From the IMG/VR virus record IMGVR_UViG_3300013901_000006, positions 79,774-143,773 of that record: a stretch of 64,000 nucleotides of DNA. One strand, written 5' to 3'. Positions 1-64,000 of this stretch are shown here, piece by piece. How positions within the stretch are numbered: the first letter of the stretch is position 1; every line of letters begins with the position of its first letter. This stretch comes from a virus. Its lineage: Duplodnaviria > Heunggongvirae > Uroviricota > Caudoviricetes. The position numbers and the translations under genes are program-made. A model generated the notes under the pieces. The model was not told the DNA's origin. It ran no database searches and saw only the letters and a list, made by a program, of their open reading frames with translations.

Positions 1-48
1 TCTAATTCAATATTAGCCATATATTTCCTTTCTCTTCTTTATATTTAT

Positions 49-77
49 ATTATATCATATTAAATGCCAAAAGTCAA
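49..77 (-). promoter_or_regulatory. Sigma70-like promoter TTGACT-17-TATAAT driving a minus-strand gene whose ATG lies at ~20-18
   Basis: On the minus strand: TTGACT (77-72), 17-nt spacer, TATAAT (54-49), then AAAGAAGAGAAAGGAAATATATG. Same cassette seen >20 times in the window. Confidence 0.55.
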
Positions 78-111
78 ATAAAAAAGAGGGATAGAAAATA
101 ATCTATCCCTC
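78..111 (-). terminator. Intrinsic terminator downstream of nrdG (stem GAGGGATAG / CTATCCCTC followed by T-run on minus strand)
   Basis: 9-bp perfect inverted repeat at 86-111, followed on the minus strand by TTTTTTATTT. Sits immediately 3' of the nrdG stop. Confidence 0.6.
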
Positions 112-118
112 TAATAAT

Positions 119-643
119 TTAAACGTCCAAGAGCACAATGTCATTTGCCGCAATTGTCTTTTTTAAATCAATTACTCGTTGATTTGAACTACCTTTAAAA
201 GCCAATGTTAAATCTTTCTTCTCTTGGATAAAAGGACCATCCACAAGAACGTCCGCAAGTTTGAGAATTGGCTCTAGATAATAATCATCTTTATTCTTTT
301 TGATTCTCTCTTGGAGTTGTTCATAAGTATATCCTGTATAAATCCAAATTTTAATATCTTTGCGGACAACCTTGATATTCTCTAAAAGAGATAATAATTC
401 TTTTAGATTAACTGTCTCTAATGGTTCTCCGCCAAGAACTGAAAAACGTTCAATCCATTCCGGTTGAATCGTTTTGAGAATTTTATTCTTTGCATCTGAA
501 TCATATTCATACCCGCTATTAAAATCCCACAGCTCTTGGTTATGGCAATTTTTGCAATGAAAATGACAACCAGATAAAAAGACGCTAGCTCCAATACCAA
601 CGCCATTGCTAATGTCCATTGACCTTATTTGAAAATATCTCAT
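119..643 (-). CDS. nrdG: Anaerobic ribonucleotide reductase activating protein (radical SAM)
   Basis: 174 aa. N-terminal GCHFHCKNCHN matches the CxxxCxxC radical-SAM cluster. Size and position next to nrdD fit. Confidence 0.8.
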   Translation of the reverse strand: MRYFQIRSMDISNGVGIGASVFLSGCHFHCKNCHNQELWDFNSGYEYDSDAKNKILKTIQPEWIERFSVLGGEPLETVNLKELLSLLENIKVVRKDIKIWIYTGYTYEQLQERIKKNKDDYYLEPILKLADVLVDGPFIQEKKDLTLAFKGSSNQRVIDLKKTIAANDIVLLDV

Positions 644-992
644 TTTTCACCAATCTCATGGTCATCGATATGCTTATATCGAGAAGCAATCTCTTGAGTC
701 TTACCATCGTTCCAGAAGTTAACTCCCACATCTTTAATACCCCTATTTTCATAGTATTTCAAAGGGAATAGACTATACCTTTTATTTATATAATTAAAAA
801 TATAAATAATCTCCATTATAGTCGTTGAACGTCTTTCTTATTATATAAGAAATTTCGCTGCGGATTACCTAATATTTGACGATTTTACCTTACCTTGGTC
901 ATTACCCTTGCCACTATTATATCACTATAATAGCTTGGTTGTCAAATCTCTAAAGGTGTTCCCGCAATTTAGAAGATTTTATGTGAGCCTGT

Positions 993-1976
993 TTAATTCG
1001 TTAACCCACAAGTACGTGCAGCGACGTCCATCTTGTCTGTGTCTGTATTACCGCAGTTAGAGCACTCCCACCACGTATTCCCATCGGTGTCTTTATGTAC
1101 ATCAATAGTCTGTGACTCGCCGCAAACGTGGCAATAGGAAGTCTTTGTATTAATCTCACAGTACATGATGTTATTATAAATACATTCTAGAATTGGATAC
1201 AGAACGGAAATATTCTTAGATACATCTGAACTTTCTACGTAACTTAGGCAACCTCCGACAGAATACTTCTGGAATTCGCCTTCAAGTTCAATCTTGGAGA
1301 ATGGGTCAATGGGTTGAGAACTCGGGATGTGATAAGAATTTTCAAAATACTTCTTGTTTCCAAATAGTTTCTTAAACTGGTCTGGATAACGTTCTTTGGT
1401 CTTAATCGCAAACTTGTAACATAATGATTCTGCTGGGGACGCATAAAGCGAATACCCTACGTTCTCTGCTTGTTTCCATTCTTCACACTTGTTTGTCAAG
1501 AACTTGAGAATTCGTAACATCAGCTCTTGTCCGTTTTTGGTGAAATTATCTTCACCAATGAGAATCTTAACTGCTTCGTTTCCTCCATTGTATCCAAGCG
1601 AGACTGTAGCATATCCATTGTGAACTAGCTTGTCTAGAGTCTCGTCTGGATCTAGTCTAGCTAAGGCTCCATCAACCCATAAGATTGGAGCTACGCCAGC
1701 TTTTGTTTTTGAAAGTCTATCAACTCGAACTTTTAGACCTGTGTGACAAATTTCAGCTCGTTCATCCAGTAATCTGAAAAAGATTTCAAGAAGATGTTCT
1801 TGAGATTTATCCCTGTCATATTTAAGTTCTTCTTGTGCGGCGAAAGCTGTATCTGGAAGATTCAGACTAGAAACGCCGCAATTGAATCGTCCATAATATT
1901 TTGGTTTACCATCTTCATCTAAATATGGAGATAGGAAACTTCTACAACCCCATGAATATTCTGTACAAAACGCCAC
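993..1976 (-). CDS. nrdD: Anaerobic ribonucleoside-triphosphate reductase, C-terminal exon (reading frame stays open upstream to ~2021)
   Basis: GCRSFL and GRFNCGVSSLNLP motifs typical of class III RNR. C-terminal Zn-ribbon cysteines and an RTCGL glycyl-radical-like motif. Frame is open upstream of the annotated GTG start. Confidence 0.75.
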   Translation of the reverse strand: MAFCTEYSWGCRSFLSPYLDEDGKPKYYGRFNCGVSSLNLPDTAFAAQEELKYDRDKSQEHLLEIFFRLLDERAEICHTGLKVRVDRLSKTKAGVAPILWVDGALARLDPDETLDKLVHNGYATVSLGYNGGNEAVKILIGEDNFTKNGQELMLRILKFLTNKCEEWKQAENVGYSLYASPAESLCYKFAIKTKERYPDQFKKLFGNKKYFENSYHIPSSQPIDPFSKIELEGEFQKYSVGGCLSYVESSDVSKNISVLYPILECIYNNIMYCEINTKTSYCHVCGESQTIDVHKDTDGNTWWECSNCGNTDTDKMDVAARTCGLTN

Positions 1977-2364
1977 TTTTGTATACGTTCTCTTATGAAC
2001 TGCTATATGTTTACATATAGATTAGACTATATCATATTCTTATTATTATAAGAATTTTTACATTTCGGTTATCTGTCGCTTATAACCTACGTCACATAAG
2101 GACTAGTCGTTAGGCTTTTATAGATATTGAATACTTTTAATCCCTCTGTTTAAATATCCTTTTGTTTTACTATTATAAACAACACCCTGTTCATTGACCA
2201 AATACCATGACCAATTAGGTATCTTTTTCACATATAATCACCTCCACATTTTCAGGAGGTTTCTTCAACATCTATTCTTAGCACGGTAAGTTATCTATAT
2301 TTTTATAGACTTTCTCCGTTTAGAAAAATTTGCTATCAATATCACTATTGAAAGGCACAGTTAA
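1977..2364 (-). mobile_element. Probable ORF-less group I intron interrupting nrdD (boundaries approximate)
   Basis: ~390 nt without an ORF between two halves of nrdD. The upstream exon ends at an in-frame stop. R-like CAGAGGGAUUA and S-like GACUAGUCC elements lie ~45 nt apart on the minus strand. Hairpins consistent with P9/P9.1. T4 nrdD (sunY) group I intron is a precedent. Confidence 0.5.
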
Positions 2365-3567
2365 TTAGTTTATGCAGGGGAAACAATGACCTTCGCCATT
2401 TGCATCTACCTTGATTTGCTTCATCACTTTCTCGCTGATATAATCAGGAGTTAAGCGTTTAGCAGAACATTCAACCGCTTTCTGAGTTACATGCCAGTAT
2501 TTAGTACCTGGCTTATAATTATCCTCTTCAAGAACATATAGTAGCTTAGGAAAAGCCTGAGTAACATATACACCTTGGCGATTCGGCATACCCTTTTCTC
2601 TCTGTTTTAGAAACTCTTTGATAAGAAGAACAAGTTCTTCTTTATATTCTTCTGTTTCGCCGATATACATAAATAAAGAGCAAAAAGGTGCCTGGCCGTT
2701 TAATGTAAACAGCGTTGAAATTTGATAATTAAAAGTTTGTACCGAATCTGCAATTTCTTTTTTTAAATCTGCAAGTGCAAACTTTTCTTTTAGTTCATCT
2801 GAAATATCTTCATTTTTATACTTGTTTTTGAAGATATTGTAACTATCACGAACGAAAGGAGCTAAATGAGTTAGTGTGATGGATTCTCCACCATAAGAAT
2901 TAGCTGCGACACTAGCCATAATCTGCGTAGTTACAGTCATAGCTGTTAAAAGACGATGCGGCTTATTGATGCGCACATTATTAATAACCGTGCCATTTTG
3001 CAGCATATCTTCTAGATTGATAAGGTCACAGTTATGAAGGGTTGATTGTGCCATATAATCCATATCATGTTGATGGCAGATACCAGCATCATGAGCTTCA
3101 ATGACTTTTTTAGGGAAAATATAATTGCGAGCAATATCTGTGCTTGTAATACCAGCTAGATAATCTCGTTGTACCGTAACAAGTTTAGCATTTTTATTGC
3201 TGTTCTCTGTAGCCCAATAACTTTCTGGGTCATTTTTAATCATATCAAGAATTTCAGCGTCATTATGTTTCTGACGCGCGAGTTGGTGCTCATAACGATA
3301 AATCATATAAGATTTAGCGACATGCGGATAATCTTCCATGAGCAATTCTTCAACCGCATCTTGAATCTCTTCAACAGTCATCTCATCATGGAAATATTCC
3401 GCATCTTGAAAATCTTGTGCGACATTTTTTGCTACGGAATGACAATCACTTTGTTCCCATCCAAGAGAATCAGAAACATCACGTGCCGCACGATAGACCG
3501 CATTTTCAATCTTAGACAAATCAAATTTTACTTTGCTTCCATTTCGTTTTGTAATATATCTAGTCAA
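2365..3567 (-). CDS. nrdD: Anaerobic ribonucleoside-triphosphate reductase, N-terminal exon (ATP-cone + N-terminal catalytic half)
   Basis: 400 aa. N-terminal ATP-cone-like region (VKFDLSKIENAVYRAA). Continuous with the downstream NrdD fragment on the same strand. Confidence 0.75.
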   Translation of the reverse strand: MTRYITKRNGSKVKFDLSKIENAVYRAARDVSDSLGWEQSDCHSVAKNVAQDFQDAEYFHDEMTVEEIQDAVEELLMEDYPHVAKSYMIYRYEHQLARQKHNDAEILDMIKNDPESYWATENSNKNAKLVTVQRDYLAGITSTDIARNYIFPKKVIEAHDAGICHQHDMDYMAQSTLHNCDLINLEDMLQNGTVINNVRINKPHRLLTAMTVTTQIMASVAANSYGGESITLTHLAPFVRDSYNIFKNKYKNEDISDELKEKFALADLKKEIADSVQTFNYQISTLFTLNGQAPFCSLFMYIGETEEYKEELVLLIKEFLKQREKGMPNRQGVYVTQAFPKLLYVLEEDNYKPGTKYWHVTQKAVECSAKRLTPDYISEKVMKQIKVDANGEGHCFPCIN

Positions 3568-4498
3568 TACTTAATCCTTTCTCTTGGTGAATAATCTTTA
3601 ACATATCTTCAATATTTGATTGTAAAGGATAACGGTTGATTGATGTAGAACTCGCGGCAAATTCTTGTTTAACCATATCAACATACATTGTGCTTCTACC
3701 ATCTTCGCCCATATAGAACTGCTTGAATTCTTCTGGTGTCATCAAAGATTGTACATCGATTTGCTGTAACGCAAGATTATCAAATGAAATATTCTGGAAC
3801 CATTTCTCTTCAATCATTCGCGGCAGAGTATTTTGGATATATGCTTGATTGGCTTTAATGTCTTCACCAGCTTGCATTAAATAATTTGTTCCACGTCCAA
3901 AGTTTTTATATCCAAGAATCAAGATTTTTAAATTATGGTGCGCCAAAGACTCTAGTTCATCTTTTGTAACAATTCCATTGATTACATGGACAACAATATT
4001 TGAATTATTCTTGGCCGCATCGATAAATTGTTTACTTGCATGATTTAAAGAAATACCGATACCATAAATTAATTTTTTGTCCGATAGCTCTTGAATAAAA
4101 GGAATATTCTGCATAAAATGCGTTTGATTAACAGTAATGGATGGAATAAGTTTTAATTTTCGGCACTTATATAGGAACTCTTCCAGGTCTGGATGTGTCA
4201 TAATGTCTCCACCACCACAAGCTATTTGAGTGTATGGATGAAGTGAATCGATAAAAGACTTAGAAAGTAAATCACCATGCAACCCATCTTTTGTTGACTT
4301 TTCATGGCAATAAGGACACCCTTTATAGCACCTGTTCGTAATTTTAATATCCATTGAATCTGGAAATTTTGGCCGCAATTCATCCTCTTTTGTATAACGA
4401 ATCATTGTACCATCATTTAAATTAAGCATTACTATATAATTACCATTTTTATATTTTACAATATTAATGTTTTTATCCATCATATCCAAAAAGTCCAA
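3560..4498 (-). CDS. Radical SAM domain protein (function unknown)
   Basis: CYKGCPYC matches CxxxCxxC near the N-terminus. 312 aa. Confidence 0.45.
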   Translation of the reverse strand: MDFLDMMDKNINIVKYKNGNYIVMLNLNDGTMIRYTKEDELRPKFPDSMDIKITNRCYKGCPYCHEKSTKDGLHGDLLSKSFIDSLHPYTQIACGGGDIMTHPDLEEFLYKCRKLKLIPSITVNQTHFMQNIPFIQELSDKKLIYGIGISLNHASKQFIDAAKNNSNIVVHVINGIVTKDELESLAHHNLKILILGYKNFGRGTNYLMQAGEDIKANQAYIQNTLPRMIEEKWFQNISFDNLALQQIDVQSLMTPEEFKQFYMGEDGRSTMYVDMVKQEFAASSTSINRYPLQSNIEDMLKIIHQEKGLSID

Positions 4499-4946
4499 AC
4501 GCTATCATTTCATCGCCAGATGGAGAAGTAAATTCTTGTTCATAATATTCTAAATCATACCTACTCTCAAAATCATCATAAGACATAATTCCCAAATCAA
4601 AGCGTGCATCTCTACGCTTTTTGTTAACGTCATATGCATCCTCATTCATTTTATCAAAATAGGCGTCATGAAGCATATTTGTATCAATGGGATGATACCA
4701 TCTATTGTCTTTATACTTCTGCTCATAGATTGGCGCATATTCATCTAATGCATCTTGTACTTCTTCTTCTGTATAGATTTGACTTTGATGTTCTGGTAAT
4801 AATTTTTGAAAATCATTTGAATAGGTATCAACAATATATGCTTCTCCATGACGAAATTTCCTAAATTCATCGCTTGTGCATATATTTAACGTATGCGTTG
4901 AAGATGAATTCGTTTCAAATACACTTGGCCGCACTTGAAAAATCAT
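4473..4946 (-). CDS. Hypothetical acidic protein
   Basis: 157-aa ORF co-oriented with the replication module, overlapping the adjacent gene by a few nt (translational-coupling-like). Confidence 0.35.
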   Translation of the reverse strand: MIFQVRPSVFETNSSSTHTLNICTSDEFRKFRHGEAYIVDTYSNDFQKLLPEHQSQIYTEEEVQDALDEYAPIYEQKYKDNRWYHPIDTNMLHDAYFDKMNEDAYDVNKKRRDARFDLGIMSYDDFESRYDLEYYEQEFTSPSGDEMIAFGLFGYDG

Positions 4947-5021
4947 ATGTTATCCTTTCTGTATAATATAAAAATTCAATTATATGATTATAACTATATT
5001 GTCCATGCATTAAAATGGATA

Positions 5022-5654
5022 TTATTTACACATTAACTCATTTACGCAATATTCAACGTAAAGATTATTCACGATTTTGCATACTGGATTTTTCACTTTT
5101 TTCGTTTTTATCCAAAGATAATTATCATGCGCTCTCGCACCAAGTCCAAACCATACATCAAAGCAATACTTATCTCCGAAATCATTATGGTCGGTCCAAG
5201 CTCTGCGCAAATATTCAAGTTTGAATTTATGCTCACGTTTATACGAACGTATCATTCTGATAATGAATGGAGTATCTAGATATACATAAATAATTGTATA
5301 TCGTCTTCCATATGAACTCAACGAATGAACGCCTTGCGGATTAAGCACGCAAACATTGACACTATTTTTTTTAAAAGAATTGACAGATGTGCCATAGTAC
5401 CAATCACGGAATTTCGCACATTCAAGAAATTCATGGTTACACTTTTTTTGCATAAATTCCATAGAATTTATAAAATGATAATCTTCGCCATCAACTTCTC
5501 CTTCTCTCGGAGGACGTGTGGTATATGATACAACTTTATTTACTGGAACATTCTTAGACTTATAATACTTTACAATTTGATTCTGCGTATAATTTTTTCC
5601 AGATGCAGACTTGCCGCAAATCGCTATTACTATTGGTTTCATTTTACCTCTCAA
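5022..5654 (-). CDS. gmk: Guanylate/(d)NMP kinase
   Basis: P-loop CGKSASGK plus guanylate-kinase signature TTRPPREGEVDGEDYHF. Confidence 0.65.
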   Translation of the reverse strand: MRGKMKPIVIAICGKSASGKNYTQNQIVKYYKSKNVPVNKVVSYTTRPPREGEVDGEDYHFINSMEFMQKKCNHEFLECAKFRDWYYGTSVNSFKKNSVNVCVLNPQGVHSLSSYGRRYTIIYVYLDTPFIIRMIRSYKREHKFKLEYLRRAWTDHNDFGDKYCFDVWFGLGARAHDNYLWIKTKKVKNPVCKIVNNLYVEYCVNELMCK

Positions 5655-5726
5655 TAAAAATATAGGAGTAAACCCTTTCTGTTTACTCCTATATTATATC
5701 AAAATATTATTCAATTGTCAAAAATT

Positions 5727-8700
5727 TTATTCTTCACCATACCGTCTATTTGTCATTTCAATAGTACCATCAGAATTGATTTGAGTGATTTTATATAATT
5801 GATGCGATTTAGTTTTTTTATAACTCTTAGTAAAAAAACTATTCCCTCTACGAATGCCATTACAGACAACTAATGTACCACGTTGAAACCAGCCATTTTC
5901 CATGCGCTTTTTAGTTCCATTTTGGACTTCGCTGATAATACGATTGTATCTAGCAAAATAATCACGGCTGAACTTCACAGTTATTACATCTTTATCAATA
6001 GTGAGAAGGCTAATTGAAGAATGCATATCATCTTTTGCAATAACAGTCCCTGCAATCCTATCGGTTTTATAAATAGGAATTTCAGTGTCGCCACGCTTGA
6101 ACGTATAATCAACTACAGGATTTTGCGGCAAATCGTTAAAAGATACAATATCATACATATTCATTTTTACATGAAATAATTCATGCTCATGGTAATACAT
6201 GCCTAATGATTCCATTTCCCAATGAGAAATCGAACCAGCCGCATATTTATTCCATGCATCTTGGTCCATTTTACCATTTAGTTTATTAAGTAGTTCTTGT
6301 TGATTCTCAATGATATAAGATTTTGCCGTACTCATTACCTTATCATATTCCTTTTTCCATGCTTTTTTGTTAAGACATAATTGGTTATCTATTGGCTCAA
6401 TCATATCTTCATCAAAAAATTTGATAAAGAATTTATAATATACATCATGTAACGCAAAATATTCTGAATTGAATTTACAATCTTTTTTCAAGCCCTTGTT
6501 AAAATTAAAGACTCGCTTTTGGAAAATTAATTCTTTTGGAATTAAATTATTTTCAATTAAAGCATTAAAATTTTGTAAAGTCAATTTCTTTTTAGGGTTG
6601 GTGGTAGTATGAAGATACTTCCGCATAATATCTTCACGTTTACCAAAAGAATCAAAAGCACCAGATTTAATTAATGATACCATGACTATCTTATTAACTT
6701 TTGTCTTTTCTTCAAAATCTTCTAAAGACTTATAAGGGCGGTTTTCAATAATTTCTTGAATAACTTCTCCACCTACCCCATTTAAGGCTTTCATTCCGTA
6801 AATAATTCTATTATGCTCTTCATCTGGTTCAAAGAAATATTGCGACTTGTTAATGTCCACGAGAGACACTTCACATCCGTGTTTAATAATGTCGCATACA
6901 CCTTTGGCAATCTTACCGTAATTGGAAGTGGAATCCTCTTCTAAACCGCTAATTGCTCGTAAATAGGCTGTATTCCAGTATACAGAAGGGTAATAAGTTG
7001 CAAGAAACGCAGCCTGACATGCAATTAAGGAATACGAATATCCATGAATACGTGAGAAGGAATATGACGCCTGCGGCATAATTACGTATTCCCAAATATA
7101 CTCACCCATATGTTTATTTTTGGCTTGACTGAGTATTTTCTGTTTCAATGATGGGATTTCTTTTATCTTCTTTTTGGAAATAATTTTTCTCGCCTGATTA
7201 GACTCTGCAAGAGTGAAATTGCAAGTATCTTTATCCATTAGGATAAGCATTAAAACTTCTTGCGAAGATGGCGCACCATAGTCCGCACCCATATATTTTC
7301 TGAGTACTCGCTGTTCTTCTTCAGAAAAGCCCCAGTCGTCCATTTCTTTCTGCCACTGCTCAGGATGTTTCTTCAAACGCTCATATCTATCAGCTGGTCG
7401 TTCTTTACCGGCTTCTCCGCTGAGTCGCATAAGTGCGTTACATGCTACCAATTCTTCTACCGTTCTTGGAACCAATTGCCGCACAACATTTCCTCCAACA
7501 GCGGTATTAAGTTGAAATAGGGCTAGAATATCGGTAGAATCAATTGCGTCCCATAGTTTGCTATCATCCAGTGGCAGTTTATCAGGATGAACATATTTGT
7601 CATACGCTTGCCGCAAAGTCAAGTCTTTTTCAAAATATCCGTGCTCTTGGAGCATTTGAATACATTGCCCCATAATTGTCATTTGTTGAGTAACAAGAAA
7701 ATCAAGTTTAGTGTCGCCGCAATGTTCACACCATTCAAGTGAATATTGCGTAGAAACAGAGCCATTCGTTGCTTTCATAAAGCAAGCAGTATCATATGGG
7801 TCTTTACCATAAAAGTTCACACCAGAAGCATGAAGACTTCTATTGGTAACAACGCCTTCAATGCCCATCGCCGTTTCCAAAAGACGCGGATATTTTTTTA
7901 CCTCTGCCAGAAACGCTGCATTAGGTTTGCGGCCTTTCTCTTCATTGCCATATACAACGTCATGTAAAGGCCAGATGAACCCTCTTTCAGATGGCACCAT
8001 AGACGAGATGTATTTGGCAACGTCTACATCTATTCCCATACCGCGACAATTGTGTGAAACAATATTATTTAATAGATAATTATGGCTTTTAGTTTCTAAA
8101 CAATATACGTATCCATTATATTCTTTATGAGAAATATCATTAATTTTTATTTTATAATATTTAATATTATTGTAAATTAATGGCTTTTCTGTTTCCCAAT
8201 CATAATTAATTTTATGTAAATATTTACTTTCATATAATGATTGCGCCGTTTTCCCATAAAACATAAGATTATATGTTACGTGTCTGCTTTTATCAAATTT
8301 TCTTTTTTCGGTAATAACAGAACAATTATACCCATTTTGGGCCGCAATTTGCCATAAATCTTGTATTAATTGATATGAAATAGAAGTACTCTTGCTTTCA
8401 TAACTGTTATTTCGTATCCTGCCATAACCGTCGCCATAAAAATGACCGTATAAACAAGCTTTTTTTACACTTAAAGTACTGTTCATAATAAAATATGGAA
8501 TTTGTTTTGTTAAGCTATTTCCAGGGCAAAATTTATTAAACCATCTGCCCAACGGTGTTGAATTAACTTGAATATCAAGCCCTAAACTTTCTTTTTTACT
8601 ATGCAGTGTAATATTGTTTTTTGGAATATTAAAGCATTTATGTACTAAATAAATAATTCTATTTTTTAACCATGTTTCATTTTGATTAATCGTTAAAGTA

Positions 8701-10835
8701 ATACCATGGCAATTATACCCTATATGTCCTTCTGCAAGATATATTCCTATTAATTCGCCTAATTCAACAGTAATTTCAATTTTTTCTGGAATTAATGCAC
8801 AATGTTTTTTAAATGGATTTTGTTCTGCACTAGAAAAATAAAGAAAATTATCTTCATTCTGTTGAGTATCAAAAATCGGAGTTAGTAAAGAGTCTGTCTT
8901 TTTTATTTGGTCTGCACATAGCCATTGAACAGCATTATTTTTAATTGTTGGCAATTCTACTATTTTATATCCATGCGATTTTTTATACCGTATCATTGAA
9001 GAAAAACTATTTCCAGTATATCTGGTATAGTATTTAGCAGCATCTCTAACAGATAAAAACTCTCCTAGAACATTTCCTAACGGGTCAATAAGTTGGCATC
9101 TATTATAATTACAAATACTACCATAAGATTGCTTTTTTCTATGTGTGTAAACTAATAGCTGATGATTATGGGTAACATCAAAATCAAGACCTATTCCAGA
9201 ACAATTAAAGCTATATAATATACCGTTATATGTCCTTTTTGTAGGAGAAACAACTGGTGTTAGACCATAAACATCATACACATAATCTAACGAAGTAATA
9301 TTTTGTATTGCTTTTAGCCCATTTTTTGTATTAATTAAAGTATTTGGCGCTAAACACGCAATTTGGATTGCACTTTTGCTAGAAGCGGTACCAAATGTAC
9401 ATACTTGAACGCACCCTAATGGCCCTCTTTCTTCCCTAATTTTAGAAAAAATGAGCTCTCTTTTTGTAGGGTCAAGGTCGATGTCAATATCGCCAATTTC
9501 TACACGCTCTTTGTTCATATATCGGAACCATGGAGCATTAGTTCTAATAGGGTCTGTCTGGGTAATTCCAAGTAGATAATGATTAAGACCAGACCCGGCG
9601 CTTCCACGTCCCGCGCCTACGCACGAACCGCACTCCCAAAAGAGATCGATATAGTGCTGTAGAAAGATAGGATATGAGAACATACACGTATCTAATTTTT
9701 CACCGATGACCTTCTTTGTATCAGCCTCTTCTTCTAGACGTGAAAGATATTTTTCATTATTTAAGTGCTTCTTTTCCAGTTCATTTTGACAATAATTAAC
9801 CCAATATCTTTCCTGTGGGTTATCTGAATGTGCTAAATAATCAAGTGTAGGATACTTTTTTACATCATAAAAATGATGATTAGACTCTTCTTTTGGATAA
9901 TTAAAAACTTCTACTTGCGGGATTTGCTGCTTTTTAAACAAAGAATACTCTTCAATCTTATCATAGATTTCATTCGTATTCTTTTCTAACTCATAATAAT
10001 CTAAGTCAGTACTTTCGAGATTCTTAATCACTTGTTCTGTTGTTTGAAGAAAAGCATAGTGATAAAAAGAATCTACTTCACGCTCAATATTTTTAGAATT
10101 AAGAAACGCTTTATGAATTGCCCTGTCTTCTTCTTTAAGATAGTGTGCATCTGTAGTTATAATAATCTTGAGATTGAAATACTTTGCCAATGATTTCATG
10201 CGGCGATTGACGATTAATTGCTCTTCTGACTGCGCTGGCTGTACTTCAAGATAAAAATCATTAGGGAATAAGTTTTTACAAAAATTAATGAATTCTGCAA
10301 TCTCTTTGGTAATCTGTTTTGCTAATTCTATATCATGTTCCTGTTCTGCGGTATGCAAACGGAGAATTTGTTTATCTATCTCCGACCCCAAACATGCGGA
10401 ACTGGCAATCAAATGCCCCTTTCCATATTTGAGAATTATTTGTTGCAAATTAGTCTTAAGTGTTGGTACACGTTCGATACCCCGATCAAAGTACGAATGG
10501 AGCCACGCTGTAGAAGAAATTTCCCGCAAGGTTTTATGACCAATTTTATCTTTTGCAATGAGAATAAAATGGTAATATTGTTGGCCTTTATCTAGCGAAT
10601 CGACAAGATAAATTTCATCTCCACGTCCGATTTTAAAATTAGGATTAACCTTTTTAATGTCCTCTTGGATAATATCCAACTCAGGATGGCAGCTAAGACT
10701 CTCATGGTCAGTGATGCAAATGCCAGTAAGTCCAATCTCACATGCACGCTCAACGAGTGCTCTTGGAGATTGTAAAGCGTCTAGTCCGCGTAGATTCGAG
10801 TAGAAAGTGTGCGCGTGGCATTCAAACCTACCCAT
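5727..10835 (-). CDS. dnaE: DNA polymerase III alpha-type replicative polymerase (DnaE/PolC family) containing an intein
   Basis: N-terminal PHP domain (HAHTFYS, GICITDH). Polymerase core motif GRGSAGSGLNHYLLGIT. 1702 aa total, about 1266 aa without the intein. Confidence 0.85.
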   Translation of the reverse strand: MGRFECHAHTFYSNLRGLDALQSPRALVERACEIGLTGICITDHESLSCHPELDIIQEDIKKVNPNFKIGRGDEIYLVDSLDKGQQYYHFILIAKDKIGHKTLREISSTAWLHSYFDRGIERVPTLKTNLQQIILKYGKGHLIASSACLGSEIDKQILRLHTAEQEHDIELAKQITKEIAEFINFCKNLFPNDFYLEVQPAQSEEQLIVNRRMKSLAKYFNLKIIITTDAHYLKEEDRAIHKAFLNSKNIEREVDSFYHYAFLQTTEQVIKNLESTDLDYYELEKNTNEIYDKIEEYSLFKKQQIPQVEVFNYPKEESNHHFYDVKKYPTLDYLAHSDNPQERYWVNYCQNELEKKHLNNEKYLSRLEEEADTKKVIGEKLDTCMFSYPIFLQHYIDLFWECGSCVGAGRGSAGSGLNHYLLGITQTDPIRTNAPWFRYMNKERVEIGDIDIDLDPTKRELIFSKIREERGPLGCVQVCTFGTASSKSAIQIACLAPNTLINTKNGLKAIQNITSLDYVYDVYGLTPVVSPTKRTYNGILYSFNCSGIGLDFDVTHNHQLLVYTHRKKQSYGSICNYNRCQLIDPLGNVLGEFLSVRDAAKYYTRYTGNSFSSMIRYKKSHGYKIVELPTIKNNAVQWLCADQIKKTDSLLTPIFDTQQNEDNFLYFSSAEQNPFKKHCALIPEKIEITVELGELIGIYLAEGHIGYNCHGITLTINQNETWLKNRIIYLVHKCFNIPKNNITLHSKKESLGLDIQVNSTPLGRWFNKFCPGNSLTKQIPYFIMNSTLSVKKACLYGHFYGDGYGRIRNNSYESKSTSISYQLIQDLWQIAAQNGYNCSVITEKRKFDKSRHVTYNLMFYGKTAQSLYESKYLHKINYDWETEKPLIYNNIKYYKIKINDISHKEYNGYVYCLETKSHNYLLNNIVSHNCRGMGIDVDVAKYISSMVPSERGFIWPLHDVVYGNEEKGRKPNAAFLAEVKKYPRLLETAMGIEGVVTNRSLHASGVNFYGKDPYDTACFMKATNGSVSTQYSLEWCEHCGDTKLDFLVTQQMTIMGQCIQMLQEHGYFEKDLTLRQAYDKYVHPDKLPLDDSKLWDAIDSTDILALFQLNTAVGGNVVRQLVPRTVEELVACNALMRLSGEAGKERPADRYERLKKHPEQWQKEMDDWGFSEEEQRVLRKYMGADYGAPSSQEVLMLILMDKDTCNFTLAESNQARKIISKKKIKEIPSLKQKILSQAKNKHMGEYIWEYVIMPQASYSFSRIHGYSYSLIACQAAFLATYYPSVYWNTAYLRAISGLEEDSTSNYGKIAKGVCDIIKHGCEVSLVDINKSQYFFEPDEEHNRIIYGMKALNGVGGEVIQEIIENRPYKSLEDFEEKTKVNKIVMVSLIKSGAFDSFGKREDIMRKYLHTTTNPKKKLTLQNFNALIENNLIPKELIFQKRVFNFNKGLKKDCKFNSEYFALHDVYYKFFIKFFDEDMIEPIDNQLCLNKKAWKKEYDKVMSTAKSYIIENQQELLNKLNGKMDQDAWNKYAAGSISHWEMESLGMYYHEHELFHVKMNMYDIVSFNDLPQNPVVDYTFKRGDTEIPIYKTDRIAGTVIAKDDMHSSISLLTIDKDVITVKFSRDYFARYNRIISEVQNGTKKRMENGWFQRGTLVVCNGIRRGNSFFTKSYKKTKSHQLYKITQINSDGTIEMTNRRYGEE
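8049..9356 (-). mobile_element. Intein with double-motif LAGLIDADG homing endonuclease inside dnaE (aa 494-929)
   Basis: Starts with Cys (CLAPNTL...). Ends ...VSHN followed by extein Cys (CRGMGIDVD). Internal LAGLIDADG blocks IGIYLAEGH and LYGHFYGDGYG. Insertion lies within the conserved FGT..KSAIxxx|RGxG region. Confidence 0.7.
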
Positions 10836-11252
10836 TTATTCTCCCTTTTTCTGTTCCTTTTCAGCACGCTCTTTCGCTTTTTGCTTGCGACGTTTTGCTC
10901 CTGCTTTCTTGCCTTTTTCTTTCACCCAATCAATTTTTTTGTAGTCGTATTTCTCAGACCATTTTTCAAAATCTTCCTGCGTAAAACAATTTACAAGTTC
11001 TGGTACTCCACACTGAATCTCCTTTTTCATATAAGCGCCTTTTTGCCGACCTGTCATTTCATCGGGAAGAACTTCGCCTGTCAGATGTTCGTAATTCAAA
11101 TTCCAATTAAAGCGACTCATTTTACGTGTAGGCATACCTACTTCTGTAGTATAGCGACATTCTTTGTTATAGCAAGTTGAATACCACTTATTGTTCTTTT
11201 TAAAACCATTCACGTTATGCTGCCCGCATACAGGACATTTCGCCATTCGCAT
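10836..11252 (-). CDS. Hypothetical zinc-ribbon protein with basic C-terminal tail
   Basis: CPVCGQH...CYNKEC plus lysine-rich C-terminus. Confidence 0.35.
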   Translation of the reverse strand: MRMAKCPVCGQHNVNGFKKNNKWYSTCYNKECRYTTEVGMPTRKMSRFNWNLNYEHLTGEVLPDEMTGRQKGAYMKKEIQCGVPELVNCFTQEDFEKWSEKYDYKKIDWVKEKGKKAGAKRRKQKAKERAEKEQKKGE

Positions 11253-11608
11253 AAAGTTACTCCTTTCATTTAGGACCTTTTATAAATATATTATAACATA
11301 AAAAAGCCCTCTAGTCAAATAAAACTAAAAGGCTAACGACTTATTTATTAATAATGTGTAAATTCAATTGTATTATCATCATTAGTAAGATGGTCATATA
11401 TATCTTTCTTTTTTAGTTCATCTGTTGGTTTGATGTTATTAGGCTGCTGACGCATAATATCATCCATGTAGCTTTCAACCGTCTCCCAATCACTATAAAT
11501 ATCAATTTTATCAAACTTCTCACGAATAAGACTGTCCACGATAATATCATAACGTACAGCCTTATATACAAGATTCTTCAACTCAGTTTCTTCAATTAAA
11601 AGTTTCAT

Positions 11609-13318
11609 TTAAAATATCCATTCATCTTCATTTTCTTCTAATTCGAAATCATCAATTAAAATTTGCGGCGTAACATTACCCATCCATTCATTTTTGGAAC
11701 ATTTTCCTACAATGGTTAATTTCTTTTCTCCGCTTGTCCATTCCTCAAATTCTTCCCTAGAAGATTTAAATTTCATAATATCTACGCCAGAAGGTAGAGA
11801 AATCTTAATCGTAGGATGTCCTTTGGCTTCACCTAGTAGTTGGACATTAACATTATCTAATGGAATATCCTCAATAACAATTTTAGATTCTGGGATGCCT
11901 TGACCATAGATATTTAATGCGGCAATATCTAGAACCGTTTTAGGATTAACTTGCATATAGTTCCAAATATAGTCTACATAATAGACTGGTTTAAAGTCAA
12001 TTCCTTGGTATTCTTTGTTGGTTACTTTTAGGAACTTATAATAGTTCTCTAAAGGTATCTCAAACCCGAACGCTGAGGTGTGGCCCTGCGCGAAATCTAT
12101 TAGACCAGTATTCTCACAAAGACTTCTCATATCTTCAATAGGACAATAAGAATAGTTACGGGCACTGCCACGTAAATGAATTCCGTCTTCTTCTTCGACT
12201 TCTTGAAGTACCAAAGTTGGGTGTTGATATTTCGCTTGAATTTTATTTGCCGCAAGACCTAAAATGGAACTGGGAATATCATCTTTGCCGCATACACAAA
12301 TGATAATGGCATTATCAGTTAGTTTTTTCTCTTGGATTTGATATTCAAGAAATTCCATAGCTTCATCTTGCAGCTTGGTTTGTCTACGCTTTACACGTTC
12401 GATAACGGTAATTGCCTCTTGCCAAAGAGGAACCTTTTTCCCTTTTTCACCCCTCTTGGATGATAGAACCATTGTATCACATTTATAGTCCAGAAGAGCA
12501 TTCATAAGCAGCCGTTTCTCAACCATCTCACCACTTCTACACATCGCGTTGATATAAGGGGTAATATAAAACGCCCAACTAAGATAATTAGAACCGTTCA
12601 TTTTATTCAACGAAAATTCCTGCTTTTTTACAAATTCACTAATGAATTTATTATGTAAATTAGACGTACCTAGTTTGACAATTGCTCGTGTCTCCTGAGT
12701 AGTATATAACATCATATCGCTTAAGTTACCAAGAGCACATAAATCAATATAATCTTTTGCATAATTAAAATTAAAGAGTTCATCTAACATGCGGCAAAGC
12801 TGCCATGTAATGCCTGCACCGCTGAAATCTTTGTTCGGATAATTGTCCAATTGATTATTTACAACAATAGCATCTTCTGAATACTTCTCACATATATGAT
12901 GGTCAAGGCAGCAAACATCAACGTTATTATCTTTGAGATACTTATGTTGTTCATAATCGTTACTAGAAGAATCCGGTAAGATTAACAAATCTGTTGTATC
13001 AATAATCTCGTCTAAATCTATATCTGCAAGACCATGAGCTTTCCCTTCATGGATGACAATATTGGGCTCTTTTCCACAGATGCGATTAATGTAATTTGCA
13101 ATGATGCTAACGCTCGTGCATCCGTCCACGTCACAGTCCTGTAAGATGGAGATTTTAGAATCCTTCCACATGCAGTGATTACCAATCATAACAGCAGCAT
13201 CTTTAATGTTCCGAAGCAAATGGTAGTCATTGATACTTTCTAATCCCGCATCCAACCACTTTTCTTGTTCTTCTACTGGAATATCTCTATTATATAAAAT
13301 TTGTTGCAGAGGTGTCAA
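11609..13318 (-). CDS. DHH-family phosphoesterase / RecJ-like ssDNA exonuclease
   Basis: DCDVDGCTS (DxD) and CLDHHICE (DHH) motifs. 569 aa. Confidence 0.6.
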   Translation of the reverse strand: MTPLQQILYNRDIPVEEQEKWLDAGLESINDYHLLRNIKDAAVMIGNHCMWKDSKISILQDCDVDGCTSVSIIANYINRICGKEPNIVIHEGKAHGLADIDLDEIIDTTDLLILPDSSSNDYEQHKYLKDNNVDVCCLDHHICEKYSEDAIVVNNQLDNYPNKDFSGAGITWQLCRMLDELFNFNYAKDYIDLCALGNLSDMMLYTTQETRAIVKLGTSNLHNKFISEFVKKQEFSLNKMNGSNYLSWAFYITPYINAMCRSGEMVEKRLLMNALLDYKCDTMVLSSKRGEKGKKVPLWQEAITVIERVKRRQTKLQDEAMEFLEYQIQEKKLTDNAIIICVCGKDDIPSSILGLAANKIQAKYQHPTLVLQEVEEEDGIHLRGSARNYSYCPIEDMRSLCENTGLIDFAQGHTSAFGFEIPLENYYKFLKVTNKEYQGIDFKPVYYVDYIWNYMQVNPKTVLDIAALNIYGQGIPESKIVIEDIPLDNVNVQLLGEAKGHPTIKISLPSGVDIMKFKSSREEFEEWTSGEKKLTIVGKCSKNEWMGNVTPQILIDDFELEENEDEWIF

Positions 13319-13689
13319 GTTATCCAGTGTCGGCTTATATAATTTATAATCTATTTTTCATCAACTCCAAACTCTTTACACATGCATCCAGCCAATGTCT
13401 TAAAACCTAAAATATAAGGATAAATATGTTTATCTTTAATAGCACACTCGGGAGAAACAAAACCAGTTAATTTTACCTCATGCGGCACATATGAATAAAA
13501 ATAATATTTGCAGTATCGACAACGCTTATGTCTGCGGCGATAGTTAAGAGTCTTTAGCTTATCCCTTTTTGTCATCATCTATTACTTCATCCCACCATTC
13601 AGGTTTTACGTCACTTCTATAATGAGTATATTTTTTAATACGCAACCATGTAAAAAAAGATTTGACGCGCCAAGGAAAAGGTACATATT

Positions 13690-14766
13690 TCATAGCATAA
13701 TCCTGTTCTTAAAAAGATACATGAATACATCTTTACCTTGGTCTAATGGACTTGCCTTATAATCAAGAATATTTTCTCTATCAAACAATACAGATATATT
13801 CATATATGGTTTATATTTATTGCCAATCTTGGCAATCTTCTCTTCAACCTTTAAACTTTCCTCAGACCCATATTCAGTAAAATCATGGTCATACGCGAGG
13901 ACTAATTCTTTGCAGCCAACATCTTTCAATAATTTAAATTGATATTTGGACAACGAACTGCCGCATGTTGCTACGCAGATATTATTACCAGTACCATAAT
14001 AGGTCATATAATTCAATACCGCTTTTTCACCCTCGACCACAATAGCGGTTTTTATATCTACAATTCTATCTTTCGCCCAATTAAGACCATATAGATTAAA
14101 ACCAAGAGCATGATTATATAGCTGCCCATGTGCTCTCCAAGGTTTATATTTGCCATATTGCTCTAATTCCTCAATAATCGTGCGCTGCCTGATACCAACG
14201 CATCTATTGTTTTCATCAAAATGAGGAATCAAAATATTGCCGCCAATGGGGTCATAATGAATGTCCGCATAATCACATACCTCTTTAGATATATTTTTCC
14301 AAGAGGAAATAATAGGTTGCGGATAATGGCGGATAATTGATAAATCATATTCAGGTAATTCAATTGAATTATTATTTATCTCTACGTCTTTTTGCTCTTG
14401 GTACCTATTAAAGATTTTCCAATCTTCTATTGTGTCTTCAAGAGTTACAGAATCATCGTCTATTTGAAGATTTAAAAAATTAACTACAAAGTTAATTGCT
14501 TGATTCAGGTCTACGTTTTTTACTTTTTCAATAAGCTCAAAAATATCAAAAACGCCGCACTCTGTATAGCAATTAAACATTTTATTTTCAAAATAATAAT
14601 ATAACTTTTTAGAACCTTCCCCAATACCATTATGGCAAATTGTGCGGGAAATGATGTAATCAGAATACATTTCTGGGTCTGCGCTGAAAAACTCTAATAT
14701 ATTATATACATCTTCTGGCTCAATTGAATCTTTTACTTTATCTTTGTCGTATCCCAATTCCCGCAC
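13690..14766 (-). CDS. DNA primase (DnaG-like: CHC2 zinc finger + Toprim)
   Basis: CHNGIGEGSKKLYYYFENKMFNCYTEC zinc-binding region. Toprim-like VVEGEKAVLNY...ATCGSS. Confidence 0.65.
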   Translation of the reverse strand: MRELGYDKDKVKDSIEPEDVYNILEFFSADPEMYSDYIISRTICHNGIGEGSKKLYYYFENKMFNCYTECGVFDIFELIEKVKNVDLNQAINFVVNFLNLQIDDDSVTLEDTIEDWKIFNRYQEQKDVEINNNSIELPEYDLSIIRHYPQPIISSWKNISKEVCDYADIHYDPIGGNILIPHFDENNRCVGIRQRTIIEELEQYGKYKPWRAHGQLYNHALGFNLYGLNWAKDRIVDIKTAIVVEGEKAVLNYMTYYGTGNNICVATCGSSLSKYQFKLLKDVGCKELVLAYDHDFTEYGSEESLKVEEKIAKIGNKYKPYMNISVLFDRENILDYKASPLDQGKDVFMYLFKNRIML

Positions 14767-15371
14767 CTCCTATTCATTTGGTTTCGTAGGGAAAAAATCT
14801 TTAGGGTCTATCAGTTTATAGAAGAAATCTGTTACAAACAATGTTTTATATCTGCAAGTGCCTTTGTCCGCATACATCCAACAAATAACGCGATTATATT
14901 TCCCTCGTCTGTTCTTATATACACTTTTTTTCATATTCGGAACACCAATGCCTGGGTGAGACGCAAGAATTCCTTCAATATCCTGTATGTCTTCTTCTGT
15001 GCAATCCACCATAATTTCACCAAAATCGATACGGTTTGCAATTGATTTTGCACCAGCTAGCATGGTCTGGTCTAGAATCTTTTCTTGTTTAAAACTCAAC
15101 TTATATAAAGTTCGACTATCTCTTATTACTTATATAAATAAATAAAATTCTATTTCGGTTTTCAAATGATTCGTTTCCTAAAACATTGCTACGTATCAAT
15201 AGTAGCCCTACTTCCCCGCTTTGCAACATAGGGAATAGTCTGTACGTATTACATGTTATTTTTATTAATATGCATGGCCTAAACATATATAGCTAATCAT
15301 ACTTAAGCTGCATCTATTATTAAAATATGATTGAATTTCAGATAAAGTTTTTCCTTCTGCTCTTAACTCTT

Positions 15372-16052
15372 TCATTTTAATAACTTCTTCTGGATTAAAA
15401 CGCCTATGCGCTTTTTACAAATTTCGTCATTAGCGACATTTTTATTTAAAGGGTACTCCCTATCATTATCGTGCCAATTAATACCTTTATTAATTAATGT
15501 AATCGTAGCAGAAGAAACATGATACTCATGTGCTATTTCTTTAAAAGTTTGCTCTCTTCTTACAATTTTTTCTTTAATCTCTTCTGCTTCTTTTTCGGTT
15601 AATTTTGCCTGAGAGTGCCTTTCACGTTTTAATGCAAACGTCTTTTGCCCACCAGATGCTATATTGTATCCATTTTCATTGATGTCAGAATGAAAATTCT
15701 TTATCCAATATTTTTCTCTTTCGTCTAATTCATCTTTTGAGCATTCCTCTAAAATCTCTAAGGAATATCCTTCACCTATATTTTCATATTTAGCCATCGC
15801 TAAATGAACTGGAAGATTCGTGTCTCTACAATTCTTACTTGTATATTTTTCAGGATGCGACGAACGATAATGTCCTCTATATCTATCATATATATCTACA
15901 CTTTGCCCTACATAACTTTTTCCATTCGGAAAAATTATACGATATATTCCGCAAATTCTCTTTCTCATTTTACCTCCTTTCTTTTTTATAATAAATATAT
16001 ATATTAGCCAAAAATATAATAAAAATAACATGTTTTTACACGGGATTGGCAT
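15372..16052 (-). CDS. GIY-YIG homing endonuclease
   Basis: ICGIYRIIFPNGKSYVGQSVDIYDRYRGH at the N-terminus. C-terminal HTH/NUMOD-like region (ATITLINKGINW). Confidence 0.7.
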   Translation of the reverse strand: MPIPCKNMLFLLYFWLIYIFIIKKKGGKMRKRICGIYRIIFPNGKSYVGQSVDIYDRYRGHYRSSHPEKYTSKNCRDTNLPVHLAMAKYENIGEGYSLEILEECSKDELDEREKYWIKNFHSDINENGYNIASGGQKTFALKRERHSQAKLTEKEAEEIKEKIVRREQTFKEIAHEYHVSSATITLINKGINWHDNDREYPLNKNVANDEICKKRIGVLIQKKLLK

Positions 16053-16129
16053 TTAGCTTTCCCCGTTAGCAATTATTATTAATAATTACCCCAATGATGA
16101 ATTGGAAAAAAATTACTGGCAGCTTGTCA

Positions 16130-17380
16130 TTACAACGGTTTACCATTAATTTGGGTATTTGAGAGCATGAAAATATTATTTTCTACCGCAATATCCTTGA
16201 GTTTTGAGGACATTAGAAACAAAATCTGGTCCTCACGGACTCTCATTCCTGTTCCTTGAGAAATCTCTTCAATCATCTTAATAGAAGATGTTAAATAATC
16301 AAATACTACGCATTGAAACGATAGATAATCAGTGCCTCCTTGCTCATTTACTCTTGGATATTTATATTTGCGGATATTGCGTTTAATGCAATTATCAACA
16401 TCTTTAAGACCATAGTTAGGAAGATATTGCATACGAAGTGGCGCATTACTAAGAATCTCCATAGATTTTCTAAGACGCTCTTCTTCCTCAAACGTTAACA
16501 GCTCAGGGTCAAGAATATGGTCTTCTGGAATATTACCGATAAAAGATAGCGCCATGGTTTGTAACTCTTCAATATCTAACTCAACTGAAATATAAAGAGT
16601 AGGGATACGATTATATAACTTCTCCCATTCACCTCTATCATTATAGTATTCGCTACAGGAAAAGAAACATGCATCGGCAACATCGCTTCTTGACTTGCCA
16701 GAACCGCTAGACCCAGAACGTAAATAAAATTTACCCCGCCGAGCGCCCATAGCAATGGCATCTTCATATGCATCGTACATGGCCCATCCGCGTGCTGGCG
16801 TGTGCCGCAAATCATCTATCAATTCGTTAATTCCATCACCAACAAGGACAGAATCAGAATCGTTATTATTCACATAAAAGTCACGAATGAAATAGAATTT
16901 ACTCTCGATGTCATCGGCTAATTGCTCTAAGCTCGTTCGGTCAAAATATTCATCTTGTGATTGCTTTTTACTTAAATCAAGAATATTATCTGGGTCATAA
17001 ATATCTGATACATCTACGCCAATAGAATCATAAGCTCGAAGAAGGGACATTTTCTTTAAGCGATTATAATAATAATCAAAAGCATCTACGTGCGTATCTT
17101 CAAATGTTTGCATCATCCATTTGCGGCCATTGTTAGCTTTATAGATTGCCAAAGACTTCGGCTTATCCTTTAAGTATGGCTCAATTTCTCGGCCTAAATG
17201 GTTCGTTACACCGCTATTGTAAAGATTGTAAAGTGCGCCAAATATCACTTTATGTAAATCATTGCAGAAGTCTTCCTCTGAAAAGAAAAAACGTCCATCA
17301 GAAGCAAGATAGTCTGGCTTATGCATACAGCATCCGATAACCTGAATAGCCGCTTCTGAATCGTAATATTTACTAATCAA
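16130..17380 (-). CDS. Replicative DNA helicase (DnaB-like)
   Basis: DnaB-type N-terminal domain (AIQVIGCCMHKPDYL...VIFGALYNL). RecA-fold Walker A GSSGSGKS. Confidence 0.55.
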   Translation of the reverse strand: MISKYYDSEAAIQVIGCCMHKPDYLASDGRFFFSEEDFCNDLHKVIFGALYNLYNSGVTNHLGREIEPYLKDKPKSLAIYKANNGRKWMMQTFEDTHVDAFDYYYNRLKKMSLLRAYDSIGVDVSDIYDPDNILDLSKKQSQDEYFDRTSLEQLADDIESKFYFIRDFYVNNNDSDSVLVGDGINELIDDLRHTPARGWAMYDAYEDAIAMGARRGKFYLRSGSSGSGKSRSDVADACFFSCSEYYNDRGEWEKLYNRIPTLYISVELDIEELQTMALSFIGNIPEDHILDPELLTFEEEERLRKSMEILSNAPLRMQYLPNYGLKDVDNCIKRNIRKYKYPRVNEQGGTDYLSFQCVVFDYLTSSIKMIEEISQGTGMRVREDQILFLMSSKLKDIAVENNIFMLSNTQINGKPL

Positions 17381-17392
17381 ATATCCTCCTTC

Positions 17393-17932
17393 CTAATCAA
17401 GGTTAAAGCGCTGCTTGGGCCGCAAAATATTTACTGGCCTTGGCCGCACATATACCCTAGGTTTATCATCAATACCTATATCTATATTTTTTGACTTCTC
17501 TTGGTCTGATTTGATTTTTTCCAATCGTTGAAAATAGTTATCAGCATCGGAATAAATAGAATCGACAATCCAAATTCCACCATTTGATTTACTAGGGTCA
17601 TTATGTTTAATATTATACCAATAGTCCAGACTCCTTTCAATCTGCTGGTAAGTCAAGCCATGTTTGATAAGCTGAGATATATTGATACCTATTTTCTTAT
17701 AGTCGGCATATGCGCCTAAGCATTGTGCTGCCAAAGTTATTACACTATCTCGCTCACTCTTGGCTGTTGTTTCTTGATTATTCTTATTATCCCAACAGTT
17801 ATCATGCCAATATCGATTACCATGTTTTGTCCAGTCAAATTCAAAGTCACGGTCAATCATTTGACAGCATCCAGGACATTTTACTAATCTTTGAGCCATA
17901 TACACTCCTATCTTTATAAATATATTATACAA
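17393..17932 (-). CDS. Hypothetical Cys-rich protein
   Basis: CPGCCQ...CWDN zinc-finger-like N-terminus. Own promoter/terminator cassette at 17933-18000. Confidence 0.35.
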   Translation of the reverse strand: MYNIFIKIGVYMAQRLVKCPGCCQMIDRDFEFDWTKHGNRYWHDNCWDNKNNQETTAKSERDSVITLAAQCLGAYADYKKIGINISQLIKHGLTYQQIERSLDYWYNIKHNDPSKSNGGIWIVDSIYSDADNYFQRLEKIKSDQEKSKNIDIGIDDKPRVYVRPRPVNILRPKQRFNLD

Positions 17933-18001
17933 TATTCTAGGAGTATTGTCAAATAAAAAAGAGCCACCTATATTATCTATAAGTGGCTCTTGGATATTAT
18001 T

Positions 18002-19018
18002 TTATTTTACATCTACGCCATTGGCTAGTAGTTCTTTAAGGTCATCGAGAATAAGGACAAGCTGCTCTGACTGTTTAGGCGTACAATCATTAACCTTTTT
18101 GCCAGTACCAAGATATTTATCTGTAATCTCAATAATCTTAGGTGCCCACTTCTCCTTAAATTCTGCTTTGTCTACGCTATGTTGAATCTTTGAGGTTAGT
18201 TCTTTAAATTCAGCACGCATAGAATCAAAATCAGGCGTAGCGGCCACTTCGTGCGCGGTCGTTCGTTCGTCTGTAATATACGCGCCATTATCTTCTTCTG
18301 CCTGTTTGTCGATGGCATCTCCAATTGCTTTTACAAGATTGTCGTAATTAAAGTCAATAGAATTCGGAGTGTATTTAAAACGTGACCCAGCAACGAATCT
18401 AGGAGTTCCACGCATATACAGAACAGTATGTGTGCGGCCATCCTCTTCTTCAACGGGATGCGCGTAACCAATAATGTCACTCATTCGGTCTACAATTAGA
18501 CGCGGACGATTTCCAAGCGTAGGAACAATTTGGTTATATTCGTTTCCATTTTCATCGGTAAATGTTTTATCCTGAGAATGGGAAATCATAACCAGACCAT
18601 AACCCATCTGCGGGATAGAACGAAGACATTCATCGAATTCCTTACTAGTTTGGCTCCACCCACCGCCATACGGAATTTCCCTGATAGTGGAAACACCAGC
18701 CTGATTACAAATGTATTTCTCACATAAATCATAAGCAATATCAGCAGTGTCTACGATAATGTTACTGTAAACGTCGTGTGCTTTCGGGTCTTTAAGCTGC
18801 TTCAGAACCTGTTTAAACTCAGACCATTTATTAATTGGAATAGCTTTTACGCCACCAATCGTAAGGTACCCAGCCTCAAACGCTAGAAGTAACGCTTTTG
18901 GGAACTTGGCAGCTGTACTAGTCTTGCCAGTTTTTGGTTCACCATAAAACATAACGGTGTACCCTTCAAGGGAACGACTAACCTTATGTGGCTCTACACT
19001 AAAAATGTCAATTGCCAT
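18002..19018 (-). CDS. RecA-fold AAA ATPase of the phage Sak4 type (recombination mediator)
   Basis: Walker A YGEPKTGKT at aa 24-32. Single-domain ~340-aa ATPase located between helicase and SSB. Confidence 0.5.
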   Translation of the reverse strand: MAIDIFSVEPHKVSRSLEGYTVMFYGEPKTGKTSTAAKFPKALLLAFEAGYLTIGGVKAIPINKWSEFKQVLKQLKDPKAHDVYSNIIVDTADIAYDLCEKYICNQAGVSTIREIPYGGGWSQTSKEFDECLRSIPQMGYGLVMISHSQDKTFTDENGNEYNQIVPTLGNRPRLIVDRMSDIIGYAHPVEEEDGRTHTVLYMRGTPRFVAGSRFKYTPNSIDFNYDNLVKAIGDAIDKQAEEDNGAYITDERTTAHEVAATPDFDSMRAEFKELTSKIQHSVDKAEFKEKWAPKIIEITDKYLGTGKKVNDCTPKQSEQLVLILDDLKELLANGVDVK

Positions 19019-19411
19019 GTATTTCCTCTTTCTCTAAAAAGTAACTGTAATATAAATTTTAAAAATATCTAAGATGTTACTCTTTAACCAGATAAACTAC
19101 AGTACCACGACGCTTAACATCAACTTGGTCAGCATAAGGACAACCTTCTTTGGAAAGTAGACCCTTGAACCCCTTATAAATAGTCCTAGCCGCACTTTCA
19201 GTCTCGCAATCCATAGACTGTGCTGCATCGTCAGATTTTAGAAAATCTTTAATTGGCTGCTCGTATTTAGATACACGTACATTGAGTTCAAAATCAGTAG
19301 GCACTTCGCTCTTTGTAAAATTAAGTTCCATTATACATCCTTTTCTCTCTATAGGTAGGGGAAACTTTAGTCCCCTACTCTATACTTTTTAATTACTTTT
19401 AAGAAACAAAA

Positions 19412-20365
19412 TTAGAATGGGAGGTCGTCCCAATCATCGTCATCCTCAGTGGTGGTTTCAGTAACCGTTTCAGTTACTTTTGTAGGTGCATTGAAATTCT
19501 GACCGCCATTTTTCTGTGCCTGATAGTCATCATGATTCTTTTTAACTTCTGCAAGATGCTCTTCACGGTCAGCTAGCTTCTGCTTAAACTCCTTCTTGGT
19601 AAGAGTAGATTCATCATCCCACTCATAAGGCTCAACCGCAGCCCAAGTTACATCCCAAGTACGAATATGACGCGTAACCTTATGAACAATGGGATCACCA
19701 AAAGCAGATTCCTCTGTAGTCTCATGGGTGATTGCCTGAGAAACGATATTGCCCTTGATGTGTGTAAACATTGGATTCTTGTTGGAAATCTCCGCATCCA
19801 TGAAGTAATCAATACCACCACGAGAACGAATATTAACATCTACAGGAAGTGCGTCACCACGATAATTAAAGGCATAGCCACGAAGATTTGCGAAATCATC
19901 ACCATCTTCTACCTCACGCTCTGCAACACCTGCAATCAGCATATCAATATCAAAAGTAGCAGGCTCAGCAGAAATATCACCAGTCATAAGATGCATAAAG
20001 CTACCAGATACACGCTTGGGAGAAGCCATTTCACCATCGCGGGTTACAAAATCATTTACATCTACAGAGCCATCGATGCGAACCTTAAGAGCTTCCTTAC
20101 CAATCTTCTCATAGGTATTGCCGCCATCAGAATCAATTAGACCCTGTAGAATCTCATATGCGGGATTTGGCTTACCGCTCTTAAAAGTCTCAGTTACATA
20201 AGGAAAAAATACAGGAACGATATTGGTTGCATCTTCATCTGTGGCAACATTTACCGTACCGTTAATGAAAGGCGTGTTGGTCTTCTTAGAAACACGATTG
20301 GCAAGACGCTCAGTGGAAAAAACATAACCTTCGACATGTACTGCATTGTTAAAACTCATATACAA
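19412..20365 (-). CDS. ssb: Single-stranded DNA-binding protein
   Basis: C-terminal acidic tail EDDDDWDDLPF (canonical SSB DDDIPF-type tip). Located in the replication module. Confidence 0.6.
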   Translation of the reverse strand: MYMSFNNAVHVEGYVFSTERLANRVSKKTNTPFINGTVNVATDEDATNIVPVFFPYVTETFKSGKPNPAYEILQGLIDSDGGNTYEKIGKEALKVRIDGSVDVNDFVTRDGEMASPKRVSGSFMHLMTGDISAEPATFDIDMLIAGVAEREVEDGDDFANLRGYAFNYRGDALPVDVNIRSRGGIDYFMDAEISNKNPMFTHIKGNIVSQAITHETTEESAFGDPIVHKVTRHIRTWDVTWAAVEPYEWDDESTLTKKEFKQKLADREEHLAEVKKNHDDYQAQKNGGQNFNAPTKVTETVTETTTEDDDDWDDLPF

Positions 20366-20423
20366 TCCCTTTCTTTGTTCTTTTTCTAATTCATTAATTG
20401 TAATTATACTATACTTTTATTAT

Positions 20424-21107
20424 CTAGTCAATAACTTTTTTAGGATACTTGCCGCATGACTTATGTTCTAAGCAATAACCGACTTTGTCACATTTGCATA
20501 GATAAAACATGTCACAAATAGTTTTCCATTCGTCAGAATACTCAGATAGCGCAGTAATAATATCACGCATAAGCTGCCTAAATTCCCAATAGGCTCTCAT
20601 ACAAAGACGCTGTTCAGCCATACTCATAAGTGTGCGAGCATTGAATCGACAACTAACAGTTGTTGTCATACCAAGAGGAAGAACCATATTAGCATCCTCT
20701 TGCGGAATTCCACACTCCTGTTGCATATATGTTGTCGCTTCCGCGATAGCTGACATGCAAGAATCATATTTTTCTTTTGCTTTTGGATTCGTCGCAATCT
20801 TAGGAGGAGTCACATAGTCAAAACCTTGATATTTAATATATCGAGTACTTGCCTGTAGACGCGTAGGTGCTCCTCCAATATGAGTATAAAATTGGCGAGC
20901 AGTCCTTGCAGAAAAATCAGAAATCTGCATATAAATTTGAGGATATTCAAGACAACGATAGTGCCCATCCTTTAGGCATTGTAGTCCACGTTTGTAATTT
21001 TGTACATCATCATTAGTATCAGATCCATAGCACAAGCCAGACATTTTTCCAATTAAAACAAGTGGATTTTTTGAAGTTTCATTCATAATAACAATATGAT
21101 TATTCAT
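20424..21107 (-). CDS. thyX: ThyX-like flavin-dependent thymidylate synthase (divergent)
   Basis: Aligns to the ThyX core LEH..F.i..SRa..hQ.vRHR...SQESQRY as LEYPQIYMQISDFSARTARQFYTH...ASTRYIKY. The RHR triad is diverged. Confidence 0.45.
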   Translation of the reverse strand: MNNHIVIMNETSKNPLVLIGKMSGLCYGSDTNDDVQNYKRGLQCLKDGHYRCLEYPQIYMQISDFSARTARQFYTHIGGAPTRLQASTRYIKYQGFDYVTPPKIATNPKAKEKYDSCMSAIAEATTYMQQECGIPQEDANMVLPLGMTTTVSCRFNARTLMSMAEQRLCMRAYWEFRQLMRDIITALSEYSDEWKTICDMFYLCKCDKVGYCLEHKSCGKYPKKVID

Positions 21108-21187
21108 TAATTAATAGCCCCTTAATATATTCTTTATTAATCTTTGTTTTATCCCAATAAGGAATTCTGATAAGTTTTATATTATTT

Positions 21188-21859
21188 TTAAAACAATATT
21201 GATTTTTTAATGTTATCTCTTTCTTTTCGCTTCTCTAGGCTGTCATGATTAAAGAAATGATTTTCTTCAAAATGCTGTTCTCCATCGTATTCAATACAGC
21301 AATTATAGTCCGGTAGATAAAAATCAAAAAGTAAAGGATGTATATAATAACAATCAGAAAAAGAATATTGCGTTATAAATCTAATACTTAATTGTTCAAG
21401 ACTCTTTCGAATTATCCGTTCACCATAAGAACCCAAGTTACATTCGGAACATGTTAAAGTCTTGCCAAAATTAGAAGATAAAATTTCTTTATGATGGCCG
21501 TTTTCACAAACACATTCCCAATACCAAGCATAATTTTTACTTTGTCTATTTATCCTTCGCAATGCTGTCCATGTACCAGATTTCTTCCCAGTCAAATCTT
21601 TATAGCAATATGAATGAATACCATGGTAAAAATCTTTATCTCTTAGACAACCACACGATTTTCTGTTACCACGCATAACGCTATTTATAGTTGATTCAAA
21701 ATAAGTACCGCAAAACGAACATTTAAACAATGCTCTACCGCCTTTAAATCTTTCTATAATTTCAGTGTTATATGGACCAATCTTATCACCAACATTATAT
21801 TTATAATTTTTATTAACACTATAAACGTCAGTTTCTGGCATAATTTCAATTTTTCCCAT
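21188..21859 (-). CDS. Putative homing endonuclease: Zn-ribbon (KSCGC) N-terminus + DUF559/PD-(D/E)XK-like C-terminal nuclease
   Basis: CSFCG...RKSCGCL zinc ribbon. C-terminal FDFYLPDYNCCIEYDGEQH matches the DUF559-type restriction-endonuclease fold. A paralog sits at 53328. Confidence 0.5.
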   Translation of the reverse strand: MGKIEIMPETDVYSVNKNYKYNVGDKIGPYNTEIIERFKGGRALFKCSFCGTYFESTINSVMRGNRKSCGCLRDKDFYHGIHSYCYKDLTGKKSGTWTALRRINRQSKNYAWYWECVCENGHHKEILSSNFGKTLTCSECNLGSYGERIIRKSLEQLSIRFITQYSFSDCYYIHPLLFDFYLPDYNCCIEYDGEQHFEENHFFNHDSLEKRKERDNIKKSILF

Positions 21860-22718
21860 TTATACCTTCCTGACTGTTATATCCAAAATTCACTGCATTG
21901 TACATTTTAATATAATATGCTTCTTTTTCGTCTAGTTCTTCTTTAGGACATTGCTCAACCACTTCAAAAGTAAAAGATTCAAGACCGCAGTCAAGCATTG
22001 CCGCATATAATTTATTGTCTTTTGGGGTTTTCATGCCACAACCGCATCGACAATGCTGAGTAAAACGATTTAAAATATCTACAGATTGTCCAACATAGCA
22101 CATTTGATTATCAATGTTGGTAATCTTATATATGCCGCATACTTTATCAGTTCCAAGTATATTTGTAAAAAGCTCTTTTGCTTTCTTTTGGTAATATGTA
22201 GACCAAATAAGTTTAGATAAAATTTCTGGATTTGTCAAGCGATTTTTAAAAGAGTTAATCACTTCAATATCTTCTTTATCCGCACGAGAAATAACAATAT
22301 GATTATCAGTTGTCTTATTTGAATTTTCTCGCTGTAAGACCTCAACCGCCGCAGATTTCTGTCGTTGCAATTTATCTAATTCATTTTGAAGCTCTTGGAC
22401 TTGTTCAATATATTCAGCTTTATTTTGATTGACCTGAATTTGAAAATCTCTAAGATTAGATAAAATATTTTCTTTTTCAATCTTTTCGAAATCTTTAAAG
22501 CCTTGCTTTTTTTGCTCTTGGACTTCTTTAAGTTCTTTTAGCCTAGCTTTTTCATTTTGAATTTGATATTCAATATGCTCTCGCGCAATGAGGATTTCTT
22601 TATTATTTTCTTTTACAATATTGACTTTGCGGCGAATGCCTGTGTGTACGCCAACTGCATATCCGCATATTGTAATACAGATGACGCACACAAAAGCAAT
22701 AACAATTTGCACTACCAT
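21846..22718 (-). CDS. Membrane-anchored coiled-coil protein with C-terminal GIY-YIG nuclease domain
   Basis: N-terminal hydrophobic helix MVVQIVIAFVCVICITICGYAV. Long heptad-rich region. C-terminal CGIYKITNIDNQMCYVGQSVDILNRFTQH. Confidence 0.55.
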   Translation of the reverse strand: MVVQIVIAFVCVICITICGYAVGVHTGIRRKVNIVKENNKEILIAREHIEYQIQNEKARLKELKEVQEQKKQGFKDFEKIEKENILSNLRDFQIQVNQNKAEYIEQVQELQNELDKLQRQKSAAVEVLQRENSNKTTDNHIVISRADKEDIEVINSFKNRLTNPEILSKLIWSTYYQKKAKELFTNILGTDKVCGIYKITNIDNQMCYVGQSVDILNRFTQHCRCGCGMKTPKDNKLYAAMLDCGLESFTFEVVEQCPKEELDEKEAYYIKMYNAVNFGYNSQEGINGKN

Positions 22719-23023
22719 TTCTGATTATAATGTTTCTCAATAGTCTTACTGGTAGTTTCATCTAGGTCGGCAGTGCGGCCTTTATCAGTTAGACGAATAT
22801 AATTAGTTCCTCCATCTGGTTGAAGCTCGCGCACCGCATATCCACGATTTACAAGTGAAGAGGTAATCATGCAATTTGCCGCGCGCGGCTTCATATCAAG
22901 TCCAGCCGCAATATCCTTGAAAGTTAAATCTTCTCCATCATGGTCACGAAGGAAGCGAACAAGACGTTTAGCATCATGTGAAAATGTTGCTTCTTCTACA
23001 AGAATTGTCTTTTTTAATAGCAT
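22712..23023 (-). CDS. Small winged-helix DNA-binding protein (MarR-like)
   Basis: 103 aa with a predicted HTH around LTFKDIAAGLDM. Confidence 0.3.
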   Translation of the reverse strand: MLLKKTILVEEATFSHDAKRLVRFLRDHDGEDLTFKDIAAGLDMKPRAANCMITSSLVNRGYAVRELQPDGGTNYIRLTDKGRTADLDETTSKTIEKHYNQKW

Positions 23024-23088
23024 CTGATTCCTTTCTTTCTAAAATACTTTATAAGTATTATACCATGGGATATTAAAATAGTCAAGAA

Positions 23089-24123
23089 TTATTTAAAGAT
23101 TTCTTCTAACTTGCAATCGGTAGCTGGCTTGTCCGGTCTAAGCCTATTCAAGTATGGATGGCGGAACGTCTTGGCTTCTTTATCGAGACTCATGCAATTA
23201 ACTTCTACTGTTGTACCGATATATTTATCTGGATTAAGCGCCATAAGGGCTTTCATTTCATCTGTAAGCCCAGAAGACACTCGACCAATAGAGACAAGAT
23301 TACCTGCATTATCATATGCGCCAACTCTAATGGCGCCAGCCCAACCATAGTATGCGGCCTTTGTAATTAGCTTTCCCGCACTATCTTTATATTGCCACGT
23401 ATCAGATTCTTTTCCAGTATATTCATATTCAGGAGGTAGAATCTCGATAATTACAAAATCAATGTCATTCTTTGCCTGTTTGATTTTAAACATGACTTTT
23501 GGCTGTCGTTTACCAGGAGCATAAAGACCATCTTCAACTCGAAAAACCATACCCTCCTCGCCACGTGCAAGCATGTCACTTGTGATTTTATCTAAGTCAA
23601 GATATGCATTATCATAGCACGATGCTACTTCAAGTTCTGGAATTAGATTTGTCCCAATATCAATATGCTCACATAGGTTACTATAACGCCTAGAATAATT
23701 CACTTGATTCATCACATAATCTTCACCATTATATGCAAGAATATCATGCATATAAAAATGAATCTTACCATATTCTCCATACTGTCGTTCAATGGCTTTT
23801 TCAGGAAGAGCACCAAGCACTGACGTTACATTTTTAGATGTGCCATTGGGGTAATAAACTTCTCCAATAATGCATGTACCGTTAGGAAGCTCATTTCTAG
23901 CCCAATCTGCTATATGCGGCACTTTCTCAATATTGTCTGAATAGTATCCTGTCTTCTTTGAAATAGAACGACTATACAGATGTACTTTATTATTGTCTTT
24001 AATTAATTGGCTCCAATATCCGTCTTTCTTGACTGTTCCAATTATTGGAACGTTTTTAAACATTTCCTCATAGTTTTTAGGAGCTTTACCAACAAGCATG
24101 GGCGAATAAATATTCAGTGACAT
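23089..24123 (-). CDS. ATP-dependent DNA ligase
   Basis: Motif I TVKKDGYW (KxDG). 344 aa, T7-ligase-like size. Confidence 0.6.
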   Translation of the reverse strand: MSLNIYSPMLVGKAPKNYEEMFKNVPIIGTVKKDGYWSQLIKDNNKVHLYSRSISKKTGYYSDNIEKVPHIADWARNELPNGTCIIGEVYYPNGTSKNVTSVLGALPEKAIERQYGEYGKIHFYMHDILAYNGEDYVMNQVNYSRRYSNLCEHIDIGTNLIPELEVASCYDNAYLDLDKITSDMLARGEEGMVFRVEDGLYAPGKRQPKVMFKIKQAKNDIDFVIIEILPPEYEYTGKESDTWQYKDSAGKLITKAAYYGWAGAIRVGAYDNAGNLVSIGRVSSGLTDEMKALMALNPDKYIGTTVEVNCMSLDKEAKTFRHPYLNRLRPDKPATDCKLEEIFK

Positions 24124-24152
24124 ATTCCTCCAATAAAAAGAAAAAGGATGGA

Positions 24153-26234
24153 CTAGAGCTTAGTCCCTCGTCCACCCTTATTTGCTATTTTACCTGTAAA
24201 GTTTTGCGGCTCAGTTATTGTCATGGATACAATCTTATCATCATCGTCTAGCTTAATGCCGCACATGCCGCCAGACCTGATACTACTTGCTCGCACACTA
24301 TCTGCCTTAAAACTAATCTCTCTCTTGGAAGAGGTAAGTGTTACGATACACCCATTAGTCTCTTGGATAGATACTATATCCACATCAGTTTTAGCGGCAA
24401 CGATTCCACGCTTATTGCGCACACCTTTAGCAAATTGTTTTCCTTCACACTTTTTAACTTTGCCATCAGCCATAGCAAACATAAGATAAGGCTTACTATC
24501 GCGGAAATAGCTATCGTGCGCATAGATAATTTTTTCATCCTTATCTAAATTAATGATAGCGCCAATTGCTGTACCCTTATCCTTTGGGCCGCACTCTTTA
24601 ATATCCGCAGGTGAAATACGGTAAAACTTACCCTTATTTGAGAATAGAGCAATCATCCTATCTTCTGCAATGCTAAATGCAGCGAAACCGTTATTTTTGA
24701 ATTTAGAAGGAGAAACCTTTTGTAGATAACCAAGAGGATTAAAAACAATTACGAAGTTCCTAATTTCCTTTGAAGCAGAAGACTTGGCTTTCTTTGTCTT
24801 TGTAATCTCCTTTTGGACTACTTTAGTCCGACGAGGAGTACCGTATTTTTTATCCATATCTTTCAGCTTTTTTAAAAATACTTTATCAAGTTCTTTTTTA
24901 TCATTTAAAATTAAATCGCATTTTGCAATAATTTCGTTCTTTTCTGTTAGCTCTTTTTCAATTGATTGCGTATCCAGTTTAGTCAGCTTCATTAACGGCA
25001 TTGAAAGAATTGATTTGATTTGCTTATCTGTAAAGTTAAACTCATTTTTAAGCCCATTTGCCGCATTAGCTTTATTATTTGAACCGCGAATAATCTCAAT
25101 GATTATATCAATATTCGTTAAGGCAAATTTTAATCCCTCTAAGATTTCTTTTCTTTGAGCCGCGAGATTCTTATCATATTCAGCTTCGCGTTTAAGGCAC
25201 TCAAAACAATGAAACAAGTATTCATCAACTGTCTGCTGTAGATTTAATAAAACAGGAGTTTTACTGATAATGCCATTCTGATTGACATTATACTGTGACC
25301 TTAAAGGTGTTGACTGAAATAGCTGCTGCAATACTTTTTCTGCCGCATACCCTCGTTGACATTCTACAACTAAAGCAATGCCATTCTTATCACTCTTATT
25401 ATATACATCTTTAATGCCAATTAAATCTTCTGATTCGATTAGCTCTTTAATCTTTACAATTAAAGGTTCAATGTATACTTGATATGGCATTTCAGTAAAA
25501 GTAATTTCGTTGCCGTCAATAGTATATGTAGCTTCTACAATTACTTTACCTTTTCCAGTTTCATTGATTGAAGATAATTCATCCTTATTGACGATTGTAC
25601 AGCCAGTAGGAAAATCAGGGTAGTATTCCTCTGCTTCAAATTTACCAGTTTTAACGTACTTACCGATTAAGTTAATGGTTTCTTTAAGGTTGTGCGGCAA
25701 CCAATTATTTGCAATTGAAACACCGATACCTTGAGCGCCATTGACAAGAAGTCTAGGAAAATATGATGGTAATACTACTGGCATATATTCATCTTCGCTG
25801 AAATTCAAAACCATTGGAACTGTATTTTTTTCAATTCCATTTAACATGAATTCTTCTGTGATTTTAGAAAGACGCGCTTCTGTATATCGGTCCGCAGCAA
25901 TTGCGTCTCCGCCCAAAATTACGTTACCATTTGCACCATGGAAATCAACCTCTGGTACATTGTTTGTAAAAGGCTGAGACATGCGTGCGAAAGTTTCATA
26001 AATCGCTTGAGTGCCATGAGGCCAGTAGAGCGCCGCAACGCCTCCATCAATCTTTGCCGATTTAACGTGTGGTTTGTCGCTGGTATATTTTTTAGTGTAC
26101 ATTTCCCACAAAATACATCTTTGACCCGGTTTTAATCCATCTTTTACACTTGGAAAAGCCCTGTTACAGTTTACATCATATGAACTATCAATAAAATTTT
26201 GTTGAACAACTTTAACAAGATTTGATTTATTCAA
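24153..26234 (-). CDS. Type II DNA topoisomerase, A-type subunit (GyrA/ParC / T4 gp52-like)
   Basis: PSVKDGLKPGQRCILWEMY (DGLKP motif around the active-site Tyr region). 693 aa. Confidence 0.8.
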   Translation of the reverse strand: MNKSNLVKVVQQNFIDSSYDVNCNRAFPSVKDGLKPGQRCILWEMYTKKYTSDKPHVKSAKIDGGVAALYWPHGTQAIYETFARMSQPFTNNVPEVDFHGANGNVILGGDAIAADRYTEARLSKITEEFMLNGIEKNTVPMVLNFSEDEYMPVVLPSYFPRLLVNGAQGIGVSIANNWLPHNLKETINLIGKYVKTGKFEAEEYYPDFPTGCTIVNKDELSSINETGKGKVIVEATYTIDGNEITFTEMPYQVYIEPLIVKIKELIESEDLIGIKDVYNKSDKNGIALVVECQRGYAAEKVLQQLFQSTPLRSQYNVNQNGIISKTPVLLNLQQTVDEYLFHCFECLKREAEYDKNLAAQRKEILEGLKFALTNIDIIIEIIRGSNNKANAANGLKNEFNFTDKQIKSILSMPLMKLTKLDTQSIEKELTEKNEIIAKCDLILNDKKELDKVFLKKLKDMDKKYGTPRRTKVVQKEITKTKKAKSSASKEIRNFVIVFNPLGYLQKVSPSKFKNNGFAAFSIAEDRMIALFSNKGKFYRISPADIKECGPKDKGTAIGAIINLDKDEKIIYAHDSYFRDSKPYLMFAMADGKVKKCEGKQFAKGVRNKRGIVAAKTDVDIVSIQETNGCIVTLTSSKREISFKADSVRASSIRSGGMCGIKLDDDDKIVSMTITEPQNFTGKIANKGGRGTKL

Positions 26235-26631
26235 TATTCGCTTCCTCCAAATGTTTATTTAAAAATTCTACACGCGGTTCCACCTTTTTACCATATAGGT
26301 CATTAAATAGATTATTTGTTTTATCAATATCTTCAACTGTTAATAAACTAATATTTCTAGTTGAGGGGTCTAATAAGCAGTAAGATAATTCGTCAGCATC
26401 TTGTTCGCCTAACCCTTTCATCCTAGTAATTGCTTTAACGTTGTTTGGATGTTTTTGTTTATATTGCTGTAATGCTATATCATCCTTTAAGTATACATAC
26501 TCATTCTTCTTCGTAATAACTCGGAAGAGTGGAGGTTCAGAACTATATACATGACCATCTAAAATAAGTTCTGGGCAAATATACCAAAAAATATTAAGCA
26601 TTAAGTTTTCAATTGCGAAACCATCAAAATC
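26227..26631 (-). CDS. Type II topoisomerase large (GyrB-like) subunit, exon 2 (C-terminal Toprim tail)
   Basis: The frame upstream of the annotated Met reads DFDGFAIENLMLNIFWYICPELILDGHVYSSEPPLFRV. This is the GyrB DVDGSHIRTLLLTFF...GHVYIAQPPLY block. Confidence 0.7.
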   Translation of the reverse strand, partial: DFDGFAIENLMLNIFWYICPELILDGHVYSSEPPLFRVITKKNEYVYLKDDIALQQYKQKHPNNVKAITRMKGLGEQDADELSYCLLDPSTRNISLLTVEDIDKTNNLFNDLYGKKVEPRVEFLNKHLEEANIE

Positions 26632-27934
26632 CAGTTATTCTTATATTTCTATAAGCCCTGACTATCTCTTATTGTATTTATATACAAGATATTATTTCAA
26701 ACTATGTATCAATAATAGTTTTACTCGCCCGATTCGGCGATAGTCGATACAACCTTATTTGTGAATCCATTTATGAGTTTTTTTAGAATAAATAGGTACA
26801 TTAGTATAAGTTTTTCCAGTTAGCATCTTTTGAAAAGATTCTCTAGAAATACGTTTATCTGTATTTTCATAGATGTCTTTATAATTTTTTGAAACATATT
26901 GCTTTCTAAATTTAAGCACTTCTTCATCAGAATAAGCATTTGTAGTATATCTATTAGAATTATCTTTTACTCTATTAGAGTTTTTTTCTGGTTGCTCTCC
27001 CGGAAAAATCCATTTATTTGTTTTTTTATGAAAATATGGCAAATGCTTATTTGTTCTTCCGCATAATATACCTTGAAATGCTTCATATGTAATAATGTCT
27101 TTATAATCTCCATAAAGCTCTTTTGCCTGCGCTCCTGCGGCATATTTCTTTCTCGCGACCATTATTTGTTCTTCTGTTAATTTAGAAGTAACTTTTACAC
27201 CAGCCATTTTTTTATAATAATTTTTGTTATCTTTAGTATATACTTCTGGCATTATTTCTGCCCAAGTTTTACCTTGCCACACAGCTTGAAAAGTACCAAA
27301 AGTAATCTTATCTTTTACTGATTCATACGCTTCTTTTTGTGTAATAAGTCTTTCATTGTAACACTTACGAATAAACATTACATCAGATACAGATAATTTA
27401 GCTCTTGGATTTTCTTCTCCACGAGAGCCGCAATCTCCACCTCTGTTGCAATTATATCCTTCTTCTACCGCATTAGTTTTATCAATCCAATATGCTTCTA
27501 ATTCATTTAGTTCTTCTACGGAACATTCTTGAAGAACAATCAAAGAGAAGTTTTCCTTCCCATATTTATGTATCGCCCAATCAACAGGAATGTTGCTTTG
27601 CTTATATCTGCTTGGAGAACAATGTTCAACAAATCGTCTATCTATATCATTACTTTGTCCAACATAAAACTTGCCATTTATGTTATTAACTATCTTATAA
27701 ATACCTATCATACTTTACACCTTTCTGTATCTTTGAAAGGCGTTAGATTCACAAAATTTGTCACGGGATTGCCATGTTATAAATATATAATTTAGGTTTC
27801 CCCGTTAGCGCCTATCAACTTGAACACCATCTATATCTAATATGAAAGCTATCATACCACGATTATAATATTTTGTCAAGAAAAATAAGCACCCTATTGA
27901 TTAATAGAAAAATATCACACAGCCAATTTTATTT
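26632..27934 (-). mobile_element. Probable group I intron carrying a GIY-YIG homing endonuclease, inserted in the TDA|DFDG motif of the topoisomerase large subunit
   Basis: Exon 1 ends IITATDA followed by K-stop. Exon 2 resumes in frame with DFDG. The last exon-1 nt is U and the last intron nt is G. Contains the free-standing GIY-YIG ORF 26755-27711. Confidence 0.55.
26755..27711 (-). CDS. GIY-YIG homing endonuclease (intron-encoded)
   Basis: MIGIYKIVNNINGKFYVGQSNDIDRRFVEH. Repeated C-terminal modules typical of HEG DNA-binding regions. Confidence 0.75.
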   Translation of the reverse strand: MIGIYKIVNNINGKFYVGQSNDIDRRFVEHCSPSRYKQSNIPVDWAIHKYGKENFSLIVLQECSVEELNELEAYWIDKTNAVEEGYNCNRGGDCGSRGEENPRAKLSVSDVMFIRKCYNERLITQKEAYESVKDKITFGTFQAVWQGKTWAEIMPEVYTKDNKNYYKKMAGVKVTSKLTEEQIMVARKKYAAGAQAKELYGDYKDIITYEAFQGILCGRTNKHLPYFHKKTNKWIFPGEQPEKNSNRVKDNSNRYTTNAYSDEEVLKFRKQYVSKNYKDIYENTDKRISRESFQKMLTGKTYTNVPIYSKKTHKWIHK

Positions 27935-29440
27935 AGCATCTGTAGCAGTAATAATTTTATCATATCTTAGTTTAGATTTATCATAAATGCATTTTGCATT
28001 TTTAGGATTGAACTCTAAGCCAAGAGCCTGAATTAAATTATTAATTTCTTGATTCTTTATAATGTTTTCTTGTTTTGTTTTTAATACAGAAAGCATTTTT
28101 CCTCTAACTCCATAAACAGCTTGGAACTTAGAATCTCTGCCCGCAACCATATTTGATGATGCGCTTTTGCCTTCTGTCAAATATAACTCGCAAATAGAAC
28201 GGTCTTTTGACCAACAATCGGATAAACTTGTTGGCATTTTTAGGAAATTATTACCACGCTTCTTTTTATTTTTAACCGCTGCGCGAGCTTTCTTCGCTGC
28301 TTCTGCCGCACGTTTAGCAACAATGGCTTTCTCAAGAATGGCTTTTGCATCTGTTGGATTATTATCTAACCACACTTCAAGCTGTTCACCAAAAGTAGAA
28401 GTAAAAGATGTATCTACATCAATAATATCATCTTTAACTTGCGCGTTATATTTAACGCCTTTACTATCGATATTACATACAAGAATTAATCCTTCTTGAA
28501 TTGCCGCACCATCTAGATTCTTTTCTTTGTCTTTAAGAAGATTATTTGCTCTAGCCCATGAATTAAATACGCGGGTTAACGTTGATTTAATCCCTGTAAT
28601 ATGCGGCCCAGACGATGTTAAACCATAATTTACATATGAGACAATCTTAGATTGACTACTGGATGTAAAAGTCATGGCAAGACGAATATTATTCTCATTC
28701 ATCACAAAATGATTTGAAATAATTTCGGTATCATTGCCACGTTTTTCATCTAGCATATCTTCGATACTATCATGTGTTATTTCAATACCATTTAAAACAA
28801 CTTTAAGAGTAGGACAAATACACGTAATATCATTAAAGAACTTTTTGAAATGTGCAATAGACGTTTTATCTGTACCAAAATACTGTCCATCTGGTAGGTA
28901 TTCTACATATGTACCAGAATGTCCTTCATCAATACCAGAATCATGTTTAATGATGATACCATCTTTGAATTCAATCTGTTCGTATTTACCATCACGAACC
29001 GTTCGTGCTTTAAGATACTTTGAAAGAAACGTTACAAGTTTTGCACCCAATCCGTTAAGTCCAAGACTAGACCCTTCATAGACCCCATCATCAGTATATT
29101 TACCAGATGTATTCATAGTATCAAAAGCAGCCTGAAACACAGTCTTACCATCATTACGTTTTTGGTTTACAAGAAAACCTTGCGCATAATCTTGGATTGA
29201 ACATACACCAGTTTTATCATCAATAGATACTTCAATTACGCTGCCATGACCGATATTATGTTCATCTAACGCATTGCTGAATAGTTCCAACATTAACTGA
29301 TTTGGAGTAGATGTGTCGCCGCAGTACATTGATGGACGTTTACGCACATGCTCACGTGGAGTTAGTGATTGAATTGAATCTTCCGTATAAGAATTGCTTT
29401 TTAAGTTACTTCTCAAATTACTCTCCTTTCTTTTATACAA
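27935..29440 (-). CDS. Type II topoisomerase large (GyrB-like / T4 gp39-like) subunit, exon 1 (ATPase + Toprim)
   Basis: SYTEDSIQSLTPREHVRKRPSMYCGDT (GyrB N-terminus). LMLELFSNALDE ATPase lid. Ends ...IITATDA. Confidence 0.8.
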
Positions 29441-29930
29441 GCATTATATCAAATATCATTTATTTTGTCAAATAAAAAAGCGCAAGATAGGTTTTTCTAT
29501 CTTGCGCTTAACCGTAATCTATTCTGATTGATTAACTTGTTTATTTAATTTTTCACGTGTCTTAATCTCATTCTCACAAAAAATATGAAAATTATTTTTC
29601 ATATTCTGATACCTCTTTTGCTCTCGCCTATATTGTTCATTAATCATCTTTGCTTCACGGCAAGCAACATTGAAAGCATCCATACCATCCGCCGCATTCA
29701 TTTCACCAAGAGCAGATACAATATGATTGACTCCCTCAGCTCGTCCCTTCATAACCTTTAGACGCTCTGCGGCCATAGCCAAACGATTCTTATAATCCGC
29801 AATTTCCCAACCAATCCACTTATTGGCATTTTTCTTGTCCTCTTGGTCTGGTGCCGCATAAGAAGTAAACATTCCCCATTTAGACGAACGAGTTACAGTT
29901 GCAACTTTAGTATCATCATCCCAAGAGCAA

Positions 29931-30818
29931 TCAATAATTCGAGAGTGAGCCATTTGCAATTTCCCTTTCTGTATATTTTGTCATAATATTAACTAAAAAA
30001 TTATCTAAAAAGTCATTCGCGGCAATATTTTCTTTAGGTACACCAAAAGTAAAGCTAGGTTTCTCACTTTCAGCATCTTCAATAATAGCTTTCATGTTAT
30101 GCACATATTCATCACAACGTGCTTTTGCTTCTTCTGGTGTTAAGGAAATCCTATAACGCTTAATATCCATCATTTCATCTCGTACTTTATGAGAGTTAAC
30201 GCGAATAGCTTTACTGAAAGGAACGCCTGAGCAATATTTAAAAATGAAATTATATAATCGAATAATATGCTGCAACTCTTTTGCCACATATCCATGCTTT
30301 TCAATCAATTCATGGTTAGCAGGAGAATCATGGCAGATTTTAGATGCTTTTTCACGAGCCATTCCAAGAGAAGAAGCAAGAACCTTATGCGGGTTAAGGT
30401 TGGCAATTTCATCAACTTTAGAACAAAGAAGGTTCCATTCATTTTTATACACAGGGTTTACATAAACGTAATCTGTGCATAAGATTTCAAGGAAATTAAT
30501 ATTGGCCTTGCGGAAAATGCGAAAATAGTCACGAATATCTTTTAATGTACAATGCTCATTATTGGCTAAAACTTCAACTTTGTTAATAGATTTGCGGTCA
30601 ATGAACAAATCATCAAGTTCTGGGAATACAAGCATTTTTGTATCAACATCAGACGATTCATCAAAAAGACCATAATTCATAGAGCCATTTGCCGCACAGA
30701 CGAACATTTCCACTCCATCATATTTATGAGTCTCTTGGACTTCTTTTACATGAGCTTCAACACGTTTCTGAATGTCCCAATCATCTTTATACATATAATT
30801 CTCCTTTCTTTTAGACAA
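29931..30818 (-). CDS. Nucleotidyltransferase-fold protein (minimal NTase, GS-x10-DxD)
   Basis: CAANGSMNYGLFDESSDVD matches [GS]-x9-13-D-x-[DE] of pol-beta superfamily NTases. 295 aa. Immediately downstream of rsr. Confidence 0.5.
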   Translation of the reverse strand: MSKRKENYMYKDDWDIQKRVEAHVKEVQETHKYDGVEMFVCAANGSMNYGLFDESSDVDTKMLVFPELDDLFIDRKSINKVEVLANNEHCTLKDIRDYFRIFRKANINFLEILCTDYVYVNPVYKNEWNLLCSKVDEIANLNPHKVLASSLGMAREKASKICHDSPANHELIEKHGYVAKELQHIIRLYNFIFKYCSGVPFSKAIRVNSHKVRDEMMDIKRYRISLTPEEAKARCDEYVHNMKAIIEDAESEKPSFTFGVPKENIAANDFLDNFLVNIMTKYTEREIANGSLSNY

Positions 30819-30891
30819 TTATATAATATTATATATATTTTGTCAAATAAAAAAGGGAGTCCGAAGACTCCCCATCAAAAGAAAGAAGAAA

Positions 30892-32328
30892 TTAGATTGT
30901 ATACTTTTCCTCGATATAATCAACCAACTCTCCGCCATCTTCAACGTACTTAAGCATCTTAAATACATTGTCGTTGAGCGCGGTCATTAGATGCACATCA
31001 GGATTGTTCGAATTCACAATCTGAGTATGGTAATTTCCAAGGTCAAAGCTATAGAGAGTCGTGCGGCCATAGTTAGCGCAATACTCGTTATAAGAATACA
31101 TTGCCTTATCATATCCCACAGTAGGCCAAAAATATGAACGCTTATCCATTACCTGCATATCAGATACAACAAAAATGCGGTCATAATTCTTATTGCGAAT
31201 CATACCGAAAGCCGGAGCAATATCAGTACCATATCCGCAATGGTCATTATCACACATTTCACGAATAATCTGGAAAGGACCGGAAGCCTTAGCAAACGTC
31301 TTCGTCTTTGCATCGTTACCGAACTTCACAAAGTCACAGTTCCCATTGATATATAGGGCTGCTGCGTAGCAAGCCCCAACTTCCTTGATGGAAAGAGAAG
31401 ACTTGTCGCCATACATACCATCCATGGAGCCAGAAACGTCAAGCATGATAATAGAAGTTCCATCCAACTCAGGCATATTGCCGCAAGCAATACGGAAAGC
31501 GGTATCAAGAGCTGTAATCACTGCCATATTCTGAACACTGAGATTTCGATAGGCCGTATAAATCTGATAAGGGAACACAAGAGACTTGCGGATAGAGACT
31601 TCATTGATAATCTGGTCAACAAGATTCTTCTTGACCCAAACGTCATCAACGTCACTGTGTAGAATGTTGCTGAGATTGCGGATAAGGGCAAGATAACCAA
31701 GTTTATGTCCCTCTACAAGTTCCTTCCAACTAGTGGTACCAGTAGAAATACCAACTTCCCAAGTCTCAGGGGCAGCAAGAGTACCAGCCTTATACTTATC
31801 AATCGTCTCGCTATGAGCATGAGTAATATTGATAAGGTCATACATATTATACTGCTTACCGTTCATCTTATACTTAGCAATCTGATAATCACCAAGAGAA
31901 GAAAGATAATCAGCACAGCCACGAACCAGCGCATGAGAACGCCTGCCGCCAAGCATATCTACAGCTGCAAAAATCTCAGCTGGATCATCCGCGCGATGCA
32001 TGAAATTCTTATAGAACTCACGCTTCTGCTCAAACTTCTCAAAATTCAGGCGAGCTGCGACAAGCTGAGAAGCCGAACGCATACCAAGCTCATTACGCGC
32101 AAACTTAGCGCACTTGGCCGCAAACACAGGACCATAATGCTCAATGATAGCATCAGTCAGCTTGATAAAACGCTCCTGTTGCACATCTGCGGATTCATAG
32201 AAGGTATTACACATCTTAGACGAGAAAAGGAAATTCATCCACTCCTCGACAGGATTCTTTACATAATTAAGCCCACCCTCAAAAGAACGCTCACGAGAGG
32301 GCTTCACATTTTCATTAAACTTTGCCAT
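30892..32328 (-). CDS. rsr: Ro60/Rsr-like protein (TROVE domain + vWA with MIDAS motif)
   Basis: N-terminal SFEGGLNYV / CNTFYES resembles the Ro/Rsr GSDGGTYY region. MIDAS motif LDVSGSMDG at ~aa 300. 478 aa. Confidence 0.6.
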   Translation of the reverse strand: MAKFNENVKPSRERSFEGGLNYVKNPVEEWMNFLFSSKMCNTFYESADVQQERFIKLTDAIIEHYGPVFAAKCAKFARNELGMRSASQLVAARLNFEKFEQKREFYKNFMHRADDPAEIFAAVDMLGGRRSHALVRGCADYLSSLGDYQIAKYKMNGKQYNMYDLINITHAHSETIDKYKAGTLAAPETWEVGISTGTTSWKELVEGHKLGYLALIRNLSNILHSDVDDVWVKKNLVDQIINEVSIRKSLVFPYQIYTAYRNLSVQNMAVITALDTAFRIACGNMPELDGTSIIMLDVSGSMDGMYGDKSSLSIKEVGACYAAALYINGNCDFVKFGNDAKTKTFAKASGPFQIIREMCDNDHCGYGTDIAPAFGMIRNKNYDRIFVVSDMQVMDKRSYFWPTVGYDKAMYSYNEYCANYGRTTLYSFDLGNYHTQIVNSNNPDVHLMTALNDNVFKMLKYVEDGGELVDYIEEKYTI

Positions 32329-32494
32329 AACTACTTCTCTTTCTCTTGGAAGGAAATATACTTATAGGAATTAAATACTGGTATCTATGATTTGAACAAA
32401 AGCACATTTAAGAAGAAAGGATACCTTTATATTTAATTCCTATAGGCATGTTTCCACACCTAAAATAAAATAAAATGAGGAGATGTTAAAAACA

Positions 32495-32600
32495 GTACAC
32501 AAAAGATACCGACCTACCCGACGCAATGTCTGCGAAGGACGGAGTTGAACCGCCTTTCCGCATTTTCAAGGTGAAGTAACTGTTTTTCTATCACTCATTT
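32495..32600 (-). ncRNA. Y-RNA-like tRNA-like small RNA (copy R) with own promoter and terminator, adjacent to rsr
   Basis: 5' box AUGAGUGAUAGAAAAACAGUUACUUC shared with two other copies. T-arm GGCGG-UUCAACU-CCGUC. Terminal helix AAAAACAGU(U)AC / GU-ACUGUUUUU followed by a U-rich tract. Confidence 0.5.
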
Positions 32601-32605
32601 TGTAA

Positions 32606-32634
32606 TTATATTATACAATATAAATTTTTAAAAG
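32606..32634 (-). promoter_or_regulatory. TTGACT-17-TATAAT promoter positioned to start transcription at the 5' box of copy R
   Basis: Minus strand: TTGACT (32634-32629), 17-nt spacer, TATAAT (32611-32606). Predicted +1 at about 32598. Confidence 0.5.
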
Positions 32635-32883
32635 TCAATAAAAATTTTTAAAAGATTTTTATTTTTCTAATATCTTCATCGTCACCTGTATAATCATACC
32701 AAGTGACACACACTAAAAAGAATTCGTTTTCAGGAGATTCAGCCCATTCACAATAACTACGATATGCAATATAGGCTTCATCTAAATCATCCGTTTCTGT
32801 ACTATCTATAACAGTACCATCAGTAATGCAAGCCTGTACAATAAAATCGTAAGGCTCTTCCATTAGAGCAAGAAAATCACCCA

Positions 32884-33678
32884 TTATCCAAATACCTCGT
32901 CATCATTAAATCCTGAATAGTCGATAATTTTAATGCGGCCATCTTTATCATATCCAAAATTTCCATCATGAAAATCAGAGATATTATATTTATTGATAAA
33001 ATCAATAAGCCGTTTTGCCGCATTGATACCATAGTCTGCAATAAAACTAGATAGTTCAACCGAATGCAGTTCACTATATGTGTTATATTTTTTATTGCTC
33101 TTGGCTACAATCTGATTGGCAATATCATTATATTTTTTAATATTATGCTTAGACTTATTATAAGAATATTTACTCTCAACGCGATTAGACACATAAATTG
33201 GAATAAAGCCAACAGTACATAGAAATTGAGTTTTTGCAAACATAGAACTTATTTTATTTTTCTTTGCGATACGATAAAAATATTCTTCTGCTTCGCAATA
33301 ATTTGATTCATCGATAGGAAGTTCACACTTACCATTTGCATGATGATATAAAACAATTTCATCAGTATTAAAATACTCAGGAACGCAATTAGATTCTGCG
33401 GCATCTTTAAAAGAATCTACATCACATTCATTGATGCTGTAATAGCCTTGAAATGGAATTTTGAAAACATAATTAGGATATTCTTCAAAAAATAAAACTA
33501 ATTTTGATACTCCGTTGATAACTTTATCCGCACCAGTCATACGTTTAAAAGTATCATTATAATCGGAAAAATCCTGCTCATTATAATCTCCAAAATATAC
33601 TGTCATAATAGACATTAAATCATCAGACATAGTATTAAAACGAGAATTAATAAAATTACACAATTCTTTTTTATCCAT
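32884..33678 (-). CDS. Protein-kinase-like fold protein (atypical kinase)
   Basis: C-terminal FHDGNFGYDKDGRIKIIDYSGF resembles the catalytic loop HxDxxxxN plus the DFG-like IDYSG of ePK/APH-type kinases. Confidence 0.35.
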   Translation of the reverse strand: MDKKELCNFINSRFNTMSDDLMSIMTVYFGDYNEQDFSDYNDTFKRMTGADKVINGVSKLVLFFEEYPNYVFKIPFQGYYSINECDVDSFKDAAESNCVPEYFNTDEIVLYHHANGKCELPIDESNYCEAEEYFYRIAKKNKISSMFAKTQFLCTVGFIPIYVSNRVESKYSYNKSKHNIKKYNDIANQIVAKSNKKYNTYSELHSVELSSFIADYGINAAKRLIDFINKYNISDFHDGNFGYDKDGRIKIIDYSGFNDDEVFG

Positions 33679-35194
33679 ATATATCCTTTCGTCAATATAT
33701 ATTATAATAAATTAGAATTATATGTGTCAATTTGTTTTTTCTTGGTCCCAATCGCCTTCCCTTGTATATCTAAGACAGTCCCTATTTTACATCTATTAAA
33801 GATAAAATTATTTACTCTATCAAATTCTTCAAAGTTACATTTATACTGACCAAGAGGAATGAAAGGAAGCACTTCGTCTTTTAGATGTGAGTATTCTGCA
33901 TATAAATCTTCATCCATCTTGCGAGTGCAACCCTGTCCCGAATCTTGCGGCACATAGCTACCCAGAGGGCATAGAAGACAGGTGTCGTTGTCACAATCAC
34001 AGCAATGAAAATCAACGTACACATCTATACCTCTTTCCAATGTGCGGCAAAGCATTTCGGATTATAAGGAATCCAGGCCGCATATTGCGGAGGAAGGAAC
34101 ACTCTTAGTTCTGTTGGTTCAGTATTCATTGCGACACCATTAATAATAACCTGTTGCGCATTAGACTGAATTTGAATGTTATACTGTTTCCCATGCTCTA
34201 ACTTATATGTCATATCAGGATAAAGATTGTGATATTCCCAGTCTTCACCTATATATGTATACATGGTTATGCCTTACGAATTTCAAACTTCGCACCATAG
34301 TAGATTTTACCAGACTGAATCTTATCAAGCATATCCTGCGCAGACTTTTTATCTGGAAAAAGCATTGCTTCATCTGATTTAGTTGTCCGCATACCCTTTG
34401 CAGTTAGCATACGAAACTGCTTATCAACAAAAGGCTCCTGAGTGCGCTTACCATAAATACGATACATTAATACTCCCATTCCTCTAAAACATTTTTAAGG
34501 CGAATTTCCTTAGTAAAATTATTGATTGCTTCTACCTCTTGGTCCTCATAATCGTAAAATACTTCTGCAACGTTACCCAACCATACAAAATGCTGGTAAC
34601 CACCTTCATTCACAAGACCAAACAAATCAAAAGTTTTATACTCTGGACGTTCATCTGTGATAGCATCATTGAGTGTCATTTTGTTCTCCTCTAAAGAAGC
34701 TGATTCGCATCACTATATGTGCGGCCGCCTTTAGGAGTCGGCCATTGACTATATGGTACTACTTTTTCCGATTGGTCGCAAGTACATTTATCTGAAAGGC
34801 CGTTATATTTTTCATAATCACTCTTGGTTGCAAGATGCCACTTACCGTCATTCTTCCAATTATATTCTACTTTGATATGAAGTAGTGAAAAAGCATTTTT
34901 AGAACCGATTAAAACATCCTGAACATGCCTATATAGGTCAAGATATTGTTCACGTTCATCTTCACTTTCGGCAGTGATATGTTTCTCATAATGACGATTT
35001 GCAGTTTCCTGTTCATCGTTCATATACTTTTCAATATCACGTTTCTCATATTGATTTAAATTATCATAATTTTCAGGATATTCATCTTGTTCATTAATGT
35101 TTTTAATACGCATAATTTTCCTTTCTTTTAGTATCATATTATCATATAAAAAAGGAGTTGTCAAGAAAAATTTGACAACTCCAACATTATATAT

Positions 35195-36133
35195 TTAGTT
35201 GTTACTATTGGTCAGAATATATTCACGAATAGCCGCTTGCGCCAAACCTTTAATCTTTGCAAGATTAACACTGGTAACCTTCTTCTTACGATAAAAGTCC
35301 CAGAAATTCTCTTCCATAAGCTCGTTCAAAACTTTTTGCATACACATACCGAAGAATTTACCATTGCGGCAATCAATTTCATCCATATCGAGAGCGATAA
35401 GAACTTTATTAACTTCCTTTTCGACAAAAGCAGGCGTACAAAACTTATCTACAAACTCTTTTTCAGTATCATTTTGGTTGACATTGGTCTTCTTAGTGGT
35501 TTTATTATGATGCCATTCATCGCGTACAATTTTAGCAACTTGTGGATTTCCCCACGGGTCACGAAGAACTGGATAAGTTTTAATAACAATACCTTCACCA
35601 ATAATACCAGAAGGAAGATTAAAAGTACAAGAATCTACATACTTATCAACATCATCCCAAGTCATATTATCAATGCGGGCAATGATAGGAACGCAACGAT
35701 GATAAATTTTACTTACTACTGGATACCATACATCATAATCAATATATTCACCGCTGTCAGTATCAAAAACATCAAAGATAAAGAAACCACCTTCAATATA
35801 CTGTTTAATGCTACCGACAAACTTGCGGCCATCCACTCCGCCAAGCCATTCACCATAAATAATATAGCTAGGATTGTCAAGCAACCAATCCTTTAAAGCA
35901 TTGATTTCAGTGTCATTAGAATTTGTAATATAGTATGCAAATCCAGCATTATCCTTCTCAATAGAAATCTCACGGGTACGAGAGCCACACGCAATTTTGC
36001 CCTCATCATCTACCCAAATGCTGGAATTGCTTCCGTCCATTTTCGGCTGAATTAAAACCGACTTACCAATGAAACCCTGAACTTCATTGCGAGTAGAGCG
36101 TTCAAGATGAATGTACTTGTTGAAATGTGACAT
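35195..36133 (-). CDS. RNA ligase, Rnl2-like nucleotidyltransferase
   Basis: Motif I KMDGSN (Rnl2 K-x-[DH]-G-x-N). Motif IV EGIVIK, then a VAKIVRD motif-V-like segment. Confidence 0.5.
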   Translation of the reverse strand: MSHFNKYIHLERSTRNEVQGFIGKSVLIQPKMDGSNSSIWVDDEGKIACGSRTREISIEKDNAGFAYYITNSNDTEINALKDWLLDNPSYIIYGEWLGGVDGRKFVGSIKQYIEGGFFIFDVFDTDSGEYIDYDVWYPVVSKIYHRCVPIIARIDNMTWDDVDKYVDSCTFNLPSGIIGEGIVIKTYPVLRDPWGNPQVAKIVRDEWHHNKTTKKTNVNQNDTEKEFVDKFCTPAFVEKEVNKVLIALDMDEIDCRNGKFFGMCMQKVLNELMEENFWDFYRKKKVTSVNLAKIKGLAQAAIREYILTNSNN

Positions 36134-36139
36134 GTTTTC

Positions 36140-36690
36140 CTCTTTCTCTCTTTCAACAATTACATTATATCATGCATTTTATAAAATTGCAAGAAAAATT
36201 TTTCTTCTCTTTTCTGTTTTCTTATAGTTATTTTTGCGTAGCAAAAATAACGTAATTCTTTTATCTTTTCTCTTCTTTATAATTTTTGCGTCACTGTAAG
36301 TGACGTAAAAGATAAATTAATTTAAAGATAATTTATTTTATAATTATATAAATAATATTATATTTGTCAATATTATTTCTTATTATATATAAAAATTATA
36401 AAGGATAAATAAACTAATTTAAAATAATTAATTAATTACATTAGTTTTACATTAGTTTTACATTATATACTATATATTATATTAATAATATTCTTATTAT
36501 ATATAATCTTATATAATTAGTCTTAAGGGGTAAACCCCTTAACAACCCAGTTATTAATTATAACGTAATTTTTCATTTTGTCAAGAGTTCTGTAAAAAAT
36601 TTTTTATAATAAAATTTATGCTAAAAATATTGTTGACTAATTTAATTTTATAGTTTATAATGTTCTCAACACGCAAACAAAAGAAAGGAA
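36140..36690. other. AT-rich divergent intergenic region with direct repeats and palindromes (regulatory hub / candidate origin)
   Basis: Tandem ACATTAGTTTT x2. Palindromes CGTCACTGTAAGTGACG and TTAAGGGGTAAACCCCTTAA. Several TTGAC-17-TATAAT promoters. Confidence 0.4.
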
Positions 36691-36693
36691 AAT

Positions 36694-37077
36694 ATGGAAC
36701 AGATTACAGCAGAAGCAGCTCGCCGCATTCGACAGCAGAGTGTAGTAGATAAAAAGAAAAAGGAACTGGAAGAAGCTCAAAATATTCCATTTTTTGAAGA
36801 GCTAACTGAGAAAGTAAAAGACGCGGCGTTCAATGGCGAAAGTAATGTACAGATTGGGCCGCATGAATCAGAATATTACCAAGAGATTATCGATAGTGGC
36901 AAGATTGTTCATAGTAAAGAGAAGCAACTTCCGCTAGACTGGAAAAAAGTTTTCAAGGTTTTTGAAGAGTCTCTTGGATATAAAGTTTCAATTGTGCAAT
37001 ATCCTGCGCAATTTCTTAAGTCCAATGGCCTTGATATGGTTACACTCAATATTGAGACTGCAACTGTATATTGGTAG
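36694..37077 (+). CDS. Hypothetical protein, first gene of the plus-strand early block
   Basis: Preceded by TTGACT-17-TATAAT (36636-36664) and an AAGAAAGGAAAATATG RBS. Confidence 0.4.
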   Translation: MEQITAEAARRIRQQSVVDKKKKELEEAQNIPFFEELTEKVKDAAFNGESNVQIGPHESEYYQEIIDSGKIVHSKEKQLPLDWKKVFKVFEESLGYKVSIVQYPAQFLKSNGLDMVTLNIETATVYW

Positions 37078-37083
37078 TAAAAT

Positions 37084-37605
37084 ATGAAGCACACGTTAAT
37101 TATGATGGCAGGCCCTGCGAGTTCAGGAAAATCTGTATTTGCAAAAATCATTAAAGATTCACATGATGATTGCGTTGTAGTTTCATATAAACAGATGGCA
37201 AAAGCAGCACTGGTCGCAAAAGAACCGCAACATTATGTAGATAAGCGATATATCGAAGTATTAAATAATATGCTTGAAACACATGAATATGTAATTGCTG
37301 ATAATTACAATATCAATGCAAATGAACGCAAAAAAATATTTGACAATATAAATATTGATAAATATAATATTATTTGTGTTTGGGTGGAAACGCCTCTTAA
37401 TGTTGCATTGAAGCGAAATGCACAACTAGATGAAAAGTGGCGAAGGTCGGAAGACTCTATAAAGCAAATGTATAAAATTAAAGTATCGCCGCAAGAACAA
37501 GAGCCTTTTAAAAAAGTAATTTTCATTTCAGAGCAAATGAATTATGCTATTGGAACAGATACAATGGAAATTCAAAATATTTTAGATACTCTTAAGGCTC
37601 TATAG
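37084..37605 (+). CDS. Polynucleotide-kinase-like P-loop kinase (T4 Pnk kinase-domain family), copy 1
   Basis: MMAGPASSGKSVFA Walker A. IADNYNINANERKKIF and VWVETPLNVALKRNAQ align to T4 Pnk ISDTNLNPERRLAW / VFDVPWTELVKRNSKRG. Confidence 0.5.
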   Translation: MKHTLIMMAGPASSGKSVFAKIIKDSHDDCVVVSYKQMAKAALVAKEPQHYVDKRYIEVLNNMLETHEYVIADNYNINANERKKIFDNINIDKYNIICVWVETPLNVALKRNAQLDEKWRRSEDSIKQMYKIKVSPQEQEPFKKVIFISEQMNYAIGTDTMEIQNILDTLKAL

Positions 37606-37657
37606 TACTTTGACAATTGAATATTTTATTTTAATTATTATTTAATAAAAGGAAATA

Positions 37658-38578
37658 ATGTTAAAATTTATTTGTATTTTAATTGCGGCAATGTTTATTG
37701 TTAATTTTCTTTGTAGTTTTACTAAAGAATATCGAGAAAGTAATAATGTTGGCATTAATCGAGCCATTTCAGTTGTAATTGCAGTAATTCTAATTGGTAT
37801 TTCATGTGTATATACACAAGACGTAGGCGAAGTTGTTGTACTTCGCTCTATTGGTGGTAGTCTCTCTGGTTACACAAGTGAAGCTGGTTTCCATTTTACT
37901 GCACCATGGAATGATACAATTTCGTTCGATACCCGTAACAATTTAATTAACTTTCATGGTTCAAAAACAGACTACTCTTATGATGGAGGTTCTGCGGAAG
38001 GCCCATATGTAACTGTAAACGATAAGTCTGGCTCCAAGGCGAATGTAGATATACAAGTCAATTACAGTCTAGACTCAAAGACTGCTGAGTATCTATATAC
38101 TGAATACGGAACGCAAGAGAACTTTACTAAGAACTATGCTTCCAATGACCTTCGCTCTGTAGCGCGTGAGGTGTCTGGTCAGTTTGACACAATCACTATG
38201 TTAACTGACCGCTCTCAATATACGAAAGCAGTCCAAAAAGCTCTAGAAAAGAAGTGGAAGAAAATTGGCCTAACTGTTGAGCAAGTCAGTGTGCAAGACA
38301 TTTCTTATGCTAAATCTATTACAGATGCCTATGCTGATTCTCAGGCAGCAGAAGTAGAAAAGGCTAAGGCTCAGAATCAACAAGAAACTGCCAAGATTAA
38401 GGGAGACACTAAAGTAATTGAAGCTACAAAGGAAGCAGAAGCTAATAAAGTCCTTAATGATTCATTAACTGATAATGTTCTTTCTCAGCAATATATTGAA
38501 GCTCTAAAAGAAATGTCTAAGAATGGCAATACTGTAGTAGTCCCACAAGGTTCAACTCCAGTAGTATCAACTAAATAA
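37658..38578 (+). CDS. SPFH (band-7/HflC-K-like) domain membrane protein
   Basis: N-terminal TM helices. VVVLRSIGGSLSGYTSEAGFHFTAPWNDTISFDTRNN matches the SPFH core. Coiled-coil C-terminus. Confidence 0.5.
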   Translation: MLKFICILIAAMFIVNFLCSFTKEYRESNNVGINRAISVVIAVILIGISCVYTQDVGEVVVLRSIGGSLSGYTSEAGFHFTAPWNDTISFDTRNNLINFHGSKTDYSYDGGSAEGPYVTVNDKSGSKANVDIQVNYSLDSKTAEYLYTEYGTQENFTKNYASNDLRSVAREVSGQFDTITMLTDRSQYTKAVQKALEKKWKKIGLTVEQVSVQDISYAKSITDAYADSQAAEVEKAKAQNQQETAKIKGDTKVIEATKEAEANKVLNDSLTDNVLSQQYIEALKEMSKNGNTVVVPQGSTPVVSTK

Positions 38579-38580
38579 CT

Positions 38581-38630
38581 AATAGCCTCAAAGTTTTTCT
38601 TGACTTTGAGGCTATTTTTTTATATACTTA
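38581..38630 (+). terminator. Intrinsic terminator whose loop carries the -35 of the next promoter
   Basis: TAGCCTCAAAGT-tttttcttgac-TTTGAGGCTA then TTTTTTT. TTGACT-17-TATACT is embedded. Confidence 0.6.
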
Positions 38631-38660
38631 TGCTAACAGAATCCAAGAGGAAGAGAGATT

Positions 38661-39044
38661 ATGGATGCAAATGTAGCAATGGTATGTGTCACGGTTATTT
38701 GCGTCGCGGCAATTATAGCTAAATGCTATATGGAACATTTGGCTGAAACTACTCGACGCATTAGGGCGAACGCACCAGAGCACCAACGCAATATCGATAA
38801 CGTTCCATACAATATGAACAATATCTGGAAGAAGAAGTAATGTTTAATATTATTTTATCATTTGCCGCAGGTTTTATAATTGGATATGCGGTGTGTTGTA
38901 TTCTTACTATTGGAAAGGATAACTAATGGCAGATTGCATTTTTGTTGCATATATCCTTGCTGTAATTGGATATGCATATTTTTCATTTAGCCGCAAATTT
39001 GAAAATATTCGATTCAATTTATATCGAATGTATCTTAATTTTTA
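38661..39044 (+). CDS. Cluster of three very small transmembrane peptide ORFs (59, 28 and 39 aa)
   Basis: MDANVAMVCVTVICVAAIIAKCY..., MFNIILSFAAGFIIGYAVCCILTIG..., MADCIFVAYILAVIGYAYFSF.... Each has a plausible RBS. Confidence 0.35.
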
Positions 39045-39538
39045 GTTGACTATTGACTTTATATAAATTATAATATAAACCAATAGAAAGAGGAATTATG
39101 CGTGATATTAATCGTATATATGATATTGTTGTAAAAATTCAAGACATGTGGGAGCACTATTCAGACCAACGTTTAGGTCAACTTATTGAAAATTATCTTG
39201 TAAAAGATGGAGAAGATTTGTTCTATATAGAAGATGAAGAACTTTCTCAACGTTTAACTGATAAACTCTCATGGATTGATTGGTAAAGATGAATATTACA
39301 GTGAAAGATTTTATTGATTGGCTTCGTATGGATACCGCTAATACCGGAAGTATGATTCGCTTTGAAGCATCAAATATTCCGTGCTTAAAGAGTCCAAGCA
39401 TATATTTTAAAGATATTGATGATAATATGACCATTGAATTAGAAAATGCATATGTACATTATTTTCATGTAGAATATAATGAAGATTATAGAATCTTTAC
39501 TTTTGTAATTTATATTTTGTAATTTATGTGGAGTTTTA

Positions 39539-40108
39539 ATGATTACTCAATATTCTCATGGTATCAATACAGAAGCAAATCCAAGCAACAATGTAATTGA
39601 TATTTATAAAAAGTGGAGCGCGGAAGAAGTGCGGGCTAGCCTTCAACCAAATCGTACTCCACTTGTAAATATTTGTCTCAATCTTGACCATGGATTCAAC
39701 GTTGGTTCTATTATTCGAGCATCAAATTGTTTCCTTGCCAAGGAGACTTACGTGGTTGGCCGCAAACGCTTTGACGCTCGTGGAGGTGTTGGATCCAAAA
39801 AATACGAACGCGTATATCATGCAGATACATTAGATGAAGTCCTTGAAGTTCTGCACCCTCTTGGATATACCATTTTTGCCGTAGATAATGTAGAAGAATA
39901 TAATCCGCAGAATATTTTTGATGTTGATATTCCAATGAAGTCTGCTTTCGTATATGGAAGTGAGGGTAATGGTTTGCCAAAAGATGCTATTGACAAATGC
40001 GATGAAATGGTATATATTAGGCAATATGGAAGTATTCGCTCACTAAATGTGGCACAAGCTGCCGCATGTTGTATGATGGAATATTCTAGACGTTATCAAA
40101 TGAGGTAG
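39539..40108 (+). CDS. SpoU/TrmH-family RNA 2'-O-methyltransferase (SPOUT)
   Basis: NICLNLDHGFNVGSIIRASNCF, YGSEGNGLPKDAI, and IRQYGSIRSLNVAQAAACCMMEY match SPOUT motifs I-III. Confidence 0.65.
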   Translation: MITQYSHGINTEANPSNNVIDIYKKWSAEEVRASLQPNRTPLVNICLNLDHGFNVGSIIRASNCFLAKETYVVGRKRFDARGGVGSKKYERVYHADTLDEVLEVLHPLGYTIFAVDNVEEYNPQNIFDVDIPMKSAFVYGSEGNGLPKDAIDKCDEMVYIRQYGSIRSLNVAQAAACCMMEYSRRYQMR

Positions 40109-40377
40109 CTATGAAATGGGAAGATTTATCACCAGAAGCAAGACTATATATTAAATTACAGCCGCATGTTTTTGCTAAGACTACGATTGCATCATTAATT
40201 GCTCTAATGGATAAATCAGTTTCTCTCCAAGAGAAAGCAAATTATATCGACCGTGCGGCAGATATTTTAAAGCTATGCGCAGTTTCAATCAAAAGCCATC
40301 CAGAGTTTGAAATTGTTATTGACAATACTCATAGTACGTAGTATTATATAAAATAAAGATAAGAAAGGATGTTTTAG

Positions 40378-40821
40378 ATGGCTGAGTTGACTAAGAGCGA
40401 CTATAGATACTTTGAAATGGCACATAGGGAAGCTGAAAAATCTACCTATGATACCTTTCATCTTGGATGCGTTCTAGTCTATAAAGGTCACATTATCGGT
40501 CGCGGAAGCAATTCCTCTAAAACTTCACCTATTCAGGCCAAATATAATCAGTTCAGGCAGTTCCGATATGGGCCGCAATTAGTAGCACATAAAAACCATG
40601 CTGAAATCAGCGCTATTAAGAGTGTACCTTATCAGGTAGATAAAGAGACTGATTGGTCAAAGGTTTCATGTTACATTTATCGTATCTCTAAGGGTCGAAA
40701 AAAGAATGTGGGTTTAGCTCGACCTTGTGAGGGATGTTTTCAGGCACTTATCGATAAAGGTATTCGTAACATCTACTATACTACAAATAATGGCTATGCG
40801 TATGAGGAAATTCTTGTATAA
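40378..40821 (+). CDS. CDA-fold deaminase (dCMP/cytidine/tRNA-adenosine deaminase family)
   Basis: HAE...PCEGC zinc-binding signature (HxE, PCxxC). Confidence 0.6.
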   Translation: MAELTKSDYRYFEMAHREAEKSTYDTFHLGCVLVYKGHIIGRGSNSSKTSPIQAKYNQFRQFRYGPQLVAHKNHAEISAIKSVPYQVDKETDWSKVSCYIYRISKGRKKNVGLARPCEGCFQALIDKGIRNIYYTTNNGYAYEEILV

Positions 40822-41236
40822 TGAATATTGTTAGTATTGCTGTAATTATAATTTTTATGTTTTCTGTCTATTGCTATTATAATGGAAAGCGATTTAAATA
40901 ATGAAGTGTATTCTAATTTCAGATAAAGAAATGCAGGATTACCTAAAGCATTTTAATGAATCAAATGGTTCAAATTATAGCTTTGTATGGTGCCCTGAAT
41001 ATTGTAATCTGGTTGATTTTACCAATCATCATCGTCTTGATTATAATAATTCTTTGCAGGCAATTTTATATGAATTTAAATATGATAATATTGAACTTAA
41101 AGCGGTAATTAATCTTGCTATCGAGGAAGGAACTCCTTTAAGCGATGTATGCGGCCTTTATCATGATACTAGCCGCAAAACCTATATTCTTACTTGGAAT
41201 TAAAGCTATTAAGTAGATTCAAACAGTCTACTAAAT

Positions 41237-41311
41237 GGGCCATTAGCTCAGTTGGATTAGAGCCTGAAACTTCTATTTTCAAAGTCGCGCGTTCGAGTCG
41301 CGCATGGCTCA
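41237..41311 (+). tRNA. tRNA-Arg (anticodon TCT)
   Basis: Hand-folded cloverleaf. Acceptor GGGCCAT/ATGGCTC. D arm GCTC-AGTTGGATTA-GAGC. Anticodon stem TGAAA/TTTCA with loop CTTCTAT. T arm GCGCG-TTCGAGT-CGCGC. Confidence 0.75.
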
Positions 41312-41625
41312 CTTAGTAGACTGGCAATCAGTTAGTCTACGTTATTTAAAACAGCATTTTGAAAGGATTTATTGTGAAAATTCGTGATTGGGAAGACTTC
41401 GATGAAGAGGATAACTTTGAAAAATTTTCCCATAAGACAAAACTAATTCGCCAGCGCAAAGATGATACTTACAAAAGTAAGCGTCGTGAGAAGCGTGAGC
41501 GTCAAGAATTTGAAGAAAATGCTGCGAAGGGCGGGGAGTAATTCCTGCCTTTTTTTATTATAAAAAATAGTTGCCATTTGCCGCATAATCATATATAATA
41601 TATTTACCAAAAGAAAGAGGTAAGT

Positions 41626-42561
41626 ATGAATGAAGTAGATATGCTCCGCAATGATTCTCTTGTGCGGGAAAAGGATTTGGGAAACGGAATCTCGTCTTTC
41701 AATTTTTCCAATAAGTGCTTTTGGGATAAGAAGTGGACTACGGAGTCAATCAAGGCTCGCGGATTATTCTGTGATGTTAAAAATAACAATGTTGTTGCAC
41801 GTTCTTATAATAAGTTTTTCAATATTGGAGAGCGTCCTGAGACTGAAATGCGGAATCTTCGTACTACTTTTGCATATCCTGTGCAGGCATATGTGAAGTA
41901 TAATGGTTTTTTGGCAATCGTCTCAGCAGATAAGGATAATCCCGATAAGTTGTTCATCGCATCCAAGAGCACTAATGAAGGCCAGTTTGCGGGATACATT
42001 AAAAACATTATTAACTCTATGTTGAGCGAAGATGCGCAAAAGGATTTTGCAAACACCTTGCATAATCTTAATATCTCTGCTGTGTTTGAGTGTATTGACC
42101 AAGCGCATGACACGCATATTGTAGAATATTTCAGTCCGCATTTAGTTATGCTTGATTGTATTTATAATTCCTTTGAATATAAGCACATGTCATATGAGAA
42201 TATGAGAGAATTTGCATGTAAGTTTGGTTTTTTGTTTAAGGTTCGTTTTTCCATTTTAACAGATTGGGAAGATTTTACAAGTTTTATTGATTGGCATAAG
42301 GATGATAATGGGATTGAAGGATTTGTGTTTGAAGATGCTAATGGGTTCATGGTAAAGTATAAAACTTTATGGTATCGTTACTGGAAGCAGGTGCGTGGCG
42401 TTTTGCAGCAGGTCTGGAACGGACGTGATATTGATTCAATCAAGAATATCAATAACAAGATTAAGCCAGAGCACAAGCAGCCGCTTCTTGATTTCGTAGC
42501 TTCATGCCGCAATCGTGATGCGTGTCCATCAGTAATTGAATTCCGCAACTCTTTATCTTAA
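41626..42561 (+). CDS. RNA ligase of tRNA-ligase (Trl1/KxNG) type
   Basis: Motif I VKYNGF (K-x-N-G). Motif IV IEGFVFE. Motif V VKYKTLWY. 311 aa. Confidence 0.5.
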   Translation: MNEVDMLRNDSLVREKDLGNGISSFNFSNKCFWDKKWTTESIKARGLFCDVKNNNVVARSYNKFFNIGERPETEMRNLRTTFAYPVQAYVKYNGFLAIVSADKDNPDKLFIASKSTNEGQFAGYIKNIINSMLSEDAQKDFANTLHNLNISAVFECIDQAHDTHIVEYFSPHLVMLDCIYNSFEYKHMSYENMREFACKFGFLFKVRFSILTDWEDFTSFIDWHKDDNGIEGFVFEDANGFMVKYKTLWYRYWKQVRGVLQQVWNGRDIDSIKNINNKIKPEHKQPLLDFVASCRNRDACPSVIEFRNSLS

Positions 42562-43108
42562 TTTTAGTTTGACTCTTGGTATAATATATTATATAATATA
42601 ATTGTTCCAAGAGAGGAAAGGAAGTTATATGACTGCTACTTACACTACCGCCGTTCTTCGTCTCGCCAGCTATTACGTGGACAATAAGGATGATATTACC
42701 GGAGATTATATTGATGGGGCAGTTATGACTATCAGTAATGTCTATGGGGTGCGTGACGAGCGCATTCGCCGAGACATGTATAAGATGATTGACATTTTGA
42801 TTGATGGAGAGTAAAATGCTTTCATGGAATTGGGATATTAACAATCCTATTCGGCTTGGTATGGAGGACGAGCATATGCAGGAAAGCGTTTACAAGTGTA
42901 TCCAAGAGTTCGAAAATGAATATATGGGGCATCCATCTTGTGAAGAGTTTGAAGATACCTTGGAGCGCAACGGTATTGACCCGTCTGACATGCCTAATTG
43001 CTATTGGAACGATTTAGCTCAATATCTTTAATTCTATGGGAGATTGTCTATTGACAGTCTCCCTATTTTTTTATATAATATAAAAAGTATATATTGAAAG
43101 GATGATGT

Positions 43109-43921
43109 ATGATTAAACTTGCAATTCCCTTTCAATTGAATGGAGAGTTAAATGATGATGTAAAAGAATTCAATATTCTTTTTTATAAATCTCGAAATTC
43201 AATTGAAGATTTGATTGAATTCGTTCAAGAGTATGAGGATACTCGCATTAATCTGGAATTCCCAGAAGGAATTCATATGCCGACAGTCAAATCAATTAAT
43301 AAAGTCTCTGATAATATTTATATTAAGGTTGCTCCTGCGGATATTCTTAAAGTTGTAGAGCTTAAAGAAAATAATTTTAAATTCTTTTTTAATCAAGATA
43401 TGCCGGTATCAACATACACAGCACTTGATGCCTTTTTCCGCATGGGTGTATCAGACGTATACATTGCAGATGACTTGTGCTATAATTTAACAGAAGTGCG
43501 GCAAATGTGTGAAAGTCATAACGTACAAATGCGGCTAGTCCTTAATAAGATTCCATGCACTACTTTTGACCGTGGAGTTAATCCCAAGAGTCCAATCTAT
43601 ATGCCTAAAGACTTTGAGCTTTTGGATGGATATTTTGATGTATTTGAATTTGAGTGCGGCCTACCGTATGACTGGGCTAAGTTCGATGTTCTATATCGAG
43701 CATGGTTTATCAATCATTATTGGCATGGTCAAATGAGCGAAATAAATGAAGATGTAGACCAGAATTTTCATTGTGACGCAATCCATCCTGATTTTACCCG
43801 CAATAAACTAAATTGTGAACGTAGATGCTGCAAAAGGGTGTCAAATAATTGCCGCAAATGTGAAGATTTTCTTGAGCTTGGTGAAGTATTGAAAGCTAAG
43901 AGAATTCGATTTACAAATTAA
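43109..43921 (+). CDS. Hypothetical protein with Cys-rich C-terminus
   Basis: 270 aa ORF with CERRCCKRVSNNCRKCEDF, behind a terminator-promoter cassette at 43040-43090. Confidence 0.35.
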   Translation: MIKLAIPFQLNGELNDDVKEFNILFYKSRNSIEDLIEFVQEYEDTRINLEFPEGIHMPTVKSINKVSDNIYIKVAPADILKVVELKENNFKFFFNQDMPVSTYTALDAFFRMGVSDVYIADDLCYNLTEVRQMCESHNVQMRLVLNKIPCTTFDRGVNPKSPIYMPKDFELLDGYFDVFEFECGLPYDWAKFDVLYRAWFINHYWHGQMSEINEDVDQNFHCDAIHPDFTRNKLNCERRCCKRVSNNCRKCEDFLELGEVLKAKRIRFTN

Positions 43922-44016
43922 TTGGGCAAATGATTATAAACTTTTGCCCATATTTTTTATAAATATATAAGCAATCGTCTAACTGTCGTATAGGATTTAA
44001 GGAGAATTTTATTCAA

Positions 44017-44796
44017 ATGACAATCATTAAAAACAGGGCAACGAAAGCATTGGCCTATGGTGTATCTATTTTAGCCTTGGCCGGAGTGACAAATGCTTAT
44101 TGCGCTTCAAACGCAAGCGCTATGTCCAACGATGAAATCTTAGCTGCGGCTACTCGTGAAATCAAAGTTGAAACCATGTTCAAATATAAAGAAGATGGAT
44201 ATGATAACGCGCAAAGTTGGCTGGTAGATAAGATTAATATGCAAACCCAGCAGCAAGACCAAGTAACAAGAATCATTCAAGATTATGGAGATTATCTAGA
44301 TTTAAATGAGATTTCTCAAATTCAACAGATTATGGAAAAGCAATCTGTGGCAACTAGTATCTCTGAATTAAAGCAGTATAAAGCTGAACTTGATAAATGG
44401 TCACAGTATGGTGCCGATAAAAAACAAAAAGCACTCCAAGAGAAGAAAGAAGCGGAAGAGCGCGCGGCACAAGAAGCATTAGCGGCAGAGCAGGCAGCAC
44501 AACAGGCCGCAATCGCTCAAAATGTGCAAACTATTTCATATAGTAATACCAATGCAAATACTTCTTACTCTTGGTCTGGTGGCAGCGCGAAAGATTTTAT
44601 CGTAAGCAAAGAAAGTGGCGGTAATTATAATGCTACCAACGGTAGGTTTTTTGGCGCGTATCAGTTAGATATATCCTACCTTAATGGTGATTTATCGCAA
44701 GAAAATCAAGACCGTGTTGCCGAACAATATGTAAACAATAGATATGGCAGTTGGGAAAACGCTGCCGCACATTGGCAGTCTAACGGTTGGTATTAA
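44017..44796 (+). CDS. Secreted protein with C-terminal Rpf/transglycosylase-like domain
   Basis: Signal/TM segment ALAYGVSILALAGVTNAYCAS. Coiled-coil middle. C-terminal SKESGGNYNATNGRFFGAYQLDISY resembles the ESGGN...G..G.YQ lytic-transglycosylase-like fold. Confidence 0.45.
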   Translation: MTIIKNRATKALAYGVSILALAGVTNAYCASNASAMSNDEILAAATREIKVETMFKYKEDGYDNAQSWLVDKINMQTQQQDQVTRIIQDYGDYLDLNEISQIQQIMEKQSVATSISELKQYKAELDKWSQYGADKKQKALQEKKEAEERAAQEALAAEQAAQQAAIAQNVQTISYSNTNANTSYSWSGGSAKDFIVSKESGGNYNATNGRFFGAYQLDISYLNGDLSQENQDRVAEQYVNNRYGSWENAAAHWQSNGWY

Positions 44797-46023
44797 GAAA
44801 GTAGTTGACAATATTTGAAATGTTTGGTAATATATTATTGAAAGTTAAGAAGTGGGCAATTCCAGTAATTGCCGCATTAATCGTTGTGGTTGGGGGCCTA
44901 ACAGTATGGGTTAACACTACCTTCCAAGGTCAACTTTGGTTCGACAAAATGACAAATCAAAGAACTCCACCTCCTGAGAATCACTGTATCAGGGTGTATT
45001 CCGCAGGAGAGCTCGTTGGAGACTATGATGGACATTATTCTGTAGAACAATTTGATGACCACATTGTTCTTATCAATCATGATAAACATGATGATAAAAC
45101 TGAAATCTACGGTGAAACCGCAGTGATTGTAGACGAAGATTAAAAGGAGAAAATTAATGGTTGAATCTTATGGTATGAATTTTAATGCTGCACTAACGCA
45201 GGATAAAGATGGTAAGGTGTCTCTTGGTGTACACGTGACCGATTCGGACGGCCTGGATATTGACAAGAATGAATCTGGCAGCGATATTCCAAAAGTCATT
45301 GAAAATCTTTGCAGTGGTCTGATTAAAGACCTAACAGTTGTATCTAATGGCCGCAAAGCCAAAAAGGAGAAGGAAGATGCGGAGAAGCGTCGTGCGGCCA
45401 AAGCTGAGAAGCAGAAGAAGATTGCAGACCTTAAAGCACAGGCAGAAGCTCTACAAAAAGAGATTGCCGCACTGGAATCTGAAAAAACGTCCTCCACGCC
45501 CAAGACTACAGTGAGTGCTCTAGATTCACTTTCCAAGGACTTTGAATCTCTGCTGGACGATTCAACTATGAAAATTTTCCGCAAGATGCTGTTCTAAAAT
45601 TTATCTTGCAAACCCATATATAAAGTTATATAATATACTTAAAGAAAAGGAAGGAGATACAGGATGTTCGTAGGTGACAAGTTTTATAACATTGATACGG
45701 AACGCGACTTTGACGCTTGCTTGAAAGAGAACGGTTTCGACCCTGCGGAAATTAAAAACTATGCTATCTCCTTCCACGTTTCTAATCGCGCATGTTGCGT
45801 AGAAGGCCTACTTGGTGACGATTGGGCGGAAGTATCTCATGCGATTCAACAGGAGTGTGATGACTTGCGGAATGAGGTGGATAACCTTGAATCTCGTTCT
45901 CGCAAAGGCAATACTCGTGCTGACATTGCTAAACGTCTTAGCACTATTCTTGAGAATATTTATGACCTTGCTTTATCGAATCAAATTTATGACCCCGATG
46001 AACTTTAAGTAATATTTTTTTCT

Positions 46024-46052
46024 TGACAAAAAGGAAAATTAACTATATAATA
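46024..46052 (+). promoter_or_regulatory. Consensus TTGACA-17-TATAAT promoter feeding a ~100-nt transcript ending at the 46120-46165 terminator
   Basis: TTGACA aaaaggaaaattaacta TATAAT. No ORF before the downstream hairpin and T-run. Confidence 0.55.
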
Positions 46053-46119
46053 TATTTGAAATCTTTGGACAAAGATGTATAATTTTGTTGTACAACTTTT
46101 TATATTATATAGTGGTGCT

Positions 46120-46165
46120 AGAGCCTACAGTGTTCCAGAAATATTGTAGGCTCATTTTTCTTTTG
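46120..46165 (+). terminator. Intrinsic terminator (GAGCCTACA...TGTAGGCTC + TTTTTCTTTT)
   Basis: 9-bp perfect stem followed by a T-run. Confidence 0.6.
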
Positions 46166-46170
46166 GCAAA

Positions 46171-46240
46171 GCCAGTTTAGTATAACAGTAATACATCGCT
46201 CTTGTAAAGCGAAGCAGACAGGGCAGCACTGTCAACTGGC
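46171..46240 (+). tRNA. tRNA-Thr (anticodon TGT)-like gene with non-canonical D- and T-loops
   Basis: Perfect acceptor GCCAGTT/AACTGGC + TCCA. D stem GTAT/ATAC. Anticodon stem TCGCT/AGCGA with loop CTTGTAA. T stem GACAG/CTGTC, but the T loop is GGCAGCA and the D loop lacks GG. Confidence 0.45.
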
Positions 46241-46481
46241 TCCAATATTTTAGTATTCTATGAGGATAATATAAAAGGAGATTCGACCACTCCAAGCAAT
46301 GCACTTGTATTATTCTCATAGAGTGCTAACCTTAGACACTCTCCAAGTGATAGTAGAGCGGAATTTGACCCCGTCTGTGCTATCCCAAGTTATAAGCGAT
46401 TCGGGCAGTCGCTATACAAATTTGCCCACTTTAGATTATTAGATAGGCTACATAGGGAGTAGCTACCTCATGGAAAAGTGA

Positions 46482-46537
46482 ATATCCACCACCTGCCTAT
46501 CTATTGTATTTAGTGGATAGGAAAGTGTGGATATATG
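46482..46537 (+). promoter_or_regulatory. Stable hairpin sequestering the RBS and start codon of the HNH endonuclease gene
   Basis: ATATCCAC...CCTATC-loop-GATAGG-AAAGT-GTGGATAT. The 3' arm ends at the ATG (46535). SD-like AGGAAAG lies inside the 3' arm. Confidence 0.5.
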
Positions 46538-47260
46538 CTTAAATGTATTATTTGTGAAAAAGATTTTGTTATTAGACCAAATGGTAAAATGGGCGGGGCA
46601 AATCGTCAAATTTGTTATAATTGCTTGCCTGAAGATATTAGTTCAAAACAAGAAAGACGAAAAGCTACGAATTTTCTTATTAGTCAAAAGCTTCAAAAAG
46701 AAAAAACAAGTCGTGGCTGCGATATTTGTGGTTACAATAGTTGCGGAGCAGCATTAGAGTGGCATCATTATAATAGCGATAAAGATTTTAATCCAAGTGC
46801 TATTCCAGTATGCAATTGGGAAACATTGAAGAAATATCGTAAAGAAACTCAAAAATGTCAATTATTATGTGCAAATTGCCATAGAGAAATACATTATAAA
46901 AAATATTGGGGAAATTTTATTATGCCAATTGATAGTGGCCAAAGTGAAAATTTCAGAAAAGAAGTTTGTGATTATTACAAAGAAAACCTAAACATAAATA
47001 AAACTAGCGTTTATTTCCATAAAAATCGCGAAACAATTAAAAATATTCTGCTGTATTGTGGAGTTAAGATAACTAAAGAAGACAATCATAAATCTGTCAG
47101 TATGATAAATATTAAAACAAATGAAATTATTAAAACATTTTACAGTTTAAATGAAGCTAGTGATTTTTTAAATAAAGGTAAAGGTGGCATTACCCATATA
47201 TCTGATGCTTGTTCCGGGAAAAGAAAGACTGCTTACGGGTACAAATGGCGTTATGAATAA
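46535..47260 (+). CDS. HNH homing endonuclease
   Basis: Zn-ribbon CIICEK...CYNC. HNH core EWHHYNSDKDFN...CANCHREIHYKKY. Confidence 0.7.
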   Translation: MLKCIICEKDFVIRPNGKMGGANRQICYNCLPEDISSKQERRKATNFLISQKLQKEKTSRGCDICGYNSCGAALEWHHYNSDKDFNPSAIPVCNWETLKKYRKETQKCQLLCANCHREIHYKKYWGNFIMPIDSGQSENFRKEVCDYYKENLNINKTSVYFHKNRETIKNILLYCGVKITKEDNHKSVSMINIKTNEIIKTFYSLNEASDFLNKGKGGITHISDACSGKRKTAYGYKWRYE

Positions 47261-47343
47261 TATTTTTCATTTTTACTTTTAAAAATTATTTGACAAATTA
47301 TCAAATAATTTGATATAATATAGTTAACAAAAGGAGAAACACT

Positions 47344-47500
47344 TCTTTTGAACATAGGGTTCCTAAACCAAAAGAATTAGGTGCGGCTTAAGGTTTCAGA
47401 CTACAGATAAAAGAAACTTAGTGATTAAATAAATGATGCGAAAGAACGTCTGAAAAATCACGATTAAAATATGGTTTGCGGTTATCCTAAAACCGCACCT
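47344..47500 (+). ncRNA. Candidate structured small RNA (~160 nt) closed by a 10-bp long-range helix and U-tract
   Basis: UUAGGUGCGG (47374-83) pairs with CCGCACCUAA (47488-97). Internal helices UUUCAGAC/GUCUGAAA and GUGAU/AUCAC. Followed by AAAUUUUUC. Promoter at about 47293-47321. Confidence 0.4.
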
Positions 47501-47857
47501 AAAATTTTTCTTGACTTCTAGTTGAGAATAATGTACAATATATTTAGAAGAAAAGGGGGGAAAAGGATAGTCAACAGTACCATCAACAAACCAGTGACCC
47601 TGCGGCGAATATTAATGAGCCAATACCCATAAGATGTAATATCGAGTACGCTGTTAGGTTGATTAAATTTTTCTTCCAAATAAGTTTAAACGCCAAGAGA
47701 AAGAGGTAAAATGGCACAGTCTATCGAGTCTATGGAGCAGCGTTATCAGATGCTTATTAACCGAAAGGGTAAGAATTCAGAAAATGTAGGCATTATGCGC
47801 AAACTTCGCCGCAAGATTAACAAGGCTAAGTCAGGTATCATTCTTTCTTAATTTTAT

Positions 47858-47980
47858 ATGCGTGATAGGGATTCAGTTACTTCATATCAATAGCAGAGAT
47901 ATAGGCTGTCGGTTCGAATCCGACCATCTACGGATGTAGCTCAACAGGTAGAGCGATGTCATTTTATAGTCTGAATCCAA
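47858..47980 (+). ncRNA. Y-RNA-like tRNA-like RNA, copy A (closing helix + T-arm + acceptor-like hairpin + D-arm)
   Basis: 5' box AUGCGUGAUAGGGAUUCAGUUACUUC. GGAUUCAG (47869-76) pairs with CUGAAUCC (47971-78). Enclosed: GUCGG-UUCGAAU-CCGAC, CUACGGAUGUAG, and GCUC-AACAGGUA-GAGC. Confidence 0.5.
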
Positions 47981-48204
47981 GATTTCCGCATATTTTTTCT
48001 TGACTTTTGGTTATATATATTATATAATATATTTAGTTCAAAGGAGATAACATGAAATACTGCATTTGCCGTGAAAAAACTACGCATTGCCTGTCTATTC
48101 GAGTTGATACTGACTGCTCGCCTGTACGCTTTGATGTACTTTCCATTCATGACACTTTCGAAGAGGCAGATGCGGCACTTCGTTTTTATCTTGATTAATC
48201 TATT

Positions 48205-48290
48205 TTATAGATAGATTAATTTGAACATTCCGCAGCCAGAGCCAATCTGGACCGCCGCATACTTGAAAGGAAGCGGGTTTGAATGTTTTA
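48205..48290 (+). ncRNA. Candidate small structured RNA between a 48-aa ORF and tRNA-Lys
   Basis: Terminal pairing GAACAUUC/GAAUGUUU encloses hairpins CCAGA-gccaat-UCUGG and CCGC-N14-GCGG. Speculative. Confidence 0.25.
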
Positions 48291-48291
48291 T

Positions 48292-48364
48292 GCGCCCTTA
48301 GCTTAGTTGGTAAAGCGGTGGACTCTTAATCCAAAGACCGTCAGTTCGAATCTGACAGGACGCA
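48292..48364 (+). tRNA. tRNA-Lys (anticodon CTT), two non-Watson-Crick pairs
   Basis: Acceptor GCGCCCT/AGGACGC (C4·A69). D GCTT-AGTTGGTA-AAGC. Anticodon stem GTGGA/TCCAA (G27·A43) with loop CTCTTAA. T arm GTCAG-TTCGAAT-CTGAC. Confidence 0.5.
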
Positions 48365-48379
48365 CCTATTTTATTTCGC

Positions 48380-48452
48380 TCGTCTGTAGTTCAGCTGGTA
48401 GAACATTTGGCTGTTAACCAAAATGTCGTAGGTTCGAGTCCTACCGGACGAG
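48380..48452 (+). tRNA. tRNA-Asn (anticodon GTT)
   Basis: Acceptor TCGTCTG/CGGACGA. D GTTC-AGCTGGTA-GAAC. Anticodon stem TTTGG/CCAAA with loop CTGTTAA. T arm GTAGG-TTCGAGT-CCTAC. Confidence 0.7.
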
Positions 48453-48465
48453 CAAAATAAAATAT

Positions 48466-48494
48466 TTGACAAAATCATTTCGGTAGTATATAAT
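48466..48494 (+). promoter_or_regulatory. TTGACA-17-TATAAT promoter for a ~150-nt non-coding transcript
   Basis: TTGACA aaatcatttcggtagta TATAAT. No ORF until 48683. Confidence 0.5.
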
Positions 48495-48499
48495 ATAAA

Positions 48500-48655
48500 T
48501 ATAAAATAACAAGTCTTCAAGAATCTTAACTCATACGGTTTGGCCGTCGATAGAGGAACTACTAAGGACGGGACACCTGAATGCTAGCTAATACAGGGAG
48601 CAGACAGCCAGTATTGTTCTTGATGTAATCGAATGAGCTATCTTGTTGTTTTATA
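48500..48655 (+). ncRNA. Candidate structured small RNA (~150 nt)
   Basis: Ends pair (AUAACAAG / CUUGUUGUUUU) followed by a U-tract. Internal helices CCGUC/GACGG, CUCAU/AUGAG, GCUAGC. Confidence 0.35.
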
Positions 48656-49349
48656 TTTATATTATTGGTCGAAAGGTTTCAAATGAAATTATATCTGAAA
48701 CACTATACTAACAAAATTTTATGGTCAGAGCCAAAAGATGATGATGAAGCATATAAAGATATTCAAAATTGGTTAACAGAACATTATCCAATTAATCATT
48801 ATATGCGGCATTGGGTAGATAATGCTGGTGTTCATTGGATTGATTTTGGTTCGCACACAGATTTCTTTTGCATTGAAGGAGAGTAGGCAATGTCTTACAA
48901 CAAGGAAGAAGATTTGAAGTTGAAATACGCTTATATTCCCGATGATGCGGCAAATGCCCCTGCTTCTAAAAAGAAGAAGCCGTCTCCTAAGAAAGCCAAC
49001 CATAAACATAATTATGATAAAAGTATTATCATCAATTATTATGATAAATATACTGGTAAGTGGACCTATTCATATAGGAATATCTGCACTGTTTGCGGCC
49101 GCATTGGTGATTTTAAAGATAAAGATGGAATCATCGCAAAGACTTTCCCGCACATCGGTACTTGTTGGTTTGGCTTTTCTGTTGCTTTTGGATATAATGC
49201 AGAATTTGAGGAGTTTACCGAATGGTCAAAAACTTGGTATCCTGTAATTGTTTGGAAAGACTATCAGCCTTTATCAGATAAGTTTATTCCTAACGAGTTT
49301 TTTGATGAACTTAAAATCGGAACAGATAAAGTAGATTAATAATGTACCT

Positions 49350-49434
49350 CGGGAGTTGATGGAATTGGCATACATAGCGGCCTCAAAAGCCGTCGGTTAT
49401 TGTAACCATACGAGTTCGAATCTCGTACTCCCGA
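49350..49434 (+). tRNA. tRNA-Leu (anticodon CAA), class II with long variable arm, CCA encoded
   Basis: Acceptor CGGGAGT/ACTCCCG-A-CCA. D loop GAATTGGCATA. Anticodon stem GCGGC/GCCGT with loop CTCAAAA. Variable arm GGTTA-TTG-TAACC. T arm ACGAG-TTCGAAT-CTCGT. Confidence 0.7.
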
Positions 49435-49442
49435 CCAGAACT

Positions 49443-49525
49443 GCTACGGTATCCCATTAAAGACATGGACCGGCCTGTAAAATCGGTACCTTAAGGTTGA
49501 CTAGGAGCGTTACCTAGACGTAGCA
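49443..49525 (+). tRNA. tRNA-Tyr (anticodon GTA)-like class II gene with non-canonical T-loop, CCA encoded
   Basis: Acceptor GCTACGG/ACGTAGC (G7·A66). Anticodon loop CTGTAAA is identical to bacterial tRNA-Tyr. Variable arm ACC-TTAA-GGT. T stem CTAGG/CCTAG but loop AGCGTTA. D loop lacks GG. Confidence 0.4.
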
Positions 49526-49541
49526 CCAATTGTATTTTATA

Positions 49542-49616
49542 ATGCGTGACAGAAAATCAGTTACTTCTATTTTAAAAATAAGATATTGGTTCGATTCCAA
49601 TTACCGCATAAAAACT
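49542..49616 (+). ncRNA. Y-RNA-like tRNA-like RNA, copy B (minimal: closing helix + hairpin + T-arm)
   Basis: 5' box AUGCGUGACAGAAAAUCAGUUACUUC. GAAAAUCAGUU (49552-62) pairs with AACUGAUUUU (49605-14). T-arm AUUGG-UUCGAUU-CCAAU. Confidence 0.45.
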
Positions 49617-49659
49617 GATTTTAGTATTTCCGCGTTTAATTTTTATTCTGGTATGTGAT

Positions 49660-49930
49660 TGAGTTTTAGTTACTTCGAAGATATATATTATGTTTTAAAT
49701 TAATTAAAATTTAAATTAAAAGAACCGGCTTTTACGTCAGACTATAACGGCGTAACAAAAAACTGGTAACTTATACTAAAACTAGTATTTCCATACCTTC
49801 CTCTTTCTCTTGGATAAGTGATTGAACCGCATAGTTACTTCATATTTTTGGTATAATATAATTCAGTCTATGTGATATTATTTCCTTATCTTAAACATTT
49901 TGCGTGATTGGTTCAAGAGATACTTCATAA
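49660..49930 (+). repeat. Three decayed partial copies of the GUGAU...AGUUACUUC 5' box
   Basis: GTGATTGAGTTTTAGTTACTTC (~49657), GTGATTGAACCGCATAGTTACTTCATAT (~49822), TGCGTGATTGGTTCAAGAGATACTTCAT (~49893). None has a following T-arm. Confidence 0.4.
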
Positions 49931-49984
49931 ATATTTTATGACATTTTTTTTTTGCTCTCTCTTGGGCATACTTTCCGCTTTAAT

Positions 49985-50012
49985 AGGGCCTTATGGCCCT
50001 ATTTTTTTTTAT
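49985..50012 (+). terminator. Intrinsic terminator (AGGGCC-ttat-GGCCCT + T9) fused to a TTGACT promoter
   Basis: Hairpin plus T-run directly followed by TTGACT-N17-TATAAT. Confidence 0.6.
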
Positions 50013-50155
50013 TGACTTTATACATACAATATTATATAATATATATAAAGAAAGAGAAAACTCTTATAGTAGCTGTATTGCATCATGTACTAGAGGACTA
50101 TTTGATAATGCATATGGCTATTCTTGGCGATATGTATGACAAGGAGGTGGTGCCA

Positions 50156-50703
50156 ATGTCAATCTGGATTATTTCAGATTCTCATTGAATCAATTTGGTC
50201 ATAAGAATATAATAACGTACTGTAACAAATCTCGTCCTTTCGACACTGTTGAGGATATGAACGAAGCAATTATCAATAGATGGAATGACCGCATTTCTCC
50301 TGATGATATTGTATATCATCTTGGTGATGTTTGTATGGGACAACTTGATACAATCGATAAGTACCTTCCTCGACTGAATGGTCATGTTACTCTCATTAAG
50401 GGGAACCATGACACGAAGGGCCGCATTGCCCGCATCCAAGAGGTTGTCGGTTGGGAAGTCCTCAACATTGAATGTATCCGCTATAATGATATTAACTTTC
50501 TTATGATGCATGAGAAGTCAGAAGACATGCATGGTAATTCTGAGAATGTCATTCTTTACGGTCATGTTCATGACGCTGCGCCGCATGGTTTGCAGCCTGA
50601 TTGGACATACCATGTTGGACTTGATACTAACAACCTAGCTCCTGTCAACCTCCATGATATTTGGATTGATGTCCTAGAGCAGCGAATTAAGACTGGTGAA
50701 TAA
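50156..50703 (+). pseudogene. Calcineurin-like metallophosphoesterase interrupted by an 8-nt insertion just after the DxH motif
   Basis: AAGGAGGTG RBS then MSIWIISDSH-stop. Out of frame it continues NQFGHKNIITYCNKSRPF...GDV...GNHD...GHVHD. Removing TGAATCAA (50186-93) restores ISDSHFGHKNII, the family consensus. Confidence 0.55.
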
Positions 50704-51534
50704 TGGAAGTTAAGCACAAAGTTCAAAGGATTTGCGGCAATTGCCGATATTATTGGCATAAATCATGTTATCGATTTCCGCCGCAAATTGTTTTGGACTA
50801 TGATTATAATGTGAGGACGGTTCACCCTTCGCCGCAGTCAGGAGACAGATGTGGTGAATGGTCTATTCATCCTAAATTGGAGCAAAAATGAAATGCAAGA
50901 AGATTTGTTGGACTTGTAAGTATATGCGTGGCAGATATACCGATTCGTTCTATGGCGGGTCTATTGGAAATTGCGCATATGATTCTGTAATGTTGGGACA
51001 TTTTGATGAATCAAGAGATAATATGCCGCTTAAAAGCGGTGATGATACTTGCGGCAATTGGGCACCAAACGAATATTTTGCATCTATAGATAATTTTTCC
51101 TAAATTTTATCTTGACTCTTGGGTAATTATATTATATAATATAATTAAAGAAGTTGAGAGAGAGGTTTTGGACATGGACTTCAATATCTGCGCTAACTGC
51201 AAGCATTTTCTTACAACTGATTCTGATTATATGTTTGGACATTGTATCAAGGAGTTTGCTGATGCTGGGTTAGACATTCATGAAATCAAGTCTATGATTG
51301 GACCTATTGGTAATATTCTCGGTGATGATTATATGTGTGCGGATGGTGAGCTCAATGATTAACAATAGTTTCGATGGTTGGACGAAAGAGCAACTTGACC
51401 AGTACAATGAACTTTGTATTGACTATCCGCAATGGGCAGTTGACATGCTTATTGACCTCTATGGCCCAAATGAACTTTTTGACGGTATCGTAATGGACCT
51501 TGAAGAGTACTCTTATATGCTTTAATATTGGAAT

Positions 51535-51607
51535 ACCTGTGTAGCACAATTGGTTAGGGCAGTTGACTTATAATCGACCGATGCGGGTTCAAGTCCCGAC
51601 ACAGGTA
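51535..51607 (+). tRNA. tRNA-Ile (anticodon TAT), unusual
   Basis: Perfect acceptor ACCTGTG/CACAGGT. D GCAC-AATTGGTTA-GGGC. Anticodon stem GTTGA/TCGAC with loop CTTATAA. T arm GCGGG-TTCAAGT-CCCGA (G·A at 49-65). Confidence 0.5.
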
Positions 51608-51790
51608 CCCGACATGGGATAGATAACCAGTGGGGAACTGGGTCCGCCTGCTAAGCGGAACGTACTTGTAAATAATAAGTATCCGGGTCGGAACCGGATT
51701 ATCCCGCCAATGTTTATTCCCGCGCCTATACGCGGTGGCTTTCATGGTAGTGCCGAAAACAACCATTGCGGCAGAATAGGCAACACCGCA
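51608..51790 (+). ncRNA. GC-richer structured RNA (~180 nt) between tRNA-Ile and tRNA-Ser
   Basis: Local hairpins CCGC-cugcuaa-GCGG, UCCGG-gucggaa-CCGGA, CGCG-ccuaua-CGCG, UGCGG-N15-CCGCA. Long-range GGGAUA/UAUCCC. No ORF. Confidence 0.4.
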
Positions 51791-51795
51791 TACTT

Positions 51796-51884
51796 GGAGA
51801 GTTGGCCGAGCTGGTCGATGGCACTTGTCCTGAAAACAAGCAGGCGCTGGTAACGTCTCTAGAGTTCGAATCTCTAACTCTCCG
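51796..51884 (+). tRNA. tRNA-Ser (anticodon TGA), class II, CCA encoded
   Basis: Acceptor GGAGAGT/ACTCTCC-G-CCA. D GCC-GAGCTGGTCGAT-GGC. Anticodon stem CTTGT/ACAAG with loop CCTGAAA (C33). Variable arm. T arm TAGAG-TTCGAAT-CTCTA. Confidence 0.7.
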
Positions 51885-51888
51885 CCAT

Positions 51889-51962
51889 GGTCATGTAGCT
51901 CAGTTGGTAGTAGCAGCGGACTGAAAATCTGCGGGTCGCTTGTTCGATTCAAGCCGTGACCA
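51889..51962 (+). tRNA. tRNA-Phe (anticodon GAA), CCA encoded
   Basis: Acceptor GGTCATG/CGTGACC-A-CCA. D GCTC-AGTTGGTAG-TAGC. Anticodon stem GCGGA/TCTGC with loop CTGAAAA. T arm GCTTG-TTCGATT-CAAGC. Confidence 0.75.
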
Positions 51963-51974
51963 CCAATAAATACC

Positions 51975-52010
51975 CTGTAGGGCAACTTCTTTTGAGGTTG
52001 CCCTATTTTT
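51975..52010 (+). terminator. Intrinsic terminator after the tRNA cluster, fused to the next promoter
   Basis: TAGGGCAAC-ttcttttga-GGTTGCCCTA + T7, then TTGACT-17-TATAAT. Confidence 0.65.
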
Positions 52011-52074
52011 TTATTGACTTTTACCGCATAATCATATATAATATATATAAAGAAAGCCAAGAGAAGGAGAAAAG

Positions 52075-52557
52075 ATGGCTACTCTTTATATTCTCGCAGC
52101 TATTCCAGCCGCAGGAAAGACAACTTGGGCGCATGAGCATCATTCTGAGCTTGATGCCAAGATTATCTCGCGCGATAACATTCGTTTCAACTATATGGCA
52201 AATGACCCTGATTTTCTTCCTTCCATGGATTATTTCAAGTATGAGAAGGATGTCGAGCGATGCTTCTATGACCAGATTAATTGGGATTTGTGTGTAAATG
52301 ATATGAACGTCATCGCTGATGCCACTCATATCTCTTGGAAGAGTTTAAAGAAAACTGTTGAGCATTGCGGCAAAAACGCGGACAAGGTTATTCTTGTATA
52401 CTTCAATCGTGGTCTTGATATTGCCTTGCCGCAGAACGCGAAGCGTGATGGCGTTGAGCATGTTCCCGAGGAAGTAATCAAGCGTATGTGGAAGAACCGC
52501 TATCAGCCTGCTCGTGCAAAGGCCGCAGGTCTTGTTGATGAATATATGATTGTGTAG
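52075..52557 (+). CDS. pnk: Polynucleotide 5'-kinase (T4 Pnk kinase-domain homolog), copy 2
   Basis: [22 protein letters not shown] aligns to the T4 Pnk [38 protein letters not shown], and [12 protein letters not shown] match NRDDYRQ, ISDTNL, and VPIDVLRSMYKSM. No phosphatase domain. Confidence 0.65.
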   Translation: [160 protein letters not shown]

Positions 52558-53327
52558 GCAACAAATGGATGATAACGTGAAATATACCTTACGGCAAATC
52601 AAAAAGGCCGCAAAGGAAATGCTGAATCTCAATATGCCTATTGGCTTTGAGTACTGTGTTTACGATATGCCGTTGGCTGATTGCCAAGAAATCTGCCGCA
52701 AACTTGAGAATTTTGGTTTTCATGTTTCTATTGGTCATCGTCTTGGCAGTGAGAATACGATTATAGTAAGAGAGAAAGAGTGAATATGTGTACTTTTAAT
52801 TATCCAGAAAATTACGACCAGTTTACCCAAGAGCAGCAAGATAGCATCCTGAGCTGGTTCAATACTACGAAAGAGATTGAACGTGGGCTGATTTCATATT
52901 CTACCAAGAGTAAGAATGAAAATGAGTTGAAAGCCTTTTCAGACAGGCGTGAGAAATATGAAGTGCGGCTAAGGGCGGCTCAGTCGATTCTGCGTACAAT
53001 GGGCGTGTTCGTTGAATATAATTGGCCTGGACATGAACACGAATATTTCCTAGCCACACGAGCTGACGCAGAGCTGTATCGCAAGGAGCATGAATAATGG
53101 CCGCATGTGTTCATGGCGAAGTGTGCCGCGCATGGATGGAAAGAACTAAACAGAAAGCTCCGTTGAGCAATACATGTCCTTTTAATTGTCCTTTATACGA
53201 GCGCAAACCTTCAATATCGGAATACTGTCCAAATCGGCACGCATATCCTAAAGATATTTTCGGCACGCCTATTTTTTATTGTTAGAAAAGTAATTTATGA
53301 TTGCGAATGACGCACGCACCATAGCAT

Positions 53328-54287
53328 ATGAGTCCATTCATGCAAAGGTGTTTATATATGAAATATGAAGATGGGCATACTTTTGATAGTGGCGTAAAAT
53401 TAATTAAACGATTATATAAAGATGATACTTCGCATTATACATGTCAGTTCCAGTGTCCAAGATGTGGTAATATATTTACTGCTACATTAGCAGACGTAGC
53501 TAGAGGAAGCACAAAATCATGTGGGTGTTTAAGGCGATACAATAGCCTTAAAAGGCATTTGGATGGAGTTGAACGCTATGTCGGAAAACGTTTTGGAAGA
53601 TTAACAGTTCTTTCTGCAACAGATAAAACAAATAATGCTGGAATGCTTATATATAAATGTAAGTGCGACTGCGGGAATACTTGTTGCGTTCCAAGTCAAT
53701 ATTTAGCCAGAGGAATCACAAAATCTTGCGGGTGTCTACAAGCAGAAGTAAAAAAGCAGCATGCCCCAACCAATAAAAAAGATTTAACTGGGCAAAAATT
53801 TGGTTATTTGACAGTCATTAAAGATTCTGGTAAAAGAGATGCTAATGGTACGGTGAAGTGGCAATGTAAATGTGATTGTGGGAATTATCATTTAGTAGCT
53901 ACTACAAATTTGATAAATGGAAATACTGTATCTTGCGGGTGTGTAGTGTCTTATTATGAACGATTAATAGAAGAAATTTTAAAAGAAAGTAAAATTAATT
54001 ATATAGAACAAAAACTTTTAATGGATGTATAAACCCAGAAACAGGATATAAATTAAGATTTGATTTTTATCTGCCGGACTATAATTGTTGTATAGAATAC
54101 GACGGTATACAACATTTTAAACCAGTAGAGTATTTTGGCGGTATTAAAAAATTCAAAAAAGATAAATATAGAGATGCCATAAAAGATAATTTTTGTAGTG
54201 AAAATAACATTAAACTCATTAGAATACCTTACAAAGATAAAAATCTTCTTAATAAAAAATATATTTGTGAATTATTAGATTTTTGAG
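53328..54287 (+). pseudogene. Frameshifted paralog of the 21188-21859 Zn-ribbon + DUF559 homing endonuclease
   Basis: Frame 0 carries repeated KSCGC zinc-ribbon modules and stops at 54030-32. The +2 frame continues FNGCINPETGYKLRFDFYLPDYNCCIEYDGIQHF.... The shift maps to the A-run at 54011-54015. Confidence 0.5.
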
Positions 54288-54592
54288 TTAATTGTGGAGT
54301 GGTAAATTATGTATTTTGTTTTATGCGATTGGGTTACTGACGAAAAAGAATGGTATGAGCAGCGGGGTTCGAAAGTTATCGCTCTAAATACTGCGGCTGA
54401 GGCCCTTGCACTCGCACATAATATCGCTTATCATTACGATACAAGTGAGAAGTATGAGAATCCAGTAAATGTAACTATTTTTTATAATGAAGATGGAGTA
54501 TTTGACGAAGAGGATAATTTCGTTTGCTCTTATATGGGATGTAACAAATATACTAAATGCGGCAAAAAGCTGCATCTATATGCTTAAATTTT

Positions 54593-54620
54593 AAGGGGCC
54601 GCAAGGCTCCTTTTTTATTT
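54593..54620 (+). terminator. Intrinsic terminator (GGGGCC-gcaa-GGCTCC + T6) fused to a TTGACG promoter
   Basis: Hairpin plus T-run, followed by TTGACG-17-TATAAT. Confidence 0.55.
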
Positions 54621-54674
54621 GACGATACCCTTTCAATTTTATATAATATAAATATAGAAAAGAAAGGATGTTGT

Positions 54675-55610
54675 ATGGCAAAAGAGTACGGTTTCCGTCC
54701 TTCCACCATTGATGATTTGAAGGGTCAACCTAAGATTCAAAAAATGCTGCGAGTGTATATTAAAGCAGCTAAAATCAAAGGGGAGTCTTTTCCGCATACC
54801 ATTATCACAGGCCCCAGTGGTTGCGGCAAAAGCGCTACTGCAAATGTTATCGCACATGAGCTTGGATGCAATTTCCGTGCGTATTCCGGTCCTGCTATCA
54901 ACGATATTAAAACTATTCAGACTATTCTTCTATCTATTAAAGAGAATGATATTGTTCTGATTGATGAAGTACACCGTCTAAACAAGAAATTGCAGGAAAT
55001 GCTTTACTTTGCAATGGAGAATTTCCAAGTCGATGCTGAGATTGATGGCCAGACCGCACGTACAGACATTCCGCATTTTACCTTGGTGGCAGCTACTAAT
55101 CTTTATGGTGGATTAAATGACGCTCTTTTGAACCGTTTCCCTATTCAAATGAAACTTGCCGCATACACCCAAGATTCAATGACAGATATTGTAAATAAAA
55201 TCTGCCAAGAGAAGAATATCCAGATTGACCAGAAGAGCGCTCGAATGATTGCGGCCACCACTCGTGGTGTTCCTCGTAATGCAAACTCATACGTTGCCCG
55301 CATCTACGATTTTGCTCTTGTAATGAACGATGGCATCATCACGCCGCAAATCGTTATTGATGGCTTTGATATTATGGGTATCAACAAGTATGGTTTGAAC
55401 CAAGACGATATGGATTATCTAAACTTTCTTGCGGTACAGAGCAAAGCGGTAGGTATTGATACAATTTGTCTTACTCTTGGAGTGGATAAAAATACAGTCC
55501 AGACCAAGATTGAGCCTTATTTGTTGCAAAAAGGCTATATCCAGAAGCAACCGCGAGGTCGTGTAGCTACTGATTCTGGCCGCAAACTTTGCAAAGAAAT
55601 GGCTGAATAA
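54675..55610 (+). CDS. ruvB: RuvB-like AAA+ Holliday-junction branch-migration helicase
   Basis: Collinear with E. coli RuvB: FRPSTIDDLKGQ, YIKAAKIKGES, TGPSGCGKSATANVIAHELG, LIDEVHRL, LYFAMENF, PHFTLVAATN, C-terminal KQPRGRVAT. Confidence 0.75.
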   Translation: MAKEYGFRPSTIDDLKGQPKIQKMLRVYIKAAKIKGESFPHTIITGPSGCGKSATANVIAHELGCNFRAYSGPAINDIKTIQTILLSIKENDIVLIDEVHRLNKKLQEMLYFAMENFQVDAEIDGQTARTDIPHFTLVAATNLYGGLNDALLNRFPIQMKLAAYTQDSMTDIVNKICQEKNIQIDQKSARMIAATTRGVPRNANSYVARIYDFALVMNDGIITPQIVIDGFDIMGINKYGLNQDDMDYLNFLAVQSKAVGIDTICLTLGVDKNTVQTKIEPYLLQKGYIQKQPRGRVATDSGRKLCKEMAE

Positions 55611-57153
55611 TTTTCTTGCTCTTGGTCATAATATGTTATATAATATATTTAGAAAGAGAGAGAGGAAAACAAATGATTGGCGATAAGGTTATGGTTGAGC
55701 AAGCATACGGTATCGTATGCGGTGTAATCTCTGACATTATCTATGATGAAGATTGTGTTGTAATCACTGATACTCGTGGTTGCCGCATCGTTGCAAACTT
55801 CAATGAGATTATCGTTCTTTAGGAGATATTATGTGCAAGTATTGTGATTTCCCTGTCGATAGCAATTCCGCATACATTGATGCAACAGATACATCATGCT
55901 CTGATGGTGGATTCAGCGTAGGGCTGCATCATTCCAACTTTGCAAAAGACTGTGGATATTATATCTTTGGGGAATATTATCCATATGAAGATGAAACTAT
56001 TGACTCTGACCTTGCAAATTCCTTTTCAACACGTAATGGATATTCCCTTGCAATCAACTTTTGTCCGTTCTGTGGAAGGAAACTCAATGTCAACTAAGAT
56101 TTATACGAAGATTCTATCAGCTCTTGAAACGATTGTCTATCAAGAGGGTTGGGTACTCGGTCAATGTTGTTATAATACCAGAAGTGAATTCTATTATCGC
56201 GGATGTAAATTTGTTGTGGTTGTTTGCCCATCGGAAGGACGTGACGTTTTCAAAGTGTATTGTGAATATCATGATGGTAATGACGTAACATATAGTCAGT
56301 TTAGCCGCACATATCTTGGTGAGACTAATGGTGATACAAGCCCTATTCTTACCTTTGCAAATATGCTATTTTCTGATATGGCCCACGAGAGCCGCATCAT
56401 TCGCCGCAAGTTCGATTAATTTTTTCTTGCAATCTATGATATAATATCATATAATATATATAAAGAAAAGGAAGAGATATTAAATCTCCCAAGAGAAAGA
56501 GAAAGTATGCGCTACATGGTTGAATCTGAGCTTTATCAATTTCCCGCATGGAGTGGGGCCAAGTCTCGTCTTGACGATTTGGTAAAGCATCCTGCGGCAT
56601 ATGATATGGTTGCGGGCTACCTTGACATGTGTCAGATGGAAGGCGATGCCTGCGAGCCATGGACTGAAACTGATGTGAATGATTGGCTTTGGTTCGAACT
56701 TGACAACTATCTGTACGAAGAGGGCTTCAAGAACGAAGACGATGAGTGGATTGACGAGGATGATGACTAATGTTTAATCTTTCTATTGGCGATTATTGCA
56801 CTTATTATGGTTTCGCTGGGCAGCATTCACTCGTTAAGATTATTGCTTTTGGATGCGACTATGAATATAACGGATATGTTTGCGTTAAGTTTGTATCCAA
56901 TGGTAATGAGTGCTATGTCCCTGAGAATCAGCTTTGCAAGTATTAAGGAGTATGCATGAAGATTTATCTTATTTGGGATGGTTCGGGTATTATCGGTGGT
57001 TATTCCAGTGAGGGTAAGGCACGTAAAGCACTGAAACAGTATATCATCGACACGGGCGCATGCGAAGAGAAGGATTTTAAAGACAATATGATTGATGACC
57101 TTTCATACGGAATCATCAGTCATCCAATTGACAATCTATGGATTTAAAAAAGG

Positions 57154-57185
57154 AGGGCTTGCGGCCCTCCTTTTTATTTTTCAGA
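57154..57185 (+). terminator. Intrinsic terminator (GGAGGGC-ttgcg-GCCCTCC + T-run)
   Basis: 7-bp GC stem followed by TTTTTATTTTT. Confidence 0.6.
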
Positions 57186-58077
57186 AATCAAAAAACATAG
57201 TTGCGGCCATTGCTATCTTTTTATATAATATATATAAAGAGAAAGGAAGAATCATGAAAAACGCCAATCAGATTTTCAATACCATTGAGACTAGATGTAA
57301 TGCAACGAACTCTATGTATACTTGGTATGTCAATAATAAGGATTATGATGATGACCTTGGGGTTGTTTTTGATGTGCGGGATAAGGCCACACATGATGTC
57401 CTATGTCATTGCGGCATCTTTCCTTTTACAATGTATAGCGATGGAGAAGCATATGGCAATGTAGAGTTTAATTTATGGGATGGATTTGATTTTGTAACGT
57501 TCGATTGTGGAGATTATAAATGTGAAATCGGTAGTATTTATATGAATGATGTCATTGATATGGCGATTAATATTCTTTATCGATAATTTTTTCTTGCGGA
57601 TAGCTTTAATATATTATATAATATATATAAAGAAAAGGGAGAAAGGAACTTTCATGAAGCGCAACGATTACGTTACTTATGTTCACCCTGATACGAAGAA
57701 GGTTATTATCTGCACTGTTGAGGAAATGTACGGCGATGGTCATGTACTTCTCTACGCTGTAGATTCAAATGAAGCGTTTCTGGCTAATATGTATGAGATT
57801 GTTGAGTATTAATTTATGTTTGTCGCAAGTGATTTTATTCAAAATGGTGATATATAAAAGTATGGAATTAAATATTGACGCTAGTCTTATACAATCCCTT
57901 ATAGATAGTCAAGATGGAAAAGCATTTGACATAAGTATTCCCATTGATTCCTATCAGTTTATTGATTGTGCATCGTTGGAACTTCTAAACGATTATATTC
58001 AGTATGGCTATGACGTGTCTATCGATATGTTCAATCATACTATTGATATTAAATATAATGCTTAATGGAGCATAACT

Positions 58078-58398
58078 ATGAATGATTCTACTATTAAAGA
58101 AATTGCAAATCAACTTGGTGTAGCAGTCAATACCGTTGTGCCGCAATATGCTATGAGTCAGTCTATTAAACTATGCGCTTTGATTATTATTATGTTGATT
58201 GTTATTATTGTCAGTATTATTGTTATGAAACATAATTGGCAGAATTTTAAAAACGATTATGGAGATGGTAGACTCATTTTCATTGGTGCAGCTGTAGTAA
58301 CTTGCTTTGCCGTACCTCTTCTTGTATTTTCCATTGCGTCTTTGGTTGCTTGGATTGTCAGCCCTATTGGAATGACTCTTGGAGCATTGACTAGTTAA
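58078..58398 (+). CDS. Small integral membrane protein
   Basis: Two long hydrophobic helices (LCALIIIMLIVIIVSIIVM; IFIGAAVVTCFAVPLLVFSIASLVAWIV). Confidence 0.4.
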   Translation: MNDSTIKEIANQLGVAVNTVVPQYAMSQSIKLCALIIIMLIVIIVSIIVMKHNWQNFKNDYGDGRLIFIGAAVVTCFAVPLLVFSIASLVAWIVSPIGMTLGALTS

Positions 58399-61163
58399 TT
58401 TTTTTCTTGCATCTGGTTTAATTATGTTATATAATATAATTAAAGAAAGAGGAAAAGGAGATTCCAAATGGCTCAGTACATGGTTGCAAACATCGCTTAC
58501 AACACCTTCTATGAGTGCGATGGGAAGTTTGCGGGAATCGTGCGGGATAAGTGCCTTTTCAAGAGTAAGGACCAGCTCCGCAGGATTCTGGATGAGGTTA
58601 AGGCTCATAAGTTGAGCAAGTACCACATGGTCTATGAGGGTTCAATTGAATCCGTTGAGCCGTTTGAGAACTAATTCAGCCAAGAGAAAGAAGAAATAAT
58701 GGATATTTACACTTACTATCACGAGACGGTTATGACGGATGCAGAGTATTATATCGATAATGAACACATCGATACTCGCGTAGATGGCTTTGATGAAGAT
58801 GCGGCTTTCGATGAAATTTTTGACGATATGTGGGCTTCTGATTGGGTGTGCGGTAATGGGTCGGAAAACGGCCATGACGATGTGCTGGTCGTTGTTTCTG
58901 CGGAAGAGATTATGAGTGGTCTTTTGGATAAGGACCTAACCGATAACATCCGCGATGCATATGGCGATGACTATTTTGGCAAGGCAATTGTGGAAAATGT
59001 TATCGGCCAAGGTACAAAGGGTGTGCGTTATCTAGACACCTTGTTCCGCACGACCACCCTTGAAGATATTATCGATGATGTTAAAGATTATTTTCTCAAG
59101 AGCATTCATAAGGAGAATTAATCATGGAAAAGTTTTTTGATGATGATACGTTGGCTAATGATTATGTCAAGAACATTGTAGACCATGCAGCGTATCGTCT
59201 CTTTGAGAACCAGCAGGATTGGCTTTATATGGTCGGTGAGCTTGGTAAAGGGCGCTGGCCGATGCTAAAAGATAATGCCGTTGATTATATCGAGCAGAAG
59301 GTTGAACAGGAATTCCATCTTCTTATTGCTTTTATCACATTTGAGCTTATCAAGATGTATCACGGGCAGGATATTGACCTTAGTGAGAATGTTGCCGCTG
59401 AATATAATGAATGGTTTGGTTATGAACCAGAAGACGAAGGATATATTGAGGGCAAGCCTGACCCTAACGGAGAGAAGGAGTAAAATACATAATGGACGAT
59501 TGTTATATGAACGCCCGCATGAACGAGCTAGCAATCAATATTGATAAGGTGCAGAAGATGGCCGTAGATACAAAGCTATCTGATATTCCATCTATCCATA
59601 AAGATGTACGTACAGCCAAGCAAATGTCACATGCCGCATATACGCTTGCAAGCTCCATCAACGAGGTTGCTTCTAAGATTCAGACAGCAAATATCGGAGG
59701 CCGCACTGTAGACGCTGATATTGACCCTGACTTTGCATATCATGTGTATCCAGCTCTTCAAAATGCATATTCGAAAGGAAAACGCCTACAAGAGCAGCGT
59801 GAGCTGAAAGTCCGCCAAGAGCATAACAAACATATGGATGGGCTTATTCGTGATGTGAAGTTTGACGGCAAGTGGACTATTATCAAATGGTCTGATGGTG
59901 ATATTACACGAGTGAAATGCTCAGATGAAGATGATAATACGCCTGCTGGTGGGTTCAATGCGGCAGTTGCCAAGCATTTCTTCCGTGGTGCATATAATAA
60001 GATTATGCATAAATGGTGTGATTAAATGCTTGATGAAGACGGAAAAGATTGGTGGCTAAATCAAGCCAAAAGAAGCGTTGAAACACTTGATGAAGATGAT
60101 TTCGATAGATTCTTGATGATGTTGGATACAGCGCCAGTAGCAGATGATATTCTGTATGATAAATTCGGTGAAACGTTAGACCTTTGGCCGCAGGAGGACG
60201 AATATGAGTCATGAGTTTGTGAGCAATTTGCGGAATATCGCCACTTTTGCCAATAGTCAAGAGGTAATTAAAGATAAAGAGACGCAAAGTGACTACATCG
60301 ATGAAATCAATCATATCATCACAAAGGCCGCACAGCGAGGAGAATTCTTCTATACATACAATGGTGTGAAAGAAGATATGGTAATGAAACTAGCTATTTA
60401 TTATGATTCTCTTGGTTTTGTTACCAGCGTGCAGAAGGATAGATATAGCGGCTCTTGGTCGCTTTACTTGAATTGGATGTAAATATGAGAGCAGAAGAAG
60501 CTAAGACTATCGCACAAATTGCCGTCCAAGAGAAGCATGAAGCTGAATTGGCTAAGATTGCGGCAAAGCGCAAGGAGATGGATGAACGGCTAGAATATTA
60601 TTGTAATAGTTTAAGCACTTTAATTGAGAATAAGGCTAAAGACGGTAACTTTGATGCGAGGTATCGCATCAATGCTGGAAATTTTGATTCAGAGCATATG
60701 ATTGAACTTTCCGCGCGTCTTGAAGACGATGGCTATGATGTTGATTATAAATTTTTTGAAAAAGGAGAGCGTCGTATTGTTGAACCGGCTCATTGGCTAC
60801 TTTCAATCTCTTGGCGATGATATGTCCGCAGACAATATGCGGAACGTGACTAAAATTGCCCTTGATAATATGAAAGCCAAAAAGAAGAAAGATGAAGAAT
60901 GGCATCAAAAGCTGATGGACAGGCGTGTGCGGCCAGTAATAAAAGTTCTCGAAGAAGAAGTTAAATGTTCGGCGAAAGATGGCAAAACCAGAATCGAGCA
61001 AGAGATTGAAGATTATTATCTAGATTTGCCGCACATGGAAAAAATCAGAGATTATTTTAATGATTTGGGCTATAATGTGATGTTATGGGATACCCATAAT
61101 GGTCCAATCAGTGCTTCTTTTAAGCCTTTAATCTACACAATCAGTATTTCATGGGAGTAAATA

Positions 61164-61403
61164 TGGGTATCGAGACTATCTTAGGAGTTGTAATTGGAAC
61201 TATTGTATGCGCTTCTCTTCTCGTTTTTCTCTTCACTGGCTGGGATGATAGCACGCTCTCAGATGATTTTTAATCTTACATGCGGCCTAGGGCTACTTAT
61301 TGGTCTATATATGGTCGTATGGGGTTTGCATGAGTTCTGGCTGATGTACCAAGAGGAAAAGAAACTAACACATCAGATGAATGGTCGGCATTGGGCTAGT
61401 TAA
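61164..61403 (+). CDS. Two overlapping very small transmembrane peptide ORFs (36 and ~47 aa)
   Basis: MGIETILGVVIGTIVCASLLVFLFTGW... (GGGAG RBS). Then MIFNLTCGLGLLIGLYMVVWGLHEFW... overlapping the first stop. Confidence 0.3.
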
Positions 61404-63049
61404 CACAATATATAGTGTGCGGCCTAGCACAATATATAGTAACACAATATATAGGGTGGGTTAATTAATAGCTCATAAGCACGCGGCTTAACCTTAAGGT
61501 TCAAGTTTAACTTGAAGGTTTGGCCGCGTTATCTTTATATATATTACCAATTATAATACTATAGCCAGTTTATTGAATAATATTAAAACGGAAACGTCGA
61601 GCTTGAATTCGGCAATTAAAAATATAAAACGTATAAGTTTACTTAAAATATAAAATAGGCCCTCTGAGTCCATTCTGTGGGCTTCCAGGGCTATATTTTC
61701 TTCTTGCTTCTGGCTATATAATATTATATAATATTATTAAAGAAAGGGAAGAAAGGAACCTGATATGGGCATGAAGTTCACTCCTGAAACCATCCAGTAC
61801 CTGTTTGATGAGAAGACCCGCGATGCCGCCAATGCAATCAACAGCGGTGAAAAGTCGTGGTTGAAAGCCAAGCCAATTGAAGCTATCGCCGCAGAAGTAA
61901 TTGAATCTGCGGAGAAGGGTGATTTTTGCGCCTATTGGGTTATTTTTAAGGGTAGCGAGAAAGAGGCTATGGAAGCTCGTAAAACGCTTGAAGAGCTTGG
62001 TATGGCTGTTGAAGACTACTACTGGCATGATGATGACGAATATGATACAGCAGGTGGCCGCATGAATGTTTACTTCTCCAACCTTCTGGTGTAAAGATAG
62101 GATTATATTATGGTGATTTGTGCGGCATATGCCAAGAGATTGAAAGATAATGAGCTTACACGATATGAGAAAAAATAGTGAATGTGCATACAATTTGCAG
62201 CATATTCAATACCGCAATAGCCTGTACTGAATGTAAAGACGATTGGCCGCTAGCTATCTCTAGGAAGAGATTCGAGCCGTATCTTTTAAGTGATGATTGG
62301 GCGTGGGTTTCTTCAAGTGTTGTGGATGTTTTTGAAGGTGCTGGATATGATGTTGTAAAGAAGCAAGATAAAATCGTCGTGGACATACATACCCGCTAAA
62401 AGTAAATTCAATTATGAGATGGTATACTGATATGATTTGGACTGATAATATATATAATATTATTGATGATATTATTCCAGAAGTGCGCAAAAATTTACGT
62501 AATCCTCAAAGCGGAAATTATGTGATACGAACAGCTTATAAAAATATGACATTTCAAGAATGCCAAGAGGTTGTTAAGTATTTTCAAGAAAAAGGTTTTG
62601 AATCTATTTGGTATTCAAAAGAGAATGAGCAGCCTATTATCGTAATAAGTTGGGGTTTGCCATACGATATTGATAACATTGATAATATATCTAAATATGA
62701 AATTGAAAATGCCGGTAGTAAGTGGCATCAAATTGTAAAACTACTTGCCGCATATATCAATTATGTATTTTTGTAGTTTTAAAAGTGTTTGTGTTATTCC
62801 CATTGAACATTTGAAATATATTTTGGGCATTGAGAACTTTTCTTATGAAATTTTTATGGCTGCTTCTGACGAATTGAAACAATATTATTCATTAAAATTT
62901 CATTTCGGTTCTTTAGATGACGATGGCTTGAAAAATGATTATATTTTTATTCAGAGAATTGAGAATAGTATGTGCAAAATAAAAAATTGACTGAGATAAA
63001 AATCATAATTGGTATGCCAAGAGAAGAAAAAAGAATAGAAAATGATGAT

Positions 63050-63090
63050 AAACCCGTGCGGCGAATGCCGTGCGGGTTTTTATATAGATG
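63050..63090 (+). terminator. Strong intrinsic terminator (13-bp stem AAACCCGUGCGGC...GCCGUGCGGGUUU + U-run)
   Basis: Long GC-rich hairpin followed by TTTTATAT. Confidence 0.55.
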
Positions 63091-63439
63091 TATGAAAAAG
63101 TTGTGCAAGAGAGTGTAATTTATTCTATGTACTTTTTTGTATATAATGTATAAGATGTATGTAATAAAGATAGGAGAAAAGAATGAATAAACATGTAAAC
63201 ATCGGTATGCCGCAGGAGAAATATGATGAATGGTTTGCGGCGATGCTCACTATGGGATATAGCGATTTTACGCAATTCGTGCGTGATGCTATTCAAGAGA
63301 AAGTGGATAGGAACGCTGTAACTGGATTAACGGTTTTGTCTGCGTTAAAAAGTTAACGGTCTTGTGTGCATTTTGATTATTGTGGCAATCTTATAATTAT
63401 AAAACTCTTGTGGTTACGAAAATAACGGTACAATTCGTT

Positions 63440-63645
63440 TTAACAAAACCGCAGGTAAAATTGGTGCATATTTTTTAACTATCAAAAAGGTCAAAAAAAC
63501 TGCACCAAATATTGAGAAACCGCAGGTAAATTTAGTGCAGTTTTTTTAACCATATGAAACAATAAAAAAACTGCACCATTATTTCTAAAAAGGTTAAAAA
63601 AACTGCACCAAATATGTAAAAAAGGTTAAAAAAACTGCACCACTA
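63440..63645 (+). repeat. Iteron-like array: 4 direct + 2 inverted copies of AAAAAAACTGCACC, plus two ~35-bp AAACCGCAGGTAAA-N-GTGCA repeats
   Basis: Direct copies at ~63493, 63564, 63597, 63628 (22-bp unit AAAAGGTyAAAAAAACTGCACCA). Inverted GGTGCATATTTTTT / AGTGCAGTTTTTTT at ~63462 and ~63535. Upstream of the ORF starting 63698. Confidence 0.55.
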
Positions 63646-64000
63646 GTAAATTATAAGTAAATTATATAAAGTACTTTATATAAAAGAAAGGAATTATATG
63701 AAGCAGTCTAGGATAAGTTTTAATGTTAACGACGATAAGATGCAAAATAAATATTATAATCCTTTAGCCATAGGATTGATTAGTCTTGATGCCCCATTGA
63801 ATAAAGATACTCACACTCGAACATTAAAAGTAAAAGCAGCAAATAAAAAATTGCGTGATATTGGTTTTTCTAAATATCAAATTAAAAAATTCTGGGATTG
63901 CATGGCGCAATTAGAAATACTGCAAATTGACGGTTCAGAATGTATTATTCTGCCAGTTGAAAAAAGATTCGTCGCTATCCCAATAGAGACGGTACGATTC

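Follow-up and report, generated by a model that had tools for sequence, protein, structure and literature searches.

Phage ribonucleotide reductase (RNR) genes are well known to harbour group I introns, which can number several per gene and occupy catalytic sites. In class Ib nrdE, two group I introns, one with an HNH endonuclease, lie beside conserved functional residues (Landthaler et al. 2002, as related in PMC3653736). The intron of T4 nrdB holds the gene of the HNH endonuclease I-TevIII, which has been inactivated by a large internal deletion and is intact in phage RB3 (PMC2988022). In gut 'Jug' jumbo phages and crAss-like phages, nrdD is cut by several short group I introns, for which spliced reads were found in metatranscriptomes (PMC12880540). 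Here we describe the nrdD locus in a window of 64,000 nt, the whole stretch of DNA that was analysed, from a Caudoviricetes virus (positions 79,774 to 143,773 of IMG/VR record IMGVR_UViG_3300013901_000006). Our sequence comparisons make it very likely that the gene consists of three exons and two group I introns, which would be spliced to give a single 744-aa NrdD. All parts of the nrdD locus described below lie on the minus strand and are numbered by window position.

Results

An interrupted nrdD gene

Two minus-strand open reading frames (ORFs), 2365..3567 (400 aa) and 993..1976 (in a frame open to 2021), correspond to the N- and C-terminal parts of NrdD, with matches to T4 NrdD and another NrdD structure at E-values of 1e-43 to 1e-51; the initial annotation had rightly read them as co-oriented halves of one gene. 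The alignment of these halves to uninterrupted NrdD that it called for located an exact, colinear junction without indel. The intervening segment, initially placed at 1977-2364, is corrected by intact homologs and intron-less alleles to an intron of 421 nt at 2371..1951. Neither does the C-terminal half end at 993, as had been supposed: it is followed by a second group I intron (1003..732) and then by a third exon (731..640).

Exon 1 (2372..3567) starts with TTG at 3567, with a Shine-Dalgarno-like AAAGGA 7 nt 5' of the start, and comprises codons 1-398 and the first 2 nt of the Met399 codon; the homology of all relatives ends precisely at 2372. Exon 2 (1004..1950) runs from the third nucleotide of Met399 via Cys401 to Gly714 and the first nucleotide of Tyr715. 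Exon 3 (640..731) supplies the last 2 nt of Tyr715 and continues to the stop codon at 642-640 (..Y-VGVNFWNDGKTQEIASRYKHIDDHEIGEK*), colinear with RTCGYIGSNFWNKGRTEEIAERYVHLDDHE.. of the intact homolog L005. After splicing, ...CCCUGCAU would be joined to GGGUUGUAGA at the first junction and ...UUGUGGGU to AUGUGGGAGU at the second. The predicted 744-aa product is colinear with intact NrdDs, with zero indels at both junctions. It keeps the catalytic Cys loop (M399-G-C401-RSFL), the glycyl-radical motif (RTCG714-Y) and a zinc-binding CxxC...CxxC site (CHVCG...CSNCG), so that the Cys loop, RxCGY motif, zinc site and adjacent NrdG by which a class III RNR is recognised are all present. The activase gene nrdG (119..643, radical-SAM) was identified by Pfam Fer4_12 at 3.8e-42, its Radical_SAM score of 29.3 bits being slightly below the Pfam cut-off of 29.5, and its ATG shares bases with the nrdD stop codon (ATGA).

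Across the nrdD locus, IMG/VR UViG 3300014039_000031 is 99.75% identical to the window. A megablast search of the whole locus against isolated phages returned no close relative, and short intron matches only.

Position and fold of intron 1

Intron 1 (1951..2371, 421 nt) has its 5' splice site after U2372 and its omegaG at 1951. It is inserted in phase 2 of the Met399 codon (...FPC-M-GCRSFL), two codons 5' of the catalytic cysteine that is equivalent to T4 Cys290. The intron-less alleles of related loci L023 and L024 read TGY ATG GGC TGT and fix the insertion point to the nucleotide; junction 1 as derived from intact homologs restores ...FPC-M-GCRSFL with no indel. As the rule for group I splice sites predicts, U2372 pairs with G2358 in P1 and the last intron base is G1951; P1 itself is invariant across 7/7 homologs. 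The intron takes in the final 3 codons of the upstream ORF, which, as initially remarked, soon hits a stop, two codons past the junction (..CAU|A AAC UAA); it also takes in 9 codons at the start of the listed downstream ORF, or 24 if its open frame is followed back to 2021. The end of the Rfam match, G2003, was rejected as an alternative 3' splice site, as it adds 17 residues without homolog counterpart. Reading the sequence by eye, we find P10 pairing with the 3' exon weak in both introns.

The fold of intron 1 comprises P1 (2375-2371/2359-2355), P2 (2354-2346/2341-2333), P3 (2328-2323/2061-2056), P4 (2319-2314/2290-2283), P5 (2309-2305/2298-2294), P6 (2282-2281/2115-2114), P7 (2108-2104/2029-2025, GACUA with UAGUC), P7.1 (2103-2101/2093-2091), P7.2 (2087-2082/2072-2067), P8 (2055-2051/2040-2036), P9 (2020-2014/2009-2003), P9.1 (2000-1997/1990-1987) and P9.2 (1985-1977/1970-1962). 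Over seven homologous introns, two of them nearly identical and all reduced to their cores by removing the P6 insert by hand, this canonical group I fold with its pseudoknotted P7 is 97.5% paired, against 29-43% in slid-partner controls. Compensatory (both-sided) changes occur in 36 of the 72 pairs, and none of 500 shuffles matched the observed values. Such changes are found in P2, P3, P4, P5, P6, P7.1, P7.2, P8, P9 and P9.2; P7 is invariant, as is P9.1 wherever present. The P3-P8 and P4-P6 domains and the P3/P7 pseudoknot that define a group I core are all present. The predicted P7.1/P7.2 helices between P7 and P3', together with P9.1/P9.2, are those of a subgroup IA-like intron. Subgroup IA is that of T4 td and Twort.

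These assignments revise the core elements first proposed. The pairing of GAUUA with UAGUC, taken as P7, does not hold: GAUUA lies in a stretch of endonuclease coding sequence which the 265-nt homolog L025 lacks, and the 3' strand of P7 is within GAUAUAGUC at 2033-2025. The string called R-like, CAGAGGGAUUA (2148-2138), is present on the coding strand and is remnant coding sequence (..NRGIK..) rather than R, while the S-like string, ACGACUAGUCC (2110-2100), is likewise present and represents the 5' strand of P7 plus P7.1 rather than S.

An Rfam scan, suggested as a check, gave no match of intron 1 to Intron_gpI (RF00028) at the gathering threshold (50 bits). A permissive local scan returned partial matches at 2003-2109 (P7-P9; 27.6 bits, E 5e-5 locally and 0.005 against the whole window) and at 2240-2319 (P4-P6; 16.5 bits). 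The intron stays below the threshold because a 158-nt insert in P6 splits the match; the additional helices P7.1/P7.2 and P9.1/P9.2 also lie outside it. The threshold serves detection and does not define what the RNA is. Folding the single sequence without constraints (z = -3.3) recovered several hairpins and missed the pseudoknotted core, and therefore says little alone.

The 3' domain of intron 1 resembles group I introns in 461 phage records, including split genes with HNH ORFs in crAss-like cr50_1 and in the endolysin of Staphylococcus phage CF5; further matches to split genes with HNH ORFs are in nrdE of Lactococcus phage AM1 and thyA of Bacillus phage PJN02. Lactococcus 949-like phages and PJN02 were set aside as candidates for sharing the site of intron 1, their matches being in nrdE and thyA instead. 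The intron-less alleles, the splice-site bases, the covariation in seven introns and the similarity to 461 records bear out the initial proposal of a group I intron without a working ORF in nrdD.

Covariation also bears on whether the insertions are spliced at all. Alternatively, they could stay unspliced and the nrdD fragments be translated separately and assemble into an active enzyme. A working split RNR without splicing is on record, as cited in PMC3653736, for nrdA of Aeromonas phage Aeh1, which is split by the mobE endonuclease gene, and at our locus a GTG is found at 1976 in the downstream frame. This GTG, however, is without a Shine-Dalgarno sequence, the breaks fall within the catalytic Cys loop and one residue past the radical Gly, and exon 3 would be a 30-aa peptide without a start codon. 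The residues flanking the breaks (..CIN* and ..VAFCTEYSW) have no counterpart in intact NrdDs. Moreover, covariation preserves a ribozyme fold in the intervening RNA, which argues against separate fragments because never-spliced RNA would escape such selection. We regard this alternative as very improbable and continue with a spliced nrdD.

An endonuclease remnant in intron 1

The P6a extension of intron 1 (2120..2275) is closed by a 12-bp stem (2275-2264 with 2131-2120); the P6 insert of relatives is also stem-closed, with different stem sequences. The segment had been described as free of ORFs. It does contain a 37-codon ORF with a GTG start (2231..2118), yet this ORF is a deletion remnant, derived from an HNH (NUMOD4 + HNH_3) homing endonuclease by an in-frame 366-nt deletion with its junction at a AAAACAAAA repeat (2168-2160). 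An intact ORF of 160 aa stands in the same intron at locus L011, in a sibling phage, and both of its ends match the remnant. Pfam assigns HNH_3 (4.8e-7) and NUMOD4 (0.0024) to the intact L011 ORF, and intact ORFs with both domains are found in the intron 1 homologs of L011 and L028. The 37-aa ORF alone gave no meaningful Pfam match; its identity came solely via the intact homolog. The original ATG now stands directly before a stop codon (ATG TGA), and a CCUCC...GGAGG hairpin (2259-2241) in the P6 insert includes the former Shine-Dalgarno sequence. An intact endonuclease, the mark of a homing intron, is present in neither intron, the remnant in intron 1 being without the HNH domain and intron 2 ORF-free.

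We propose that intron 1 was formerly mobile by homing, by means of an HNH endonuclease whose gene lay in its P6 loop, and that this enzyme lost its catalytic domain through the in-frame deletion of 366 nt between two AAAACAAAA repeats. With this domain deleted, intron 1 would now be a non-mobile passenger whose splicing is still required.

The deletion of the endonuclease gene might also signal a decaying nrdD, a pseudogene whose intron 1 lost splicing along with its endonuclease. A few blemishes relative to the homologs point the same way: U.U mismatches in P2 and P3, an A.C mismatch in P9.2 (A-U in L022 and L011) and a UAAA loop on P9, which is GNRA in relatives (GAAA in L011). Because of these mismatches and the non-GNRA loop, self-splicing of intron 1 could be reduced in efficiency or dependent on a helper protein. 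Against decay, however, the deletion is confined to the P6 loop, without touching the core or the stem that closes P6a. Each of the three exons is intact and in frame, and together they still encode the catalytic Cys, Gly-radical motif and zinc site; the downstream nrdG is intact too. Substitutions relative to relatives are overwhelmingly synonymous; between the window and L011, 197 exon codons show synonymous-only differences and 38 show amino-acid changes, which argues that the interrupted nrdD is functional. We thus see only a slim chance that the gene is decaying, and favour a functional nrdD that has kept its introns.

Intron 2 at the glycyl-radical motif

Intron 2 (732..1003, 272 nt, no ORF) was overlooked in the initial annotation. 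Its 5' splice site lies after U1004 and its omegaG is at 732. It interrupts the Tyr715 codon in phase 1, immediately 3' of the codon for the glycyl-radical glycine (RTCG|Y), the equivalent of T4 Gly580. The full-length Rfam Intron_gpI model matches at 750-1078 with 56.3 bits, above the gathering score of 50. Twelve close relatives (L011-L021 and L027) are without exactly 1003-732, with 1004 joined to 731. In P1 (1010-1004 with 988-982), the partner of U1004 is the first G of GCUCACA (988-982), and the terminal base is G732, following the splice-site rule. The model end at 750 falls 18 nt short of the 3' end; taking G750 as the 3' splice site was rejected as it yields a stop codon, and homologs move the end to 732. 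The P7 strands lie at about 821-817 (GACUA) and 775-771 (UAGUC), and a GAAA-capped terminal hairpin at 754-743.

Homologs at the same site are present in L045 (293 nt) and L003 (275 nt). Folded together with the same-site homologs of CB457P1 and MT835556, intron 2 yields a consensus structure that has 18 compensatory pairs and recovers P1, P3, P4, P5, P6 and the terminal hairpin; by-eye alignment reading indicates that P7 covaries from GACUA/UAGUC to GAACA/UGUUC in L003. The homolog of Enterocloster phage CB457P1, also after RTCG, shares 72% nucleotide identity over 87% of intron 2, and exon 3 is confirmed in that phage. Enterococcus phage VRE9_1 shows 74% identity over the 5' 64% of intron 2, directly after RVCG; judging by this match, it probably carries a same-site homolog, an intron that appears to contain a homing endonuclease gene. 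The Rfam scan found no further group I introns in the window at E <= 0.05.

Other kinds of element were weighed for both insertions, namely an intein, a group II intron or a translational bypass like that of T4 gene 60. Inteins are known in nrdD of some phages, according to PMC3653736, and one is present in the polymerase gene of this window. An intein is nevertheless impossible here because both insertions have stops in every frame relative to the exons. For a group II intron, 421 and 272 nt are much too short, and no Rfam group II family matches. The bypassed gap of T4 gene 60 is about 50 nt, which both lengths far exceed, and the fold and core sequences point specifically to group I. The sequence thus already refutes these alternatives, and we give them practically no weight beside two group I introns.

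On the established group I pathway, from which we take the splicing steps, each intron would fold within the pre-mRNA. P1 would arise from base pairing between the internal guide sequence of the intron and the last bases of the preceding exon, and a G.U wobble would mark the cleavage site (UGUGC with GCAU|A in intron 1, GCUCACA with UGUGGGU in intron 2). A free guanosine bound at P7 would attack after the U of P1; the terminal G of the intron would next occupy the guanosine site, and the freed exon end would attack after this G. Exon ligation would then yield the mRNA for the 744-aa NrdD. We infer catalysis and splicing in vivo for both introns.

Site occupancy among relatives

Homologs of intron 1 occupy the identical nrdD nucleotide in six other phages, and the seven nrdD genes with this intron family share 46-100% protein identity. 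In the catalytic-cysteine loop, the window's family is inserted after TGC AU and measures 265-789 nt. A second, different group I intron, very compact in build, occurs in the same loop after AUG GGU, with 190-196 nt or, with an HNH ORF, 713 nt; the two insertion sites are 4 nt apart. Among 18 related loci, both sites are occupied in 0 and neither in two, and siblings with about 85-90% exon nucleotide identity differ in which of the two Cys-loop introns they have. One tentative explanation, perhaps not the likeliest, is that the Cys-loop introns of this phage group use alternative homing sites and exclude each other at the catalytic codon because each insertion destroys the target of the other. 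If so, the window, where the endonuclease has been deleted, would stand at the 'burnt-out' end of such a cycle, and the 190-nt element would rank among the smallest natural group I introns.

Discussion

The boundaries, fold, covariation and homology of the introns, their presence/absence polymorphism and purifying selection on the exons are established here, and they correct the gene model. Naive gene calling gives truncated NrdD ORFs (400 and 327 aa) and a 58-codon ORF that overlaps exon 3. The same mis-annotation is found in GenBank for isolated Enterocloster phages and apparently for Enterococcus phage VRE9_1: these nrdD records stop at RTCG or RVCG and omit the tyrosine after the radical glycine and the remaining C-terminus. 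No new mechanism is revealed by the nrdD introns. The locus exemplifies two known rules, that selfish introns insert into those RNR codons that are most conserved and essential for catalysis, and that such introns later lose their endonuclease genes. Sibling phages with no intron, with intron 1a (with or without its endonuclease gene) or with intron 1b, and with or without intron 2, make a set useful for studies of intron gain, loss and competition.

Several described systems resemble this locus in part. The introns of Twort-like Staphylococcus phages and of crAss-like phages have their 3' domain in common with intron 1; the Jug and crAss-like nrdD genes belong to other phage lineages, with Bacteroides/Phocaeicola hosts. 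The two-intron nrdE likewise concerns an RNR large-subunit gene, of class Ib rather than class III and with non-homologous sites. The relationship of T4 nrdB to RB3 is that of the window to L011, a deleted against a full endonuclease gene, and the T4 nrdB intron ORF likewise lies in the P6 loop. T4 nrdB differs in gene, phage group and host, and a close sequence relationship is undetectable. Finally, the T4 nrdD gene (sunY, I-TevII), to which the initial annotation had pointed, is a class III RNR gene with a phage group I intron with IA-type extra helices and with nrdG next to it. The analogy thus holds for the gene and the kind of element; it fails for the insertion site and the endonuclease type. 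The T4 intron, the only one in its nrdD, lies at codon 180 (..AYE-Y|EVNTLF..) and has 1033 nt with a GIY-YIG endonuclease, whereas the two introns of this phage lie at the equivalents of T4 Met288 and Tyr581, the first with a deleted HNH gene and the second without an ORF.

A split nrdD gene and the boundaries of intron 1

The minus strand of the window encodes at 3567-640 the large subunit of a class III (anaerobic) ribonucleotide reductase (RNR), with the nrdG activase gene (119..643) downstream of nrdD. Mechanical ORF calling yields two nrdD ORFs on this strand, of 400 aa (2365..3567) and 327 aa (993..1976, in a frame that stays open back to 2021). Each matches NrdD sequences of known crystal structure (that of T4 and one other, E 1e-43 to 1e-51), the upstream ORF covering T4 NrdD residues 19-278 and the downstream ORF residues 288-580. 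Since the two ORFs match successive parts of NrdD, the initial annotation was correct in its basic observation of two co-oriented nrdD halves with a gap between them.

Alignment to intact homologs shifts the intron from the 1977-2364 first proposed. More specifically, Enterocloster phage CB473P1 reads across the gap (...NAVYACMGCRSFL), as do two fecal-virome contigs (...NGNGNCY(P/T)CMGCRSFLTPY...); the window reads ...GEGHCFPC|IN* upstream and ...EYSW|GCRSFLSPY downstream. Joining the end of exon 1, ...CCC UGC AU (U2372), to the start of exon 2, G GGU UGU AGA (G1950), restores an AUG codon, and the product ...FPC-M-GCRSFL... is colinear with the homologs without an indel. Intron 1 therefore spans 2371..1951 (421 nt), so that the final three codons of the upstream ORF and nine codons at the start of the listed downstream ORF (24 of the frame open to 2021) belong to it.

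Viral contigs were scanned with the exon 2-3 protein, giving 18 loci. In every relative, similarity to the window ends exactly at 2372; locus L022 is the same phage (99.75% identity across 3.2 kb). Two loci, L023 and L024, are uninterrupted at this point (TGY ATG GGC TGT), and homologous insertions occupy the identical nucleotide in L011 (789 nt), L025 (265 nt) and L028 (773 nt). Three more, in L031, L033 and L039 (768-769 nt), came from a motif scan; their NrdD proteins are 46-48% identical to that of the window.

Intron 1 has a covarying group I fold and a reduced endonuclease gene

Seven introns at this site were aligned together with flanking exon sequence (8 nt on the 5' side, 6 nt on the 3' side) once the variable P6 insert had been removed by hand, and P1, P2, P3, P4, P5, P6, P7 (pseudoknotted), P7.1, P7.2, P8, P9, P9.1 and P9.2 were counted. 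Standard pairs fill 97.5% of cells, versus 29-43% after sliding the 3' partners by 1-3 columns, in a test of seven sequences, two of them near-identical, with a structure partly drawn from the same sequences. Both-sided changes occur in 36 of the 72 pairs, and across 500 column shuffles no run equals the observed values for pairing, compensatory-pair counts or covariation score. Given the slid-partner control and the independent compensatory changes, it would be very unlikely for such a fold to arise by chance. The exact junction, the relatives and this covariation-supported fold uphold the claim of a group I intron interrupting nrdD.

P1, where U2372 forms the splice-site G.U wobble with G2358, and P7 (GACUA 2108-2104 with UAGUC 2029-2025) are invariant among the seven; the last intron base is G1951. 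The core elements were initially assigned elsewhere: CAGAGGGAUUA (2148-2138), taken for R, encodes ..NRGIK.. near the end of an endonuclease remnant and is missing from the minimal 265-nt homolog, and ACGACUAGUCC (2110-2100), taken for S, covers the 5' strand of P7 and then P7.1. The true S-type element is AUGAUAUAGUC (2035-2025). Rfam detects intron 1 in pieces only (P4-P6 at 2240-2319, 16.5 bits; P7-P9 at 2003-2109, 27.6 bits, E 0.005 against the whole window), because the match is broken by a 158-nt P6 insert and the extra helices are uncovered. In the window copy, U.U mismatches interrupt P2 and P3, P9.2 contains an A.C in place of the A-U of the closest relatives, and the P9 loop is UAAA, not GNRA; the activity of this copy could be below that of its relatives. 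P10 is weak in both introns of the gene.

A 12-bp stem (2275-2264 with 2131-2120) extends P6 and closes the insert, inside which a CCUCC...GGAGG hairpin contains a Shine-Dalgarno sequence, followed by ATG TGA. The segment, first described as ORF-less, holds a 37-codon minus-strand GTG ORF (2231..2118; MKKIPNWSWYLVNEQGVVYNSKTK-GYLNRGIKSIQYL). In L011 the same intron carries a 160-aa ORF, starting MWKKIPNWSWYLVNEQGVVYNSKTK and ending GYLNRGIKSIQYL, that matches Pfam HNH_3 (4.8e-7) and NUMOD4. Relative to it, the window copy has a 366-nt in-frame deletion with one end in each of two AAAACAAAA repeats; the original start is ruined too. The intron no longer has its homing endonuclease, though its ribozyme core remains.

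A second intron at the glycyl-radical motif

Rfam Intron_gpI scores above threshold at 750..1078 (56.3 versus 50 bits), revealing a second intron absent from the initial annotation. The downstream ORF ends ...AARTCG-LTN*, cutting the glycyl-radical motif RTCGY; intact relatives read on as RTCGYIGSNFWNKGRTEEIAERYVHLDDHE. Joining GGG U (U1004) at the end of exon 2 to AU GUG GGA GUU AAC UUC UGG (from A731) at the start of exon 3 gives RTCG-Y-VGVNFWNDGKTQEIASRYKHIDDHEIGEK*. Twelve relatives (L011-L021 and L027; exon DNA identity to the window 84-92%) join 1004 to 731 without exactly these 272 nt (1003-732), and homologs at the same site occur in Enterocloster phage CB457P1 (293 nt) and fecal contig MT835556 (275 nt). 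The consensus fold of the three delimited introns, which has 18 compensatory pairs, comprises P1, P3, P4, P5, P6 and a terminal hairpin capped by GAAA. P1 pairs UGUGGGU with GCUCACA, with a G.U at the splice site, and the Rfam model ends at 750, 18 nt before the true 3' end (732). Enterococcus phage VRE9_1 also appears to have a homolog, with an endonuclease gene; its 5' part begins right after RVCG, and a search for its 3' junction found none. A permissive Rfam scan of the 64 kb gave no further group I signal.

In GenBank, nrdD of CB473P1, CB457P1 and VRE9_1 is annotated up to RTCG/RVCG plus a few spurious codons (L001 5098-5127, OP172755.1; L045 1-1202, OP172753.1; L046 1-1491, PP680567.1). 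For CB457P1 we confirmed both that the 293-nt group I intron is unannotated and that the last nrdD exon is missing from the annotation. CB473P1 has a different insertion there.

The spliced product (744 aa) retains catalytic Cys401, Gly714-Tyr715 and the zinc-site cysteines. Its codons differ from those of L011 by 197 synonymous-only differences and 38 amino-acid changes, with similar counts against other close relatives. Purifying selection of this degree on an interrupted gene would imply that the interruptions get removed, and we infer that both introns are spliced. Were the pieces instead translated separately, exons 2 and 3 would need their own starts; no start signal precedes either, which argues against this reading. 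Inteins were rejected as the insertions because stops occur in all frames.

Related introns at other sites and in other genes

In sibling phages, a different intron lies 4 nt downstream of the intron 1 site, where it follows AUG GGU and separates the Gly codon from that of the catalytic Cys. It occurs in L012 (4094-4283), L013, L017, L026 (4076-4271), and L014-L021 and L027 (3288-4000), and measures only 190-196 nt, or 713 nt when an HNH ORF sits in P6. Its P1 (AUGGGU with GCCCAU) is clear, its core is compact and Rfam scores it below threshold (26.7 bits); a length of 190 nt would make it unusually small for a group I intron. None of the 18 related loci combines it with an intron at the intron 1 site. 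The HNH ORF of L014 (3288-4000) contains a TAG codon in frame (..IELCQ*VDNVGYKQ..) before its HNH motif; the endonuclease gene is either decaying or uses a recoded stop. Two fecal-virome nrdD loci, L002 (620-2689) and L003 (3001-5043), match by tblastn in two pieces, indicating an extra insertion of ~880-890 nt in the N-terminal half, which brings the interruptions of L003 to at least two.

Similarity to the 3' domain of intron 1 extends to group I introns in 461 phage records, including genes split with HNH ORFs in crAss-like phage cr50_1, Staphylococcus phage CF5 (endolysin), Lactococcus phage AM1 (nrdE) and Bacillus phage PJN02 (thyA). In IMG/VR contigs L029, L036 and L041, members of the intron 1 family lie ~170 nt downstream of a AAGCCTAACGACTAGTC motif in a distant nrdD lineage (26-28% identity). 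Their insertion site immediately precedes ..NTLQSRSGNQLPF.. and is within a few codons of the one used by the T4 nrdD intron, so at least two nrdD sites have been colonised by this family. An identical P6'/J6-7/P7 motif and covarying P7.2, P8, P9 and P9.2 also place it in other genes of viral contigs L034, L035, L037, L038, L042 (two copies) and L044.

Other features of the window and its relatives

Directly upstream of nrdD and overlapping its start is a 312-aa ORF (3560-4498, minus) with weak radical-SAM similarity (24.8 bits against a cut-off of 29.5); it also contains a CxxxCxxC-like motif (CYKGCPYC). This neighbour of nrdD-nrdG may encode a second radical-SAM protein. In a 1702-aa DNA polymerase III alpha-like ORF (5727-10835, minus), the match to the NTPase domain falls into two stretches. 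The ORF also contains an intein-like insert (Pfam Intein_splicing 33.2 bits, just below the 35.8 cut-off), which includes LAGLIDADG-like sequence (..LAEGH..) and appears to run from CLAPNT.. to ..VSHNC. Rfam identifies nine plus-strand tRNA genes at 41237-51962, eight of them clustered at 46.2-52.0 kb; the one at 51796-51884 emerged in the permissive scan only, yet scores 48.7 bits against a cut-off of 29. In CB473P1 (L001 7037-7116, minus), an Rfam hit to the 'skipping-rope' sRNA (RF02924, 65.5 bits) lies ~2 kb downstream of nrdD.

Comparison with known introns

The nrdD introns are real, and their group I reading is supported, as a well-known kind of element. What the finding adds is a corrected three-exon nrdD gene model, a clear endonuclease-loss allele in intron 1, and sibling phages differing in intron occupancy at the catalytic-cysteine codon. 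In T4 numbering, intron 1 falls in the Met288 codon, two codons before Cys290, and intron 2 in the Tyr581 codon, adjoining Gly580; both Cys290 and Gly580 have catalytic roles in T4 NrdD. A limited literature search found no paper on these two nrdD sites, and we do not claim their novelty.

Curated group I introns in RNR genes number more than 100 (PMC2795772). Their presence at catalytic, highly conserved positions, often several per gene, is well documented, nrdD being the RNR gene most often split among sequenced phages and Twort nrdE having two introns near functionally important residues (PMC3653736). In gut Jug phages, nrdD is split into as many as four pieces, and spliced reads are seen (PMC12880540). 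The T4 nrdD intron, invoked initially as the analogue, lies in codon 180 (..AYE-Y|EVNTLF..), measures 1033 nt and encodes the GIY-YIG enzyme I-TevII; the analogy is thus valid at the level of gene and element type, but not of site or endonuclease. A parallel for intron 1 is the T4 nrdB intron, whose I-TevIII gene has a large deletion in T4 and is intact in phage RB3 (PMC2988022).

Follow-up and report, generated by a model that had tools for sequence, protein, structure and literature searches.

A LAGLIDADG-type intein with a NUMOD1-like module in the palm of a YorL/DnaE-type phage replicative polymerase

Host polymerase and insertion site

Does the long polymerase gene on this phage DNA encode an unusually large enzyme, or an enzyme of ordinary architecture interrupted by an intein, and if so, of what kind and with what history? 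The gene lies on the minus strand (5727..10835) of the window, by which we mean the whole 64,000-nucleotide stretch of DNA analysed. Its reading frame is intact and encodes 1702 aa, the precursor of a replicative DNA polymerase of the YorL/DnaE type (family C). The domains PHP (PF02811), DNA_pol3_alpha (PF07733), finger (PF17657) and HHH_6 (PF14579), all above their Pfam thresholds, follow one another in the PHP, palm, finger and HhH order of family C polymerases, and NCBIfam Pol III alpha models and PHROG 405 match the protein as well. Over 99–100% of its length the extein shares 38% identity with the SPbeta YorL and Enterococcus phage polymerases. The preliminary description had called the host a replicative DnaE-type polymerase, and these searches bear this out, placing it as a Pol III alpha resembling SPbeta YorL. 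The source is an SPbeta-like phage, and its polymerase belongs to a low-GC, Bacilli-associated lineage.

The Pfam pol3_alpha match to the host is broken at residue 492. Residues 494–929 (8049..9356, minus strand) form a 436-aa segment with the features of a class 1 intein, as judged by insertion relative to homologues, an AF2 model, Foldseek and Pfam Intein_splicing. The segment opens with CLAPNTL and closes with IVSHN. Upstream, the N-extein (residues 1–493; 9357..10835, minus strand) ends in ...KSAIQIA, with ...FGTASSKSAIQIA as the N-side flank. Downstream, the C-extein (residues 930–1702 with the stop codon; 5727..8048, minus strand) starts CRGMGIDVDV..., and its first codon (8046..8048, minus strand) specifies the +1 Cys, the presumed transesterification nucleophile. 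The coordinates, the length and the junction residues (Cys at the start, His-Asn at the end, Cys immediately after) are exactly those proposed in the preliminary description.

An alignment to intein-less polymerases, which that description had suggested as a check, was run with MAFFT against SPbeta YorL and Enterococcus phage VRE9_3. Neither protein placed a single residue in the 436 intein columns, and their flanks rejoined as KSALQTA|CRGLGI (YorL) and KSALATA|ARGLGI (VRE9_3). The site was likewise empty in polymerases L007–L010 and L012–L014, and the +1 position is natively Cys in the intein-less alleles of YorL, L008 and L009. When joined, the flanks of the window protein aligned without gaps to residues 406–508 of Thermus aquaticus Pol III alpha, a conserved palm segment, in agreement with the earlier proposal that they rebuild a conserved stretch of DnaE. 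The insertion point falls in the palm, 39 residues downstream of the GDIDID motif, which in the N-extein is part of the catalytic-type motif IGDIDIDLD (residues 447–455; 9471..9497, minus strand). The segment is thus an in-frame insertion at a conserved site, missing from homologues, whose removal restores the host sequence, as expected of an intein. Splicing would be predicted to recreate the native junction ...KSAIQIA-CRGMGI... and to yield the junction peptide ...SAIQIACRGMGIDVDVAK; the fused (intein-less) junction of the gene reads GCTTCTAGCAAAAGTGCAATCCAAATTGCG|TGTCGCGGTATGGGAATAGATGTAGACGTT. The precursor has a predicted mass of 197.1 kDa, the spliced polymerase one of 146.7 kDa and the intein one of 50.4 kDa; the value for the polymerase agrees with the product of about 146 kDa anticipated earlier.

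Splicing domain

A scan for intein blocks A, B, F and G found all four, together with a HINT fold. Block A (CLAPNTLINTKNG; 9318..9356, minus strand) carries the nucleophile Cys1, and block B (IGLDFDVTHNHQLLV; 9150..9194, minus strand) carries T62-x-x-H65; in both blocks these residues are nearly invariant among 63 relatives. Blocks F and G (NGYVYCLETKSHNYLLNNIVSHN; 8049..8117, minus strand) include Cys419 at block F position 4 and end in His435-Asn436. V417 and N436 are invariant in the same 63 relatives and H435 nearly so, and the invariant or nearly invariant residues are the catalytic ones (C1, T62, H65, G204, A208, G210, K284, G308, D309, G310, H435, N436 and the +1 Cys). In a set of 134 relatives, the terminal His-Asn was present in 114 and the +1 Cys in 115. 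Cys in block A, Thr-x-x-His in block B, a final His-Asn in blocks F and G, and Cys at +1 make up the class 1 pattern. With the standard junction residues all in place, the intein is predicted to be active in splicing.

The AlphaFold (AF2) model of the intein reached a pLDDT of 92.9 and a pTM of 0.87. Its best Foldseek matches were PI-SceI (E 1e-18), TliVMA, PhoVMA, PI-PkoII and PI-PfuI, with inteins spanning E 1e-18 to 1e-9; the LAGLIDADG enzymes I-Tsp061I and I-DmoI ranked after these bifunctional inteins. Model and matches together identify the HINT fold. Family models scored somewhat lower than their cut-offs (Intein_splicing PF14890, 35.2 bits versus 35.8; intein_Nterm TIGR01445, 19.6 versus 24.5), both being significant by E-value, and sequence searches matched the intein portions of archaeal Tes, RpoA'' and IF2 models. 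In a search of representative proteins, the intein matched 1380 at E<=1e-3 and 158 at E<=1e-10, essentially all of them intein-bearing. The identity of the segment as an intein is far above chance expectation.

LAGLIDADG endonuclease domain

Foldseek and weak sequence matches delimit a LAGLIDADG homing endonuclease domain at intein residues 191–385 (8202..8786, minus strand). The two LAGLIDADG blocks recognised earlier as LAEGH and YGDGYG lie within it: motif 1 is GIYLAEGH (intein residues 204–211; 8724..8747, minus strand) with acidic residue E209, G204 and G210 being invariant and A208 nearly so; motif 2 is FYGDGYG (intein residues 306–312; 8421..8441, minus strand) with acidic residue D309, where G308, D309 and G310 are nearly invariant. 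Both LAGLIDADG helices end in an acidic residue followed by Gly, and each of the two acidic residues lies on a column that is invariant or almost invariant in the 63 relatives. In the AF2 model, the secondary structure of residues 192–379 fits the pseudo-dimeric alpha-beta-beta-alpha-beta-beta-alpha fold, and the domain matches I-Tsp061I (E 6e-8), I-DmoI, I-SceI and I-AniI in Foldseek and, weakly, PI-PkoII by sequence. The Pfam LAGLIDADG_3 score stayed below the gathering threshold (16.2 bits versus 22.5, E 0.013), so membership in the family rests on the motifs and the fold. Within the clade of close relatives, identity is 58–62% in the endonuclease domain versus 59–65% in the splicing domain, with few indels. 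The domain is a putative endonuclease, its conserved acidic residues being no proof of cleavage.

These features suggest how the element would work. The gene would be translated as a 197-kDa precursor in which Cys1, aided by Thr62 and His65 of block B, would undergo an N-S acyl shift. Attack on the resulting thioester by Cys+1 would give a branched intermediate, and Asn436 would then cyclise with the help of His435, releasing the 50-kDa intein; an S-N shift would complete the 147-kDa polymerase. The free intein, or possibly the precursor, would serve as a LAGLIDADG endonuclease of the monomeric, two-motif kind, E209 and D309 lying in its active site. It would cleave intein-less alleles during co-infection, at the ...CAAATTGCG|TGTCGCGGT... 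junction or close to it, and recombinational repair would insert a copy of the intein along with neighbouring codons, the one for the required +1 Cys among them.

A NUMOD1-like module in the splicing domain

Intein residues 75–140 (8937..9134, minus strand), which follow immediately on block B, form a NUMOD1-like beta-beta-alpha-alpha-beta module. The core of its sub-model has pLDDT >90, and its best PDB match in Foldseek was I-HmuI (E 0.025, prob 0.99). In the top 50 matches to BFVD, nearly all named proteins were NUMOD1, HNH, GIY-YIG or homing endonucleases. In Enterococcus phage EF1 the polymerase (DnaE) gene has a group I intron that encodes an HNH endonuclease, and an HMM built from five inserts matched the C-terminus of this enzyme at 21.2 bits, a sign of homology; the maximum in 20000 shuffles was 12.7 bits. 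The module thus shares its fold with DNA-binding modules of HNH and GIY-YIG enzymes, at individual E-values that are modest (0.005–0.07). It is restricted to a close clade comprising the window intein and P0001, P0004, P0005 and P0006, and is missing from the distant inteins at the same site. The preliminary description had overlooked this module; it had also missed that residue 4 of block F is Cys, and the signs of horizontal transfer.

Fold comparison and the five-sequence HMM were the only approaches that detected the relationship. Pfam NUMOD1 (PF07453) gave a sole match in one of four clade members (E 0.12, 13.1 bits versus a threshold of 22.8), and the window intein's own insert had no Pfam match. 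Searches with the insert returned no match in PHROGs, none in phages by tblastn and nothing relevant in the PDB by sequence profile; neither did the five-insert profile match anything in a large protein search, nor the single insert by phmmer among the window's own ORFs. The modest Foldseek E-values, the one 21-bit profile hit and the Pfam match at E 0.12 are what the assignment is built on, and we call the module NUMOD1-like on that footing. By analogy with the DNA-recognition region of PI-SceI, this helix-turn-helix module probably extends DNA recognition beside the LAGLIDADG saddle.

The window had earlier been described as unusually dense in selfish elements, with two probable introns and at least five free-standing homing endonuclease genes, which is broadly right as far as it was checked. 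Rfam confirmed one group I intron, two further split genes (nrdD and dnaB) are evident, and Pfam confirmed three GIY-YIG ORFs and one NUMOD1 ORF. A LAGLIDADG-like regular-expression match in the ORF at 19412..20365 was rejected, having no Pfam support.

Distribution of the intein and evidence for mobility

About nine inteins at the same site were found in very large databases (P0001, P0004–P0007, P0009, P0012, P0021 and P0034). Four are close relatives, 57–61% identical to the window intein (P0001, also L006, and P0004, P0005 and P0006), and five are distant, at 31–36% (P0007, P0009, P0012, P0021 and P0034). Those with both flanks share the junction ...KSA(I/L)xxA | CRG..., and those with a readable C-junction all have VYCL or VFCL in block F, a terminal His-Asn and a +1 Cys. 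The exteins of these hosts are only 32–43% identical to the window extein. The polymerases nearest to the window protein (46–75% identical) have an empty site: L007 is 72–75% identical to it, L012–L014 are 43–53% identical (over aligned segments) and L008 and L009 42–51%. Composition also sets the intein apart. Its GC content of 27.5% is the minimum among all 1308-nt stretches of the window, and its GC3 is 15.8% versus 30.7% in the extein.

The intein appears to have spread horizontally, since it is more conserved than the genes that host it and the sites of the nearest relatives are empty. The discordance between intein and extein, the empty nearest sites and the odd GC content point to transfer rather than long vertical descent. 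Nucleotide comparisons gave no near relative: a megablast search with the polymerase gene found no near-identical match among 50,697 phage records, and positions 11001–36000 of the window gave only a 91-nt intron-like match. The phage itself is absent from those records. The intein protein had no relative in IMG/VR. A search for homologous proteins yielded just three matches, and the family surfaced through the exhaustive search of representatives.

Alternative explanations

Our reading, which we hold to be very probable, is that the palm of this replicative phage polymerase of the YorL/DnaE type contains a class 1 intein that bears a homing endonuclease. The strongest competing account accepts splicing and holds that the endonuclease is inactive or decaying, so that homing is lost and inheritance is vertical only. 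Dead endonucleases are common among inteins, and about nine same-site inteins is a small number for databases of that size, both of which lend this account some weight. Yet neither the two LAGLIDADG acidic residues nor the conserved Lys284 have been lost, and in five members whose hosts are very divergent the domain has few indels and is conserved to the same degree as the splicing domain. Vertical inheritance also sits poorly with an intein identity exceeding extein identity, empty sites in the nearest polymerases and an anomalous GC content, and we consider this account unlikely.

Cys419 raises a different question, namely whether splicing is non-standard, with Cys419 as the branch nucleophile in a class 3-like manner, or whether Cys419 is paired with Cys1 or Cys+1 in a regulatory disulfide. 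The usual residue at block F position 4 of standard inteins is Asp (PMC2807308), and Cys takes its place in every same-site intein with a readable C-junction, so splicing kinetics or redox sensitivity may be atypical. Class 3 inteins lack an N-terminal nucleophile and carry a Trp-Cys-Thr triplet (PMC2807308). The window intein begins with Cys1 rather than lacking an N-terminal Cys, Ser or Thr, its T62 and H65 are standard, and at the triplet positions (block B 12, F 4 and G 5) it has Leu67, Cys419 and Ser434, where only the Cys fits and Trp and Thr are missing. A class 3 mechanism was rejected on these grounds. Nor is the Cys a unique feature: the 134 relatives have Asn (63), Cys (43) or Asp (18) at this position, which makes Cys a common clade variant. 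We consider a special role for Cys419 of either kind very unlikely. Least credible of all is the view that the segment belongs natively to the polymerase as a non-splicing insertion domain, or that the gene is a dead remnant. The sub-threshold Pfam scores, taken alone, would favour a native domain; against it stand the full HINT and LAGLIDADG fold, every splice-junction residue in place, and the lack of the segment in all closer homologues. The preliminary description had named a native domain without blocks F and G as the alternative, and the presence of both blocks excludes it. A 50-kDa insert 39 residues past a catalytic-type motif in the conserved palm would moreover be expected to disrupt the fold, and the intact 1702-codon reading frame argues against a remnant.

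Discussion

The class 1 intein described here shares with PI-SceI (yeast VMA1), TliVMA, PhoVMA, PI-PkoII and PI-PfuI a HINT domain interrupted by a two-motif LAGLIDADG endonuclease, at only 11–16% sequence identity. PI-SceI has a DNA-recognition region in its splicing domain, an extra DNA-contacting region to which the module of the window intein is predicted to be comparable; the module's fold is NUMOD1/I-HmuI-like, unlike that of the PI-SceI region. The window intein further differs from the PI-SceI group in its host, which is neither a V-ATPase nor a family B polymerase but a family C polymerase of a phage, and in having Cys as residue 4 of block F.

Bacterial Pol III alpha (DnaE) inteins, including the cyanobacterial split DnaE and actinobacteriophage inteins, occupy the same host protein family. 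Novikova et al. (PMC4760082) catalogue 116 bacterial PolIII alpha inteins, spread over several insertion points that include the PHP and pol3_alpha domains, and a 2025 survey (bioRxiv 10.1101/2025.01.02.630785) names Pol III alpha among the intein hosts of actinobacteriophages. The hot spot that PMC4760082 describes is in the fingers, and split inteins occupy the commonest site, whereas the window intein is contiguous and its YorL-type phage host carries it in the palm. Since inteins of replisome proteins have been amply documented, also in Pol III alpha, what this work chiefly contributes is a correct annotation and not a discovery: the element is real but ordinary, belongs to a known kind and is modestly unusual in its hybrid architecture. 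The annotation does keep the 1702-aa polymerase from being taken for an unusually large enzyme, and a Cys1/Cys+1 intein with an odd block F Cys could interest intein engineers.

The hybrid aspect lies in the module. The fold of intein residues 75–140 is shared with the DNA-binding modules of I-HmuI-type HNH and I-TevI-type GIY-YIG endonucleases. In those phage enzymes, free-standing or intron-encoded, the module is tethered to the nuclease (PMC3943268), whereas in the window intein it is embedded in the splicing domain beside a LAGLIDADG nuclease; the homing-endonuclease literature ties NUMOD1 to HNH, GIY-YIG and EDxHD enzymes. We tentatively raise the possibility that the clade is a hybrid homing element, in which a LAGLIDADG intein captured a NUMOD1-type module from the HNH or GIY-YIG endonucleases that invade the same polymerase gene via group I introns, and placed it where PI-SceI has its DNA-recognition region.

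At the level of the family, inteins of at least two divergent lineages occupy the palm site of YorL-type phage polymerases in uncultured phages, and the case for horizontal spread of the intein appears clear. If the capture of the module is real, endonucleases borne by inteins and those borne by introns, while competing for neighbouring sites in one gene, would be trading DNA-recognition modules with each other.

A class 1 intein in the palm of the phage polymerase

The YorL/DnaE-type polymerase is encoded on the minus strand by a 1702-aa ORF (5727..10835), of which residues 494–929 (8049..9356, minus strand) form a 436-aa intein beginning with CLAPNTL and ending with IVSHN. It is preceded by FGTASSKSAIQIA and followed by CRGMGIDVD. 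These boundaries and flanks, and the two LAGLIDADG-type blocks, had been given in the preliminary description exactly to the base. Pfam detected PHP, DNA_pol3_alpha, finger and HHH_6 domains in the host polymerase, each above threshold, with the DNA_pol3_alpha match interrupted at residue 492; likewise, NCBIfam Pol III alpha models cover the protein in two stretches, to ~490 and again from ~929–930. Removing the 436 aa leaves 1266 aa that align in a single alignment, over 99–100% of their length and at ~38% identity, to the polymerases of SPbeta (YorL) and Enterococcus phages. The neighbouring RecJ-like, Toprim primase, DnaB-like helicase and guanylate kinase genes fit an SPbeta/Enterococcus-phage replication module, and the closest relatives in cellular genomes are uncultured Bacilli contigs from a rabbit-gut MAG series.

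We aligned the polymerase with two intein-less counterparts using MAFFT, a comparison proposed alongside the original claim. YorL and the Enterococcus phage polymerase VRE9_3 lack the segment entirely, with 0 residues across all 436 intein columns, and their sequences rejoin at the empty junctions KSALQTA/CRGLGI and KSALATA/ARGLGI, respectively (slash, insertion point). Once joined, the flanks of the window's polymerase match Thermus aquaticus Pol III alpha 406–508 gap-free, which places the insertion point between Taq residues 507 and 508. The site lies in the palm, 39 residues downstream of the IGDIDIDLD motif.

Profile searches with the intein gave 35.2 bits for Intein_splicing (Pfam, cut-off 35.8), 19.6 for TIGR01445 (cut-off 24.5) and E 0.013 for LAGLIDADG_3, and the intein parts of the archaeal Tes, RpoA'' and IF2 models matched at E 3e-15 to 5e-5. 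A sequence search of the PDB returned PI-PkoII as its sole, weak match. An exhaustive representative search recovered 1380 related proteins at E<=1e-3 (158 at E<=1e-10). In an alignment of the intein with 62 of its relatives, the invariant or nearly invariant columns (C1, T62, H65, G204, A208, G210, E227, K284, G308, D309, G310, L330, V417, H435, N436 and the +1 Cys) take in the residues at the splice junctions and the two LAGLIDADG motifs, GIYLAEGH (intein residues 204–211) and FYGDGYG (306–312). The AlphaFold model based on this alignment (mean pLDDT 92.9, pTM 0.87) had PI-SceI as its best PDB match (E 1e-18), with the TliVMA and PhoVMA inteins, PI-PkoII and PI-PfuI among the other top matches; the free LAGLIDADG enzymes I-Tsp061I, I-DmoI, I-SceI and I-AniI also matched. 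The alternative that the segment is an insertion domain native to the polymerase, lacking blocks F and G, is excluded, and the initial reading of a LAGLIDADG intein in a DnaE-type polymerase is supported.

Judged by its residues, the intein is of class 1, carrying Cys1, Thr62-x-x-His65, His435-Asn436 and Cys+1. Position 4 of block F, usually Asp in standard inteins (PMC2807308), is occupied by Cys419. Class 3 inteins are defined by the lack of an N-terminal nucleophile together with a Trp-Cys-Thr triplet (PMC2807308); we rejected this assignment, as the intein has Cys1 and carries Leu67, Cys419 and Ser434 where the triplet would be. Of the 134 relatives compared, 63 have Asn at block F position 4 and 43 have Cys, with the textbook Asp in the minority (18), indicating that the block F Cys is a common variant of the clade.

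Evidence for mobility

The representative search showed the same junction, KSA(I/L)xxA/CRG, to be occupied by other inteins. Four close same-site inteins (P0004, P0005, P0006 and P0001, the last on contig L006) are 57–61% identical to that of the window, and five distant ones (P0007, P0009, P0012, P0021 and P0034) 31–36% identical. Within the close group, extein identity to the window extein is just 32–43%. The site is empty in every polymerase closer to the window's: the closest relative, L007 (IMG/VR 3300045988_154512, 3001..8296; 72–75% identical, junction A/GRGL), L012–L014 (43–53% across aligned segments) and L008/L009 (42–51%). An intein more conserved than its hosts and missing from the nearest of them is the pattern expected under horizontal transfer. 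The intein also has the lowest GC content of any 1308-nt stretch of the 64-kb window (27.5%; mean 35.7%, sd 3.2%), and its GC3 is 15.8% compared with 30.7% for the extein. Across five close members, with few gaps, the endonuclease domain is 58–62% identical and the splicing domain 59–65%, and this comparable conservation speaks against decay of the endonuclease. The +1 residue of empty alleles is Cys, Gly or Ala, so the intein could enter some of them only if the +1 codon were co-converted.

A probable NUMOD1-like module in the splicing domain

Between block B and the next strand of the splicing domain, the intein has ~79 residues where the consensus of typical relatives has ~20. This module (intein residues 75–140) is absent from the preliminary description. 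The AlphaFold model shows residues 87–134 as beta-beta-alpha-alpha-beta, and the module modelled alone with four homologues had core pLDDT >90. Its sole notable PDB match was the HNH homing endonuclease I-HmuI (E 0.025, probability 0.99). In a viral structure library, the named proteins among the top 50 matches (E 0.005–0.07) were nearly all NUMOD1-domain, HNH, GIY-YIG, "intron-associated" or "homing" endonucleases. An HMM built from five inserts matched a single protein in a set of 1150 ORFs drawn from the window and the retrieved loci (21.2 bits, E 1.3e-5; best of 20,000 shuffles 12.7, reversed database best 6.2). The matched segment is the C-terminal 52 residues of an HNH endonuclease whose gene lies within a group I intron interrupting the polymerase gene of Enterococcus phage EF1. 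In this endonuclease, NUMOD4 and HNH_3 domains precede the unannotated C-terminus, a layout resembling that of I-HmuI. Sequence-only tests of the insert against curated libraries did not recover the assignment. The insert is confined to the close clade, being missing from distant same-site inteins and 140-odd other relatives. Overall, a NUMOD1-like identity is moderately supported, and the module would act in DNA recognition.

Selfish elements in related polymerases

Selfish elements have a hot spot in the family of YorL/DnaE-type polymerase genes. L007, at 67–75% identity the closest polymerase relative, has an insertion of ~240 nt without an ORF at the catalytic EIGD/IDxD motif and another of ~1.15 kb with an ORF at FQL/NTAVGG. 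In EF1 and in an SPbeta-like phage of Staphylococcus, the polymerase is split at the catalytic motif, and that of L014 has two more insertions. Many of the best 150 intein relatives (P0004–P0153) occupy another DnaE site, SxA/CLGG in the PHP domain. On L006 (ENA contig k141_1800729, 1..3843), three selfish elements lie within 3.8 kb of polymerase gene: the C-terminal end of another intein, located at the PHP site (…NVIVHN/CLGG), a GIY-YIG ORF between polymerase exons immediately upstream of ATFGTE, and the palm-site intein P0001, 57% identical to the window's.

The polymerase of L010 (IMG/VR 3300014039_000031, 3001..8357) is a mosaic relative to the window's, ~34–35% identical over its N-terminal two-thirds and 75% over its C-terminal 440 aa with a 1.76-kb insertion between, suggesting within-gene recombination. 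In Staphylococcus phage 6ec (KJ804259; L005, 3001..3951), the annotated DNA polymerase contains a segment 25% identical to 82% of the intein (E 3e-11), probably an intein missed by the annotation, in a polymerase different from the window's.

Other elements in the window

The 3' end of nrdD holds a group I intron called by Rfam (750..1078, minus strand; 56.3 bits, cut-off 50). This anaerobic ribonucleotide reductase gene is in pieces (993..1976 and 2365..3567, minus strand), broken between Pfam profile positions 252 and 261, and the 388-nt gap (1977..2364) may be a second intron uncalled by Rfam. A nearby radical-SAM ORF with a Fer4_12 domain (119..643) is probably an NrdG-type activase. The DnaB-like helicase (14770..17380, minus strand) is also apparently split: one ORF (16130..17380, minus strand) covers DnaB_C profile positions 46–179, a 109-aa ORF (14770..15099) may supply the rest, and a GIY-YIG ORF (15372..16052) lies between them. 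Over the 91 nt at 15150..15240, the sequence shares 88% identity with a stretch near the 3' limit of EF1's ORF-bearing polymerase insertion, suggesting that related mobile introns reside in these two different genes.

The window contains three ORFs of the GIY-YIG type and a single NUMOD1 ORF. The two further GIY-YIG ORFs, one with a C-terminal catalytic domain (residues 194–281), and the NUMOD1-domain ORF (jointly 21846..22718 and 26755..27711, minus strand, and 46535..47260, plus strand) look like free-standing homing endonuclease genes. A 317-aa ORF (19412..20365, minus strand) showed a loose LAGLIDADG-like text pattern without Pfam support. Seven tRNA genes (Arg-tct, Lys-ctt, Asn-gtt, Leu-caa, Ile-tat, Ser-tga and Phe-gaa) lie at 41237..51965 on the plus strand.

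Relation to known inteins

Inteins of Pol III alpha are already well known, and the element described here is a class 1 LAGLIDADG intein in the palm of a YorL-type phage polymerase. Bacterial Pol III alpha holds 116 inteins at several insertion points (PMC4760082), and others have recently been described in actinobacteriophages (bioRxiv 10.1101/2025.01.02.630785). The bacterial hot spot is in the fingers, in contrast to the palm site found here, for which no correspondence was established within the portion of the catalogued Pol III alpha sites available to us. In reviews, NUMODs are presented as characteristic of the HNH, GIY-YIG and EDxHD enzymes of phages, which are contrasted with compact LAGLIDADG enzymes (PMC3943268, PMC2677866). 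The putative hybrid of a NUMOD1-like module and a LAGLIDADG nuclease is the sole feature that could lift the interest of this intein above moderate to low.

Follow-up and report, generated by a model that had tools for sequence, protein, structure and literature searches.

A probable mobile group I intron encoding a GIY-YIG endonuclease interrupts the Toprim motif of a phage type II topoisomerase gene

We analysed a 64,000 nt stretch of a Caudoviricetes virus record (IMG/VR IMGVR_UViG_3300013901_000006, positions 79,774 to 143,773), hereafter the window, in which a type II topoisomerase large-subunit gene (GyrB/ParE-like) is encoded in two parts. All features described here lie on the minus strand. 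Exon 1 (27935..29440; 502 codons, from the ORF list and the sequence) matches the Pfam domains HATPase_c and DNA_gyraseB and a truncated Toprim domain. It ends ...IITATDA, with ACA GAT GCT encoding T D A, and is followed directly by AAA TAA (K-stop). Just upstream is a predicted sigma-70-like promoter (29443..29471; TTGACA-17-TATAAT with an extended TG, 12/12 in a consensus scan), itself preceded by a terminator-like hairpin (29509..29478). Exon 2 (26227..26631; 134 codons, DFDGFAIENLMLNIF...) runs through the GyrB C-terminal domain (Pfam DNA_gyraseB_C) and opens at 26631 with GAT TTT GAT GGT (D F D G). The first ATG of this frame (MLNIF..., 26601) lies 10 codons inside the exon, and the frame is closed by a TAA two codons ahead of DFDG, so that, with no usable start codon, the acidic residues of DFDG would be lost without splicing. 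Exon 2 overlaps the start of an intact GyrA-like gene (26234..24153) by 8 nt.

An earlier note on this DNA had proposed that the topoisomerase gene is split inside a TDADxDG motif, with the upstream ORF ending in IITATDA, K and a stop, and the downstream frame resuming ahead of its annotated Met. The sequence reads exactly so at 27935, and the downstream frame resumes as DFDGFAIENL.... Joined, the exons form one 636-codon reading frame. The Pfam Toprim match extends from model positions 1–65 of 96 (30.5 bits) for exon 1 alone to 1–92 of 96 (45.7 bits) for the joined exons, and alignment of the joined protein with Streptococcus pneumoniae ParE is gapless across the junction. Ten related IMG/VR contigs carry an uninterrupted gene at the same position, and these intron-less alleles are unbroken at precisely the point of insertion; two that were read directly (L001 and L002) have ...ACA GAT GCA|GAT TTT GAT GGC..., an unbroken TDADFDG. 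A search of 5.8 billion proteins returned no spliced product with a window-type exon 2 joined to exon 1.

The intervening segment (26632..27934) is 1303 nt long, far longer than any known bypass gap, and separates the Ala and Asp codons of the Toprim motif TDA|DFDG. We conclude that it is very probably a mobile, IA2-like phage group I intron with P7.1 and P7.2, on the combined evidence of partial Rfam matches, covariation and the intron-less alleles. It contains an intact gene for a 318 aa GIY-YIG homing endonuclease (26755..27711), which matches Pfam GIY-YIG (PF01541, 3.9e-13) in its N-terminal catalytic domain and TIGR01453 'group I intron endonuclease' at 90.3 bits (cut-off 56.05) over residues 2–205. 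The cleavage activity of the enzyme, and its cleavage site, are inferred. On either side of the ORF, 223 and 123 nt of conserved non-coding sequence fold into a covarying group I core. The earlier note's description of a 1.3-kb segment carrying a GIY-YIG endonuclease, and its group I reading, were thus both borne out.

The splice sites follow the group I rule, as had been pointed out before: the last exon nucleotide is U (27935) and the last intron nucleotide is G (26632). An internal guide sequence, AAAAUUGGC (27922..27930, read from the sequence), complements the joined exon ends, GCU|GAUUUU. In P1, UUGGC pairs with exon GCU and intron AA, placing a U.G pair at the splice site, and in P10, AAAAUU pairs with the GAUUUU of the 3' exon. 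The P1 columns pair in 16/16 family members, with a CG/GC swap, and the U.G pair (column pair 9/23) is unchanged in all 16 sequences. In the diverged relative L032, a change in P10 is matched to that element's own exon. The exonic part of P1 is 3 bp only, which we count against this reading.

The fold was evaluated in an alignment of 16 sequences, comprising eight window-type copies and eight more distant relatives. Its 10 helices, the P3/P7 pseudoknot among them, comprise 54 pairs, and 91.7% of cells were paired compared with 35–46% in slid controls, a count that is inflated because eight of the 16 rows are close copies. Compensatory changes affected 30 of the 54 pairs (10–15 in controls), and the covariation score of 0.421 (0.055–0.113 in controls) was reached by 0/500 shuffles, the structure having been derived partly from the same sequences that tested it. 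From the 5' end, the P3 5' strand GAUAUU (27911..27916) pairs with 26693..26688, with compensatory changes in six of seven P3 pairs. Next comes hairpin A, in a P2-like position (27894..27907; CUAUU-AAUC-AAUAG; 91.6% of cells paired, three compensatory pairs). J3/4, CUA (27808..27806), precedes P4-P5-P4' (27763..27805; ACGGGG AAA CC...GG CAA UCCCGU), which falls within the Rfam Intron_gpI match; the P4-P5-P4' motif was present in >120 viral contigs in a search whose pattern was based on the T4 td sequence. The P6 5' strand GAC (27760..27762) pairs with GUU at 26753..26751, and the loop between them holds the endonuclease gene. P6 is GAC/GUU in window-type copies but GGG/CCU in the relatives, giving two compensatory pairs.

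The 3' domain is equally complete. J6/7 (GUAUC) and the P7 5' strand GACUA (R element) occupy 26741..26750, are aligned by Rfam and show no variation across the intron family; the P7 strand pairs with UAGUC at 26664..26660. P7.1 (UCGCC/GGCGA; 100% of cells paired, three compensatory pairs) and P7.2 (AAACUAU/AUAGUUU; 98.2%, six compensatory pairs), the latter with the conserved loop UAUUGAUAC, lie at 26699..26740. The P3 3' strand AAUAUC, P8 (UUGUAU-AUAA-AUACAA), J8/7 (UAAGAGA) and the P7 3' strand UAGUC (S element) follow within 26660..26693. Finally, the P9 hairpin CUUAUA-GAAA-UAUAAG and its tail AAUAACUG (26632..26655) end in omega-G at 26632. P9 is paired in 96.9% of cells with five compensatory pairs, its stem being CUUGUG/CACAAG in relative L139.

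When the two halves of the intron were scanned separately, Rfam Intron_gpI (RF00028) matched the P4–P6 region at 21.9 bits (E=0.001; model positions 60–145, in a 251-nt scan) and the P7–P9 region at 13.4 bits (E=0.22), below the 50-bit gathering score. Over the whole 4.5-kb region the model gave no match at E≤1, and the sole Rfam result at that threshold was a PYLIS match, which we judged to be chance. A full match is precluded because the model is interrupted by the 957-nt ORF in P6. Also missed by RF00028 were L119, a relative without an ORF, L123 (P6 loop of ~145 nt) and a third intron of this structural type, in L112; the model is therefore insensitive to this subfamily.

The 5' domain does not follow the canonical order P1-P2-P3-J3/4-P4. 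Instead, the P3 5' strand stands directly after P1, and two hairpins come before J3/4. Given this position of P3, we term the intron IA2-like and assign no subgroup. Two other candidates for P3 were dropped: AUAUUAU (intron nt 64–70)/AUAAUAU, as its 5' segment belongs to a covarying local hairpin and its 3' segment pairs instead with GAUAUU (nt 19–24); and UCAAGUU/AGUUUGA, since the sequence taken as its 3' strand belongs to the conserved P7.2 stem. Between the P3 5' strand and J3/4, a 77-nt insert is present in the window copy. A competing helix, AGGCGCUA/UAGCGCCU, can form; it was rejected as a canonical core helix since it would bury the conserved J3/4, and was kept as a possible alternative conformer. 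We count the placement of P3, the insert and this helix against the group I reading, as we do the sub-threshold Rfam scores and the lack of a spliced product among database proteins.

Several candidate expression signals accompany the endonuclease gene. A sigma-70-like promoter inside the intron (27851..27879; TTGACA-17-TATGAT with an extended TG, 11/12 in a consensus scan) probably drives it. The promoter is overlapped by a hairpin (27870..27850) whose closing pair, by comparison of copies, is U-A in two, C-G in five and C.A in one. A further possible hairpin, ACGCCUUUC-N9-GAAAGGUGU (27717..27743), would sequester the ribosome-binding site of the endonuclease gene; two G-to-A changes among the copies convert G.U to A-U within it.

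The same intron was found at the same site in seven further IMG/VR contigs (L004–L008, L017 and L018), at 88–90% nucleotide identity. The exon 1 proteins of these carriers are only 52–78% identical to that of the window, compared with 93–95% for exon 2. The window and its near-twin, the intron-less L001, share 98–100% identity except in a stretch that begins ~340 nt before the junction and ends ~620 nt after it; there, identity falls to ~75%. This ~960 nt tract of flanking exon, which differs from L001, matches the other intron carriers. The population pattern is consistent with homing and co-conversion of the exons over ~960 nt. Diverged versions occupy the identical TDA|D(F/V)DG site in other gyrB-like genes, in IMG/VR contig L032, where the endonuclease has decayed to 72 aa, and in Logan contigs L139–L141, where it is 54% identical and, in L139, a full-length orthologue.

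Structural relatives lie in other genes, with or without an ORF (L053, L058, L080, L103, L104, L119, L123 and L134), and Enterococcus phage VRE9_3 has a related piece. Megablast and blastn searches of 50,697 phage records detected, apart from short endonuclease fragments, nothing related to the intron. None of the relatives' records that we inspected annotates an intron, the exons being called as separate genes. Two apparent features of these loci proved spurious: a tblastn extension of exon 1 to residue 526–534 in carriers, which reads past the stop codon and on into the intron, and 141-aa ORFs beginning METQES(L/P)DFDG, which resemble a T4-style independent start but arise where gene callers place a start within P9 of the L139-type intron. 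Related phages have a second intron in the same topoisomerase gene, and the window has two more introns, in nrdD.

The first alternative to be weighed is a free-standing GIY-YIG homing cassette that has split the gene, so that two polypeptides are made independently and assemble once translated, with no RNA splicing. Such arrangements are known from T4 genes 39/60 with mobA and from Aeh1 nrdA with mobE, and split topoisomerases are known to function in T4. At the present locus, the stop one codon past the junction, the promoter-like site inside the segment and the 124-aa downstream ORF that is annotated on its own in many genomes would all suit such a cassette. However, a polypeptide starting at MLNIF would lack the metal-binding residues of DFDG, and the locus has none of the features of a T4-type split: no start codon that keeps DFDG, no N- or C-terminal tail peptides like the conserved ones of T4-type systems, and no pair of take-off and landing codons. 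Nor would a free-standing cassette need a covarying group I core in the flanks of its ORF. We consequently regard this explanation as very unlikely.

Alternatively, the segment could be a group I intron that has decayed and lost the ability to splice, leaving the topoisomerase gene as a pseudogene or dispensable. The window copy does have a C.A mismatch in one optional helix, along with the insert in its 5' domain and the short P1, and decay occurs within the family, as the truncated endonuclease of L032 demonstrates. Yet all core elements are intact in the window copy (P3, P4, P6, P7, P7.1, P7.2, P8, P9, J8/7 and omega-G) and the endonuclease ORF is full length. Both exon frames are open and keep their conserved residues, exon 2 is closely similar among carriers, and the overlapping GyrA-like gene is intact. 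We regard decay, too, as very unlikely. An intein, a group II intron or translational bypass, although inteins and bypass are known from the literature in topoisomerase and gyrase genes near the Toprim motif, is refuted by the reading frames and domain searches: the insert is out of frame and has stops from just past the junction onwards along its length, Pfam shows no Hint domains, a reverse transcriptase is absent and Rfam gives no group II match.

We therefore return to the mobile group I intron, the splicing of which we infer from its sequence and fold. In the mechanism that we propose, transcription of the topoisomerase gene would begin at its own promoter and continue across the intron, and the intron RNA would fold into the group I core. 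AAAAUUGGC would then align the end of the 5' exon (GCU, with U.G at the cleavage site) with the start of the 3' exon (GAUUUU), and two guanosine-dependent transesterifications would excise the intron, restoring the 636-codon frame. The endonuclease gene in the P6 loop would be translated via its own ribosome-binding site, and is probably also served by the intron-internal promoter; transcripts from that promoter could not splice because P1 and the P3 5' strand would be missing. During mixed infection, the endonuclease would cut intron-less topoisomerase alleles, and repair from the intron-bearing copy would transfer the intron together with flanking exon sequence. The window and L001 offer a clean example of exon co-conversion, and a donor and recipient pair for tests of the endonuclease.

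More speculatively, the intron family may have an architecture not yet described among IA-type group I introns, with the P3 5' strand right after P1 and the junction from P3 to J3/4 serving as an insertion platform, although we consider this somewhat doubtful. The platform would hold two hairpins in the relatives and, in the window, a module of 77 nt bearing a strong sigma-70-like promoter. Transcripts from the internal promoter would then be dedicated, unspliceable endonuclease mRNAs, and the competing helix, together with the hairpin masking the ribosome-binding site, could act as a switch between ribozyme and messenger forms of the RNA. In practical terms, gene callers break this essential gene up into three: 'GyrB' in truncated form, a 'homing endonuclease' and a small protein labelled 'GyrB C-terminal'. 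Such split calls occur in many uncultured phage genomes of ~140 kb, and recognition of the intron restores one enzyme. The failure of RF00028 to detect the subfamily, even without an ORF, exposes a blind spot of this standard tool.

A group I intron with a homing enzyme is a familiar type of selfish element, but we could find no earlier report of such an intron in a topoisomerase large-subunit gene or at the TDA|DFDG site. The orf142 intron 2 of Staphylococcus phage Twort is an IA2 ribozyme for which a crystal structure exists. Side-by-side reading of AF132670 showed the same order of 3'-domain elements and the same linker motifs: GYAACGACUA (J6/7 and P7), the P7.1 hairpin, GUA, P7.2, CGAAAUG, P3', P8, J8/7 with AUAGUC, and a GAAA-capped P9. 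The Twort intron differs in having no ORF and in lacking the conserved P7.2 loop UAUUGAUAC. Furthermore, P2 precedes P3 and P3 abuts J3/4 in Twort, whereas here the P3 5' strand directly follows P1 and is separated from J3/4 by two hairpins.

The T4 td intron is a group I intron of subgroup IA2 with a GIY-YIG endonuclease gene in its P6 region. Like td and its endonuclease I-TevI, the element described here lies in an essential phage gene of DNA metabolism, loops its endonuclease ORF out of P6 and encodes an enzyme of the same NCBIfam family (TIGR01453). Its P4 sequence, ACGGGG...CAAUCCCGU, is common to td. The host gene here encodes the topoisomerase large subunit, that of td thymidylate synthase; outside the core motifs no nucleotide similarity could be detected, and the C-terminal region of the endonuclease is unrelated in sequence. 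The candidate internal promoter also differs from td in being sigma-70-like and upstream of P4. Homing with co-conversion of flanking exons is established for td, as has been reviewed.

A parallel in terms of host gene is T4 gene 39/mobA/gene 60, in which the same gene family and the same Toprim metal-binding motif are invaded, also by an endonuclease-driven mobile element that carries flanking sequence along. The earlier note had set the present arrangement apart from T4 39/60. It was right as to mechanism, since T4 combines a free-standing mobA with translational bypass, but understated the link: bypass cassettes of the T4 type lie at the Asp45/Gly46 codons of the Toprim motif, and the gene 60 cassette is only 9–12 nt downstream of the intron's site. 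The T4 type case comprises an HNH endonuclease and a 50-nt bypass cassette, whereas the endonuclease here is GIY-YIG; interruption is solved in T4 by two polypeptides and a ribosomal hop, and here, we propose, by RNA splicing. As a further part of the speculative reading above, phage type II topoisomerase genes would have in their Toprim DxDxD codons a hot spot invaded independently by three solutions, namely intron splicing, ribosomal bypass and split subunits. The ~12 nt that encode the invariant acidic motif hold an intron in this phage and the gene 60 bypass cassette in its T4-like counterparts, allowing comparison of the ways in which mobile elements neutralize their own insertion into an essential active site.

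All genes of the topoisomerase locus lie on the minus strand, as do the intron features described here. The upstream ORF (29440..27929, 503 aa) is GyrB/ParE-like, with the ATPase, the transducer and the first two thirds of Toprim recognized by Pfam, and closes with ...IITATDA, then K, then a stop. Exon 1 runs to 27935 (...ACAGAUGCU) and exon 2 starts at 26631 (GAUUUUGAUGG), with an insert of 1303 nt (27934..26632) between them. After the insert, the frame ending at 26227 reads DFDGFAIENLMLNIFWYICPELILDGHVY... and contains the GyrB C-terminal domain (Pfam); its first ATG lies ten codons in, an in-frame TAA stands two codons 5' of DFDG, and its end is overlapped by a GyrA-like gene (26234..24153). 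Joining 27935 to 26631 gives a single 636-codon frame and extends the Pfam Toprim match from positions 1-65 (30.5 bits) to positions 1-92 of 96 (45.7 bits), and the joined protein aligns with S. pneumoniae ParE without gaps over the junction (YDKIITATDADFDGFAIENL versus YDKIIIMTDADTDGAHIQTL). The observation of the earlier note, in which the ORF stopped after IITATDA-K and the frame resumed beyond the insert, is thus confirmed in each of its elements.

Upstream of the gene, a strong terminator-like hairpin (29478-29509, minus strand; 13 pairs, then a T run) is directly followed by a perfect TTGACA-17-TATAAT promoter (29443-29471, minus strand), an arrangement which suggests that the topoisomerase gene begins its own transcription unit. 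At the intron 5' end, the codons from 27934 to 27890 translate as K-stop-NWLCNIFLLIN, resembling ENLMLNIFWYI of exon 2, and tblastn alignments overrun the splice site by ~20 codons, also in the equivalents from the related IMG/VR contigs L005, L006 and L017. This likeness is probably due to chance, and misleads boundary calls based on similarity.

The spliced protein was searched against IMG/VR and 18 loci were found, 10 of which have a topoisomerase gene uninterrupted at the insertion position. The same insert occupies the same place in seven (L004-L008, L017 and L018), with 88-90 % nucleotide identity across the 1.9 kb compared. The two closest intron-less loci, L001 (91 % amino-acid identity to the window; junction ...ATTACAGCAACAGATGCAGATTTTGATGGCGAAGCG...) and L002, were read directly as ...ACA GAT GCA/GAT TTT GAT GGC... 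(slash, insertion point), uninterrupted at exactly the junction that had been proposed. Because intron-less and intron-bearing loci were compared, the insertion point is known to within one nucleotide, and only with the insert placed after U and before G-GAU are the group I rules obeyed.

The anatomy of the insert follows from that placement of its ends (intron nucleotide i is window coordinate 27935 - i). A guide sequence at 27930..27922, AAAAUUGGC, is complementary to the ligated junction GCU/GAUUUU: in P1, exon GCU and intron AA pair with UUGGC, with a U.G wobble at the cleavage site, and in P10 the 3' exon GAUUUU pairs with AAAAUU of the guide. Exon 2 of the related contig L032 begins GAUGUA and its guide is AUAUU, a matched change that preserves P10. 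P3 is formed by GAUAUU (27916..27911) with AAUAUC (26693..26688), P4 by ACGGGG with UCCCGU, and P6 by GAC with GUU, its ~1-kb loop containing the endonuclease gene. The 3' domain consists of J6/7 (GUAUC), P7 (GACUA with UAGUC), P7.1, P7.2 with a loop specific to the intron family (UAUUGAUAC), P8, J8/7 (UAAGAGA) and P9 capped by a GAAA loop, and the intron terminates in G at 26632. The order and linker motifs of this 3' domain match those of the Twort orf142 introns (read from AF132670), common elements being GYAACGACUA, P7.1, GUA, P7.2, CGAAAUG, P3' and P8, as well as J8/7 ending AUAGUC and the GAAA-capped P9.

The Rfam general model gave no group I match over the 4.5-kb region, as expected because the core is interrupted by a 957-nt ORF. 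When each part was scanned by itself, Rfam Intron_gpI matched the 5' part at 21.9 bits (E=0.001, spanning P4-P5-P4'-P6) and the 3' part at 13.4 bits (E=0.22, P7 to P9), both far under the gathering score of 50. Relatives were sought by the P4 motif ACGGGGAA-N-CAAUCCCGU, found in >120 viral contigs, and nine P4-motif contigs have in common the entire 3' architecture of the window insert. We aligned 16 ORF-deleted sequences, eight of them window-type copies (close copies of one another) and eight more distant. The structure, comprising P1, hairpin A, P3, P4, P5, P6, P7, P7.1, P7.2 and P9 and including the P3/P7 pseudoknot, was tested against controls with 3' partners slid by 1-3 columns and against 500 shuffles. 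Standard pairs filled 91.7 % of cells in the structure as written and 35-46 % in slid controls; these cell counts are inflated, as the structure was drawn partly from the aligned sequences, half of which closely resemble one another. Pair-level counts and slid controls are less affected by these copies: 30 of 54 pairs changed on both sides (10-15 when slid), and the covariation score was 0.421 (0.055-0.113 when slid). The observed values were matched by 0 of 500 shuffles. Most compensatory changes fell in P3, P7.1, P7.2, P9 and P6; P4 and P7 are invariant across the alignment, and therefore uninformative on covariation. The core fold with its covariation, the partial Rfam matches and the Twort-like 3' domain support the group I reading of the earlier note. 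The observation itself is real, and splicing and cleavage are predicted.

The proposed intervening GIY-YIG ORF (27711..26755, 318 aa) was borne out by Pfam and by a match to NCBIfam TIGR01453 'group I intron endonuclease' (90.3 bits, curated cut-off 56.05). A T4-style split gene, with the two reading frames giving two polypeptides, is disfavoured: no start codon would keep the DFDG acidic residues, added tail peptides are absent, and the conservation of the non-coding flanks is that of a ribozyme. A dead intron is unlikely, given that every core element is intact, as are the two exons and the endonuclease gene. Reading frames, domain searches and length exclude an intein, a group II intron or bypass.

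The group I intron differs from those of Twort in its 5' domain. In Twort, P2 comes before P3, which abuts J3/4; in the window intron family, by contrast, the covarying 5' strand of P3 directly follows P1, and two hairpins separate this strand from J3/4. Window-type copies have a 77-nt insert in place of the second hairpin, holding the region's second-best sigma-70-like site (TTGACA-17-TATGAT with an extended TG, 27879..27851). The hairpin overlapping this promoter-like site is closed by U-A (two copies), C-G (five) or C.A (one). RNA initiated at the site would be missing P1 along with one strand of P3, and might thus serve only as endonuclease mRNA. The endonuclease Shine-Dalgarno sequence can be sequestered in a 9-bp hairpin (27743..27717), and J3/4 could be masked by a competing helix (AGGCGCUA/UAGCGCCU); we regard both as options without an explanation.

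Comparison of carriers points to mobility. The exon 1 proteins of L017 and L018 are 58 and 52 % identical to that of the window, and both exon 2 proteins 94-95 %. At the nucleotide level, identity is 0.51-0.58 over the first kilobase of exon 1. It climbs to 0.90-0.96 from ~200 nt before the intron, a level that extends across the intron and 100 nt into exon 2; the remaining exon 2 and the initial 900 nt of the GyrA-like gene are at 0.84-0.89. The pattern is inverted in intron-less L001, which has ~75 % identity to the window between about -340 and +620 nt relative to the junction and 98-100 % outside this tract. Judged from sequence comparison, these patterns are the signature of an intron gained when a double-strand break was repaired and the flanking exons were co-converted, a process established for introns of T4 (review). 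Diverged introns occupy the identical site in other gyrB-like genes, in L032 (..IIMSDA/DVDGAHIKNL), where the endonuclease has decayed to 72 aa, and in the Logan contigs L139-L141 (..AADA/DFDG), where it is full length and 54 % identical to the window's. One site with intact, diverged and decayed endonucleases fits the typical life cycle of homing elements.

In related phages, the topoisomerase gene has a further insertion at the conserved motif RMKG/LGEQ (L007 7006-8093, L003 5698-6728, L010 3165-4194), with a GIY-YIG ORF of its own (249 aa in L007). The intron architecture seen at the first site recurs in its flanks: guide GGCCCUU, hairpins A and B, GUAACGACUA, a P7.2 loop CUAUUGAUAC, AAAUAGUC and a GAAA-capped P9. 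Both topoisomerase introns are present in L007.

Elsewhere in the window, an ORF-less group I intron (750-1078, minus strand; Rfam 56.3 bits, gathering score 50) splits nrdD, which encodes the anaerobic ribonucleotide reductase, at the glycyl-radical motif, directly behind ...DVAARTCG. An intron is also known in nrdD (sunY) of T4. A second nrdD gap (~1985-2370, minus strand), between a 400-aa N-terminal ORF (3567..2365) and a 327-aa ORF (1976..993), had no Rfam match at gathering level and holds the group I core motifs UAAACGGAG...CUUACCGU, CCUAACGACUAGUCC and AUGAUAUAGUCUAAUC; it is probably the third intron of the window. The window has a G+C content of 35.6 % and, by Rfam, seven tRNA genes (41237-51962, plus strand), a phage tRNA cluster; the longest related contigs are 140-148 kb.

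The window intron belongs to a widespread subfamily that is unannotated and poorly detected by Rfam. At its gathering threshold, RF00028 missed three same-type introns among structural relatives, in L119 (ORF-less), L123 (~145-nt P6 loop) and L112 (~3530-3850), and found a different L112 intron 300 nt from the missed copy; the curated model thus lacks sensitivity for introns of this subfamily. In the cultured Enterococcus phage VRE9_3 (PP680569.1, 135717-136624), part of the 5' core of this intron adjoins the endonuclease's best database match (36 % identity); the annotations of the two are hypothetical protein and homing endonuclease, with the intron unannotated.

Phage DNA-metabolism genes are classic hosts of group I introns bearing GIY-YIG endonucleases, and the window intron is a known type of element in a new host gene and site. 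Our limited literature coverage yielded no report of such an intron in phage genes for topoisomerase II or gyrase B, which is absence of evidence only, and blast searches of 50,697 annotated phage records did not find the window intron. The P3 topology, the putative internal promoter and the convergence with T4 are of moderate extra interest. Conceptually, the window intron is closest to the T4 gene 39/mobA/gene 60 element. A 2022 preprint places every bypass cassette at the codon for Asp45 or for Gly46, residues that are invariant in Toprim. The window intron site falls between Ala and the first Asp of D-A-D-x-D-G, with the T4-type bypass sites 9-12 nt downstream; the same few topoisomerase codons have been colonized by elements with quite different modes of repairing the damage.

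What the first reader, a model, noticed from the sequence alone, without database searches (positions are those of the whole stretch)
30892..32640. Phage-encoded Ro60/Rsr-like protein with an adjacent, independently transcribed tRNA-like Y-RNA candidate
The ORF at 30892-32328 has a TROVE-like N-terminus and a vWA domain with a DVSGSM MIDAS motif. That is the Ro60/Rsr architecture. Directly upstream on the same strand sits a ~105-nt element with its own consensus promoter, with predicted +1 exactly at its conserved 5' box. It has a T-arm mimic (GGCGG-UUCAACU-CCGUC), a terminal helix with a bulged U (CAGU-U-AC / GU-ACUG), and a U-rich 3' end. In bacteria, Y RNAs are encoded next to rsr. Some of them (YrlA) are tRNA mimics. 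A virulent phage carrying its own Ro60 plus Y RNA points to a phage-directed RNA surveillance or decoy system.
Basis: partly seen in the sequence, partly recalled or inferred. Interest (0 to 1): 0.9.

Follow-up and report, generated by a model that had tools for sequence, protein, structure and literature searches.

The report
Phage Ro60 gene with Y RNA partner
An uncultivated ~140-kb phage encodes a Ro60 (TROVE plus vWA) RNA-binding ring and, in the leader of the same transcription unit, a Y RNA of the tRNA-mimicking YrlA lineage; the call is correct, but phage Ro60/Y RNA pairs have been known since 2003-2014 and were studied biochemically in 2025, so this is a new member of a known system.

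Summary
ORF 30892-32328(-) is a Ro60 homolog. It hits Pfam TROVE and PHROG 850 over its full length. Its best solved relative is the Ro60 of Thermus phage phiLo, and the 13 best fold matches of the predicted structure are all Ro60 structures. The MIDAS residues are invariant among homologs.

The upstream element is real but longer than reported: 32468-32604(-). I built a covariance model from 12 related RNAs, leaving this element out. 26 of its 33 base pairs show compensatory changes. The model scores the element at 64 bits (E 6e-15). The same model finds the RNA beside the Ro gene of mycobacteriophage ET08, a phage named in the 2014 YrlA paper, and of Bacillus phage G.

The element has the closing stems, the 5' GUGAUAG box, the YUAY box, the T arm and the acceptor-like hairpin. 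It lacks the D stem and does not hit Rfam YrlA. I therefore call it a D-armless YrlA derivative.

Its promoter is also the only recognisable promoter for rsr, so co-transcription is more likely than independent transcription.

The window holds five more Y-like RNAs in the tRNA cluster (47852-49985, + strand), and RNA-repair genes lie nearby. Novelty: new member of a known kind. Interest is moderate to low.

The parts
32610..32638 (-). Sigma-70-type promoter TTGACT-17-TATAAT. Predicted +1 is near 32603. It drives the Y RNA and probably rsr.
   Evidence: 11 of 12 matches. The sequence is almost identical in the ortholog L060.
32468..32604 (-). Y RNA of the YrlA lineage, D-armless variant. This is the finding's element with corrected ends.
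   Evidence: Model R1 was built without this element and scores it at 64.3 bits, E 6e-15, over the full model length. The ortholog in L060 scores 57.8 bits. No ORF of 40 aa or more overlaps it.
32594..32601 (-). P1 5' strand, AAAAUGAG. It pairs with 32472-32479 (CUCAUUUU).
   Evidence: Nine of the 11 pairs of this helix (P1 plus its GUGA/UCC extension) show compensatory changes.
32588..32594 (-). Conserved 5' box GUGAUAG (family consensus GUGAYDG) with bulged U32593. It occupies the position of the GNCGAA Ro60-recognition motif of published YrlA RNAs.
   Evidence: Role inferred from PMC4201824.
32579..32587 (-). P2 5' strand, AAAAACAGU. It pairs with 32488-32496 (ACUGUUUUU).
   Evidence: 6 of 7 pairs compensatory in the family. 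One pair is A-U in the window and G-C in L060.
32573..32580 (-). Invariant GUUACUUC box. It contains the YUAY motif (UUAC) that begins the V region in YrlA RNAs.
   Evidence: Invariant in alignment A2. YUAY is described in PMC4201824.
32538..32554 (-). T arm: GGCGG, loop UUCAACU, CCGUC.
   Evidence: The first pair is G-C here and C-G in L060. Four of 5 pairs are compensatory in the family.
32513..32537 (-). Acceptor-stem-like hairpin (CGCA-GACAU-UGCG, closed by CCU/AGG).
   Evidence: The equivalent helix shows 6 of 6 compensatory pairs in the family.
32505..32514 (-). Remnant of the D loop (GGUCGGUAUC). The D stem is absent.
   Evidence: Gaps in the cmsearch alignment at the D stem, in the window and in L060. 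The segment is identical in both.
32472..32484 (-). 3' box AUCUCC (family consensus AUUUCC) plus the P1 3' strand, followed by the U-rich tail UUUUAUUUUAUUUU.
32329..32467 (-). rsr 5' leader with a long hairpin and the conserved UUCCUUCCAAGAGAAAG ribosome-binding region.
   Evidence: Folding z = -3.77. The base of the stem and the ribosome-binding region are conserved in L060 and in the 70% clade. It is not a Y module: R1 gives no hit.
30892..32328 (-). rsr: Ro60 homolog, a TROVE HEAT-repeat ring plus a vWA domain with the MIDAS motif DVSGSM...T368...D390.
30854..30873 (-). Intrinsic terminator that ends the Y RNA-rsr unit.
29931..30818 (-). RlaP-family nucleotidyltransferase with its own 12/12 promoter at 30846-30818. 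A likely ATG start lies near 30794.
   Evidence: Pfam PF10127, 23.7 bits against a cut-off of 23. phrog_388, E 2e-12. It sits directly downstream of rsr in the closer relatives.
35195..36133 (-). RNA ligase (PF09414), upstream on the same strand. This position is conserved across the phage family.
47852..47998 (+). Canonical YrlA-type Y RNA with P1, P2, V, T, AS and D arms, at the edge of the tRNA cluster.
   Evidence: R1 gives 106.5 bits, but this RNA is a member of the seed alignment. Independent support: Rfam YrlA RF02553 at 31.8 bits, E 2e-4, below the gathering score.
49536..49642 (+). Y-like RNA with Ro-type stems and a T arm only.
   Evidence: R1 53.7 bits, E 4e-12.
49645..49803 (+). 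Y-like RNA with Ro-type stems and no tRNA-like arms.
   Evidence: R1 31.1 bits, E 4e-6.
49808..49896 (+). Y-like RNA with Ro-type stems only.
   Evidence: R1 28.2 bits, E 2e-5.
49897..49985 (+). Y-like RNA with Ro-type stems only (weak match). A terminator follows at 49982-50003.
   Evidence: R1 16.3 bits, E 0.03. The motifs are visible in the sequence. Terminator.

Best explanation
The locus is a phage Ro60-Y RNA module.

Shown:
- The 478-aa protein is a Ro60-fold TROVE+vWA protein.
- The RNA at 32468-32604(-) belongs to a covarying RNA family that sits upstream of Ro60 genes on the same strand in many phages, and that a model built here also detects beside the Ro genes of phages named in the YrlA literature.

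Inferred:
- A strong sigma-70-type promoter starts transcription at the foot of the RNA's terminal helix. The transcript continues through a structured leader into rsr and ends at the terminator at 30873-30854.
- The roughly 130-nt Y RNA is released by partial termination at its U-rich tail or by processing, and is stabilised by Ro60.
- Ro60 binds the closed end of the RNA: P1 with a bulged U in the GUGAUAG box, an internal loop, then P2. This is by analogy to Xenopus Ro60-Y RNA and to phiLo phiRo60-Yrl2.
- The distal head (V region, T arm, acceptor-like hairpin, no D stem) is the effector end. It would gate the Ro60 cavity or tether the ring to a partner such as host PNPase or a tRNA-handling enzyme.
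- The conserved neighbours are an RNA ligase, an RlaP nucleotidyltransferase, an RNA-kinase-like P-loop protein, a SpoU methyltransferase and tRNA genes. Given these, the most likely role is handling of damaged or misfolded structured RNA (tRNA, rRNA) during infection, as part of a phage RNA-repair and counter-defence gene set.
- The five other Y-like RNAs in the tRNA cluster probably share the same Ro60.
For: Protein:
- TROVE 48 bits; PHROG 850 over the full length.
- phiLo Ro60 at E 3e-23, with the MIDAS motif aligned.
- MIDAS residues invariant among 17 homologs.
- Predicted structure pLDDT 81. Its top 13 PDB matches are all Ro60 structures, TM 0.64-0.73.

RNA family:
- 33 pairs, 26 with compensatory changes. 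90.7% of cells are paired, against 38-47% when the partners are slid. No shuffle out of 500 reached the observed values.

The element itself:
- Excluded from the model, yet it scores 64.3 bits over the full length.
- Its ortholog at 78% Ro60 identity scores 57.8 bits, has the same promoter, and shows two compensatory pair changes.

Link to YrlA:
- The model gives 60 bits at the single site upstream of the ET08 Ro gene. It gives 95 bits in Bacillus phage G, 86 and 70 in BRock, and 60 in Gordonia phage Rabbitrun.
- Rfam YrlA hits those same sites below its gathering score.

Association with Ro60:
- A scan for the RNA motif alone in viral contigs returned 80 loci. Fifty of them hold a Ro60 homolog, nearly always on the same strand and mostly 150-600 nt downstream.
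- All 45 full-length model hits (of 49 in total; four partial hits in the tRNA-rich loci L048 and L050 look like tRNA pairs) in the family loci lie upstream of rsr on its strand.

Transcription unit.

Gene context.

Literature on mechanism: PMC4201824, PMC12135203, PMC7824862, PMC12776372.
Against: - There are no expression data, so a discrete RNA species is not shown.
- The D stem is missing, so the tRNA-like elbow may not form.
- The 5' box is GUGAUAG rather than the published GNCGAA motif.
- Rfam YrlA and Y_RNA give no hit, even at E<=10.
- The 70%-identity clade has rsr but no Y RNA within 10 kb on either side. An adjacent Y RNA is therefore dispensable in close relatives, or is supplied from elsewhere.
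- The RlaP call is borderline in Pfam (23.7 against 23).
- The partner of the RNP and its function in infection are inferred only from other systems and from gene neighbourhood.
Confidence: 0.82

Rival explanations
1. The element is only a cis-acting part of the rsr mRNA leader, for example an autoregulatory Ro60-binding site. It would never accumulate as a separate trans-acting Y RNA.
For: One promoter serves both the RNA and rsr, and no terminator-like site lies between them. In relatives the Y modules abut the rsr ribosome-binding site, and some loci carry a minimal GUG-UGAU-UUUUCC-CAC stub just before it.
Against: The same architecture occurs at 47852-49985, away from rsr and on the other strand, where it cannot be an rsr leader. 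Bacterial and phiLo Y RNAs that are encoded with rsr are separate RNA species (PMC4201824, PMC12135203). The element ends in a U-rich tail after its closing stem. The two readings are not mutually exclusive.
Confidence: 0.15
2. The rsr-adjacent element is a decaying, non-functional copy. The working Y RNAs would be those in the tRNA cluster, in particular the canonical one at 47852-47998.
For: The D stem is lost. There is no Rfam YrlA hit. The sister clade has lost the adjacent RNA altogether.
Against: The Ro-side motifs and both closing stems are intact. The promoter matches 11 of 12 positions. The D-armless form is kept in a lineage whose Ro60 has diverged to 78% identity, with compensatory changes in the T stem and in P2.
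Confidence: 0.08
3. The element is a chance T-arm-like hairpin or a tRNA gene remnant unrelated to Ro60.
For: tRNA detectors and Rfam give no hit.
Against: The independent model gives E 6e-15 over its full length, including the non-tRNA stems and boxes. The RNA motif is strongly linked to Ro60 genes.
Confidence: 0.01

Closest known systems
Thermus phage phiLo phiRo60 with Yrl1/Yrl2 (PMC12135203; PDB 9KOP, 9L5Y)
   Same: It is a phage-encoded Ro60 with Y-like RNAs directly upstream of the gene. It is the best solved sequence and fold match to this protein. The MIDAS motif DVSGSM is identical in the alignment.
   Different: Sequence identity is only about 20-25%. The phiLo RNAs were defined by a CGAA motif in a stem-bulge-stem, and 'tRNA' appears only twice in the text of that paper. 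Here the box is GUGAUAG and the RNA has a T arm. Binding to host PNPase was shown for phiLo and is untested here.
YrlA RNAs of bacteria and mycobacteriophages (Chen et al. 2014, PMC4201824; Rfam RF02553)
   Same: It lies within 4 kb of Ro60 on the same strand, with paired 5' and 3' ends, a YUAY box, a V region, a T arm and an acceptor-like hairpin. My model, built on this phage family, finds the ET08, Bacillus phage G, BRock and Gordonia RNAs at 60-95 bits.
   Different: There is no D stem. The 5' motif is not GNCGAA. There is no RF02553 hit. The window's second copy at 47852-47998 does have the complete set of arms and a sub-threshold RF02553 hit.
Deinococcus radiodurans Rsr-Yrn1-PNPase (RYPER) and the Salmonella rsr-yrlBA-rtcBA RNA-repair operon
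   Same: A Ro60 ring is paired with a Y RNA that has a T arm. Yrn1 also lacks a full D arm (PMC4201824). The RNA is co-encoded with RNA-repair enzymes.
   Different: The ligase here is PF09414, not RtcB. The setting is a phage. The NCBIfam Rsr equivalog model scores only 17.7 bits against a cut-off of 900, so this protein is not an Rsr equivalog.
RNA-repair gene sets of large phages (Iyer et al. 2021, PMC7824862)
   Same: RNA ligase, RlaP nucleotidyltransferase, a kinase and a TROVE protein occur together with tRNA genes.
   Different: That survey covered jumbo phages. This is a family of about 140 kb from metagenomes, and the Y RNA repertoire was not described there.

Membership tests
Ro60/Rsr (TROVE + vWA ring proteins) | TROVE / HEAT-repeat ring domain | tested here: met
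   Pfam PF05731 at 48 bits against a cut-off of 23. PHROG 850 over the full length. The predicted structure matches 13 Ro60 structures at TM 0.64-0.73.
Ro60/Rsr (TROVE + vWA ring proteins) | C-terminal vWA domain with the MIDAS motif (DxSxS...T...D) | tested here: met
   D297-V-S299-G-S301, T368 and D390 are invariant in 17 homologs. The motif aligns to that of phiRo60. vWA folds follow the Ro60 hits in the fold search. Pfam itself gives no vWA hit.
Ro60/Rsr (TROVE + vWA ring proteins) | Equivalog of bacterial Rsr (NCBIfam NF041674) | tested here: not met
   17.7 bits against a cut-off of 900. The protein is a divergent phage branch of Ro60, not an Rsr equivalog.
Ro60/Rsr (TROVE + vWA ring proteins) | Binds a Y RNA | not testable with these tools
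   Supported only by genomic linkage.
YrlA (Chen et al. 2014; Rfam RF02553) | Encoded within 4 kb of Ro60 on the same strand | tested here: met
   The RNA ends 140 nt upstream of the rsr start codon, on the same strand.
YrlA (Chen et al. 2014; Rfam RF02553) | 5' GNCGAAN0-1G motif | tested here: not met
   The sequence is GAGUGAUAGAA. The family consensus is GUGAYDG. Some relatives have GUGACGAAG or GAGUCGAAG at the same place.
YrlA (Chen et al. 2014; Rfam RF02553) | YUAY at the start of the V region | tested here: met
   UUAC lies within the invariant GUUACUUC box, 32580-32573.
YrlA (Chen et al. 2014; Rfam RF02553) | T stem-loop with a tRNA-type T loop | tested here: met
   GGCGG-UUCAACU-CCGUC. 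Compensatory change in L060.
YrlA (Chen et al. 2014; Rfam RF02553) | Stem-loop (AS) after the T arm | tested here: met
   The hairpin CGCA-GACAU-UGCG with the outer pairs CCU/AGG is conserved in L060.
YrlA (Chen et al. 2014; Rfam RF02553) | D stem-loop | tested here: not met
   The D stem columns are deleted in the window and in L060. Only a GGUCGGUA remnant is left.
YrlA (Chen et al. 2014; Rfam RF02553) | Reaches the Rfam RF02553 gathering score (69 bits) | tested here: not met
   No hit at E<=10. The test has little power for phage RNAs: the ET08 locus scores 37.4, Bacillus phage G 36.2, and the window's canonical copy 31.8.
Y RNA in the broad sense (Ro60-bound RNA with paired ends and a bulged helix) | 5' and 3' ends form a bulged stem with conserved boxes, supported by covariation | tested here: met
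   P1 with bulged U, and P2. In the family, 9 of 11 pairs of the P1 helix and 6 of 7 pairs of P2 are compensatory. The element fits both stems.

The most novel reading that the evidence does not exclude
This phage lineage would use one Ro60 ring with a six-member, modular set of Y RNAs. One is a D-armless tRNA mimic made from the rsr leader. One is a canonical YrlA. Four are tandem stem-only or T-arm-only modules made from a tRNA operon. Each would tether Ro60 to a different partner. The whole would act as the RNA-handling hub of a counter-defence island (RNA ligase, RlaP, RNA kinase, SpoU, tRNAs) against host tRNA-cleaving immunity. In addition, the pyrimidine-rich linker between two modules (49801-49814) would pair with the recurrent CCAAGAGAAAGAG ribosome-binding region of rsr and of three further sites on the + strand, at least one of which lies just upstream of a start codon, to tune their translation.
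Probability: 0.15. Interest if true: 0.6.

Novelty: new member of a known kind. Interest (0 to 1): 0.35.

Why it matters
- It extends the Ro60/Y RNA system to a large, uncultivated family of ~140-kb phages. Dozens of contigs carry it, many of them from one very large metagenome dataset.
- It shows that the curated Rfam YrlA model misses phage Y RNAs. Even the locus of ET08, a phage named in the 2014 paper, scores about half the gathering score.
- It provides a working covariance model and a simple DNA signature (GTTACTTC followed within 12-40 nt by a T arm). In 50 of 80 motif-matched viral loci a Ro60 homolog lay in the held DNA.
- It documents natural variation that bears on an open question, namely what the tRNA-like head of bacterial Y RNAs does. 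In one family the head is complete, D-armless, T-arm-only or absent. In one clade the adjacent RNA is gone altogether.
- It does not change the concept. Phage Ro60 with Y RNA partners, and TROVE proteins within phage RNA-repair gene sets, are already in the literature.

Tried and rejected
- blastn of the element against 52 related loci found only the near-identical contig. Conservation lies in structure and short boxes, not in sequence.
- Rfam at the gathering score and at E<=10 gave no hit on the element. ARAGORN found no tRNA there.
- Megablast of the locus and of 20 kb of the window against GenBank phages found no relative. A GyrA-like protein search did not identify a host.
- The supplementary alignments of Chen et al. 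2014 are not held. I therefore used the ET08 locus itself as the link to the published family.
- I considered that 32329-32467 is a second, degenerate Y module. I rejected this: R1 gives no hit, only the base of the hairpin and the ribosome-binding region are conserved in L060, and the region folds as a single long hairpin.
- I looked for Y RNAs near rsr in the 70%-identity clade, at 2.5 kb and then at 10 kb on either side. None was found. Whether these phages carry Y RNAs elsewhere remains open.
- I tried to fetch tRNA-cluster homologs through the 149-aa ORF. Only the near-identical contig came back. blastn of the window against the motif-scan loci found nothing.
- The conserved upstream ORF of 264 aa (32884-33678) remains uncharacterised: no Pfam, NCBIfam or PDB sequence match, and only a weak phrog_4301 hit.
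- The hit at 48320-48420 is a false positive. It combines the T arm of tRNA-Lys with the D arm of tRNA-Asn, the artefact that Chen et al. warned about.
Full report
**1. The observation**

The ORF at 30892-32328 on the minus strand encodes 478 aa.
- It hits Pfam TROVE at 48 bits against a cut-off of 23, over residues 176-262 only.
- PHROG 850 ('RNA-binding protein') matches over the full length, E 7.5e-32.
- The only solved relatives found by sequence are the two entries for Ro60 of Thermus phage phiLo (9KOP, 9L5Y). E is 3e-23 over residues 13-395, and DVSGSM aligns to DVSGSM.
- Pfam reports no vWA domain. The MIDAS residues D297, S299, S301, T368 and D390 are nevertheless invariant among 17 homologs of 54-78% identity.
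- An AlphaFold model has pLDDT 81 and pTM 0.76. Its 13 best PDB matches are all Ro60 structures: phiLo, human, Xenopus and Deinococcus, with TM 0.64-0.73. Isolated vWA domains follow.

The protein call is therefore correct. The NCBIfam Rsr equivalog model scores only 17.7 bits against 900, so this is a divergent phage branch of Ro60.

The promoter TTGACT-17-TATAAT lies at 32638-32610(-) and matches 11 of 12 positions. The T-arm-like hairpin is present.

**2. What the RNA is**

Database models gave nothing for this element. Rfam had no hit at its gathering scores or at E<=10, and ARAGORN found no tRNA. blastn against relatives found only a near-identical contig.

Reading the regions upstream of 52 related Ro60 genes from viral contigs showed a recurring layout:
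- an outer helix;
- a GUGAYDG box;
- an inner helix;
- an invariant GUUACUUC box;
- then often a T arm, a hairpin and a D arm;
- then the return strands and an AUUUCC box.

I aligned 12 such RNAs and left out the finding's element.
- RNAalifold predicted 33 pairs in five helices, 26 of them with compensatory changes.
- 90.7% of cells are paired, against 38-47% when the 3' partners are slid by 1-3 columns. None of 500 shuffles reached the observed values.

The covariance model R1 built from this alignment scores the finding's element at 64.3 bits, E 6e-15, over the whole model, at 32468-32604(-). With these ends the single sequence also folds into the expected shape, z = -2.56.

The element has:
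- P1 (AAAAUGAG/CUCAUUUU);
- the box GUGAUAG with a bulged U;
- P2 (AAAAACAGU/ACUGUUUUU);
- GUUACUUC;
- the T arm;
- a short acceptor-like hairpin.

The D stem is deleted. Only a GGUCGGUA remnant is left.

The ortholog in a contig whose Ro60 is 78% identical (L060) has the same promoter and the same D-armless layout (57.8 bits). It also shows two double changes that keep pairs. The first T-stem pair is G-C in the window and C-G in L060. One P2 pair is A-U in the window and G-C in L060.

**3. Link to known Y RNAs**

Chen et al. 2014 (PMC4201824) defined YrlA RNAs by these features:
- a 5' GNCGAA motif;
- a YUAY box;
- V, T, AS and D stem-loops;
- a position within 4 kb of Ro60 on the same strand.

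They reported YrlA RNAs in 254 bacteria and 22 phages and named mycobacteriophage ET08.

R1 gives one strong hit in the ET08 Ro locus: 60.1 bits, just upstream of gp220. It also gives 95 bits in Bacillus phage G, 86 and 70 bits in Streptomyces phage BRock, and 60 bits in Gordonia phage Rabbitrun. All four lie upstream of the Ro gene and on its strand.

Rfam does hold a YrlA family, RF02553. It hits exactly these sites, but at 31-40 bits against a gathering score of 69. It does not hit the D-armless pair (window and L060).

Of the 80 loci held, 50 carry a Ro60 homolog, nearly always on the same strand and mostly 150-600 nt downstream.

The family is thus the YrlA lineage. The finding's element is a derivative of it that fails three of the listed features:
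- the D stem;
- the exact 5' motif;
- the Rfam score.

**4. Transcription**

The only strong promoter upstream of rsr is the one in front of the RNA. No terminator-like site lies between the RNA and rsr. A clean terminator follows rsr at 30873-30854, and the next gene has its own 12/12 promoter.

In relatives the Y modules run up to the rsr ribosome-binding site. In the 70%-identity clade a consensus promoter sits directly in front of the conserved rsr leader, with no Y RNA.

I therefore read the RNA as made from the rsr leader rather than from an independent unit. The U-rich tail after P1 may give partial termination. This is inference.

**5. More Y RNAs and context**

R1 finds five further Y-like RNAs on the + strand in the tRNA cluster.
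- 47852-47998 is a complete YrlA, but it was part of the seed alignment. Its independent support is the RF02553 hit.
- 49536-49642 has a T arm only.
- 49645-49803, 49808-49896 and 49897-49985 have the Ro-type stems and boxes only.
- The last four are tandem. They lie downstream of tRNA-Leu and end at a terminator.

Relatives carry two to four tandem modules upstream of rsr.

The gene neighbourhood includes:
- an RlaP-type nucleotidyltransferase directly downstream of rsr;
- an RNA ligase upstream on the same strand;
- a P-loop kinase with weak similarity to tRNA and polynucleotide kinases;
- a SpoU methyltransferase, a deaminase and at least seven tRNA genes.

The order RNA ligase - 264-aa ORF - (Y RNAs) - Ro60 is kept down to about 40% Ro60 identity. 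RlaP follows rsr in the closer clades.

This matches the phage RNA-repair gene sets described by Iyer et al. 2021 and the RNA-repair role shown for RlaP.

**6. Mechanism**

Other systems establish the following:
- Ro60 binds the bulged terminal stem of Y RNAs.
- The Y RNA gates the ring's cavity or tethers the ring to PNPase.
- phiLo Ro60 binds its two upstream Y-like RNAs and forms complexes with host PNPase in vitro.

I infer the same for this locus. The phage probably uses the RNP to handle damaged or misfolded structured RNA alongside its ligase, kinase and nucleotidyltransferase. None of this was testable here.

**7. Novelty and score**

Phage Ro60 genes have been known since 2003, phage YrlA RNAs since 2014, and the structure and biochemistry of a phage Ro60-Y RNP since 2025.

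The new points are modest:
- an uncultivated phage family;
- a D-armless variant;
- Y RNAs placed in the tRNA cluster, 15-18 kb from rsr and on the other strand;
- a sister clade without an adjacent Y RNA;
- the weakness of the Rfam model for phage members.

I rate it a new member of a known kind, with interest 0.35.

Noticed in passing
window 47852-47998, 49536-49642, 49645-49803, 49808-49896, 49897-49985 (+): There are five more Y-like RNAs in the tRNA cluster, 15-18 kb from rsr and on the opposite strand. One is a complete YrlA. The other four are tandem, lie downstream of tRNA-Leu and end at a terminator. They fall outside the 'within 4 kb, same strand' rule used to define YrlA.
   Followed up: partly
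window 49801-49814 (+ strand RNA), 32337-32350 (-), 38642, 47692 and 56488 (+): The 14-mer TCCAAGAGAAAGAG from the rsr ribosome-binding region recurs five times at one mismatch or fewer (expected 0.05). One copy is antisense, inside the linker between two Y modules, so that RNA is perfectly complementary to the rsr ribosome-binding region. Its meaning is unknown.
   Followed up: partly
window 32329-32467 (-): The rsr leader has a long hairpin (z = -3.77). The base of the stem and the UUCCUUCCAAGAGAAAG tail are conserved in relatives, while the top of the hairpin is variable.
   Followed up: partly
loci L003-L021 and L183-L222 (70%-identity clade): These relatives keep RNA ligase, the 264-aa ORF, Ro60 and RlaP in order, but have no Y-like RNA within 10 kb on either side of rsr. 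A consensus promoter sits directly in front of the rsr leader.
   Followed up: partly
window 32884-33678 (-): A 264-aa ORF of unknown function lies directly upstream of the Y RNA/Ro60 unit in nearly all relatives (25-54% identity). By my reading only, its C-terminal DFHDGNFG...IIDYSGF resembles a kinase catalytic loop. Pfam, NCBIfam and PDB gave no match.
   Followed up: partly
window 29931-30818 (-), 35195-36133 (-), 37084-37605 (+), 39539-40108 (+), 40378-40821 (+), 37658-38578 (+): RNA-repair and RNA-modification neighbours: an RlaP nucleotidyltransferase, an RNA ligase (PF09414), an AAA_33 kinase with weak PSTK/Pnkp similarity, a SpoU methyltransferase and a cytidine/dCMP-type deaminase. 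A Band-7/SPFH protein also lies here.
   Followed up: partly
loci L059, L056, L055, L054, L024, L034; window 47884-47972: Rfam YrlA (RF02553, gathering score 69 bits) scores every phage YrlA tested at 31-40 bits, including the Ro locus of mycobacteriophage ET08. Routine annotation will therefore miss phage Y RNAs.
   Followed up: yes
loci L054-L057 (Gordonia phage Rabbitrun, Streptomyces phage BRock, Bacillus phage G, crAss-like cr111_1): In unrelated phages the Ro-like gene also lies inside or beside a tRNA gene cluster. Bacillus phage G also has a tmRNA there.
   Followed up: no
window 750-1078 (-): A group I intron matches Rfam RF00028 at 56.3 bits, above its gathering score of 50.
   Followed up: no
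window 48466-48683 (+): A perfect 12/12 promoter (48466-48494) is followed by a GC-richer leader of about 170 nt before a small ORF. Its folding z of -1.8 is not significant, and Rfam gives no hit.
   Followed up: partly
window 46171-46241 (+) and 46535-47260 (+): Rfam calls a tRNA at 44.9 bits that ARAGORN does not report. Next to it is a 241-aa ORF with a NUMOD1 domain, of the homing-endonuclease type.
   Followed up: no
window 24153-26234 and 27929-29440 (-): The phage encodes type II topoisomerase subunits of the GyrA/ParC and GyrB type just downstream of the Ro60 module.
   Followed up: no
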